From NCBI GenBank assembly GCA_021294815.2, contig CP095464.1, positions 600,001-632,000 of the forward strand: a stretch of 32,000 nucleotides of DNA, given 5' to 3'. Under the pieces are notes generated by a model, which saw only the letters and a list, made by a program, of their open reading frames with translations, ran no database searches and was not told the origin of the DNA. Source of the DNA: Verrucomicrobiota bacterium. Its GTDB lineage: Bacteria > Verrucomicrobiota > Verrucomicrobiia > Opitutales > LL51. Positions 1-32,000 of this stretch are shown piece by piece. Each line of letters starts with the position of its first letter. The first letter of the stretch is position 1. The translations under genes and the position numbers were made by a program.

Positions 1-1
1 T

Positions 2-685
2 TTCTGGGCAACTTTGACCGAGTATGAACAGGGATTGTGCCCGAATGTGATTTTTAAGCGTCCTGAAAAAATGCGTAATATTCTGGGGAGTTACCTTAGT
101 GAACGCGGTATTACCCAGTTCCGCTGTGCCGAGACGGAAAAATACGCGCACGTGACATTTTTCTTCAACGACTACCGCGAGGAGCCCTTCCCAGGCGAAG
201 AACGTGTGTTGATCCCGAGTCCAAGCGATGTCGAAACCCACGATCAAAAGCCCGAAATGAGCGCGATTGCCGTGAAAGATCAGGTCGTTTCGGCGATTTT
301 GTCTCAAAAGTACGGGTTGATTGTCGTGAATTTTGCCAACACCGATATGGTTGGGCATACAGGAAATCTCGGTGCTGCTGTTCGGGCCGTCGAGACCGTT
401 GATCGGTGTCTAGGCGAGATTGTGCAGGCGGTGGAAAAAGTACAATCGACCGCGCTAATTACGGCGGATCACGGAAATTCCGAGCAAATGTGGGACCTCG
501 AACACAAGGTGCCGTACACGCAACATACGACAAACCCGGTATATTTGATTTTGTGCGGTGAGCGCCATGGGGCAAAAGCTTTAAAAAGTGGCGGCAAGTT
601 AGGTGATATTGCACCGACCTTACTCGATCTCATGGACCTATCAAAGCCGGCAGAAATGACTGGCGATTCGCTGATCAAGCGCTGA
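2..685 (+). CDS. gpmI: 2,3-bisphosphoglycerate-independent phosphoglycerate mutase, C-terminal part (5' end lies outside the window)
   Basis: The frame is open from the window edge. Motifs NFANTDMVGHTGN and ITADHGN are typical of the iPGM metal-binding region. Stop TGA at 683-685. Confidence 0.9.
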   Translation, partial: FWATLTEYEQGLCPNVIFKRPEKMRNILGSYLSERGITQFRCAETEKYAHVTFFFNDYREEPFPGEERVLIPSPSDVETHDQKPEMSAIAVKDQVVSAILSQKYGLIVVNFANTDMVGHTGNLGAAVRAVETVDRCLGEIVQAVEKVQSTALITADHGNSEQMWDLEHKVPYTQHTTNPVYLILCGERHGAKALKSGGKLGDIAPTLLDLMDLSKPAEMTGDSLIKR

Positions 686-1524
686 TGATTGGGGGAGGAG
701 AAGTGTTTTGGCAGTCGCCGTTGTGTGGCGTGCTGGCGTTCATTTTGGGCGCTTGTTTGGGGAGTTTTTTCGATCTTTGCATCATGCGTATCCCCAAAAA
801 TCAATCCGTCATGTGGCCAAGATCGTATTGTGAGTGTGGCCAGTCGATTCCATTTTACCTCAATCTTCCGATCCTAGGATGGTTAATATTGCAGGGGCGC
901 GCACGCTGTTGCGGAAGACGCTTAGAGTGCCAGTATTTGTTCGTCGAATTATTGACGGCACTGCTGTTTACGCGGCTTTGGGTTTTGTATAGCCCGATGG
1001 AGTTTTGTATTTATGGTCTCTTTTTAGGTCTACTGATCATCGCTTCGGGGATCGATTTTACGACAATGATGATTCCGGATCGCTGTTCGGTTGGTGGTGC
1101 TATTTTAGGGATTTTGGGCAGTGCGATTCTAACGCATTACGTCCATGGGAATTATATTTTTTTAGGCATTTTTGAGTCGCTGAAAGCCATGCTCTTGGGA
1201 TCGAGTGCGCTGTTATGGATCGCAATTTTGAGTGAACTTGTCTTGAAAAAAGAAACCGTAGGCTTCGGCGATATCAAACTCATGGGTTGTATTGGGGCAT
1301 TTTTAGGAACCAATGGCGCGATTTTTGCGATTTTCGGCGGCGCTACGCTGGGGCTTGTAACGATATTTCCCGTTTGGTGGTGGATCCATCGCACACGAAA
1401 AATCCGTACGGGATCGATTCTGCCCTTTGGCCCATTTCTTAGCCTCGGCGCAATGGTCTATTGCCTAGGTTTGAGGCCGTTTGTCGACGAATATTTTGCT
1501 CAACTGGAATTATTGCTGCGGTAA
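685..1524 (+). CDS. pilD: Prepilin (type IV pilin / pseudopilin) leader peptidase, PilD/GspO family
   Basis: Polytopic membrane protein. N-terminal Cys pairs PRSYCECG...ARCCGRRL match the PilD pattern. Both aspartate motifs are present (GIDFTTMMIPD and GFGDIKLMG). The ATG overlaps the gpmI stop (TGATG). Confidence 0.85.
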   Translation: MIGGGEVFWQSPLCGVLAFILGACLGSFFDLCIMRIPKNQSVMWPRSYCECGQSIPFYLNLPILGWLILQGRARCCGRRLECQYLFVELLTALLFTRLWVLYSPMEFCIYGLFLGLLIIASGIDFTTMMIPDRCSVGGAILGILGSAILTHYVHGNYIFLGIFESLKAMLLGSSALLWIAILSELVLKKETVGFGDIKLMGCIGAFLGTNGAIFAIFGGATLGLVTIFPVWWWIHRTRKIRTGSILPFGPFLSLGAMVYCLGLRPFVDEYFAQLELLLR

Positions 1525-1525
1525 A

Positions 1526-2134
1526 TTAATCTTCAGGAGGGAAACGATTTTCTTGTCCCTGCCATAGTCGACGTAGATTTGGGACGTGTCGCCAAATGAG
1601 AAAAATCATCAGCGCGAGGCTTAAATACAATAATATTTCGGAATACGCAAAAAGGTAGGTGAGTAGCGGAAGCATGAGCGCGAAGCTAAGCGAGGCCAGC
1701 GATACGAACCGCGAAATCCGGAAAACCGAATACCAAAGCAGAAGACATAGGATCGTAATACTCGGCATGATTGCTAGCAACCCGCCAATCGTTGTTGCGA
1801 CGCCTTTCCCTCCGCGGAATTTGAGAAAAATCGAAAAGCAATGCCCCGTTACCGCTCCAGCGAGCGCGGTCGCCATGAGGATGTCTTCAAGCTGCGGATG
1901 TTGGTGAGCAAGGTAGTGCAGAGCGACTACGGATGAAAATCCCTTCAGTGCATCGAGGAAAAATACGAGAAATCCGTAGCGTCTGCCTAGAATACGGCCG
2001 ACATTGGTTGCTCCTGGATTGCCGCTGCCTTCTTGAAAAATATTGACGCCCTTGGAACGAGTGACGAGGACGCCGAATGGGATTGAGCCAATGATATAAC
2101 CAAAAACAAAGACCGCGAGGTAGATCCAGTCCAT
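1526..2134 (-). CDS. plsY: Glycerol-3-phosphate acyltransferase PlsY
   Basis: About 200 aa membrane protein with the GSGNPGATNV motif and the typical N-terminus IGSIPFG. Confidence 0.9.
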   Translation of the reverse strand: MDWIYLAVFVFGYIIGSIPFGVLVTRSKGVNIFQEGSGNPGATNVGRILGRRYGFLVFFLDALKGFSSVVALHYLAHQHPQLEDILMATALAGAVTGHCFSIFLKFRGGKGVATTIGGLLAIMPSITILCLLLWYSVFRISRFVSLASLSFALMLPLLTYLFAYSEILLYLSLALMIFLIWRHVPNLRRLWQGQENRFPPED

Positions 2135-2179
2135 AGATAGGCATCAAAACTAGCATTTTGCAACCAAACCGCAAATCAA

Positions 2180-2665
2180 TTAAGCAGAGTGCGTGGCGGC
2201 GATTTTTTCAATGAGCCGCGTGGTACTAAAGCCCGGAAGTATACTGGTAAAGCGGATTCCCGCGTGGACATTTTTAAGCGCGGCACGTTCTTCCGGGGCC
2301 AGTGTTTCGAGCGTGTAATCGGAGGATTTTGCGTAGATATCGGGGTGCAGCTCCCGAATTTCGTGATCAAGGCGAGGCGTGTCGAAAATAATAATCCCGG
2401 AGACGCAAGACAACGCCGCGAGCATGTAGGCCCGCTCTTGTTCTGTGAAAATAGGGCGTGTCGGCCCTTTCAACGACCGAACACTTGCATCGCTGTTGAG
2501 CGCAACCCATAGCGATCCCCATTGTGCAGCTTGTTGCAAGGCGTAAATATGTCCTACATGAAGCATGTCAAAACAGCCATTGGTGAGAACAAACGCCCCT
2601 TTTGGTCCCTGTTTCCTAATTGCGCTCGCGGCCTCTAGCGAGTAGAGTTTGGGATTGGGAAACAT
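2180..2665 (-). CDS. hldC: D-glycero-beta-D-manno-heptose 1-phosphate adenylyltransferase (stand-alone RfaE/HldE domain II)
   Basis: Motifs TNGCFDMLHVGH (HxGH nucleotidyltransferase), NSDASVRSLKGPTRP, SSDY and GFSTTRLIEKI run colinear with E. coli HldE domain II as I recall it. Confidence 0.82.
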   Translation of the reverse strand: MFPNPKLYSLEAASAIRKQGPKGAFVLTNGCFDMLHVGHIYALQQAAQWGSLWVALNSDASVRSLKGPTRPIFTEQERAYMLAALSCVSGIIIFDTPRLDHEIRELHPDIYAKSSDYTLETLAPEERAALKNVHAGIRFTSILPGFSTTRLIEKIAATHSA

Positions 2666-2668
2666 AAC

Positions 2669-3130
2669 CTACGCCGTTGTAGCCGTTCGCAAAGGACGAG
2701 AAAGCGTCCCACGGATTCGGTCTAAAATGCCGTTAATGAAGGCTTTAGAAGGTTCCCCAGAAAACAATTTTCCAAGCTCGATCGCCTCGTTAATCGTAAC
2801 AACAGGAGGAATGTCGGGGCGATAGAGCAACTCACAGGTCGCAAGGCGTAATACGCAAAGGTCGACGTTCGATAGGCGTGAAAAGTTCCAATTCGTCGCG
2901 AAACGTTCAATTAAGGCGTCGATTTCGTGAAGATGCGACTGCATAAGGAGAACAAGTTCCTGCGCGAATTGAAAATTTTGGGGGTCTTTCTCAAAGAGTG
3001 TACATATTTTCGGAAAATCCGTTGCTGAGGCCGGTCGATGTGTCAATTGGCACATGTAAGCCCACTGAACCGCGAGAACCCGATTCTCCCGGCGCAGAGA
3101 CCGATGCTCAACTGCACCAACCGTATCCAT
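2669..3130 (-). CDS. nusB: Transcription antitermination factor NusB
   Basis: 153 aa helical protein. It has an N-terminal R-rich segment followed by AVQWAY, and a C-terminal INEAIELGK...FINGILD pattern typical of NusB. Confidence 0.75.
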   Translation of the reverse strand: MDTVGAVEHRSLRRENRVLAVQWAYMCQLTHRPASATDFPKICTLFEKDPQNFQFAQELVLLMQSHLHEIDALIERFATNWNFSRLSNVDLCVLRLATCELLYRPDIPPVVTINEAIELGKLFSGEPSKAFINGILDRIRGTLSRPLRTATTA

Positions 3131-3149
3131 ATATAATAAAGAACAAAAT

Positions 3150-3776
3150 TTAAGCCGAAGGTTCCGTTACCGGCTTTCGATCAATGACCTCGTCAACAAT
3201 TCCGTACGCTTTCGCTTCGAGGGCCGACATGTAGAAATCGCGGTCGGAGTCCTTTTCGACTTTCTCAATTGGCTGTCCTGTACACTCCGATAGAACGCTT
3301 GTCAAGGTTTTTTTCCAGCGAAGAATCTCTTTAGCAGCAATCGAAATATCCGAAGTCTGGCCCGTTGCCTGTCCCGAAGGTTGGTGGATCATAACACGAC
3401 TGTTGGGAAGCGCGTAACGTTTCCCATGCGTTCCGGCGGCTAAAAGGACCGTCGCCATGCTCGCTGCTTGTCCGATGCAGTACGTGATGACATCGCAATT
3501 CATGAACTTCATTGTGTCATAAATCGCCATGCCCGCGGTCACACTGCCTCCCGGGGAGTTGACGTAAACGTGAATCGCTTTTTTCGGGTCTTCCATCTGC
3601 AAAAACAGCAGTTGTGCTACGACCGCGTTAGCAACAAAGTCGTCAATGGGTGTCCCAAGAAAAATAATCCGATCCTTCAGTAGCCGGCTGTAGATGTCCC
3701 ACGAGCGTTCCTGGCGGCCATCGCGCTCATAAACGTAGGGAAGCGGCAAATAGGTCTGATCCGAAATCTGAACCAT
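3150..3776 (-). CDS. clpP: ATP-dependent Clp protease proteolytic subunit
   Basis: Strong ClpP pattern: [27 protein letters not shown], catalytic Ser in GQAASMA and His in MIHQP. It lies directly downstream of tig. Confidence 0.95.
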
Positions 3777-3780
3777 GATG

Positions 3781-5343
3781 CTATTTCGTTTCTTCGGTTA
3801 CGGAAGAGCGTTTGGAGGATTTACGCGGAGCTTTAGCGGTCTTGCTCTCTTCCTTATCTTCGGAAGTTTTTGCTTTTTTGCTCTTCGTTTCTGATTTTTC
3901 CTTTTTGGGCTTCGCCTCTGTTTTTTCTTTAGACCCCTCTTCAAACTTGGTCACTTCCTCGGTTTTTGGTGCGTCGGGATCTGTAAAATTCGGGAATCGT
4001 TTTAGATTTTCAACCAAAATGAAGTCGAGCGTTTTTCCAAATAAAGCACGGCGTTGGAGATCATGGATGCGTTCGCGGTCATTCCGAATTTCGTTCAAAA
4101 ATCGATCCGGAGAAAGCCGTAACATCGCAGCCTCTTGAGTGACCATTTGCATTAGCTCCTGATTCGTTAGTGTAATCTTTTCAAGTTCGGCGATCTTTTC
4201 GAGGATAAAGTTAATTTTCGCGCGATCATGCGAAAGCTCCTTGGTATCCTCAAACAATTGGTCCTTGTTGGCGTTGATCTCGTCGATGGAGACGCCTTCA
4301 TTGATCTGGCGCTCAATAAAACCGCGGACGATGTGGACCTGTTCATAACTCGCAGAACTCTCAGGAACCTCAAAATTCATCTGATCGATCAATGCCCGGA
4401 CGACGGTCTCTCGCTGCTCAAAACGCTGCGTTTGGATTTTTCGTTGCTTGAGATTTTCTTTAACATGTTGCCGGAATGCTTTGAGATCCTCTTCGTGGAT
4501 TTTCTTGAAAAACTCGTCACTTAATTCGGGGAGGATTTTTTCGCGAACTTCAAAGACTTTGACGTGATAGAGCGCTTTCTTTCCGCGAAGGTCTTCAACT
4601 TCAAAATCTTCTGGATAGGTCATGTCGACGTCCTTTTCTTCATCGATGCTCATCCCGATAATGCCTTCAATAATCGCTTTTACACCAGGCGATTCAGTGT
4701 TACCAGCTTCTTCCCAGGTGTTATCTTGGGCAGCCCAAATCGGCGCAACTTTTACCTTTTCGGCAATCGGTGTCCCGTCCTCAAAAGTTCCCCGGTATTG
4801 TAAGCGCACGAAATCTCCTTTCTTTGCCGGGCGTTTGACGATATTGTACTCCGCGTGATGATTGCGAATCTCTTCAACAGCCTTGTCGACTTCTTTGTCG
4901 GTAACCTCGACGTTTGGGTTTTCGATTTCAATGTTCTTGTAGTCGATGAGCTCAAACGTTGGCTTTAAATCGACTGTAAAGGTAAATTCACGATCACCAT
5001 TCTCGAGTTTTTTAGAAGTAAACTTCGAAAGCGAAAAGACATCCCAGCTCTGTTCTTTAACAAGATCATCAAAAATCTTTTGGGCAATCGTCTTGTCTAC
5101 CTGCTCCCCAAGCTCCTTCGTGTAGCGTGACCGAATCAGCGAGAGCGGTACTTTTCCTTTGCGAAACCCAGGGACTTTCACCTGTTGGGCGAACGTACTC
5201 AGGACGGAACTTTCCTCTTCCTGGACCACCGCCTGTGGGACGGTTACAACGGCCTCCTTGCAGACCGAATTGATCGACTTGATATCACTTTTCACTGAAA
5301 ACCTTCCGCTAGAGCTCTCTAAGGAGGTTGTTAGGGGCGTCAA
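3781..5343 (-). CDS. tig: Trigger factor with an unusually long Lys/Glu/Ser-rich C-terminal tail
   Basis: Ribosome-binding signature PGFRKGKVP, a central FKBP-like region and the conserved tig-clpP order. The last ~75 aa are low-complexity K/E/S-rich sequence. Confidence 0.9.
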
Positions 5344-5345
5344 CC

Positions 5346-6770
5346 TTATAAAAATTTTTTATCACCAAGATAATATTTCAAGAGAAATGGGGGTAGCATT
5401 TCAATCGCATTCCCAAGCAACATGATTATAAAATAAAGTGTCTTATTTTCGAAGTGAATTTCTTCCGGCGGAATAAACCCGATGCCATAACAGAAAAGAC
5501 ATGAAACAATAGCGATAGTACAAAGAAGAATCATGCCAATATTACCTCCAGGGACTTTATAGGCACGCGGTGTTTTCGGGAATTTGAAACGCAAAATGAT
5601 TCCCGAAAGAAACATGAAGGTATAAATAATAAGGATCGATTGTGTTGTGACGGCAGATAGGATCCAGAAACAAGCTTTCACGGAGGGGATGAGTAAAAAA
5701 AGTCCCGCGAAAAAGGTAATGACGACCGCTTGCCAAAGCATAATGGTCGAAGGCATACCCGCAGCGTTGATCTTTTGGAGCGAAGTGGGGAGTTCGCCAG
5801 TTTTCGCAGCGGCGAGTAAACTCCGGGAAGGTCCGGTAATCCAGGCCATAAACCAGGCAACAGCGCCAAGGGCCATTAAACCGGCAATCGGACGCGTCCA
5901 GTTGGAGAGGTTGAAGTGTTCTAATAGTACTTCAATCGCTTGGATGACACCGGCTTCGAGCGTCAGCGTTGCTTTGGGAACTGAAACCGCAATCGCCAGT
6001 GAACCTAAAATGGAAACCCCTAAAATAAGTAGTGTCGAAATGAGAATCGCTCGGGGGTAATTTTTTTGTGGATTTTCGACATTATTAGCATGTGCTGCGG
6101 ACATCTCTAATCCGCTAAAGCCCAACAAAACTCCAAGAAACAAAACACACTGTTCTGCGCCTTCAAAAGGGGGAATTAATTCGGCCCATCCAACAGGTGT
6201 ACAAAGTTTGTGCCCAGTAATGATCCATCCGAGACCGAGAGCAATAATCAGCGCTCCGGGAATCAGGGTTCCACAAATTGAACCAATACTCGTAACGAGA
6301 CTTGCCAGGCGCATTCCGTGTAGGCCAATAAAGGTTTCAGCCCAGGTAACGACGAAGATCACGCCAAAGGTGTAGAAATTCGCAATATTGAGACCGGTAT
6401 CGCTGACCGCCATCCATTCCGGGTGTCCAAAGGCATAGGCGAGAAGGGGAGCTAGATAAGCAAGACACGCCGGACAAGCAACGGCATTCCCTAAAAATTG
6501 AAGCCAGACGACGAAAAATCCCGTTTTACGCCCGAGCGCTTGGCTGACCCAATAAAAGATCCCACCTTCACCCGGGAAACCGGTCGCCAGTTCGGCGGCA
6601 ACCAGTGCTTCGGGAATTAAAAATAAAAAGACGGCTGCGAGATAGAAAAAGACCATCGAAAAGCCGTATTCCGCCATCGCCGGGAGATTGCGGAGGCTGA
6701 CAATGGCCGCACAATTGATCATCGCGAGCGCGAAAACGCCTAAAAACTTCTTGGGCGCAGTACTTTTCAT
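5346..6770 (-). CDS. APC-superfamily amino acid permease (glutamate:GABA antiporter / YjeM-like)
   Basis: 474 aa with about 12 predicted TM segments. The N-terminal pattern FxLAMINxxAIVSLRNLP...GFSMVFFYL...AAELATGFPGEGGIFYWV resembles the GadC/YjeM subfamily. Confidence 0.8.
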   Translation of the reverse strand: MKSTAPKKFLGVFALAMINCAAIVSLRNLPAMAEYGFSMVFFYLAAVFLFLIPEALVAAELATGFPGEGGIFYWVSQALGRKTGFFVVWLQFLGNAVACPACLAYLAPLLAYAFGHPEWMAVSDTGLNIANFYTFGVIFVVTWAETFIGLHGMRLASLVTSIGSICGTLIPGALIIALGLGWIITGHKLCTPVGWAELIPPFEGAEQCVLFLGVLLGFSGLEMSAAHANNVENPQKNYPRAILISTLLILGVSILGSLAIAVSVPKATLTLEAGVIQAIEVLLEHFNLSNWTRPIAGLMALGAVAWFMAWITGPSRSLLAAAKTGELPTSLQKINAAGMPSTIMLWQAVVITFFAGLFLLIPSVKACFWILSAVTTQSILIIYTFMFLSGIILRFKFPKTPRAYKVPGGNIGMILLCTIAIVSCLFCYGIGFIPPEEIHFENKTLYFIIMLLGNAIEMLPPFLLKYYLGDKKFL

Positions 6771-6818
6771 CGATACGGCGGGACAATCGCAATCTTCCCG
6801 ATCTGTGTCAATGGATTT

Positions 6819-7385
6819 TTACGCCAGCGTCTGTGCAAAATCCAATAATGTCGGCAGACAGCGAATACGGCCTTCCGCAATCAATGTCTTACAGCGTTCC
6901 GAACGGGGATAATCCGAATCGAGAAGAATGCTATGGATATCTCCGGAAAGTCCTGCAAAAGCATCGGTCTCCTTATCGCCGACCATGTAGGATTGTTGGG
7001 GATCGAGATGGTATTTTTTAAGCATCTCCAAAATAAACCGAGGAGAGGGCTTGCGGTAGTGGTTCGGAGCGACTTCGGCTTCCGCAGCAATACAGATTTC
7101 TTGAAAACAACGGGTAGGACCGAGCAGTGTTTGTAGTCGTTGATGACAGGCTTCGACGTTCTGGCGAGTATACATACCGCGCTCAATGCCCGGTTGATTG
7201 GTGAAGAGAAATAGTAAAAATTTTTTTTGTATAAAAAGATCTAACGCTTCCAGTACGCCGGGTAAAAGATGGATTTTTTCGGGTTGATAGACATAGCCGT
7301 AGTCGACATTGAGGGTTCCGTCACGGTCGAGAAAAATCGCTTTTGCGATCGACTTTTGTGGGTTTTTCGAAAAACAGACGGCCAT
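6819..7385 (-). CDS. gmhB: HAD-IIIA phosphatase, probable D-glycero-D-manno-heptose 1,7-bisphosphate phosphatase
   Basis: Motifs FLDRDGTLN (DxDxT), FTNQPGIERG, YRKPSP and YMVGDKETD. The Cys/His zinc-binding insertion of E. coli GmhB (CPHHP...CDCRKP) is absent, so specificity is less certain. Only one Met is available upstream of the DxD motif. Confidence 0.7.
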   Translation of the reverse strand: MAVCFSKNPQKSIAKAIFLDRDGTLNVDYGYVYQPEKIHLLPGVLEALDLFIQKKFLLFLFTNQPGIERGMYTRQNVEACHQRLQTLLGPTRCFQEICIAAEAEVAPNHYRKPSPRFILEMLKKYHLDPQQSYMVGDKETDAFAGLSGDIHSILLDSDYPRSERCKTLIAEGRIRCLPTLLDFAQTLA

Positions 7386-8270
7386 ATGTTTGGCCTCTTT
7401 TCAAAAGTCCGTACGGGCCTGGCGTCAACGAAAAATAAACTCGTCCAGCGGATTCAACACCTTTTTCGAGATAAAAACCTCGATACAACCGCCCTCGAAG
7501 CAGCGCTTTATGCAGCAGATCTAGGGGTTGAGACCGTTGAAAAGATTCTATCGTCGGTTCCTCACCGAGATCAAGATTTACGCGCCGTTGTTGAACCGAT
7601 TCTCCTCCAAACGATGGCCGGTTCAGAAGGTGATCCGCAAACGTTGTTGACTACATCTGAGCCCATGGTGATTGCGCTGATTGGTTCTAACGGCTCTGGA
7701 AAGACAACAACCGCGGCAAAGCTTGCGTATTATTTCGCTCAACAGGGGAAGTCAGTCATTGTTGGTGCGTGCGATACCTTTCGGGCAGCGGCGAATGAAC
7801 AGCTCAAACGTTGGGCCGAACAACTCCAATTTGATCTCGTTGAAAGCCATAAGGGAGCCGATCCGTCATCGGTCGCATTCGATACCTGTCAGGCGGCTTT
7901 GAGTCGTCATAAAGATATTGTAATTCTCGATACGGCCGGGCGTCTCCACAATAAAGCCAACCTCATGGCAGAGCTTCAAAAGCTCAAGCGTGCGATTGGG
8001 AAAGTCCATAATAGTTTTCCACAACATATCTGGAGCGTTATCGATGCGAGCCTCGGGAGTAATGCAATTGTTTCGACGGAAAAATTCCACGAGGCGATTG
8101 GATTAACCGGAACCGTCATTACAAAACTTGATGGTAGTAGCCGGGGCGGTACACTGGTAGGGATTTATCAAAAACTTGGCATACCGGTTTACTTTATCGG
8201 GCTTGGTGAGCGCTGTGAAGATCTAGAACCTTTCCGCGTAAATGATTATGTTACTGCACTCTTAGCGTAG
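7386..8270 (+). CDS. ftsY: Signal recognition particle receptor FtsY (short form, NG domain only)
   Basis: MFGLFSKVRTGLASTKNKL is a typical FtsY N-terminus. GTPase motifs GSNGSGKTTT, DTAGR, TKLDG and GLGE are present. The ORF-track start at 7269 would overlap gmhB by 117 nt, so the ATG at 7386 is preferred. Confidence 0.9.
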   Translation: MFGLFSKVRTGLASTKNKLVQRIQHLFRDKNLDTTALEAALYAADLGVETVEKILSSVPHRDQDLRAVVEPILLQTMAGSEGDPQTLLTTSEPMVIALIGSNGSGKTTTAAKLAYYFAQQGKSVIVGACDTFRAAANEQLKRWAEQLQFDLVESHKGADPSSVAFDTCQAALSRHKDIVILDTAGRLHNKANLMAELQKLKRAIGKVHNSFPQHIWSVIDASLGSNAIVSTEKFHEAIGLTGTVITKLDGSSRGGTLVGIYQKLGIPVYFIGLGERCEDLEPFRVNDYVTALLA

Positions 8271-8326
8271 GATACCGCAAAAAATTTTTGACATAGATCG
8301 TTTTAGCTTCAAACCTTGGTGCGCCG

Positions 8327-9397
8327 ATGATAGAGATCACAATACGCGATTTAGTCAAAGCGTTTGCGGGCAATACGGTCTTAAATCATATCGATTTACA
8401 GGTTCAAGCGGGGGAGCTGTTTTTTTTACTCGGGCCGAGCGGCTGCGGTAAGACGACGCTTCTCCGGACGATTGCAGGATTTTATACGGCGGATCGTGGT
8501 AAGATTTTTTTCGGCAAGAAAGATGTTACTCGCCTTCCGGCCCACAAACGTAAGACAGGGATGGTCTTTCAAAGCTATGCGCTTTGGCCGCATATGACGG
8601 TCGAGCAGAATGTAGCGTTTGGGCTTCAGCAGAAAGGTGAGAAAAAAGCGACGATTGCGCGCGAGGTTCAGGAAGCTCTCGAGATTGTCCAGATGTCGGC
8701 CTATGCTTCTCGGAAACCCAATGAACTATCCGGAGGGCAGCAACAACGTGTTGCATTAGCCCGTGCGCTTGTGGTTCGACCGAAGTGTCTTTTGTTAGAT
8801 GAACCGCTTTCAAACCTCGATGCACAACTTCGGAACGAGATGCGGGTTGAGATTCGTAAAATTTGTAAGCAATACGAACTGACATCGATTTACGTTACAC
8901 ACGATCAAAAAGAAGCGCTTTCCATTGCAGATCGAATTGCCGTTTTAGAAAAAGGAAATATCCGACAAATTGGAACACCGATCGAACTCTATAAACGCCC
9001 GGATAGCTGTTTTGTTGCGAACTTTATCGGTGAAACGAATATCTTAGACGGTGTCGTTATTCGGAAAGGCCCTGACGAAGCCTTTGTGCGGACGAAAATC
9101 GGCAACTTCCGGGGCATGATCGATAGTAATAATCCCCATATCCAAGAGGGGAGTAGTGTTAAAGTTTCGATCCGACCGGAGAGCATCAAATTGGAAAGCT
9201 TCCCGGTTGAAGAAAACTGTGTCGAAGGGATGATCGGACATTCCACGTACTTTGGCGAAGTAGCGCATTATCTTTTTGAGAAAAACGGTGTTCATCTCCA
9301 AATTTCGGAACTCAATCCCTGTCATCTCTCGCAAGTCGAACGCTACGGGATCTATGCGTGGTCACTGCCGGAAGATGTCGTTATTTTGAGTGAATAG
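8327..9397 (+). CDS. ABC transporter ATP-binding protein (PotA/FbpC/CysA type with C-terminal TOBE-like domain)
   Basis: Walker A GPSGCGKTT, signature LSGGQQQR, Walker B LLLDEPLS, H-loop YVTHDQ, and the FIGETN linker into a beta-rich C-terminus. Confidence 0.9.
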   Translation: MIEITIRDLVKAFAGNTVLNHIDLQVQAGELFFLLGPSGCGKTTLLRTIAGFYTADRGKIFFGKKDVTRLPAHKRKTGMVFQSYALWPHMTVEQNVAFGLQQKGEKKATIAREVQEALEIVQMSAYASRKPNELSGGQQQRVALARALVVRPKCLLLDEPLSNLDAQLRNEMRVEIRKICKQYELTSIYVTHDQKEALSIADRIAVLEKGNIRQIGTPIELYKRPDSCFVANFIGETNILDGVVIRKGPDEAFVRTKIGNFRGMIDSNNPHIQEGSSVKVSIRPESIKLESFPVEENCVEGMIGHSTYFGEVAHYLFEKNGVHLQISELNPCHLSQVERYGIYAWSLPEDVVILSE

Positions 9398-9398
9398 C

Positions 9399-11006
9399 AT
9401 GTTCAAAAAGCTTTTAAATCTCCTCTATCTCGCCATTGTCGTTGCCATCCCATTTATCTTTCGACGTAGCGAAGTTCAACTCGTACCGACCAACCCCAAT
9501 GAGGTGATTGTTATTATTACTGCACATAATGAAACCTTACGCAGCGAGTACGGCCGTGGCTTCATGGAGTGGTACCGACAAAAGACGGGGAAAACGGTAA
9601 CAATTGATTGGCGACATCCGGGCGGTGGACGTGACGTTTCACGCTACATTGACTCGATGTTCATGAATAATTTCCGCTTCCACTGGGAGCATGTACTTCA
9701 AAAACCCTGGGGGCAGAAAGAGCGCGCTATTTTCGCTCAGCTTGAGAATATCAAAAAAGACGATCCTGATCCCATTGCCCGAGAACTTAAGGAAACATTT
9801 TTAGCATCCGATATTGGTTGTGGCGTAGATCTTCTATTTGGTGGCGGGGTCTTTGATCATAAGGTTCAAGGCGCGAAGGGCTATACCGTGCCCAGCGGAT
9901 TTATCGCTCTACATCCCGAACTATTTAACGACGATGCGATCCCGGAGTTTTTTGCTGGCGAGCGCTTATGGGATGCCGATAGTCGATGGATCGGGGGAAG
10001 TCTTTCCAGCTTTGGGATTATTTATAATAGCGATGCGGTACATGCACTCGGAACACATCCACCCGTGACGTGGATGGATTTAGCCGATCCGCGCTATATT
10101 GGCGGTATTGCAATTGTCGATCCCACAAAGAGCAGCTCGACGCTGAAGTCTTATGAAATGCTCATTCAGCAACAAATGCAGATTGCATATGCACGCTCTG
10201 GAGATGAATCGCAGGCTATCCGTGAAGGTTGGTTGGCAGGATTGCAACTCATCCAAAAGATCGTTGCTAACGGGCGATATATGACGGACTCATCAGCCCA
10301 GACCGTTCTCGATGTATCGGAGGGAAATTGTCCTGTTGGGATTGCGACGGATTTTTACGGTCGTTCGGAACAGAGTAATATTGCCGCACGTGGAGGAAAG
10401 TCCCGTTTCCATTTTGTGATTCCTCAAGCTGGATGTTCTCCTTCACCAGATCCTATCTCACTCTATCGGGGAGCGAAACATCGTGAATTGGCGATGGCGT
10501 TCTTAGGATATGTCTTAACGCTTCCAGGACAGCAACTTTTAGCGTATAAGGTAGGTGTTCCGGGGGGACCGCAGCATACACCGCTGTGTCGTGCACCGAT
10601 CCTTAAGACTGTTTATCAATCGGAGTATTTGGAGAACTTTGATAACCCGGATGTGAACCCCTATCGCGAGGCAGCGAATTTTACGTACCGTGAGGCTTGG
10701 ACGAAGCCGGTCTTTCGAGCATTGGGATTAATTTTTAAGATGGCATTTTTGGATCCCGAGGATTTGTTACATAAAGCGTGGTCGCGGATCCAGAAGGCTT
10801 ATCAATCGGGACGTCACGAAGATGCCGATCGGGCGCTAGCGGTGATGCAAGACCTGGGATTGTTTGCCTATGACCGGGTGATCACCGAGGTGATGCCGGA
10901 GACCCGGAATAAAGATTACTTGAAGGCGACCCAGTATCAGACAGATATTGCGAACCATTTCCGAGAACAATACCGTCGGGTGGCCGAGATCGCGAAGGGC
11001 CATTGA
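9399..11006 (+). CDS. Membrane-anchored ABC substrate-binding protein (family-1 / Fe3+- or polyamine-type, unusually long)
   Basis: The ATG lies 1 nt after the ATPase stop. It has an N-terminal hydrophobic anchor (LLNLLYLAIVVAIPFIF), then VIVIITAHNETL...F..WY..KTGKTVTIDW, typical of the first lobe of class II binding proteins. The assignment is by pattern only. Confidence 0.6.
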   Translation: MFKKLLNLLYLAIVVAIPFIFRRSEVQLVPTNPNEVIVIITAHNETLRSEYGRGFMEWYRQKTGKTVTIDWRHPGGGRDVSRYIDSMFMNNFRFHWEHVLQKPWGQKERAIFAQLENIKKDDPDPIARELKETFLASDIGCGVDLLFGGGVFDHKVQGAKGYTVPSGFIALHPELFNDDAIPEFFAGERLWDADSRWIGGSLSSFGIIYNSDAVHALGTHPPVTWMDLADPRYIGGIAIVDPTKSSSTLKSYEMLIQQQMQIAYARSGDESQAIREGWLAGLQLIQKIVANGRYMTDSSAQTVLDVSEGNCPVGIATDFYGRSEQSNIAARGGKSRFHFVIPQAGCSPSPDPISLYRGAKHRELAMAFLGYVLTLPGQQLLAYKVGVPGGPQHTPLCRAPILKTVYQSEYLENFDNPDVNPYREAANFTYREAWTKPVFRALGLIFKMAFLDPEDLLHKAWSRIQKAYQSGRHEDADRALAVMQDLGLFAYDRVITEVMPETRNKDYLKATQYQTDIANHFREQYRRVAEIAKGH

Positions 11007-11035
11007 CATCGGATGCGCGTTGCTAGAGTAGGGGC

Positions 11036-11602
11036 GTGATTGTATCGATTGAGGGGCGTTTGGAGCAGCGGACGGCATTGAGTTGTGTCGTTGTGACGGG
11101 CGGTATTGGCTACGAAATCGCGGTACCGCTGACGATCCAATTGCCATCGTTGGGGGAAAATGTCCGGCTTTCGATCTATGCGGTTTATCGGGAGGATAGC
11201 CAGGCGCTCTATGGGTTCAATACGCCTGCGGAACGGGATTTTTTCAAGTTGATTGTCGAAAAGGTGTCAGGGATTGGTCCGAAAATCGCGCTCGCGATGT
11301 TGAGTAAGTTCCGGTTAGAATCGCTGATGGGCATTATCGCGAACCGAGAATCGGGTATGTTAGCGAAAATTCCTGGTATTGGGGAGAAAACAGCTAAGAA
11401 AATTCTCTTTGAGCTCGCGGATCGCTTACCGTCTTTCGGTCATCATACGCCTATCGGAAATGAACAGAACGACGCCATTCTGGGCCTTATTGCTTTGGGT
11501 TATAAGCGTGCCGAAGCGGAAAAGATGGTTTCAACGGTCGCCGAACAATGTCCAGAAGCCTCGGCCGAGGTGCTTATTAAACAGGCGATCCGCGTTAAAT
11601 GA
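11036..11602 (+). CDS. ruvA: Holliday junction branch migration complex subunit RuvA
   Basis: GTG start. MIVSIEGRL...GGIGYEI, the helix-hairpin-helix segments VSGIGPKIALAML and IPGIGEKTAKKI, and a C-terminal domain III LGY...AEK. Confidence 0.85.
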   Translation: MIVSIEGRLEQRTALSCVVVTGGIGYEIAVPLTIQLPSLGENVRLSIYAVYREDSQALYGFNTPAERDFFKLIVEKVSGIGPKIALAMLSKFRLESLMGIIANRESGMLAKIPGIGEKTAKKILFELADRLPSFGHHTPIGNEQNDAILGLIALGYKRAEAEKMVSTVAEQCPEASAEVLIKQAIRVK

Positions 11603-12018
11603 ATTTCTTGGGAATCGATTTTGGAAATAAGCGTATCGGACTCAGTCTGGGGGATGATGAATGTTATTTAGCTGTTCCTTTGGGGTGTCTACAAGTTCAT
11701 TCTTGGATACAGGTTTTTCAAGAGCTAGAAGAAATTGTCCAAATGCGTCACATCCACCAGATGGTGGTGGGGTATCCCTATAATATGGATGATAGCGTAG
11801 GGCCCAAAGCGCAAGAAGTTGACCGGTTTATTGCGGAATTACAAAAAAAAATACCTCTTCCTATTGAGCGAGTTGATGAGCGTTTAACGAGTGAGAGCGT
11901 CGGTGATCTCTATCACCGTTCTGGGAAAAATCGTCAAAAATTACGCCGAAAAGGAATGATCGATGCCGCTGCCGCTGTCATTATTCTCCAGGAATTTCTC
12001 GATATTACATTTTCTTAA
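11599..12018 (+). CDS. ruvX: YqgF/RuvX family nuclease (putative Holliday junction resolvase / pre-16S rRNA nuclease)
   Basis: LGIDFGNKRIGLSLGD N-terminus, VVGYPYNMDDS and VDERLTS motifs. An ATGA overlaps the ruvA stop. Confidence 0.85.
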   Translation: MNFLGIDFGNKRIGLSLGDDECYLAVPLGCLQVHSWIQVFQELEEIVQMRHIHQMVVGYPYNMDDSVGPKAQEVDRFIAELQKKIPLPIERVDERLTSESVGDLYHRSGKNRQKLRRKGMIDAAAAVIILQEFLDITFS

Positions 12019-12153
12019 AACTGACGTGTTTCTCGTGAAAAAATTTCACTTGACGGTATAGCGAATGCTGCTAGCGTCAGCACCAGTCGGAGACTTTGCG
12101 AACAGCGGGCGGGGGTCAGTATCTCCGCTCTTTTTGTCACCGGAAGCGTAGTT

Positions 12154-13407
12154 ATGAAGACGGGTAGTGAGATTTTGGCGGTTCTCGAGTATATGGAGAA
12201 GGAGAAGGGGATCCCGCGGAGTACGATGATCGAAACGGTCACCGAGGCCATTCGGTCTTCCGCGCTAAAAAGCATTAACGCCGGGTACGACGTCCGTGTC
12301 GAAATCAATCCTAAGACCGGCAATCTTCAGGCGTGGTCAATTCTCGAAGTCGTCGATTCCGTCAGTGATCCACAAGCCCAGGTCCATATTAATAAGGCCC
12401 GAGAGACTCATCCCAACGTCAATATCGGTGATGTGATTGAACGCGAGATTGATCCTGTAACGCTCGGGCGTATCGCAGCCCAGGGCGCGCGCCAGGCTAT
12501 CTTCCAGGGGATCCGTAACTTCGAACGCGAGAAACTTTACGAGGACTTTAAAAATTCCGTTGGCGATATCGTCAGTGGTATTGTCCGGCGCCAGGATATG
12601 GGAAATATCTACGTCGAGCTCGGTAAGTCCGAGGCCCTACTGCCTCAGCGCGAACGTATTCCAGGGGAAGAGTATGTGCCTGGCGACCGTATTCGTTGTC
12701 TATTGCTCGCGATCGATCAAACACCGCATGGCCCCGAGATTATTTTGAGCCGTTCCCATGGGCGTTTTGTTCGCCGCCTTCTGGAAATCGAGGTCACGGA
12801 AATCGCTGATGGGACCGTAGAGATCGTCAGCATGGCGCGTGAGCCGGGATATCGGACGAAAATCGCCGTCCGGAGCAAAGATCCCAAGGTCGATCCCGTT
12901 GGCTCCTGCGTTGGCGCACGCGGTGTCCGGATTCGCAGTATCGTTAAGGAACTCGGGGGCGAGAAAATCGATGTCATTCGCTGTAGCGATGACCCGGTAG
13001 CATTTCTACAAGAAGCCATCCATCCTGCGGTGCCGTTGAACGTCAAGCTCGATGAGGTTACGCACCAGATGAGCTTCGAAGTTCGAGAGGAAGACCTGGC
13101 GGTAGCGATCGGGAAGCGGGGACTCAATGCCCGTCTGACCTCCCGATTACTCGGTTGGCGCCTCGATATCAAAAAGGCAGAATCGGAGCAGGAAAAAAGT
13201 CTGAATAAAAAAATTCAGAAGGCGACAGAAGGCCTCAATAATATCCCCGGTATCGACGATGCAATGGCTCAACGTCTGGTCGCATGTGGTTTTACGGATG
13301 TCGATGTGTTTGATGACGTCACGGAAGAAGATTTGCAGGACGCAGGTTTTTCGCTCGACGAATCGCGGTTCATACTTGAAAATATCGGAAAATTCAAGAA
13401 GGCTTAG
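12154..13407 (+). CDS. nusA: Transcription termination/antitermination factor NusA
   Basis: N-terminal [13 protein letters not shown], an S1 domain ([10 protein letters not shown]), tandem KH domains ([29 protein letters not shown] and [11 protein letters not shown]), and the conserved nusA-infB order. Confidence 0.95.
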
Positions 13408-13415
13408 TCGCGGAA

Positions 13416-15863
13416 ATGAGCATTCGGGTGTATCAGTTGGCTAAGGATTTGGGCCTCGATAATAAGCAGGTCATGGCGTTATTGCGTGACCGTGGCCTGA
13501 AAGTGATCAGTGCGTCGAGTTCCATTCCGAACATTTACGCCGATGCGTTGGCAGAGGAGCTTAAAATCACACCCGCATCAAAAGCGACACCAGAGCCGAC
13601 AACAATTCGAGTTCCCCTTGATGATGCGCCAGAACCTAGCGCTGCGCCCGCTGTTCCAAAGATAGAAGTTGTTCCAGCACGGAAACCTGCTTCTGTACCT
13701 GCCGTCCCTAAGGTACAGGGACAGGGAGATGCCGCAGAAATACAAAGTGTCCGTCGACCTTCTAAACCTTTTATTGAGCGGAGTGAAGGCGCTAATAGTC
13801 GTTCAGAACCACATCCAGCGGGCGGTAATGCCATCAAGATCCCATTGCCCAAATTAGGCGCAAAAAAACCTGTGAGCTTTACCTCTAGGACAGAAACTCT
13901 TGGGTTGGAATCGCCAAGCGAGCGGGCAAAACCGAGCCGTCCGCCAGAGGTCATTCTTCCAGGGCGCAAAAAAAATACCGAAAAGTTTACGGATAAGCGG
14001 TCGGCACCAACGGTCCATTTCGAGTTACCTTCTCGAAAACAACGCCCGTTAGAAAACAAAATTCCGATCCAGAGGACGGAAAAAACAGAAGAATCGGTAC
14101 AGGAACTTAAGACACTCGTTTGTAAGGCGCCGATTATCGTCCGCGATTTTGCCCAAAAGATCGGCATTAAGCCGTTTCAGCTGATCTCGATCCTGATGCG
14201 TCAGGGGATTTTTGCCTCGATGAATCAACAGATCGCTGATGAGATCGCTATCGATATTGCCCAAAAATACGGCTATCTACTTGAGGTTCGTCAGAAATCG
14301 GATCTTAACCGTCCAGCGCCGCAAAAACCCAAAGTCGTCATCCCGAAGGAAATTTTACCGCGTCCGCCCGTGGTGTGTGTGCTCGGTCACGTTGACCATG
14401 GTAAGACGACGCTACTGGATTTTATCCGCCATACAAGCGTTGTCGCTGGCGAAGCAGGAGGCATTACGCAGCATACCGGGGCGTATCAGGTCGAGTGCGA
14501 CGGTAAAAAAATCACATTTTTGGATACTCCGGGACACGCGGCGTTTTCCAGTATGCGCGAGCGCGGTGTCGAGGTCACGGATATTGCGATTTTAGTCGTT
14601 GCCGCCGATGATGGATTTATGCCTCAAACCGATGAGGCGTTAAAATTTGCCCAAAAGGCGGGCGTTCCAGTCGTTGTTGCGATTAATAAGATCGACGCTA
14701 AGGGTGCCAATCTCGATCACGTCAAACAACAGATGCAGCAGCGGGGGATTGCGCCGGAGGAGTGGGGCGGCGATACGCTTTGTGTAGGTATTTCGGCGCT
14801 CAAGGGGACGAATATCGATGAGCTTCTGTCGCTCGTACTTTTGCAGGCGGAGATGATGGAACTGAAAGCCGATTACAAATGCCCGGCAGTAGGCGTCGTT
14901 ATCGAGTCCCAGATCGATACAGGGCGCGGTCCGGTCGCAACGGTCATCATCCGCGAAGGAACGTTAAAAGTCGGTGATGCCTTGGTCTGTGGCTCGAAGT
15001 ATTGTCGAGTACGCTCGATGCTCAATGAACGTGCCGAGGTCGTGAAGGCGGCGACACCCTCTACACCGGTTAAAATTATCGGTTGGAGTGGTGTACCGGA
15101 AAATGGAGCAGTTTTTGAAACCGTCAAAGACGAAAAGACGGCAAAGAATCAGGCCGAAGAGTACGCAATTAACGAGAAAAGATCGCATGCGGAACCGGTT
15201 CCGAAAATTGCCAACATGAAATCGCTTTTTGAGGCGATTGAGTCGCAAAAGCAAAAGGTCCTGAAGGTTGTCGTTAAGTGCGATGTCCAGGGGACGCTTG
15301 AGGCGCTCATTCAGTGTTTGGAGGCGATTAAGAGCGATCGCGTAAAGCTTGAGATCTTAGATTCTGGCGTCGGCGCGGTTTCACAGAGCGATGTCGAGTT
15401 CGCGAGCTCATCGGGGGCGTTGATCGTTGGCTTTAACGTCAAAAAAGATAACGGAGTGGCGCCGCTGGCGAAAAATAAGGGTGTCCGTATCTTGTTGCAC
15501 GACATCATCTATGAGCTCATCGATCAGGTCAAAGAAGCGATGTCCGAGTTGCTCGATTATGAGTATACAGAGGAGCACCTCGGAACGGCGGAGGTTCGTC
15601 AGGTTTTTGAGCTTGCGAAGGGGACAGTTGCGGGGTGTATGGTGATCGATGGCCAGATTGCCCGTGATAAGCCGATTCGCGTCCGGCGGAACAATGAGGT
15701 GCTGTTTGAAGGCAAAATCGATTCGCTCAAGCGGCAGAAAGAAGACCAGTCCGAGGTGCGTTCGGGGTTTGAGTGCGGGATCAAAGTCGAAGGATTTTCA
15801 GATTTTGAAACCGGTGACACTCTCGAAAGCTACGATCGAATCCGTCATCTACAAAAGCTATGA
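13416..15863 (+). CDS. infB: Translation initiation factor IF-2
   Basis: N-terminal [13 protein letters not shown], a Pro/Ala/Lys-rich linker, and G-domain motifs [17 protein letters not shown] and NKID. Confidence 0.95.
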
Positions 15864-16213
15864 GTGTTCGATTGGAGCGGATGAATGAGGCGATCGCGCA
15901 TGAAGTTAGCGCGGTTTTGCGAAAAAACTTTCGCGAGGAGGCGGCTATGGTGACGATTGTTGGGGCGCTCGTTGCCCCAGATTTAAAGTCTGCCATTGTC
16001 AAATATTCCGTTTTAGGCGATCCGGTAGCTAAACACCAATTGGCAAAATTTTTTTCGAAGCATGGTCTTTTAATTAAGAAGGAAATCGCACATCGCCTCC
16101 AACTACGCAATGTCCCGGAACTTAAATTTTCCGTAACCGATGCGATCGCGAAGGGAAACCATCTCATTGAAGTATTGGACACGATTGCTCCTGAGGATAC
16201 CCTTGTGGAATAA
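15860..16213 (+). CDS. rbfA: Ribosome-binding factor A
   Basis: 117 aa. Patterns R..RMNEAI.HEVS, V..DLKSA.V.YSVLG and LR.VPELKF..D. An ATGA overlaps the infB stop. Confidence 0.85.
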   Translation: MSVRLERMNEAIAHEVSAVLRKNFREEAAMVTIVGALVAPDLKSAIVKYSVLGDPVAKHQLAKFFSKHGLLIKKEIAHRLQLRNVPELKFSVTDAIAKGNHLIEVLDTIAPEDTLVE

Positions 16214-16250
16214 CCTTGAAAAATAGGGTAATTCGCAAAGCTCCTGCGGC

Positions 16251-16457
16251 ATGAGCAGTGTAGTTAAATGGGGGTTAATTTTGTTACTTTTATCTATTTC
16301 AGGTGGGTGTAGTTCCGAAAAAAATTCTTCGTCGCGTCTTCCGTGGGCTGTCCCAGCGAACTGGGAACTGCGCCGCAATATTACAGCCGATGTAAATGTC
16401 CAAAAGGTCTACAGACCGGCCGACTTCAACAAAACCAAGACAGGGAAGAAATTTTAA
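16251..16457 (+). CDS. Small putative lipoprotein (68 aa), first gene of the pilus/T2SS-like module
   Basis: A hydrophobic signal sequence (GLILLLLSISGGC) ends in a lipobox-like GGC and is followed by a Ser-rich linker. No homology recognised. It lies 30 nt upstream of the next ORF. Confidence 0.4.
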   Translation: MSSVVKWGLILLLLSISGGCSSEKNSSSRLPWAVPANWELRRNITADVNVQKVYRPADFNKTKTGKKF

Positions 16458-16487
16458 GCGCTGTCGCAGGGGTGATAGGGAAGTTGG

Positions 16488-17747
16488 ATGGCTGCAGACT
16501 CTTTAGTTTTATGCATTGCTAACGAAGCGGTCAGTTTGTGTCATGTTGCGCATCACAAGGGATGTTGTCGTCTACAAGAGGTTCAAGTTACGAAATATGA
16601 CACGAAGCAGGAGCTTTCGGTGGCATTGGGAAATTTTTCTCCAAAAAAATTAAAAAAAGTCCGCGTCATTGTCGTTGCACTGCCTTGGGTGCGTTGCTTG
16701 CCGCTTGAGGTATTTTTTGCACGCGAGGAACATTTTTGGCAGAGCGCAGTTTTTGAATTAAAACAGACTCTGGGCGAGGATTTCTCGGCTTTTGAGATTG
16801 AGTTGTATCGCACCGATGGCCGTGTCAATGCCTTTCTATTCGAAAAGAAGAAACTCATTTTACTACGTGGAATCCTGGCGCAATTTGGGATTAAAAAAGC
16901 AAAATTTATTTCCTCTACTGCGGCGTTTCTCAACGAAATTCCGCACACTGAATCTCGCATATGTTGGAGTTCATTTATTGCAGATGAAATCGAGGCAACA
17001 TGTTTAGAACCGATTGAACCGTTGTTGCCAGCAATTTTTACGGCAGTGGCGTCGCATCGAAATACGGCAACATATCGTTCGATAAACGTTCAGGCAACAT
17101 CGCGTGGTTTTAAGCGATTTTTTCGACAAAAGGAATGTGTTGTCGGTGTGCTGTGCTTAATGGTGGGTTTATTATTTTGTGTCCAGCATTTGGGAGGTGT
17201 CGAGCGGGAATGGGATGAGCGAAAGCAAGAGCTCGTAGTTCATCGAGATCAGCTATCGAAACTCGCGCAGCAAATCGACCAGGCACAGCAAAGACTTCTG
17301 CAGAAACAGGATCTCTTGGGTGATGTTGTTGTTTATGATCAACAAAATCACGCCTGGAATGTGTTTTTTAGCCAATTGCAAACCATTTTGTTTCAAACCG
17401 GAGATGTATTTTTAACCGATTTTCAGTGGCGGGTTGCGATATCGCCTCAAGATGCGCCAACGAAGAACTCCTCAAAAAAGAGGCAACTCCGTGAGAAACC
17501 AGCCGTTAACGACAGTCTACTTGAAAAAGTTCCAGCCTCGATCGAGCTTGCGGGGGCGATATTTATCGAGAATTCCCAGGATTCCGGACATTGGAATGCG
17601 CCCATGAATCAGATGTTCGACGCGTTAAGGAAAATTGCCGAAGTCGATGACATTTGCGAAATTAAAGTAAACGCGCCTACGATGGGAAAAATCACATTTC
17701 GTTGCCGGCTGCGATTAAAGCCAGATGCGGAACTTCTTGCGATATGA
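16488..17747 (+). CDS. Bitopic inner-membrane protein with GspL-like / fused PilM-PilN-like architecture
   Basis: Cytoplasmic region of about 215 aa with a PilM/GspL-like pattern (VVALP...FE.KQ.....F..E......V.A.L..K..L......L..FG.K...F.S...AF). A basic patch RGFKRFFRQK precedes a single TM (aa 217-232, nt 17136-17183). A Gln-rich coiled coil (aa ~238-275) follows. The periplasmic alpha/beta domain has a PilN-like pattern (WNVFFSQLQ...VFLTDF...IELAGA...FRCRLRLK). Confidence 0.5.
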   Translation: MAADSLVLCIANEAVSLCHVAHHKGCCRLQEVQVTKYDTKQELSVALGNFSPKKLKKVRVIVVALPWVRCLPLEVFFAREEHFWQSAVFELKQTLGEDFSAFEIELYRTDGRVNAFLFEKKKLILLRGILAQFGIKKAKFISSTAAFLNEIPHTESRICWSSFIADEIEATCLEPIEPLLPAIFTAVASHRNTATYRSINVQATSRGFKRFFRQKECVVGVLCLMVGLLFCVQHLGGVEREWDERKQELVVHRDQLSKLAQQIDQAQQRLLQKQDLLGDVVVYDQQNHAWNVFFSQLQTILFQTGDVFLTDFQWRVAISPQDAPTKNSSKKRQLREKPAVNDSLLEKVPASIELAGAIFIENSQDSGHWNAPMNQMFDALRKIAEVDDICEIKVNAPTMGKITFRCRLRLKPDAELLAI

Positions 17748-19270
17748 ACCGATGCGTATCCAAGTATTGGAAATATGGGAGCTGGTTGGGAATTTTACTG
17801 TTCAACCTCGTGCTCGTTAGTCAAGTCGTACAGCGATCGATACAAATTTCCCAGAACCGTGAGCATTGCGCGGTGTTGACCTCGGAAATCCAACAATTGC
17901 GGCAACGACAGCCGCCGCCGACAGTGGAAAATTACCATCAGCTCCAACAAGAATTAGCACAGTGTGATCAAAAGTATGCCACAATTACGAGTAAAGTGCG
18001 AAAAATCGATTTGCCATTTCTGCCGCAATCGGAGGCGCCCAACGAAGTCGATTTCTATTTTCTGGTGATGGCTTACCGCCGATTCTTGGCGGAATGTGCC
18101 CAGAAGATGAGAGTTCTTATCCCCCAAAATTGTGCGTTTGGGTTTGAAGCGCACGCTACCAAAGAGGTTGTGCCACCCAAGGAAACTTTAGCGAAATTTA
18201 CCGAGCAATGCGCAATCGCGGCTAGAGTGTTGGTCTTGCTGTTTGGCGCTAACGATTACGGGATGGAGTTTCAAAAAATAACGCGTGAAACGTTAGCGGC
18301 AGAGGAAAACGAATCCAAAACACCAAAAGAAAAGAAGCAATTCCCGCGTTCCGAAAAGGTGAAGTCGTATCGTTTTACGCTCGAGTTTTCCAGTTATACA
18401 CGCGCCTTGCGGACATTTTTGAATCGTGTCTTGGAGTTTGGATTACCGGTGATTTGGCGCGAGATTACGATCCATGTGAATCCGACGGCGCATCCAGAGG
18501 CTGCCACTTCCGCGGATCCGGTAAGCGTAAAGCTGGTATTTGATTGGATTTTTCCGCGTCCTTACATCACAGAGTCTCAGGATTTAAATTGTACAGAGCT
18601 AAAGGCAGTACCTGAAGAAAGAGGAGAATTCTGGAGTGATCCTCCTCAGGCCCCCCGAGGTGAGGCATGGACATTTGACCTTTTTACTCCGCCAACGATT
18701 GTACTTAAAAATGACCATTATCAGGCGACATTGCCGTGGCTACCGCAACCTAAACCGGAAACAAGAGTTGTGTTTGCATGTACCGCTTTGGAGCGTCTAT
18801 TGTATCCAATTCAGCTTTTGGGTTACATAATTCCGCCCCCGGATGCATCTGGAGTATCGCGACCCCATTTCTTTTTAAAAAACGTGGAGACGCAGGAGAG
18901 TTTTCAGGCGACGTTAGGAGATACAGTAACGGCACATTCGCTTGAATTAGTGGATTTTAACGAGCGTGGCCCCGAAAATTGCCAGCAACTGAATCTTCTG
19001 GATCACGAGCTTTCACGCGAAGAAATTTTAACGCCGGAGACGAAATATGACACACAACGAGTCAAAGTAAACTTAGAGTACAGGGAAGAATTGATAGAAC
19101 CCGATGCAGACGCCCTAGAATCGGAAACGAAAACAGTTTCACTGACGCATATCGGCGAAAATTTTAAGATCGGTGACCGCCAGTACACGCTGACTTCCGT
19201 TGATGATGCGGTAAAACGTGTTACTTTAGAATGTGATGGGGAAATGATCGAGGTCGCACTAGAGAGTTAA
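17744..19270 (+). CDS. PilO-like / Amuc_1100-like membrane-anchored protein with a ~230 aa beta-rich C-terminal extension
   Basis: The ATG at 17744 overlaps the upstream stop (ATGA). It has an N-terminal TM (WLGILLFNLVLVSQVV) and a coiled coil (EIQQLRQRQ...LQQELAQ). Blocks FYFLVMAYRRFLAECAQKMRVLIPQNCAFGFE and YRFTLEFSSYTRALRTFLNRVLEFGLPVIWREITIHVN align by eye with my recollection of Akkermansia Amuc_1100. C-terminal segments (FDLFTPP, YPIQLLGYII..., FKIGDRQYTLTSVDDAVKRVTLE) are reminiscent of PilP / GspC-HR domains. Confidence 0.5.
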   Translation: MNRCVSKYWKYGSWLGILLFNLVLVSQVVQRSIQISQNREHCAVLTSEIQQLRQRQPPPTVENYHQLQQELAQCDQKYATITSKVRKIDLPFLPQSEAPNEVDFYFLVMAYRRFLAECAQKMRVLIPQNCAFGFEAHATKEVVPPKETLAKFTEQCAIAARVLVLLFGANDYGMEFQKITRETLAAEENESKTPKEKKQFPRSEKVKSYRFTLEFSSYTRALRTFLNRVLEFGLPVIWREITIHVNPTAHPEAATSADPVSVKLVFDWIFPRPYITESQDLNCTELKAVPEERGEFWSDPPQAPRGEAWTFDLFTPPTIVLKNDHYQATLPWLPQPKPETRVVFACTALERLLYPIQLLGYIIPPPDASGVSRPHFFLKNVETQESFQATLGDTVTAHSLELVDFNERGPENCQQLNLLDHELSREEILTPETKYDTQRVKVNLEYREELIEPDADALESETKTVSLTHIGENFKIGDRQYTLTSVDDAVKRVTLECDGEMIEVALES

Positions 19271-19305
19271 AGTCGTTTTTAGTCAACCATAAACTTGATT
19301 TTTTC

Positions 19306-19335
19306 TTGACAAATCCCCCGAAATTTAGCTAATAT
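19306..19335 (+). promoter_or_regulatory. Sigma-70-type promoter candidate: TTGACA-N18-TAATAT
   Basis: Perfect -35 TTGACA (19306-19311) preceded by a T-tract, and a near-consensus -10 TAATAT (19330-19335). It lies about 30 nt upstream of the ATG at 19365, which has an AGGGG Shine-Dalgarno-like element. Confidence 0.5.
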
Positions 19336-19364
19336 AATTGGGTTTGACAGGTTTAGGGGCGATC

Positions 19365-20699
19365 ATGGAGACAGAGCACAGCATCTCACGCAATTTTATG
19401 GAGCCTTCCTACGCGTATTTGATTGAGAAAAAGCGCGATGGCGAGGAGTTTACGGATGAAGAAATCCGGTTTATTACAAGTTCGATTCTCGATAAGACGA
19501 TCCCTGATCACCAACTAGCGGCACTCGCGATGGCAATTTATTTTCAAGGGATGACGCCTCAGGAAATCGCGGTCTTGACCGAGGAAATGATGTTAACGGG
19601 AGAGGTTTTCGAGTTGCCGCGTATTACCCGTCCCAAGCTCGACCGTTACGCAACGGGGGGTGTTGGTGATAAATCAGGGCTTGTTTTAATTCCCCTTGCA
19701 GCGGCTTGTGGTATTGCGGTTCCATCGATGATCGGCGAAGAGGAGGGTTTTGTGATTAGCGATCTCGATAAACTACGGTCGATTCCGGGATTTCAAGCAG
19801 AAATTCCCAACGACCAGTTCATGAAACAGCTCCAGCAGGTCGGTTGTGCAATCATCGAACAACGCCCTGAAATTACGCCCATTAACAACATTCTCTACAA
19901 AATGCGAAAAGAGACCGGGACCGTTCCGAGTATCCCGCTTCTCACGAGTGGATTGCTGAGTAAGAAGTTTTCAGAAGGTGCCGATGGACTCGTCGTCGAT
20001 GTCAAATGGGGGAATGGAGCCTATGTGCGCGATGTCGAGAGTGCAAAGCAGCTTGGGCGTATGGTGACGCGGGTCGCAAAGTCGATGAACCGTAAATGTG
20101 TGGCGTTGGTGACCGATATGAACCAGCCTTTGGGAAGTTGCGTCGGAACGGGACTTGAGATGCAAGAGGTACTGCGTCTCCTGCGTGGCGAAAGTGATCC
20201 TGATCTCGACGAACTCATTTTACGCCTCGGGATGGAAATGGTCCGTCTTGCCGGTGTTGCCGGGTCCACCTTATCGGCGAAACAAATGGTCCGGAAACAT
20301 TTAACGGATGGCGTCGCACTGGCTAAGTTGCGGCAGATGGTCGAAGCCCAGGGCGGCGACGGCAGCTATATTGACGACCCCGAAAAGTTCCCGAAAGCAA
20401 AGTACGTTAAAAAATTGCCGGCCTCTAAGCGGGGTTATGTTCATACGATCAACGCCGGAATGTTGGCCCATGGCGTCAAGATTCTCGCCCAACGACGTGA
20501 CGGCAGTATCGACCATGCGGTTGGTGTTTCTGAAATTAAAAAGATCGGCTACCAGGTGAAGCAAGGAGAAGCGCTGATGATGATTCATTATAATGATGAG
20601 ATTAATCTCGAGTCGGCCTTAGAATTTTTACGTTCGTCGTACCGCTTGGCGCCGAAACGCCCAGTGCAGAATGATCTGATTGTGGAGCGTGTCGCATGA
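19365..20699 (+). CDS. Thymidine/pyrimidine-nucleoside phosphorylase family protein with degenerate active-site loops
   Basis: Colinear with DeoA/Pdp along its whole length: LIEKKRDGEEFTDEEIRF, LAALAMAIYF, TGGVGD, SIPLLTSGLLSKK, and the PYNP_C-like end GVSEIKKIGYQVKQGEALMMIH. The glycine-rich loop SGRGLGHTGGT is replaced by IGEEEGFVISD. Start chosen at the ATG with a Shine-Dalgarno element; the ATG at 19398 is an alternative. Confidence 0.8.
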   Translation: METEHSISRNFMEPSYAYLIEKKRDGEEFTDEEIRFITSSILDKTIPDHQLAALAMAIYFQGMTPQEIAVLTEEMMLTGEVFELPRITRPKLDRYATGGVGDKSGLVLIPLAAACGIAVPSMIGEEEGFVISDLDKLRSIPGFQAEIPNDQFMKQLQQVGCAIIEQRPEITPINNILYKMRKETGTVPSIPLLTSGLLSKKFSEGADGLVVDVKWGNGAYVRDVESAKQLGRMVTRVAKSMNRKCVALVTDMNQPLGSCVGTGLEMQEVLRLLRGESDPDLDELILRLGMEMVRLAGVAGSTLSAKQMVRKHLTDGVALAKLRQMVEAQGGDGSYIDDPEKFPKAKYVKKLPASKRGYVHTINAGMLAHGVKILAQRRDGSIDHAVGVSEIKKIGYQVKQGEALMMIHYNDEINLESALEFLRSSYRLAPKRPVQNDLIVERVA

Positions 20700-21508
20700 G
20701 GACGTTGTTTGATCCGCAAAAACTACTCATCATCGCTGGTCCATGTGCGCTCGAATCGCGCGAACTGGCATTTGAAGTTGCGCACTACCTCTTGGAGATT
20801 CAAAAGGTTTGCCCGGAAGTTGAAATTATTTTCAAAACTTCATGCGATAAGGCGAACCGTTCATCGGTCCATTCGCAGCGGGGAATTGGGTTTGATCAGG
20901 GGTTACCCATCTTGTGTGAACTCAAAGAGGCGACAGGATTACCGATTATATGTGATGTCCATCTTCCTGAACATACAATGCGTGTCGCAGAAGTTTGCGA
21001 TGTTTTGCAAATTCCCGCGTTTCTCTGTCGACAGACTGATCTCTTGAGAGTAGCTGCGGAAACCGGGCGTGTGATCGCTGTTAAGAAAGGGCAATTTTTA
21101 TCACCGGAGGAGATGCGTTTCGTCTTTGAAAAACTCAAGATCTTTGGTGCTACGGAAATTTGGCCTATGGAGCGTGGGGCAACCTTCGGCTATCACAATC
21201 TCGTCGTGGATATGCGTAGTTTCCCTATTATGCGGCAGTTTTCGCCTGTTGCGATCTTTGATGCGACCCATAGCGTGCAGATTCCGGGAACAAGTGCAGG
21301 TGTAACGATGGGGCATCGTGAGTTCGTCGAGAATTTGGCTTATGCGGCGCTCAGTGCGGGTGCGAATGGACTCTTTTTTGAAGTCCATACCGATCCGGAT
21401 CATGCAATTTGCGATGCTGCGAACCAGTTGGATGTCCATAACTTTCTCGACGTTATCCGCAATTGTGTCCGCTTCTGGCTGCTTCGCCGTACGATCGAGA
21501 ACGCGTAA
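20696..21508 (+). CDS. kdsA: 3-deoxy-D-manno-octulosonate 8-phosphate synthase (Cys-type, presumably metal-dependent)
   Basis: AGPCALES (Cys where class I enzymes have Asn), KTSCDKANRSS, QIPAFLCRQTDLL, DATHSVQ and FFEVHTDPD. An ATGA overlaps the upstream stop. Confidence 0.9.
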   Translation: MRTLFDPQKLLIIAGPCALESRELAFEVAHYLLEIQKVCPEVEIIFKTSCDKANRSSVHSQRGIGFDQGLPILCELKEATGLPIICDVHLPEHTMRVAEVCDVLQIPAFLCRQTDLLRVAAETGRVIAVKKGQFLSPEEMRFVFEKLKIFGATEIWPMERGATFGYHNLVVDMRSFPIMRQFSPVAIFDATHSVQIPGTSAGVTMGHREFVENLAYAALSAGANGLFFEVHTDPDHAICDAANQLDVHNFLDVIRNCVRFWLLRRTIENA

Positions 21509-21572
21509 AATTTTTACGATCTCACTTGACGTCACTGTTTGTGGCGCTAGGAGCACTTTTTAGGGGATAGTC

Positions 21573-22808
21573 ATGAGAAAAATCGCGAAGAAAGTTTGGT
21601 GCCAGTGGAATCATTTGAGCTTGATTGTCCGGACAATCATCGGGTTAATTTCGGGAATGATCGCCGCTTTACTATTTCCAGGTGCATTTTGGATGGGCAT
21701 TTTCGGCGAACTCTTTGTTCAGGTATTAAAAGCGATTTCACCAATTCTGGTTCTCGTTTTAGTCACAAGCTCGCTGGCCAATGCGAGTGGCGGTGTAGGT
21801 CGACGTTTTACAAATGTGCTGGTCCTGTATATGCTAACGACGCTGCTGGCATCGATGATCGCGGTCGGGGCGAGTTTTCTGTTTCCCATTACTCTAGAGC
21901 TCAGCGATACGGCAAATGTAACGGCACCTCGTGGAATCGGTGGGGTCTTTGAATCGCTGATTTTAAGTGTTGTCGCGAATCCGATCGATTCGTTACTTCA
22001 TGCCAATTATATCGGTATTTTGACATGGGCCGTAATCTTTGGATTGGTGCTCAAACAAGTTGCATCGGATGTGACTAAGAGTGTAATTCGCGATCTTTCG
22101 AGTGCGGTCTCGGGAGCTGTCGCATGGATTATTAATCTTGCGCCGCTCGGAATTATGGGGCTTATTTTTACCGCTATTTCGAAGAACGGTCTGGGTGTTT
22201 TTTCGACCTACGGCTATTTACTAAGCGTTCTCGTCGGATGTATGCTTTTTATTGGACTTGTGGCAAATCCGTTGGTGGTAGGCATTTGCCTACGACGTAA
22301 TCCTTATCCATTAGTTTGGCGATGTTTGCGCGAAAGCGGTCTTACTGCATTCTTTACGCGGAGTTCTGCGGCCAATATCCCGATTAATATGGCGATTTGC
22401 GAAGAGCTCAATCTCGATCGCAATATGTATGCGATTTCGATTCCACTTGGTGCAACGGTGAACATGTGTGGTGCGGCGGTTGTGATTACGATCATGACGC
22501 TTGCGGCCGCGCATACGCTGGGGATTGCCGTTGATCTATGGTCTTCCTTTTTATTGAGTCTTATAGCATCGGTAGCGGCATGTGGTGTTTCCGGGATTGC
22601 GGGCGGCTCGCTTTTACTGGTTCCCGTTGCCTGTTCGGCGCTGGGAATACCGAACGATATCGCAATGCAGGTTGTAGGCGTTGGTTTTGTCTTGGGGATT
22701 ATTCAAGATTCCGTAGAGACCGCGATTAATTCCTCCTCCGATGTCTTATTAACCGCAACGGCTGAGTTTATGGAGTGGCGTAAGGAAGGGCGTGAAATTC
22801 GGTTTTAA
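21573..22808 (+). CDS. sstT: Serine/threonine:sodium symporter
   Basis: Near-colinear with E. coli SstT as I recall it: LKAISPILVLVLV, NPIDSLLHANYIGILTWA, RNPYPLVWRCLRESGLTAFFTRSSAANIPINMA, IPLGATVNMCGAAV and GGSLLLVP. Confidence 0.9.
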   Translation: MRKIAKKVWCQWNHLSLIVRTIIGLISGMIAALLFPGAFWMGIFGELFVQVLKAISPILVLVLVTSSLANASGGVGRRFTNVLVLYMLTTLLASMIAVGASFLFPITLELSDTANVTAPRGIGGVFESLILSVVANPIDSLLHANYIGILTWAVIFGLVLKQVASDVTKSVIRDLSSAVSGAVAWIINLAPLGIMGLIFTAISKNGLGVFSTYGYLLSVLVGCMLFIGLVANPLVVGICLRRNPYPLVWRCLRESGLTAFFTRSSAANIPINMAICEELNLDRNMYAISIPLGATVNMCGAAVVITIMTLAAAHTLGIAVDLWSSFLLSLIASVAACGVSGIAGGSLLLVPVACSALGIPNDIAMQVVGVGFVLGIIQDSVETAINSSSDVLLTATAEFMEWRKEGREIRF

Positions 22809-22853
22809 AGTTTTTATTGACAAGCGCGTGCGAGGTATTTTCTTTCCAAACTG

Positions 22854-22979
22854 ATGAAGGTAGCGTCGTCATTGAAATCGCTGAAGGGGCGTCATCCGGA
22901 TTGCAAAGTAGTGCGACGGAAGGGGCGGGTCTACGTCATTTGTAAAACGAATCCGCGTTTTAAGGCGCGCCAGGGGTAA
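22854..22979 (+). CDS. rpmJ: 50S ribosomal protein L36, type B (YkgO-like, no zinc ribbon). Not in the supplied ORF track.
   Basis: My own translation gives [41 protein letters not shown] (41 aa, stop TAA 22977-22979). It matches the YkgO-type pattern HPDC..V.RKGR.YVICK.NPRFKA.QG and lacks the CxxC...CxxxH zinc ligands. Confidence 0.85.
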
Positions 22980-22984
22980 GCGTT

Positions 22985-23233
22985 ATGAAGAAGGACATTC
23001 ATCCGGCATTTCATCCAGTGTGTTTTGTAGACGTTTCGACGAAGAAGCGCTTCTTAACGATTTCGACTTTATGTTCAAAGCAGAAGGAAATTATCGAAGG
23101 GGTTGAGTACGACATCATTTATCGTGATGTGACTTCGGATTCACATCCTGCCTACACGGGAGAGAAGCGTTTTGTCGATACGGCGGGGCGCATTGAGAAG
23201 TTCCGTTCGAAGTTCAAACGGGTGCGCAAGTAA
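22985..23233 (+). CDS. rpmE2: 50S ribosomal protein L31, type B (YkgM-like, no CxxC zinc motif)
   Basis: MKKDIHP start, internal DVTSDSHPAYTGE and RIEKFRSKF. The two CxxC motifs of type A L31 are absent. Confidence 0.85.
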   Translation: MKKDIHPAFHPVCFVDVSTKKRFLTISTLCSKQKEIIEGVEYDIIYRDVTSDSHPAYTGEKRFVDTAGRIEKFRSKFKRVRK

Positions 23234-23261
23234 TTTGTTTTTTTTGTTTTCATAGGTAGAG

Positions 23262-23295
23262 GAAAGCCGGCGAAATGCCGGCTTTCTTTTGTTTT
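23262..23295 (+). terminator. Rho-independent terminator after rpmE2
   Basis: Perfect 10-bp stem GAAAGCCGGC / GCCGGCTTTC (23262-23271 and 23277-23286) with loop GAAAT, followed by TTTTGTTTT. There is no U-tract in the minus-strand orientation, so it is probably unidirectional. Confidence 0.65.
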
Positions 23296-23311
23296 CAAAT
23301 ATCAGAACGCT

Positions 23312-24499
23312 CTACTGATCGAGTGCGGCAATTCCTGGGAGTATTTTGCCCTCGAGAAATTCCAAGCTCGCACCACCGCCGGTGCTAATAAAGGTCACAT
23401 CACGACTATGACCACTCTGCTTAATCGCAGTCACGGAATCGCCGCCACCGATAATAGATACGGCATCCGATTTCGCAATCGCTTCGGCAATTGCGAATGT
23501 CCCTTGAGCGCTTTCTTTAATTTCAAAAATGCCGAGCGGGCCGTTCCAAAGAATGGTTTTAGAATCGGCAATAACCTTGGCGAAACGCGCAATACTTTGA
23601 GGGCCGATATCGATCCCTGTTTGGCCTTCTGGGATATCGAGACCAACTGTCTGTAAGTTTCCAACCGTATGGTGTTCGAAATCGATATGATCGGTCACCA
23701 CAGAATCGACGGGTAAGAGCAATTCGACGCCCTTCGTTTTTGCCTTCTCAATCGCTGCTCGAGCGACTTCGATTTTATCGGGTTCCACAAGGCTACTACC
23801 AACCGTATGGCCTTCCGCTAAGAGAAAAGTGTACGCCATTGCGCCACCGATGATCATATGGTCGGCCTTTTCTAAAAGTGAGTCAATGACGGAAATTTTA
23901 TCACTCACTTTCGCGCCACCTAAAATGACTGTAAATGGCCGCTCGGGATTTGTGACTTTATTTCCAAGAAATTGAAGTTCGTGCGCAATAAGGTTGCCCG
24001 CAACGCACGGAGAGAGGAATTTTGTAATGCCTTCAGTTGAGGCATGCGCGCGATGTGCTGTCCCAAAGGCATCGTTAACATAAGCATCTGCACACTTCGC
24101 TAATTCTTGGGCAAATGTTGGATCGTTGCCTGTTTCCTCTTTGTGAAAGCGTAAGTTTTCGAGCAACATCACAGCGCCATTTTGAAGATTTTGAGCAGCT
24201 TCTGCGACCTCAGCCCCGATACAATCCTCTAGAAATAAAACCGGTTGGTTGAGCTTTTCGGCAAGCATTTTGGCAACAGGCGCTAAAGAATATTTGGCAT
24301 TCTTTTCCCCTTTTGGACGACCAAGATGTGATGCTAGGATGACCTTAGCACCTTGCTGAATCAGCGCTTGAATAGTTGGCAACGCCGCAACAATTCGCGT
24401 GTCATCTACAACTTGCTGATGTTCATTGAGCGGTACGTTAAAATCAACGCGTACAAAAACGCGCTTCCCCGATAGATCAACGTCATGAATCGTTTTCAC
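23312..24499 (-). CDS. pgk: Phosphoglycerate kinase
   Basis: GTG start. MKTIHDVDLSGKRVFVRVDFNVPL, ASHLGRPKG, NDAFGTAHRAHAST, GGAKVSDKI, the WNGP.G.FE pattern and STGGGASLEFLEGK. Confidence 0.95.
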   Translation of the reverse strand: MKTIHDVDLSGKRVFVRVDFNVPLNEHQQVVDDTRIVAALPTIQALIQQGAKVILASHLGRPKGEKNAKYSLAPVAKMLAEKLNQPVLFLEDCIGAEVAEAAQNLQNGAVMLLENLRFHKEETGNDPTFAQELAKCADAYVNDAFGTAHRAHASTEGITKFLSPCVAGNLIAHELQFLGNKVTNPERPFTVILGGAKVSDKISVIDSLLEKADHMIIGGAMAYTFLLAEGHTVGSSLVEPDKIEVARAAIEKAKTKGVELLLPVDSVVTDHIDFEHHTVGNLQTVGLDIPEGQTGIDIGPQSIARFAKVIADSKTILWNGPLGIFEIKESAQGTFAIAEAIAKSDAVSIIGGGDSVTAIKQSGHSRDVTFISTGGGASLEFLEGKILPGIAALDQ

Positions 24500-24538
24500 G
24501 CGTCAATTCTAATAAAAAATTGTTTCTTGGGCAAGAAT

Positions 24539-25663
24539 TTAACGGTTTTGCGCGGCTTCTCTTTCTTGCCAAATGGGACGGGCTTTTTGCTCAATCTCCG
24601 TGGCTATTTCTTCACCGCATTGCTCGCGTAGTAGGGCGAGTAATGCGTCGTACTTTTGAAGTTCGGCATGGTAAATGGCCAGTTTAATGCCATCCTCGAA
24701 AACAAGTTCTAACGCAAATTGCAGGCGAGCAACAGGATCCTTCCCGTTCGGATCCTGCAAAAGAATATTTCGGAGCGCATTAAAATCTGCAACAGGATCT
24801 TGGGAAGAACGAAGTTGTTTGAGTGCCGAGTTGTTTAAAATTCTGCGAGCGGCATGAAGACCGAGCAGCGATTTTAGAAAATCAAAATCTTGTTGAAATT
24901 CTGGTGAGGTTGGAGCATTTCGGTAAAGCAGGCTTTTGGCTTCCGTCACGCGTCCCGGAAAAGAAATTGCACGTACAGCGGCCTCAGCGGCAATTTCGTG
25001 GCCGAAAACGCTATTCATGCGATCCAATTTTTCATGGAATTCCGGCGATCGAAAGCCCTCATTGGTAGAAATTAAGCTGTGAGTGTAGTGCACGGCGATA
25101 ATGCCAGGCAGTGTATTCCACAAAATGTTATGGCCGAATAACTTCTGGATTTTTCGTAACTTTCGACGAAATTCGCGAAACGTTTTTCCTTCAATGAGAT
25201 CGCCATCCTGATCGATAATCTCTTGGGTATAAATTGCTAAAGCATCTTCTGCTGCCGAAATACCATTACTGGTGCTGTAGGCGACATTTTTCTCCTGAAT
25301 GGATTTGAAACTAAATTCGTTACCAGTAAGCTGTGGGTTCCGAAGGGTTTCCAGAAAATAGCGCTGTAAAACATGCCACATGACGAATTTATCGAGACGC
25401 ATCAAGTGCCAGTTGGGGATCGAACGTTCGGCATGTAGACAGGCATTGTGGAGCTCATCAGACTCAGGACCATATTGCCGGCATACCTCGAGGAGATAAC
25501 TCGTCCAGGTGCCTTCGCTGGTATTTCCATCCAGGCTATCGGGAAATGAATCTATCGCGACAAGCGGCGGCAGCTCGACCTCTGGAGGGGTTCCAGCGTG
25601 AACAGCGGAAACAGAAAAGAGTCCAATAGATAACGACAAAACAAGCTTTGAATAACCAACCAT
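24539..25663 (-). CDS. Hypothetical secreted, predominantly helical protein (374 aa)
   Basis: Clear signal peptide (LVLSLSIGLFSVSAVHA/GT) and an AGGAG element upstream of the ATG. No domain recognised. It is divergent from grpE-dnaJ. Confidence 0.6.
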   Translation of the reverse strand: MVGYSKLVLSLSIGLFSVSAVHAGTPPEVELPPLVAIDSFPDSLDGNTSEGTWTSYLLEVCRQYGPESDELHNACLHAERSIPNWHLMRLDKFVMWHVLQRYFLETLRNPQLTGNEFSFKSIQEKNVAYSTSNGISAAEDALAIYTQEIIDQDGDLIEGKTFREFRRKLRKIQKLFGHNILWNTLPGIIAVHYTHSLISTNEGFRSPEFHEKLDRMNSVFGHEIAAEAAVRAISFPGRVTEAKSLLYRNAPTSPEFQQDFDFLKSLLGLHAARRILNNSALKQLRSSQDPVADFNALRNILLQDPNGKDPVARLQFALELVFEDGIKLAIYHAELQKYDALLALLREQCGEEIATEIEQKARPIWQEREAAQNR

Positions 25664-25797
25664 ACCCGCCTGTTACTCCTGATAAACACTTTGTGTAAGT
25701 CAAGCGGAATTGTACGCGACAAAGTTTTAGGGGGCATCCGAGAAAAAGTTTGATTGACATTGGATTTTTGCTACACACTGGGCGTAGTTGATTGAAT

Positions 25798-26463
25798 ATG
25801 AGTGGACGCAAGAACCATCGGTCAAAATTTTTCCATAAGCCAATGCGTGACCCCTCTCAAAGTATAGCGGAAGCCCGAAGGGAAGGGGATAGTTTTCAAG
25901 ATTCTCCAGGTGCATCTTCCGATACTGAGCGGTTGGAACGCGAACCTGTTCGTGCTGATACACAAGCCACGGATGAGGATATCAGTGTGCCTAAAGATAT
26001 CTTGGGCGATGTCGCGATTGTTTCGGACCTTTCAAAGGAATTGCAGCAGTTGCAAGAACGACTAGTCCATACCCAAGCGGATTTTGATAATTATCGTAAG
26101 CGTGTTACGCGGGAGCAAGAACAGCTCCAGCGTCAGGCCGCAAGTGGCGTGATCGAAGCGCTCTTGCCAATTTTAGATAATTTTGAACTCGGACTTAATT
26201 CCGTCCAGGCCGAAGCGGGAGTTTTATCGGGATTCCAGATGATTTTTACCCAGTTACAGTCGCTGTTAAAGGCGCGCGGAGTCGCTATTTTGGCTCCGAA
26301 AAATGAGCCCTTTAACCCGCAACAAGAGGAGGCTGTCGCTTACGTGAACCATGACGATGTTCCGGAGGAGTACGTTGTCGAAACCGTAAGGAAGGGGTAT
26401 TGTTTGCACGATCGTCTGTTGCGTCCAGCGTCTGTTGTCGTGTCGAAGGGAAGGGCATCATAA
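25798..26463 (+). CDS. grpE: Nucleotide exchange factor GrpE (long acidic N-terminal extension)
   Basis: The LQERLVHTQADFDNYRKRVTRE coiled-coil signature, ALLPILDNFE, and the C-terminal beta-domain patterns FNPQQEEAV, GY.L.DR.LRPA.V.V. The ATG at 25798 is preferred over the TTG at 25792. Confidence 0.85.
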   Translation: MSGRKNHRSKFFHKPMRDPSQSIAEARREGDSFQDSPGASSDTERLEREPVRADTQATDEDISVPKDILGDVAIVSDLSKELQQLQERLVHTQADFDNYRKRVTREQEQLQRQAASGVIEALLPILDNFELGLNSVQAEAGVLSGFQMIFTQLQSLLKARGVAILAPKNEPFNPQQEEAVAYVNHDDVPEEYVVETVRKGYCLHDRLLRPASVVVSKGRAS

Positions 26464-27600
26464 ATGGCCAAAGAGGACTATTATAGTTTGCTCGGGGTTT
26501 CTAAAAGCGCTTCGGCGGAGGAGATTAAAAAGGCCTATCGGAAGATGGCCGTTAAATATCACCCCGATAAAAATCCCGGAGATAAGTCCGCTGAGGAAAA
26601 GTTTAAGCAGGTATCGGAGGCGTATGATGTTCTGCGTGATGATCAAAAACGTGCCGCTTATGATCGTTATGGCCACGATGCATTCGATTCCCGGGCTAAT
26701 GCTGGAAGTGGTTTTGCGCGTGGAGGTCAGACAGGCGGCGTAAATCCGTTTGATATTTTTCGCGAGGCCTTTGGAGGCGACGGTGGAATTTTTGGTGATC
26801 TCTTTGGTGGCGGCGGTAGTCGCAATCGTTCCGGACAGCAAGATGGTGCCGATTTGCGTTATGATCTTGAAATCACACTGAAGGAGGCTTTTACGGGAGT
26901 CGAAAAGACCCTTAAATATAACCGCCATGTGACGTGTAAAAACTGTAACGGAACGGGAGCCGAGAAGGGTTCGCAGGCCGTAACCTGTCCGACGTGTCAC
27001 GGTTCGGGGGTGTTGACGATGTCGCAAGGATTCTTTTCGATGCGACAGACGTGTCCTGACTGCCACGGAACGGGTATGAAAATTACGCATCCTTGTCGTG
27101 TTTGTGAGGCGACAGGGCGTGTCGTCGAGTCGACAAAGACGAAAATCAAGATTGCGCCGGGAATGGGTAGTGGTGTCAAATTACGTCTTCCGGGATTCGG
27201 CGAAGCCGGCGTCCGTGGAGGTACTAACGGTGACCTGTTTGTTGTCGTCTATGTCAAGGAAGATCGGCAGTTTGATCGCGACGGCGATAACCTCCACTGC
27301 CATTTATCGATTCCGTTCACGCTCGCAGCACTAGGTGGGGAGGTCAATATCAAAACCATCGATACAGAGGCCATTTTGCGCATTCCTCCCGGAACACAAC
27401 CGAATGCAATTCTGCGTATGCGAGGTTATGGGATGCCAGATTTCCGGACAGGGAAACGCGGTGATCAGATGGTCCATATCGCGATCGAAGTCCCTAAAAA
27501 ATTGACAGCAGATCAACGGACGAAACTTGAGGCATTTGCGCTTTCTCTTGGCGAAGGCGAAAAGTCGTGGTTTTCAAAAATCCGCGACTCGTTCAAATAA
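26464..27600 (+). CDS. dnaJ: Molecular chaperone DnaJ (type I)
   Basis: J-domain YHPDKNPGD, a Gly/Phe-rich linker and four CxxCxGxG repeats ([32 protein letters not shown]). The ATG follows the grpE stop directly. Confidence 0.95.
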
Positions 27601-27606
27601 GGCTTC

Positions 27607-28272
27607 TCAGTCAGTCTGTCGCGAGGCGATTGTGTTTTCCGCTTCTTGCTTTAGTGGCCCAATGGCGTCGAGTAACTCTTCGAGGCTGGGGTTCACCTTG
27701 ATGTTGTGTTCGCAGACCTCTTGGGCGTGTTTGAGGAGACGTAATGCACGCTTCGGACGGTCGTCACTAAGATAGTGCTGTGCCGCTGAAACCAGGAGCG
27801 CTGGGTTATCCGGAAAAATGTTGACGATGAAATCAAAGATCTCGAGTCCCGCGTCGATATTTAGGGCAGAAAGCGTCTCGGCAAGACGAAGATAGGTGTA
27901 GGGGACAGCGGCTCCTCCCGGAGACAATAACGTTAAAAATTGAAACATTGCAACTGCTTGCGGTAACTGTTCCTGGACGACTTGCTTTTCGGCATAATCG
28001 CTCAAAATGCGTACATCATCCTCGCTGGCAGAAGCAAAGACATCCTGCATATTACCACCCGTCTTACTCCGCTCGTACAGTCGTCCGAGAACCGCTGCAC
28101 ACTCGGGATCAAACGTAAACAAATCGAGCGCATTTCGGTAGATTTCGATGACAGCAGGAGTGCTCTTGACAGAAGCGCCCAGTGCCATCGGTACGCCGCC
28201 TTGCGACAAAACCTCCTGCATCATCTTTTCAATCCTATCACAAAACAAACCAATTTCCCCAGCATCACCCAT
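27607..28272 (-). CDS. Hypothetical helical-repeat (TPR-like) protein, no signal peptide
   Basis: 221 aa. The C-terminal ~130 aa show TPR-like helix pairs (AVAMFQFLTLLSPGG..YTYLRLAETL, GLEIFDFIVNIFPDNP, LLVSAAQHYLSDDRPKRALRLLKHAQEV). It lies 43 nt downstream of dnaX on the same strand. Confidence 0.55.
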   Translation of the reverse strand: MGDAGEIGLFCDRIEKMMQEVLSQGGVPMALGASVKSTPAVIEIYRNALDLFTFDPECAAVLGRLYERSKTGGNMQDVFASASEDDVRILSDYAEKQVVQEQLPQAVAMFQFLTLLSPGGAAVPYTYLRLAETLSALNIDAGLEIFDFIVNIFPDNPALLVSAAQHYLSDDRPKRALRLLKHAQEVCEHNIKVNPSLEELLDAIGPLKQEAENTIASRQTD

Positions 28273-28315
28273 GGTGCAAAATATAGTAAATGAACGGTTA
28301 AAGGGAAGCCTTTAT

Positions 28316-29602
28316 TTAAGATTCGATCTGGAATAGGTTTTTGAGTTGATCTCGTGTTGCTTCCGGTAGCGCGGACAGATCGCCGGTTTCGACGACTTTG
28401 GGATGTTGAGTACCTCTATTTACAGGGGATTTGCCCGATGATGATGGATGAGGCTCTGGGGCTTCATGAGTTTCATGTGAGGGCTCGGATGATGTTATTT
28501 TTCCGCAGCAAGAGAGAGAGGCCTCTTCTAAATCTTGGACTTTTTTGAGATCGGCAATGACCTGGTCGATGGAGCGTAGCGCAAGGGCCTCGATCGCCTC
28601 AAAAAGTGCGAGTTGAAACATGACATCCGGTGTGTTGCTCTCCATAGCACGCTCGCGCGCCCGCATAACGATCGCTAAAAATTTCAGAGTTTTGGCGACT
28701 TCGTGCGCATCGTTGTTTTGAGATAATCGACGGCGAAGCGCCCTGGCGAGATCCGATAGGAGATTGAAGAAATTGCAGCGTTCACAGGCCTGAGTGATGG
28801 CGGGGATTTGTGCACAATCCCCCTGGTCGACGCAGTGTAAAATCGTCTCGATCTGATCCATCGGTGCGAGCCCGTAAGCCTCGACAACATCCTGTTCGGT
28901 AATGGCATTGTGGCCAAAGGAAGTGAGTTGATCGAGTATCGACTGGGCGTCTCGCATCCCGCCTTCTGCGAGCTGGGCAATCCGGTGTAGCGCGAGCGGT
29001 TCCGCATTAATTCCCTCTGTCTGTGCGATCTGTGTTAGGCGATCGACGATGACATTTTCCGCAATCGGCTTGAATTCGAAGCGCTGGCAACGCGATACGA
29101 TAGTCGAGGGTACCTTGTAGGCTTCCGTGGTTGCAAAAATAAATTTGACGTGTTCCGGTGGTTCTTCGAGGGTTTTGAGTAAGGCGTTAAAGGCGGCCTG
29201 TGAGAGCATGTGAACTTCATCAATAATGTAGATCTTGAAGAGACAGGAGATCGGTGCGTATTGGCATTCTTCGCGGAGGCTGCGGATTTGTTCGACAGAG
29301 TTATTTGAGGCGCCGTCGATTTCGATCACATCGAGACAGCTCCCGGCGAAAATTTCCTGGCAAGGTTCACACTCGGGATCGGCATCAATATTGGGCTCAT
29401 CTGGGGCATTAAGCGCCATCGCTAAAAGTCGTGCTGTGGACGTCTTTCCGGTACCCCGAGGGCCGATAAATAAAAACGCGTGCGCGATCCGGTGAAGCTG
29501 AATCGCATTTCGTAGTGTCTGGACGATGGGTTCTTGGCCCACGAGCTCACTGAACCGGCGAGGACGCCACCGGCGCGCCATCACCTGGTACGAGTCGGAC
29601 AT
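28316..29602 (-). CDS. dnaX: DNA polymerase III subunit gamma/tau (short form, 428 aa from the preferred start)
   Basis: YQVMARRWRPRRFSELVGQE, Walker A GPRGTGKTS, a Cys cluster CEPC...C, Walker B IIDEVHMLS, sensor FIFATTE and SRCQRFEFK. The start at M13 of the ORF (29602) matches the canonical N-terminus and a candidate promoter. Confidence 0.9.
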   Translation of the reverse strand: MSDSYQVMARRWRPRRFSELVGQEPIVQTLRNAIQLHRIAHAFLFIGPRGTGKTSTARLLAMALNAPDEPNIDADPECEPCQEIFAGSCLDVIEIDGASNNSVEQIRSLREECQYAPISCLFKIYIIDEVHMLSQAAFNALLKTLEEPPEHVKFIFATTEAYKVPSTIVSRCQRFEFKPIAENVIVDRLTQIAQTEGINAEPLALHRIAQLAEGGMRDAQSILDQLTSFGHNAITEQDVVEAYGLAPMDQIETILHCVDQGDCAQIPAITQACERCNFFNLLSDLARALRRRLSQNNDAHEVAKTLKFLAIVMRARERAMESNTPDVMFQLALFEAIEALALRSIDQVIADLKKVQDLEEASLSCCGKITSSEPSHETHEAPEPHPSSSGKSPVNRGTQHPKVVETGDLSALPEATRDQLKNLFQIES

Positions 29603-29609
29603 AAACCGA

Positions 29610-29638
29610 AATGTACCAATTGCAGTGCGCCGATTCAA
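29610..29638 (-). promoter_or_regulatory. Promoter candidate for dnaX: TTGAAT-N17-TACATT, with the -10 ending 7 nt before the ATG (possible leaderless mRNA)
   Basis: The minus strand reads AAATAAAAAC-TTGAAT(29638-29633)-17 nt-TACATT(29615-29610)-TCGGTTT-ATG(29602). Confidence 0.4.
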
Positions 29639-29675
29639 GTTTTTATTTGCTCTCGAGACTGTGATAGATTGTGGG

Positions 29676-29703
29676 TTGCATTGCCGTAAAGAGTTGCTAT
29701 GGT
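29676..29703 (+). promoter_or_regulatory. Promoter candidate for the TPR gene: TTGCAT-N16-TATGGT
   Basis: TTGCAT at 29676-29681 and TATGGT at 29698-29703, 18 nt upstream of the ATG at 29722. Confidence 0.3.
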
Positions 29704-29721
29704 TTTCAGTCGTCGAGGAAG

Positions 29722-31047
29722 ATGTCGTGGCGTCGGAAAGTCTTAAAACTAGCGGTATGCCTGGGGATGAGTTGCTCGAGTGTCGGCGCAGATCGCTTTA
29801 CGCAGTCGCTCGAGGAAGCCCGCATTAAGCTCGCTGAAAAAGAACCACGCGAGGCCATTCGTCTGTTGGAGCGCTGTGTCCGTTTGCGTGGAAAGAATGC
29901 GGAGATTTCCGAGCTTCTTGCCCAGGCCTGTGTAGCCGATGAGGATCTAGAGCTTGCGGCATTTTATTTCGAAGAAGCGGCAAGTACGGATGAGTTGAAG
30001 TACTACTGCTATCTTCGAGCAGCGGAATTATACCAGCAGCTTTCGGAACCGACGCAGGCGCTCCAGTGCTATGAGGAGTATTTAAAGATTTGGCCCAATG
30101 ACCGTACGGCAGCGCTAGGGTATGCGAATCTAAAGTCACAAGCAGGAGATCGGCAGCGCGCTTTGGAGATTTTTGTCGCGCATGCAGATCATGATGTTGA
30201 TGTCTGCTTAAAAGTCGCAGATTTGTTTCAGTCTTTTGGTAATTTAACACAAGCGCGTATCGGATATAACGCCGTCTTAGAGATCAATCCCAATCACCGC
30301 GAAGCGCTTCATCAGTTGTGGCATTTGTACGTCCAGTCAAAAAATTATGCGGCGTTAGTACCTGTTGCGCAACGTTTACGCGATCTCGGTGAGTCAGAAT
30401 ACCAGGGCGTTCCGCTTGATCTATTTCTGTCGGTTTCAAAGGGTTATGAACAGGCATTTGATGCGCTTTTAGGCCCCGATATGGCTTTTTTATCAGGACC
30501 GATACGGATAACGCTACCTTCTTGGGTTTGGCGTCCTATTGCGATTACGACAATGCCCTCAAAACTCTTGAGTAAAAAGGAACGCCTCAAAGGACTCGAA
30601 GAAAAGGTCGTTGATGCAAAATCTAAGGGCGATTACGAGGAGGCGATCGCGAACCTCTGGCAAATCCTCGGTATGAACGGTAAAAACGTTGATGCGTGGA
30701 TCGAGCTAACGGAATGCCTCGAGCATATCAATAAATACGATATTGCGGAGATGACCATCCAGGAGGCGATGAAGTCTCAGCCGTCGGTCGAACTCTATAG
30801 GGCCTATTTGGGGATCATTTTGCGTACGCACGGGTCGGCGGAGTATGTCCGGATTTTGCGAGATATTAAGCACAAGTTCCCTAAAGACGCGGATCTTCGG
30901 TTAATGTGGGCCAAAGCGCGCGAGATGTATTTGGGTGACGCCACTGGAGCACGCCGCTCGTACGAAAAGTTCCTAAAGCTAGCGCCACCGGATCATCCCG
31001 AGACTGATCTCGTCCGTCGCCGGTTGGCCACTTATCAACATTTGTAG
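29722..31047 (+). CDS. Secreted (possibly lipid-anchored) tetratricopeptide-repeat protein
   Basis: Start taken at MSWRRKVLKLAVCLGMSCSS (signal peptide). There are multiple TPR-like units, e.g. AELYQQLSEPTQALQCYEEYLKIWPND, ADLFQSFGNLTQARIGYNAVLEINPNH and ARRSYEKFLKLAPPDHP. Confidence 0.7.
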   Translation: MSWRRKVLKLAVCLGMSCSSVGADRFTQSLEEARIKLAEKEPREAIRLLERCVRLRGKNAEISELLAQACVADEDLELAAFYFEEAASTDELKYYCYLRAAELYQQLSEPTQALQCYEEYLKIWPNDRTAALGYANLKSQAGDRQRALEIFVAHADHDVDVCLKVADLFQSFGNLTQARIGYNAVLEINPNHREALHQLWHLYVQSKNYAALVPVAQRLRDLGESEYQGVPLDLFLSVSKGYEQAFDALLGPDMAFLSGPIRITLPSWVWRPIAITTMPSKLLSKKERLKGLEEKVVDAKSKGDYEEAIANLWQILGMNGKNVDAWIELTECLEHINKYDIAEMTIQEAMKSQPSVELYRAYLGIILRTHGSAEYVRILRDIKHKFPKDADLRLMWAKAREMYLGDATGARRSYEKFLKLAPPDHPETDLVRRRLATYQHL

Positions 31048-31051
31048 GGAT

Positions 31052-31675
31052 ATGGAGCGTGAGGAATCGAAGGAGCGGCGTTGGAAGCGGATTCGGATTG
31101 TTAAAAAACTATTAAAACTCGTTCCGCGACGGGATAATATCCACCGTTATCCAATTTTAAAGTATTTTGCCAATGCTGCGCGGCAGAGAACATATCTGTG
31201 GTCGTTCCGGGTAACGGAGGCAGTTCCGGCGCTCTACGCGGGGTGGATTCTAACATTGATGCCGGTGATGTCGGTTCAAGTGATCATTGCCTGTGTTTTA
31301 GCGTTTCTCTTTCGGGCGAACATCATGATTTTAGTGGCGCTCCAATTCATATCAACGCCATTTACGGTCCCATTTTTGTGGTACATCGCATATCGCGTTG
31401 GGGCATTTTTTGTAACAACCTTCGGTACCGATCGGCTCCAGACGCTGCGGCAATCGTACGATCTCGAGTGGTTCAAGCAAATGCTCGATATGCTGTTACA
31501 TGGCCAGGAGGGAATGAAGGCGTTTTGGTCAGTTTATGGACAACAGTTCATTCGTGTATTTTTTACGACGACCCTTGGCGGAATTATTTTAGGCATCATT
31601 TTAGGTCATCTGAGTGCGGCGCTATACAAGTATCTTGCGCGGTATTACAGTCAACCGCCTGTTCCAAAAATATAA
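31052..31675 (+). CDS. DUF2062-like membrane protein
   Basis: Basic N-terminus, then the pattern P..lA.g.a.G.f....P....Q..ia..la...r.N and 3-4 TM segments, as I recall for DUF2062. There is a 4-nt gap from the TPR gene. Assignment is by pattern only. Confidence 0.5.
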   Translation: MEREESKERRWKRIRIVKKLLKLVPRRDNIHRYPILKYFANAARQRTYLWSFRVTEAVPALYAGWILTLMPVMSVQVIIACVLAFLFRANIMILVALQFISTPFTVPFLWYIAYRVGAFFVTTFGTDRLQTLRQSYDLEWFKQMLDMLLHGQEGMKAFWSVYGQQFIRVFFTTTLGGIILGIILGHLSAALYKYLARYYSQPPVPKI

Positions 31676-31842
31676 CTGTTTTAGAGGTTCGTCGAAATAG
31701 GGTTCTATGTCTCTTTATACGGTTTTTATTAGAAGCAACAGGCTTTTGCGGACGTGTCGCTAATTGTATAAACATATATTAAGATCTAAAGAAGCAGTTC
31801 CTGTGGCCATGAATGCATTGCGAAAGAAAAGGCATAAAAGAT

Positions 31843-31870
31843 TTGACCACGAGGCGGTGTGCGCTAGGTA
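31843..31870 (+). promoter_or_regulatory. Promoter candidate for tRNA-Val: TTGACC-N16-TAGGTA
   Basis: TTGACC at 31843-31848 preceded by an A/T-rich tract, and TAGGTA at 31865-31870. The mature tRNA 5' end is 10 nt downstream. Confidence 0.4.
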
Positions 31871-31880
31871 TTGGCGGAGC

Positions 31881-31957
31881 GGGGGATTAGCTCAGCTGGT
31901 TAGAGCACTTGCTTCACACGCAAGGGGTCGGTGGTTCGAGTCCACTATCTCCCACCA
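31881..31957 (+). tRNA. tRNA-Val (anticodon CAC), CCA encoded
   Basis: Hand-folded cloverleaf. Acceptor GGGGGAT/ATCTCCC (one G-U pair), D-arm GCTC-AGCTGGTTA-GAGC, anticodon arm CTTGC-TTCACAC-GCAAG, variable loop GGGTC, T-arm GGTGG-TTCGAGT-CCACT, discriminator A plus CCA. Confidence 0.9.
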
Positions 31958-32000
31958 GGAACGATCTACTCCAGCATGTCTCGGATGGCGCGTTTGTAGA

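Follow-up and report, generated by a model that had tools for sequence, protein, structure and literature searches.

A reduced Amuc_1098-1102-type pilus-like module with a fused Amuc_1100-like protein, located downstream of rbfA in a Verrucomicrobiota bacterium

Amuc_1100 is an intensively studied, host-active "pili-like outer membrane protein" of Akkermansia, and its parent machine is poorly understood. The Amuc_1098-1102 cluster of Akkermansia muciniphila constitutes the MUL2 pilus-like locus (PMC13174399), in which the core genes are arranged in the order PilM-like/TM protein, Amuc_1100-like protein and beta-rich TM protein (1101-1100-1099). The same core order is observed in the window analysed here, a 32-kb stretch of DNA from a Verrucomicrobiota bacterium, where three ORFs downstream of rbfA form a reduced homologue of the Amuc_1098-1102 (MUL2) cluster, which is widespread in Verrucomicrobiota and already named. 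An earlier note on this DNA had proposed a lineage-specific scaffold; instead, the module is a reduced derivative of the known cluster, for which NCBIfam models exist, and what is new is the reduced, fused form of a known module and not a new kind of system. The features of the window are:

685..1524, + strand: prepilin peptidase (PilD/GspO type; PF06750 E 3.1e-25, PF01478 E 2.2e-12)
12154..16213, + strand: nusA-infB-rbfA, the 5' genes of a putative shared transcription unit
16251..16457, + strand: ORF1, putative lipoprotein of 68 aa with a signal peptide, Cys20 and a conserved LPW..P..W..R.I motif
16488..17747, + strand: ORF2, 419 aa
16488..17135, + strand: ORF2 cytoplasmic domain (residues 1-216), a PilM/GspL-like half actin fold
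17136..17192, + strand: ORF2 transmembrane helix (residues 217-235), hydropathy peak 2.35
17193..17747, + strand: ORF2 periplasmic part (residues 236-419), a long helix/coiled coil, then an alpha/beta domain at the PilN position
17744..19270, + strand: ORF3, 508 aa counted from the ATG
17744..18553, + strand: ORF3 N-terminal half (residues 1-270), Amuc_1100/PilO-like, with a TM (11-29), helices and a ferredoxin-like core
18554..18694, + strand: fusion linker of ORF3 (residues 271-317), disordered in the model, at the point where relatives have a stop codon, a start codon and a TM helix between two genes
18695..19270, + strand: ORF3 C-terminal beta-rich domain (residues 318-508), at the Amuc_1099/PilP position
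19306..19335, + strand: best sigma-70-like promoter match (10/12), just 3' of ORF3 and 5' of deoA

As in Amuc_1098-1102, the Amuc_1100 fold is present, here in the N-terminal half of ORF3, and ORF2 aligns with Amuc_1101 from end to end. In contrast to the MUL2 locus, neither the Amuc_1098 secretin downstream nor an Amuc_1102-type (archaeal-pilin-like) protein upstream is found at the window locus, where a 68-aa lipoprotein is encoded upstream instead; moreover, the PilM domain is without its second lobe, the 1100-like and 1099-like proteins are fused with the loss of one TM, the cluster sits after nusA-infB-rbfA, and all curated NCBIfam cut-offs are missed. The folds of ORF2 and ORF3 are also reminiscent of PilM and PilO, respectively, within the type IVa PilM-PilN-PilO-PilP assembly (P. 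aeruginosa, M. xanthus; 5eox, 2rjz, 3jc8); both proteins are bitopic, each combining a coiled coil with an alpha/beta domain in the periplasm, and their order parallels pilMNOP. However, ORF2 fuses PilM and PilN and retains a PilM part of half length, whereas the domain at the PilP position is TM-anchored or fused, is not lipidated and is not recognisably PilP, and no pilQ follows. With GspL-GspM-GspC of the T2SS, the locus shares the single-chain arrangement of an actin-like cytoplasmic domain, one TM and a periplasmic ferredoxin-like domain in ORF2, but there are no gsp genes near the module and the closest sequence relatives are PilM-type. Indeed, the GspL, GspM and GspC families gave no significant sequence match, GspL_C scoring only E 1.3, on ORF3, which is at chance level.

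The three ORFs follow the end of rbfA (16213) on the same strand with gaps of 37 nt (rbfA/ORF1) and 30 nt (ORF1/ORF2) and an ATGA overlap between ORF2 and ORF3, in exact agreement with the layout previously described; the mechanical ORF for ORF3 starts at a TTG (17702). Their order is kept in five related Puniceicoccales contigs (L001, L003, L089, L006 and L007), and all three are intact in at least these five relatives, with ORF2 and ORF3 also intact in L005. NusA of the relatives with intact module ORFs is 79-95% identical to that of the window. In addition, both ORF2 and ORF3 are among the proteins that NCBI predicts for a Verrucomicrobiota MAG. Because of the conserved order in five relatives and the NCBI protein calls, we take the three ORFs to be genuine genes and not chance ORFs.

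A hydropathy scan of ORF2 reveals one strong TM (residues 217-235), which aligns with the TMs of Amuc_1101 and of the PilM-like protein of the Opitutaceae locus L088, as well as a weaker hydrophobic stretch (residues 58-76) located inside the predicted cytoplasmic beta-sheet. The AF2 model of ORF2 has a pLDDT of 60-87 across about residues 1-145 and is poor beyond ~145, with a low-confidence periplasmic part. The best Foldseek matches are P. aeruginosa PilM 5eox (E 5.8e-6), GspL 4pht and EpsL 1yf5, with FtsA next; the GspL/EpsL cytoplasmic domains 4pht, 1yf5 and 5tkw reach target TM-scores of 0.38-0.43. Using hhalign, the Puniceicoccales ORF2 family aligns end-to-end with Amuc_1101 and the Opitutaceae PilM_2 protein (probability 67%, E 5e-5), and the family profile matches M. 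xanthus PilM with E 6.7e-8, compared with E 0.78 for FtsA. The same profile finds the Opitutaceae PilM_2 protein through the periplasmic part (21 bits, E 1.8e-6), which contains the block best conserved across the family, and NCBIfam Amuc_1101_fam (NF045709) matches ORF2 at residues 218-352 only (E 2e-4, 20.3 bits versus a cut-off of 650). ORF2 has no Pfam or TIGR match to PilM (PF11104/TIGR01175), and neither ORF2 nor ORF3 is matched by the Pfam HMMs for PilM_2, PilN (PF05137), PilO (PF04350) or PilP. ORF2 is a PilM-PilN fusion of the Amuc_1101 type, laid out like GspL and with an actin-like domain that is without the second lobe; the half actin-like domain and the PilM+PilN or GspL layout had been described in the earlier note.

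Compared with Amuc_1101, the window ORF2 has no counterpart of residues from about 175 to 320 (~145 residues in the alignments), and the loss of the PilM lobe is graded. Reading the order of strands and helices in the model, the cytoplasmic domain appears to comprise subdomains 1A and 1C, with the second lobe deleted. ORF2 therefore displays neither the two-lobed actin-like ATPase form of PilM nor the combination of two-lobed PilM domain, TM and periplasmic domain that characterises full-length Amuc_1101 (NF045709). Strand 1 has the sequence LVLCIANEA, which may take the place of a phosphate-binding motif of actin-like ATPases. The PilN-like assignment of the periplasmic alpha/beta domain follows from the secondary-structure pattern only, since the model is of low confidence there.

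ORF3 contains a single N-terminal TM (residues 11-29, hydropathy scan) and is matched by NCBIfam Amuc_1100_fam (NF038287) with E 1.7e-12 (47.4 bits versus a cut-off of 180). The record of an identical protein lists PF28028 and carries the NCBI/GenBank name 'Amuc_1100 family pilus-like protein'. For the ORF3 AF2 model (pLDDT 86.8), the best matches are the Amuc_1100 crystal structures 6lad/6kny/6laf (Foldseek E 2.5e-8 to 4e-7, probability 1.0, target TM-score 0.64-0.75), followed by PilO 3jc8_Oa and 2rjz (E about 3e-3, probability 1.0) and 5uvr (target TM-score 0.62). The architecture of the Amuc_1100 family, with an N-terminal TM followed by a helical and ferredoxin-like core as in 6KNY and 6LAD, is also seen in ORF3, at about 16% identity to Amuc_1100. 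Thus, the earlier suggestions that the third protein resembles the Amuc_1100 family (NCBIfam E 1.7e-12; Foldseek E about 1e-8) and that it has a PilO-like domain, which a beta-rich extension follows, both hold.

In L001, L003 and L005-L007, the two halves of ORF3 are two genes, the second of which encodes its own N-terminal TM. In ORF3, the reading frame is kept across the linker, where pLDDT drops below 50 at residues 275-295. ORF3 is an in-frame fusion of an Amuc_1100/PilO-like protein with the beta-rich product of the next cluster gene, a fusion that would have come about when the stop codon, the start codon and the TM helix between the two were lost. Half-to-half fusions are present in Opitutaceae, in L089 and in the lineage of the window and L004; Amuc_1100-like and Amuc_1099-position proteins have been fused in at least three lineages. 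From these recurrent fusions, we suggest that the two halves interact physically, in a direct 1:1 manner like PilO and PilP. The Opitutaceae fused proteins (e.g. HUJ42170.1, 564 aa; L088) resemble ORF3 in the two-domain fusion with a single N-terminal TM and in the preceding gene for a PilM-like/TM protein, but are only about 21% identical to it, and the small lipoprotein is absent. The L088 locus is further distinct in that the partner has a full-length PilM_2 (PF11104, E 9.5e-10) and a secretin gene is located directly downstream, giving the order PilM_2, fused Amuc_1100+beta protein, secretin.

The beta domain is modelled with about 15 strands (pLDDT about 95) and belongs to a family that includes both free-standing and fused forms. 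With a 45-sequence profile of this domain, Amuc_1099 orthologues alone stand out, at 16.6-20.8 bits, compared with 1.9 for the next best (442 background ORFs) and 7.7 bits for the best of 2000 shuffles, and hhalign aligns the domain with Amuc_1099 with E 1e-3 and a probability of 21%. The similarity corresponds to the C-terminal third of Amuc_1099. In the reverse direction, an Akkermansia-only Amuc_1099 profile gave no significant match, nor did NF042425 (Amuc_1099 family) match at E<=1. Together, these searches suggest that the second half of ORF3 is weakly but specifically akin to Amuc_1099. The PilP/GspC-like segments once attributed to this extension find no support in sequence or fold: no convincing match in the PDB, to PilP/GspC or to anything else, was obtained, and no HR domain was recognised at either level. 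Rather, the extension represents the fused next gene, which is weakly related to Amuc_1099.

In agreement with its description as a 68-aa lipoprotein, ORF1 has a hydrophobic N-terminus followed by a Cys that is invariant in four orthologues. Residues G19, C20, P31, W32, P35, W38 and R42 are invariant in the orthologues of L001, L006 and L007, and a 69-aa gene takes the place of ORF1 in L089. No match was found between ORF1 and Amuc_1102 using NCBIfam (including NF042424), hhalign (insignificant) or a custom profile, nor was there a match in a PDB sequence search. The lipoprotein is clade-specific and not Amuc_1102-like.

A secretin is present in the Akkermansia and Opitutaceae clusters. Scans of the 32-kb window with Pfam/NCBIfam, a custom secretin profile and the class III signal motif detected no secretin, ATPase, platform protein or pilin, and none was detected in the 136 kb covered at related Puniceicoccales loci; the secretin profile found nothing in the window or eight related loci. 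These scans leave standing the observation that no partner gene is adjacent and that PilD is the sole other pilus gene of the window. The prepilin peptidase at 685-1524 is intact, with the GFGDIKL and IPDR motifs kept, and is a possible partner in trans.

With moderate confidence, we consider that the module probably encodes a cut-down version of the inner-membrane/periplasmic "alignment" sub-complex found in type IV filament-like machines, here of the Amuc_1098-1102 (MUL2) type. From the observed homology and architecture, we infer that a complex forms, which partners it has and what the machine does, which may be adhesion, uptake or secretion. ORF2 and ORF3 would contact each other via the coiled coils and the ferredoxin-like domains in the periplasm, as in PilN-PilO and GspL-GspM, whilst the beta domain would reach toward the outer membrane like PilP and GspC, and the cytoplasmic half-domain of ORF2 would dock an assembly ATPase in the manner of GspL docking GspE. 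Genes for the secretin, ATPase, platform protein and (pseudo)pilins would lie at other places in the genome, the prepilin peptidase at 685-1524 would process the pilins, and the small lipoprotein would act as a clade-specific partner. Accommodated in this way, the Amuc_1100 fold is that of an inner-membrane-anchored PilO-type alignment component, with PilM/N-like and Amuc_1099-position proteins as its constant companions.

The module is located within a sharply bounded divergence island, with 55-68% nucleotide identity compared with 92-96% for the backbone, and its proteins are about 50% identical at the amino acid level where NusA is 95%. The dN/dS of 0.33 (vs L004) exceeds that of the neighbours deoA and kdsA (0.02-0.03) by more than 10-fold, and this high ratio, together with the ~50% identity, would also fit relaxed constraint. 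Both the island and the ratio would be expected of a decaying remnant of a MUL2-type cluster that, stripped of the secretin, the Amuc_1102-type subunit, one TM helix and half of PilM, has ceased to work as a machine and lingers since decay is slow. The stepwise loss of the PilM lobe and the drop in lipoprotein length from 117-139 aa to 68 aa point in the same direction, as does deoA, the next gene after ORF3, which in this lineage occupies the position held by a secretin in an Opitutaceae relative, the secretin also being adjacent in Akkermansia. Nevertheless, we regard decay as unlikely: the ORFs have stayed intact in the relatives listed above despite substantial divergence, the two halves of ORF3 have dN/dS values clearly under 1 (0.37 and 0.29), and dN against L001 (0.31-0.40) is well below dS, which is saturated. 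Strongly conserved blocks such as NEVDFYF, WTFDLFTPPTI and GKITFRC persist, the frame is maintained through the fused linker, and the ORF3 model is confident. By these measures, the module evolves fast yet is still under purifying selection.

The 3' edge of the island coincides exactly with the ORF3 stop codon, which would also suit a repurposed, secretin-independent scaffold across the inner membrane and periplasm with a non-pilus role (envelope tether, host contact), whose fast evolution would reflect diversifying selection. The conservation of a secretin-less cluster throughout the sampled Puniceicoccales, the comparable reductions and fusions in two lineages (window and L089) and the gain of a clade-specific lipoprotein are all compatible with such a role, but direct evidence for the alternative function is lacking, the absence of partners covers only about 136 kb of sequence, and the dN/dS of 0.33 gives no overall sign of positive selection. 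Moreover, the prepilin peptidase in the window is intact, which implies that pilin-like substrates have persisted. We thus give repurposing little weight, and likewise doubt that the Puniceicoccales lineage is devoid of any secretin, ATPase and pilins, with the three proteins forming a free-standing non-filament scaffold whose rapid divergence would stem from diversifying selection and recombination; if true, this would be the first natural "alignment complex without a machine" and would inform what Amuc_1100-type proteins do alone. Amuc_1101 was first annotated as FtsA, and FtsA structures are among the ORF2 Foldseek matches (E 1e-4 to 1e-3), while the TM and coiled coil of ORF3 weakly match DivIC (E 1.8) and FtsL_Actino (E 0.03), as if both belonged to the divisome, ORF2 as an actin homologue akin to FtsA and ORF3 as a bitopic coiled-coil protein of the FtsL/FtsB/DivIC kind. 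A divisome identity is highly improbable and disfavoured, since PilM and GspL outrank FtsA by fold, as PilM does by profile, ORF3 has the Amuc_1100/PilO fold (probability 1.0 for both), the homologous Opitutaceae and Akkermansia clusters terminate in a secretin, and FtsA has neither a TM helix nor a periplasmic domain. Within the alignment sub-complex that we favour, the core can be maintained by purifying selection with no secretin next to it, no Amuc_1102 and no second PilM lobe, and thereby defines, for structural and genetic studies, a minimal set that is conserved.

The identity of nusA-infB-rbfA was taken from the Pfam families of the syntenic L001 and L089 orthologues, and a terminator-like hairpin (12107-12130) is located 5' of nusA. 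Because neither a terminator-like nor a promoter-like site was detected when the interval from rbfA to ORF3 was scanned, co-transcription of infB-rbfA with the module is plausible. The rbfA-adjacent arrangement, whose conservation across relatives had been raised in the earlier note, is retained within the clade, but L005 has it inverted, and Opitutaceae and Akkermansia lack it; the coupling to rbfA is adjacency at the clade level only. The promoter match between ORF3 and deoA is likely to mark the 3' boundary of the transcription unit.

The module 3′ of rbfA is best supported as a reduced MUL2-type alignment sub-complex, of the kind that combines PilM/N, PilO and a component in the "PilP position", where MUL2 denotes the pilus-like cluster Amuc_1098–1102 of Akkermansia. 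The genes concerned are arranged as follows (the first four from the ORF list):

15860-16213, plus strand, rbfA
16251-16457, plus strand, ORF encoding a 68-aa lipoprotein
16488-17747, plus strand, ORF2, 419 aa
17744-19270, plus strand, ORF3, 508 aa from the ATG at 17744
685-1524, prepilin peptidase (PilD), the sole pilus-related gene in the rest of the window

The gaps between rbfA and the lipoprotein gene (37 nt) and between the latter and ORF2 (30 nt), and the overlap of the ORF3 start with the ORF2 stop codon as ATGA, are as reported in an earlier note made from the sequence alone, which had also identified the prepilin peptidase as the only other pilus-related gene. NCBI protein calls exist for the 419-aa and 508-aa products in a Verrucomicrobiota MAG, the former named "hypothetical" and the latter "Amuc_1100 family pilus-like protein". 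The remaining genes of the window are housekeeping genes (clpP, tig, ftsY, an ABC transporter, ruvA, ruvX, nusA, infB, rbfA, deoA, kdsA, pgk, grpE, dnaJ and dnaX). Rfam and tRNA scans reveal no RNA features within the module region; the single RNA gene that they detect in the window is a tRNA-Val (CAC) at 31881-31957.

The N-terminal half of ORF3 is Amuc_1100-like, with residues 24–253 matching the NCBIfam model Amuc_1100_fam (E 1.7e-12, 47 bits; curated cut-off 180). Among 1.84 billion representative proteins, a profile search identifies 470 ORF3 relatives, 79 of which were used to build an AlphaFold2 model (mean pLDDT 86.8). In this model, residues 1–270 comprise an N-terminal TM helix, long helices and an alpha/beta core, followed by a disordered linker (residues 275–295) and an all-beta domain of ~15 strands (residues 318–508). 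A Foldseek search of the PDB ranks the Amuc_1100 structures 6lad, 6kny and 6laf first (E 2.5e-8 to 4e-7; target TM-score 0.64–0.75), with PilO next (3jc8_Oa and 2rjz, E ~3e-3; 5uvr). By sequence, Pfam scans of the three module proteins return nothing significant, PDB searches with the single proteins give chance-level matches only, and the ORF3-family profile has no meaningful match in the PDB.

ORF3 represents a fusion. Among the syntenic relatives, the closest are the Puniceicoccales loci L001 and L003, where the corresponding region contains two genes that overlap by 4 nt, encoding a 262-aa Amuc_1100-family protein and a 249-aa protein that carries an N-terminal TM helix of its own. The split is also present in the Puniceicoccales MAG loci L005–L007 (292+277, 312+286 and 303+292 aa). 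A single chain with one TM helix is found in the window, in the related L004 (88% identical) and in the more distant L089 (539 aa), as well as in many proteins of ~520–585 aa, including HUJ42170.1 from Opitutaceae. In trees of either half, the split L001/L003 are sister to the fused window and L004, and L089, also fused, branches outside this group; the fusion therefore occurred more than once. From this recurrence we infer that the two halves may interact physically.

The beta domain occupies the Amuc_1099/PilP position, and the evidence for its relation to Amuc_1099 is mixed. A 45-sequence beta-domain profile scores Amuc_1099 orthologues at 16.6–20.8 bits over the last ~100 residues, compared with 1.9 bits for the runner-up among 442 background ORFs and a maximum of 7.7 bits across 2000 shuffles of Amuc_1099 sequences, and hhalign, run in local mode for the comparisons of this domain, gives E 1e-3 and a probability of 21%. 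The NCBIfam Amuc_1099 model does not match the beta domain, and the reciprocal search with an Akkermansia-only Amuc_1099 profile is not significant. Foldseek finds nothing convincing for the domain in the PDB (only beta-propeller and eIF5A matches, with TM-scores near 0.1), nor does the beta-domain profile find a meaningful match among PDB sequences.

Within ORF2, residues 218–352 match NCBIfam Amuc_1101_fam (E 2e-4). Sequence searches recover relatives in two other clusters only, and the AlphaFold model is therefore weak overall (pLDDT 54), with residues 1–145 reaching 60–87. For these residues, Foldseek places P. aeruginosa PilM at the top (E 5.8e-6), followed by the cytoplasmic domains of GspL/EpsL (4pht, 1yf5, 5tkw) and then by FtsA. 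A profile of seven Puniceicoccales ORF2 proteins aligns end-to-end with Amuc_1101 and an Opitutaceae PilM_2 protein (hhalign, E 5e-5, probability 67%), and an ORF2-family profile including the Opitutaceae member matches M. xanthus PilM in the PDB (E 6.7e-8). Alignments show that the second actin lobe disappears by degrees: L005–L007 and L088, an Opitutaceae locus with a homologous cluster, retain it in full (562–625 aa), L001 and L003 retain part of it (479–484 aa), and the window protein (419 aa) and that of L089 (457 aa) have none of it. The absence of this lobe leaves ORF2 with ~216 cytoplasmic residues, compared with ~370 in Amuc_1101; the order of strands and helices in the model suggests that the retained part corresponds to subdomains 1A and 1C. 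It is followed by a TM helix (217–235), a long helix and a conserved alpha/beta C-terminal domain, a domain order that is the GspL-like PilM+PilN layout. The structural reading of the earlier note and its Amuc_1100 lead for the third protein are largely right. Its description of the ORF3 extension as PilP/GspC-like is not supported.

The orthologous lipoproteins of L001, L006, L007 and L089 all have a hydrophobic leader, together with an invariant Cys and the motif LPW.RP..W..R.I. In MAGs whose PilM-like protein is full-length, the lipoprotein measures 117–139 aa; in the window and L089 it measures 68–69 aa. No relation to Amuc_1102 is detected by NCBIfam, hhalign or a custom profile, and the lipoprotein-family profile matches no PDB chain. 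The L005 gene appears degenerate (86-aa ORF, 3670-3930), with SLWTPARS in place of LPWNRPAS. We note that the window (16488-19270) and the more distant L089 (8339-11620) share a 68/69-aa lipoprotein, a lobe-less PilM-like protein and a fused ORF3. These reductions appear convergent, since in L001/L003, the lineage sister to that of the window, ORF3 is split and the second lobe partly retained.

The order nusA-infB-rbfA-lipoprotein-ORF2-ORF3-deoA-kdsA is kept in L001, L003, L006 and L089, and deoA also lies directly 3′ of the module in L002 and L004; a scan of genomes with a narrower ORF3-family alignment returned four loci only, all close relatives. In L005 (Puniceicoccales MAG, 2830-13515), the segment from the module to deoA runs in the opposite orientation with respect to kdsA and rbfA-infB-nusA, and the clusters of L088 and Akkermansia lie elsewhere in the genome, away from rbfA. 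Adjacency to rbfA is therefore a clade-level accident of gene order and no requirement. A functional link to ribosome maturation is not supported. In the window, the stretch from rbfA through ORF3 contains no terminator-like or promoter-like site between the genes or up to the ORF3 stop; the highest-scoring promoter match (10/12) is located at 19306-19335, before deoA, and co-transcription of the module with nusA-infB-rbfA is plausible.

Passages in papers citing Davey et al. 2023 describe Amuc_1098–1102 as the MUL2 locus, needed for mucin acquisition, and regard Amuc_1101 as PilM and Amuc_1100 as PilO/PilN-like (PMC13174399; PMC12418764; bioRxiv 10.64898/2025.12.30.696933; PMC10688800). In the Akkermansia loci, fetched with an Amuc_1100 query one residue off the deposited PDB sequence, all five genes are confirmed by NCBIfam and co-oriented as 1102-1101-1100-1099-1098. 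The gene order of the module matches 1101-1100-1099, with neither an adjacent secretin (Amuc_1098 in Akkermansia) nor Amuc_1102. L088 carries a secretin gene directly 3′ of its fused Amuc_1100+beta gene together with a full second PilM lobe, neither of which is present in the window. Neither a secretin nor an Amuc_1102 homologue is found in the window or across the 136 kb of Puniceicoccales loci related to it, and a scan of the window, L001 and L089 for class III signal motifs finds none. The PilD gene is intact and retains the GFGDIKL motif, which argues that pilin-like substrates persist in the organism. Two TPR-repeat proteins, at 27607-28272 (minus strand) and 29671-31047 (plus strand), have generic below-cut-off matches only, including PilW and T3SS chaperone models; a TPR protein also lies 5′ of the Opitutaceae cluster (L088, 4664-6343), and no link of the window proteins to the module is established.

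Substitution rates between the window and L004
ORF3 (window 17825-19267, L004 1-1443): aa identity 87.5%, dN 0.065, dS 0.20, dN/dS 0.33
deoA: aa identity 97%, dN 0.014, dS 0.62, dN/dS 0.022
kdsA: aa identity 97%, dN 0.011, dS 0.41, dN/dS 0.028

Homology, architecture, fusion, reductions, gene conservation and the lack of a secretin at the locus are established for the module. Beyond these, we infer that ORF2 would pair with ORF3, that an assembly ATPase would dock on the module and that the module would contact a secretin encoded elsewhere, as well as the presumed output of such a machine. One rival reading sees a decaying relic, a view to be set beside the lost lobe and secretin on the one hand and, on the other, reading frames that stay open and, judged by their substitutions, are under net purifying selection (dN/dS 0.37 and 0.29 for the separate ORF3 halves). 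Another holds that the scaffold has been repurposed to work without a secretin. That the module genes encode divisome proteins is unlikely: FtsA does occur among the ORF2 matches, but an FtsA/FtsL identity is rejected on the match ranking and on the presence of a secretin in the homologous clusters. A lineage-specific invention, as had been suggested, is not supported; the family is already named, ORF3 annotated and the cluster type published. The most useful yields are the recurrent fusion of Amuc_1100 with the Amuc_1099 position and a minimal core without secretin and second PilM lobe.

Compared with L004, the dS of ORF3 is below that of adjacent deoA and kdsA and its dN five times higher; recombination or composition differences are possible causes of the low dS. 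Towards L001, NusA is 95% identical and the three module proteins 48–61%, with dN of 0.31–0.40 for the latter and 0.007–0.03 for ruvA, nusA, deoA and kdsA (dS saturated). In a binned alignment, nucleotide identity to L001 is 92–96% in the backbone, about 78–83% across nusA-infB-rbfA and deoA, and 55–68% in the module core, ending at the ORF3 stop codon. This stepped region spans ~12000–20800, with sharp edges near 12000 and 20400–20800. The ~8.7-kb nusA-deoA block appears to have been imported by recombination from a more divergent lineage, and the module is a hypervariable island within this block. The drop in identity starts within rbfA (15860-16213), at ~16018; RbfA shares only 69.6% identity with the L001 orthologue (dN 0.23), compared with 95% for the co-oriented nusA. 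A second divergent patch (25200-26000, 64–78% nucleotide identity) covers the grpE 5′ region and the N-terminal end of a conserved 374-aa ORF (24539-25663, minus strand), which has no Pfam or NCBIfam match and is represented by a 371-aa gene at the same place in L001.

Follow-up and report, generated by a model that had tools for sequence, protein, structure and literature searches.

Gene organization of the locus

The fused gene described here lies on the forward strand of a 32 kb stretch of DNA (the window, which denotes the whole stretch analysed) and follows closely on two smaller genes. The relevant features are as follows.

16251–16457, + strand: small predicted lipoprotein of 68 residues with an ...SGGC lipobox, directly upstream of the 419-residue gene (conserved ORF)
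16488–17747, + strand: upstream partner gene of 419 residues, a weak Amuc_1101-family relative (NCBIfam, hydropathy) with a 4 nt overlap onto the fused gene
17744–19270, + strand: fused gene of 508 residues, joining Amuc_1100-family (PilO-like) and Amuc_1099-family modules in one ORF (ORF and translation)
17774–17842, + strand: N-terminal inner-membrane anchor, residues 11–33, the sole hydrophobic segment in a Kyte–Doolittle scan
17813–18553, + strand: Amuc_1100/PilO-like module, residues ~24–270 (NCBIfam, precomputed PF28028 match, Foldseek)
18554–18673, + strand: fusion junction and linker, residues 271–310, predicted to be disordered (low pLDDT)
18674–18694, + strand: FDLFTPP motif, residues 311–317, hallmark of the Amuc_1099-like family (alignment conservation)
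18695–19267, + strand: all-β Amuc_1099-like region, residues 318–508 (AlphaFold, stand-alone homologues, hhalign/HMM)

The 508-residue protein at 17744–19270 that an earlier sequence-only reading had described is indeed encoded by an ORF with an ATG start codon, which overlaps the stop codon of the upstream gene as ATGA. The Kyte–Doolittle scan gave a maximum hydropathy of 0.5 across the junction (residues 255–330), where a second membrane helix is absent. In the AlphaFold model, the N-terminal module (N-module) consists of long helices (residues 2–83) followed by an α/β core, the linker has a pLDDT below 50 over residues 271–313, and the C-terminal module (C-module; residues ~306–508) is a confident all-β structure (pLDDT 83–93) that opens with W-x-FDLFTPP and comprises approximately eight strands at residues 340–450 and a five-strand C-terminal unit at residues 463–506. 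The alignments used for structure prediction were shallow, because a word-index homologue search gave only six relatives.

The N-module is an Amuc_1100-family protein

The NCBIfam model NF038287 (Amuc_1100_fam) matches residues 24–253 of the fused protein (E = 1.7e-12, 47.4 bits, profile positions 24–255 of 326), a score below the equivalog cutoff of 180 bits that marks the protein as a significant homologue and not as an equivalog-level member. In the protein database, P0001 (the window protein), P0002, P0003 and P0006 all carry a precomputed Pfam match to PF28028 (Amuc_1100). A Foldseek search with the AlphaFold model placed Amuc_1100 crystal chains (6lad, 6laf and 6kny) at ranks 1–10 (E of 1e-5 to 2e-4, prob 1.0), with a TM-score to target of 0.54–0.60 and a query pLDDT of only 45–65 in the N-module; PilO followed (3jc8_Oa, E = 6e-3, prob 0.97; 2rjz_A, E = 0.11, prob 0.89). 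The Amuc_1100-like N-terminus proposed by the sequence-only reading is thus borne out over ~250 residues, and Amuc_1100 itself has 317 residues, in line with the length given there. Direct resemblance to the Akkermansia muciniphila sequence, which that reading had also claimed, is marginal: phmmer gave no match and hhalign with the N-module profile gave E = 0.08 over 93 columns, although the YRRFL...FGF block does align. Sequence searches of the PDB (phmmer and a three-sequence N-module profile) returned nothing at E ≤ 10, and no Pfam or NCBIfam PilO/GspM profile matched the fused protein at E ≤ 0.1. The PilO/GspM-type bitopic topology is nevertheless present, with an N-terminal membrane helix, helices, an α/β core and structural matches to PilO. 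Together, these results show that the N-module is an Amuc_1100-family, PilO/GspM-like protein.

The N-terminal membrane helix, long helices and α/β core are common to the N-module and A. muciniphila Amuc_1100 (PDB codes 6KNY, 6LAD and 6LAF), and both genes lie downstream of an Amuc_1101-like gene. Pairwise identity is only about 14–20%, which is marginal, and the Pro/Ala-rich insert of Amuc_1100 is missing from the window protein. The latter, in turn, carries an additional ~240 residues that Akkermansia encodes as a separate gene, Amuc_1099.

The C-module belongs to a family that includes Amuc_1099

Homologues of the C-module form at least 168 representative clusters at E ≤ 1e-3, nearly all of them stand-alone proteins of 260–320 residues, each with its own N-terminal membrane helix; they include P0004 (56% identity) and P0005 (38%). 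One long match (P0111, 413 residues) was discarded because it looks chimeric, with an ABC-transporter ATPase attached. In an alignment of 113 family members, Trp27, Phe44, Thr45, Pro46 and Pro47 (C-terminal numbering) are at least 90% conserved, and the FDLFTPP motif, which the sequence-only reading had picked out and which lies at residues 311–317 here, is found in every close relative and is nearly invariant across this large family.

Taken singly, residues 271–508, P0004 and P0005 matched neither NF042425 (Amuc_1099_fam) nor any other family at E ≤ 10, and a search of the PDB with a four-sequence C-module profile gave no informative match at E ≤ 10. A shallow C-module profile gave a weak hhalign match to Amuc_1099 (E = 0.0095), and it took the 113-sequence alignment (A7) to make this link convincing (93% probability, E = 3e-7, 98 columns). 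NF042425 was the one family matched by members of this set (12 of the 113, best E = 4.9e-5) and, in the reverse direction, the A7 HMM scored 28–36 bits on six Akkermansia Amuc_1099 sequences. The region linked by hhalign and the HMM is the C-terminal ~100 residues. The N-terminal YDKIL membrane helix of Amuc_1099 is also homologous to that of the stand-alone family members, and both are encoded between Amuc_1100-like and secretin genes. By eye, PFDIISGPPI of Amuc_1099 resembles FDLFTPPTI of the window protein. The Akkermansia protein is longer (337 residues), its middle region (DPDNDG...) does not align with the C-module family, and it is anchored and separate, whereas the module in the window has no anchor and is fused. 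The comparison with Amuc_1099 that the sequence-only reading had suggested thus identifies it as the counterpart of the C-module, and the profile matches show the latter to belong, as a remote homologue, to a family that includes Amuc_1099. A verrucomicrobial family of ~170 clusters with FDLFTPP as its hallmark, labelled so far as `hypothetical' in databases, is now defined.

Comparison with PilP and GspC

PilP/GspC homology-region (HR)-like segments had been proposed at residues 353–405 and 464–506, and these were not confirmed. None of the 113 family members matched the PilP or T2SS-C Pfam models at E ≤ 0.05; a PDB profile search with the family returned only titin and similar noise; a Foldseek search of the PDB with the whole C-module model (pLDDT ~90 in the core) had a best match of E = 0.035 with prob < 0.5, with PilP and GspC absent from the top 50; and hhalign against Pseudomonas aeruginosa PilP, the sequence of which was verified for residues 83–174, gave E = 0.042 over 25 columns. 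On these four tests, PilP/GspC homology of the C-module was rejected as unproven. In the Foldseek search with the whole module, no seven-stranded β-sandwich superimposable on PilP (2IVW, 2LC4) or GspC-HR was recognized. The Foldseek noise for this module was of β-propeller and eIF5A types.

Fusions of this general kind are not new. PilO–PilP fusions are known in canonical type IVa pilus systems, for example Q88CU9 of Pseudomonas putida, and have been taken as an argument for 1:1 stoichiometry (Korotkov et al., 2011; PMC3169554). The logic of the present fusion is the same as in these proteins and in GspM–GspC of the type II secretion system (T2SS): a PilO/GspM-like bitopic protein is combined with the component that precedes the secretin gene. 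GspC is anchored by a membrane helix, and so are the stand-alone members of the C-module family. Compared with the PilO–PilP systems, the C-module in the window has neither detectable PilP/GspC-HR homology nor a lipoprotein signal, PilM and PilN are also fused, in degenerate form, in the upstream protein, and a secretin gene is not adjacent. Of the earlier description as a `PilO–PilP-type fusion', the joining of two modules in one chain therefore stands and the PilP homology is not supported; the phrase is a fair functional analogy based on gene position and topology. Since PilP/GspC-HR similarity was detected neither in sequence nor in predicted structure, contact of the C-module with a secretin is suggested by gene position alone.

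Gene neighbourhood

The 419-residue upstream protein has a reduced PilM-like N-terminus, a membrane helix at residues 214–239, a coiled coil and a PilN-like C-terminal part. NCBIfam Amuc_1101_fam matches its residues 218–352 against profile positions 378–514 (E = 2e-4), and the same region is matched in the orthologues at loci L002 (6e-6) and L001 (3e-3) and also at L014 (9e-12), so that the designation `PilMN-like' rests on weak but consistent NCBIfam matches and on gene order. An hhalign comparison with Akkermansia Amuc_1101 was weak (E = 0.0036, 22 columns), no Pfam or NCBIfam match to a PilM (actin-like ATPase) signature was found in the protein, and a search of the PDB gave coiled-coil noise only. 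The small lipoprotein, for which a family search gave no match, has orthologues in the same position at L010 (69 residues) and L002, with an invariant Gly-Cys and LPWxxPxxWxLxRxIT in the alignment, and is possibly a third member of the cassette. The prepilin peptidase gene of the window lies at 685–1524.

The reading that we favour, and consider likely, is that the gene arose when two neighbours in the verrucomicrobial Amuc_1098–1102-type pilus-like (type IV pilus/T2SS-like) envelope machine fused in frame, and that its product is a single-pass inner-membrane protein. A possible but unlikely alternative is that the three-gene cassette (small lipoprotein, degenerate PilMN-like protein and Amuc_1100-like plus Amuc_1099-like protein) of this Opitutales/Puniceicoccales clade has ceased to work for a pilus or secretin and has been re-purposed or orphaned as a scaffold with another envelope role, for example as a trans-periplasmic tether or the organizer of another machine, with the C-module binding a non-secretin partner. 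As the sequence-only reading had remarked, no secretin gene follows the fused gene; none was found in the 32 kb window, nor were genes for a pilin, a PilB/T-type ATPase or PilC, and a secretin gene is likewise not adjacent to the cassette at L002, L003, L010, L001, L012 and L014 (genes downstream of the L014 cassette gave no informative Pfam match). The loss of the PilM signature, the lack of a PDB match for the C-module fold, continued purifying selection on the ORF (see below) and the conserved position of the cassette among housekeeping genes, between rbfA and thymidine phosphorylase/kdsA, are also compatible with re-purposing. Points that weigh against the favoured reading are the missing machine genes and housekeeping surroundings, the lost PilM signature, shorter length and weak Amuc_1101 link of the upstream protein, the lack of PilP/GspC-HR similarity in the C-module, the low model confidence and sub-cutoff NCBIfam score of the N-module, and the only moderate constraint on the ORF. 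Against re-purposing, distant relatives retain the full order, as at L013, where Amuc_1101_fam, Amuc_1100_fam, a C-module family gene (P0030) and an Amuc_1098_fam secretin gene follow one another; at L011 a fused gene directly precedes a secretin gene; and the window does encode a prepilin peptidase. Type IV pilus and T2SS genes are, moreover, often dispersed in genomes. A combined version, in which the Amuc_1099-like module would have a novel, non-PilP structure while taking the place of PilP/GspC in the gene order, and the cassette in this clade, surrounded by genes for translation and housekeeping, would in addition have parted from the pilus machine to form another kind of trans-envelope scaffold, appears rather improbable.

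Split relatives and history of the fusion

The suggestion that relatives might encode the two halves separately proved correct: they are two genes at L002, L001 and L003. (The Amuc_1100-like gene at L003 has 355 residues and a long tail of low complexity.) L002, the closest syntenic relative, matches the window in gene order throughout (RuvA, RuvX, NusA, IF2, RbfA, PilMN-like protein, Amuc_1100-like protein of 262 residues, 249-residue protein, thymidine phosphorylase, KdsA), and its two halves are overlapping genes. At the L002 junction, ...PGGVP and a stop codon overlap the next ATG (GTGATG), which is followed by the helix MSWISTILMIGTFVFCGIVVW; the stop, the ATG and the helix are all missing in frame from the window, with a loss of ~40 codons. 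The same fused architecture is found in an 88% identical protein from the Opitutales MAG GCA_029059345.1. The window and this second assembly are 91% identical at the nucleotide level, with an ungapped alignment of 481 codons that yields, for the two sequences, a dN/dS of 0.33 overall (0.37 in the N-module, 0.48 in the linker and 0.26 in the C-module). Purifying selection acts on the fused ORF, the overall value indicating moderate constraint only.

In a neighbour-joining tree, the window protein and P0002 are sister to the split P0004 (100 of 100 bootstraps), whereas two other fused proteins, P0010 (from the syntenic locus L010) and P0096, both of which match Amuc_1100_fam, are placed elsewhere. 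Fusion of Amuc_1100-like and Amuc_1099-like genes has thus arisen independently at least three times.

The cassette might instead be a decaying remnant on its way to pseudogenization, with the fusion a tolerated deletion of no functional meaning. The only moderately low dN/dS, the upstream protein being ~60 residues shorter than its L002 orthologue and the machine genes not being adjacent could be read in this way, but we regard it as very improbable: two genomes that differ at 9% of nucleotide positions both carry the open frame without interruption or gaps, and dN/dS stays under 1 in each module; what was deleted is just the superfluous anchor, with the frame preserved exactly; at least two other lineages arrived independently at the same outcome; and the C-module is predicted to fold with confidence. 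An assembly or gene-calling artefact, in which two genes were run together by a sequencing error or a chimeric join, is extremely improbable, since the same fused ORF occurs in independent assemblies (the window, NCBI GCA_029059345.1 and ENA ERZ14208469) and the difference is not one of a single base but of ~40 codons, the second membrane helix entirely among them, even though ~98% of the listed family clusters are separate genes and the long match P0111 does resemble a chimera.

Proposed arrangement and implications

The in-frame fusion removed the stop codon of the first gene together with the start codon and membrane anchor of the second; both modules therefore stay periplasmic on one anchor, connected by a flexible linker of ~40 residues. 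The fused gene is probably translationally coupled to the 419-residue gene, and its PilO-like part may pair with the PilN-like C-terminal half of the protein encoded there. PilP and GspC reach toward the secretin in canonical systems, and the Amuc_1099-like part may extend in the same way toward a secretin whose gene would lie at another site in the genome. Fusion would lock the two components into a 1:1 ratio and make a second anchor unnecessary.

A close homologue already carries the NCBI name `Amuc_1100 family pilus-like protein', and the fused gene is a real variant of a known Akkermansia-type pilus-like envelope system. Much work has addressed Amuc_1100 as a host-active `outer-membrane, pili-like' protein. 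What it does in the cell is poorly defined, and its neighbour Amuc_1099 is uncharacterized. Recurrent natural fusions in which the second anchor has been lost provide `Rosetta stone' evidence on both families and would point to a direct physical association of Amuc_1100-type and Amuc_1099-type proteins. By analogy with PilO–PilP and GspM–GspC, this suggests that the two act together in a 1:1 ratio as membrane-anchored periplasmic parts of a secretin-associated platform. For Akkermansia, it offers a testable hypothesis, namely that Amuc_1100 would contact Amuc_1099 and that Amuc_1099 would contact Amuc_1098.

Architecture of the fused protein

The features of the window referred to here are as follows.

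685-1524, +, prepilin peptidase gene (Peptidase_A24 and A24 N-terminal domain; family match)
16251-16457, +, predicted lipoprotein, 68 aa (conserved ORF directly before the 419-aa gene)
16488-17747, +, upstream partner, 419 aa (membrane helix aa 214-239, coiled coil)
17744-19270, +, fused gene, 508 aa, ATG start (ORF and translation)
18674-18694, +, FDLFTPP motif, aa 311-317 (translation)

The start codon of the fused gene overlaps the stop of the 419-aa ORF as ATGA. Its product has a single hydrophobic segment, which is N-terminal (aa 11-33); the junction has none and aa 271-313 are predicted to be disordered. The protein comprises one membrane anchor, a PilO-like module (N-module, aa ~24-270), a flexible linker and an Amuc_1099-like β module (C-module, aa ~306-508) that carries the FDLFTPP motif picked out in the sequence-only reading.

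A search of the fused protein against a local copy of Pfam-A gave no match. NCBIfam NF038287 ('Amuc_1100 family pilus-like protein') matched aa 24-253 with E=1.7e-12 and 47 bits, well under its naming cutoff of 180 bits. Precomputed PF28028 (Amuc_1100) matches exist in the protein database for the fused protein and its relatives, and NCBI gives an 88%-identical MAG protein the name 'Amuc_1100 family pilus-like protein'. The AlphaFold2 model of the whole protein has modest confidence in the N-module (pLDDT 45-65). A Foldseek search of the PDB, as the sequence-only reading had advised, ranked ten Amuc_1100 crystal chains first (E 1e-5 to 2e-4, prob 1.0, TM to target 0.54-0.60). PilO structures came next, one from the M. 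xanthus pilus machine (3jc8_Oa, E=6e-3) and one from P. aeruginosa (2rjz, E=0.11). The family matches and this ranking identify the N-module as a divergent PilO-like protein of the Amuc_1100 family. The likeness first seen by eye therefore holds for profiles and fold, whereas direct sequence similarity is marginal: hhalign against A. muciniphila Amuc_1100 (query identical to 6LAD/6KNY in the PDB over residues 31-317) gave E=0.08 over 93 columns, aligning the YRRFL...FGF block as had been proposed. Neither phmmer nor a small profile of the N-module found a match in the PDB.

Identity of the C-terminal module

Queried by itself, the segment aa 271-508 retrieved P0004 (249 aa, 56% identity) and P0005 (265 aa, 38%), stand-alone proteins that both have a hydrophobic helix at the N-terminus. 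A profile of the C-module, run exhaustively with HMMER against 1.84 billion representatives, matched 168 clusters (E<=1e-3). Almost all of these are 260-320 aa long, with the match beginning at about residue 50-60, after the membrane helix. Conservation of the W...FTPP motif in the 113-sequence alignment is 90% or higher and, where the sources name these proteins, they are 'hypothetical protein' entries from Puniceicoccales MAGs.

The gene order in Akkermansia reference loci is Amuc_1102, Amuc_1101 (612 aa, PilM plus an extension), Amuc_1100 (317 aa), Amuc_1099 (337 aa, N-terminal membrane helix) and Amuc_1098 (907 aa, TPR and secretin). Comparison of the 113-sequence family with Akkermansia Amuc_1099 using hhalign gave 93% probability and E=3e-7 over 98 columns (only E=0.0095 with a shallow profile). 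NCBIfam Amuc_1099_fam was matched by 12 of the 113 members, with no other family matched, and the family HMM scored 28-36 bits on six Akkermansia Amuc_1099 sequences, aligning the YDKIL N-terminal membrane helix and the last ~110 residues. In the homologous locus L013, the gene of family member P0030 has an Amuc_1100_fam gene on one side and an Amuc_1098_fam TPR-secretin on the other, with an Amuc_1101_fam/PilM gene upstream. On these grounds, the C-module is the counterpart of Amuc_1099.

Two PilP/GspC-HR-like segments had been proposed in this region; four tests for such similarity were negative. The C-module alone was modelled confidently as an all-β structure (pLDDT 87-93 in the core), and Foldseek against the PDB gave nothing significant (best E=0.035, prob <0.5, TM <0.2), with no PilP/GspC chain among the 50 hits listed; such structures are present in the PDB sequence copy. 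The PilP and T2SS-C Pfam models matched 0 of 113 family members, the family profile returned only noise from the PDB, and hhalign with P. aeruginosa PilP (query verified for residues 83-174) gave E=0.042 over 25 columns around the G-D motif. After these negative results, the PilP analogy is one of gene position and membrane topology.

Origin of the fusion

The two halves are separate genes in the homologous loci L001, L002 and L003, a comparison that the sequence-only reading had suggested. Gene order in L002 matches that of the window throughout (ABC ATPase, substrate-binding protein, RuvA, RuvX, NusA, IF-2, RbfA, a PilMN-like protein of 479 aa, an Amuc_1100-like protein of 262 aa, P0004, thymidine phosphorylase, KdsA), and its two module genes overlap stop to start as GTGATG. 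In the window, ...DWIFPRPY runs in frame into ...ITESQDLNCT..., without the stop codon, start codon and helix MSWISTILMIGTFVFCGIVVW of L002. The fused gene originated when the signals between the two genes and the second anchor were lost in frame.

Independent assemblies (NCBI GCA_029059345.1, ENA ERZ14208469) carry the same fused ORF; aligned by codon with that of the window, it shows no gap over 481 codons, 91% nucleotide identity and a dN/dS of 0.33 (N-module 0.37, linker 0.48, C-module 0.26). These data argue against a dead gene and exclude an assembly artefact; the fused ORF is under purifying selection.

Fusion of the two modules has recurred; of the 150 clusters listed, only three are fused. 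P0010 (539 aa) lies in L010, a locus syntenic with the window, and P0096 (457 aa, 5'-truncated) in L011, with a secretin gene directly 3'; both have Amuc_1100_fam N-modules. In a neighbour-joining tree of C-modules, the window protein and the 88%-identical P0002 are sister to the split P0004 in 100/100 bootstraps and never group with P0010, while P0096 is distant. At least three independent fusions are the parsimonious reading of these sequences.

In L011 (40-3242, JGI 3300045996), from a GC-rich lineage, the 610-aa secretin gene overlaps the independently fused gene by 4 nt; this locus would be the best natural system for studying contact between C-module and secretin. In L003 (529-1596), the Amuc_1100-like protein (355 aa in total) has a long, charged, low-complexity C-terminal tail followed by a separate Amuc_1099-like gene, and the region between the modules therefore appears to vary in evolution.

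Genomic context

The 419-aa protein weakly matches Amuc_1101_fam (E=2e-4) in the post-PilM part of the model, a region also matched in orthologues from L002 (6e-6), L001 (3e-3) and L014 (9e-12); hhalign with Akkermansia Amuc_1101 was likewise weak. Family searches found no PilM or FtsA signature in it, and the L002 orthologue is ~60 aa longer. The 419-aa protein appears to be a PilM-PilN-type fusion (M'N) with a degenerate PilM-like N-terminal part, in which case the platform would be built from two chains, both of them fusions: M'N and O-1099.

In the window and the syntenic loci L010 (8339-8548) and L002 (~7579-7758), the small predicted lipoprotein is encoded after rbfA and before the PilMN-like gene. 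It has a lipobox (...SGGC/LSGC), an invariant LPWxxPxxWxLxRxIT and no family match, and may be a third cassette component, such as a pilotin-like protein or a PilP-like lipid anchor.

The cassette is flanked 5' by RbfA, IF-2 and NusA and 3' by thymidine phosphorylase, KdsA, a dicarboxylate symporter, L31 and PGK. No secretin follows, as had been remarked, and the 32 kb contain no secretin, pilin or pilus ATPase gene. The prepilin peptidase gene implies processing of type IV pilin-like or pseudopilin proteins by the organism, although the window contains no further pilus or T2SS gene.

Between pgk and grpE lies a 374-aa ORF (24539-25663, -) without a Pfam or NCBIfam match; in L010 grpE directly follows pgk, so the ORF may be a lineage-specific insertion. 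In L014 (7104-14856, a Puniceicoccales MAG contig), same-strand genes of 522, 125, 336, 862, 318 and 198 aa, essentially without Pfam matches, lie 3' of a split Amuc_1100-like/Amuc_1099-like pair and may extend the system of that lineage with uncharacterised components.

Functional implications

Established knowledge of PilMNOPQ and GspL/M/C/D, together with gene order in complete verrucomicrobial clusters, suggests that the PilO-like part would pair with the PilN-like part of the upstream protein, that the Amuc_1099-like part would reach a secretin encoded elsewhere and that fusion would enforce 1:1 stoichiometry. Natural PilO-PilP fusions have already been noted (P. putida Q88CU9), with the same stoichiometric inference (Korotkov et al., 2011, PMC3169554). 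The protein would work like such a PilO-PilP (GspM-GspC) fusion, but by homology it joins Amuc_1100-family and Amuc_1099-family modules; of the PilO-PilP-type fusion first proposed, the joining of a PilO-like module to the next module stands, while tests for PilP membership were negative.

In Ottman et al. (2017, PMC5332112), Amuc_1099 appears simply as a hypothetical protein within the cluster Amuc_1098-1102. The sequence sources examined carry no annotation of the fused architecture or of the FDLFTPP family as Amuc_1099, and a literature search found no published description of either. The fusion is valuable mainly as Rosetta-stone evidence for joint action of Amuc_1100 and Amuc_1099 in a periplasmic platform associated with a secretin.
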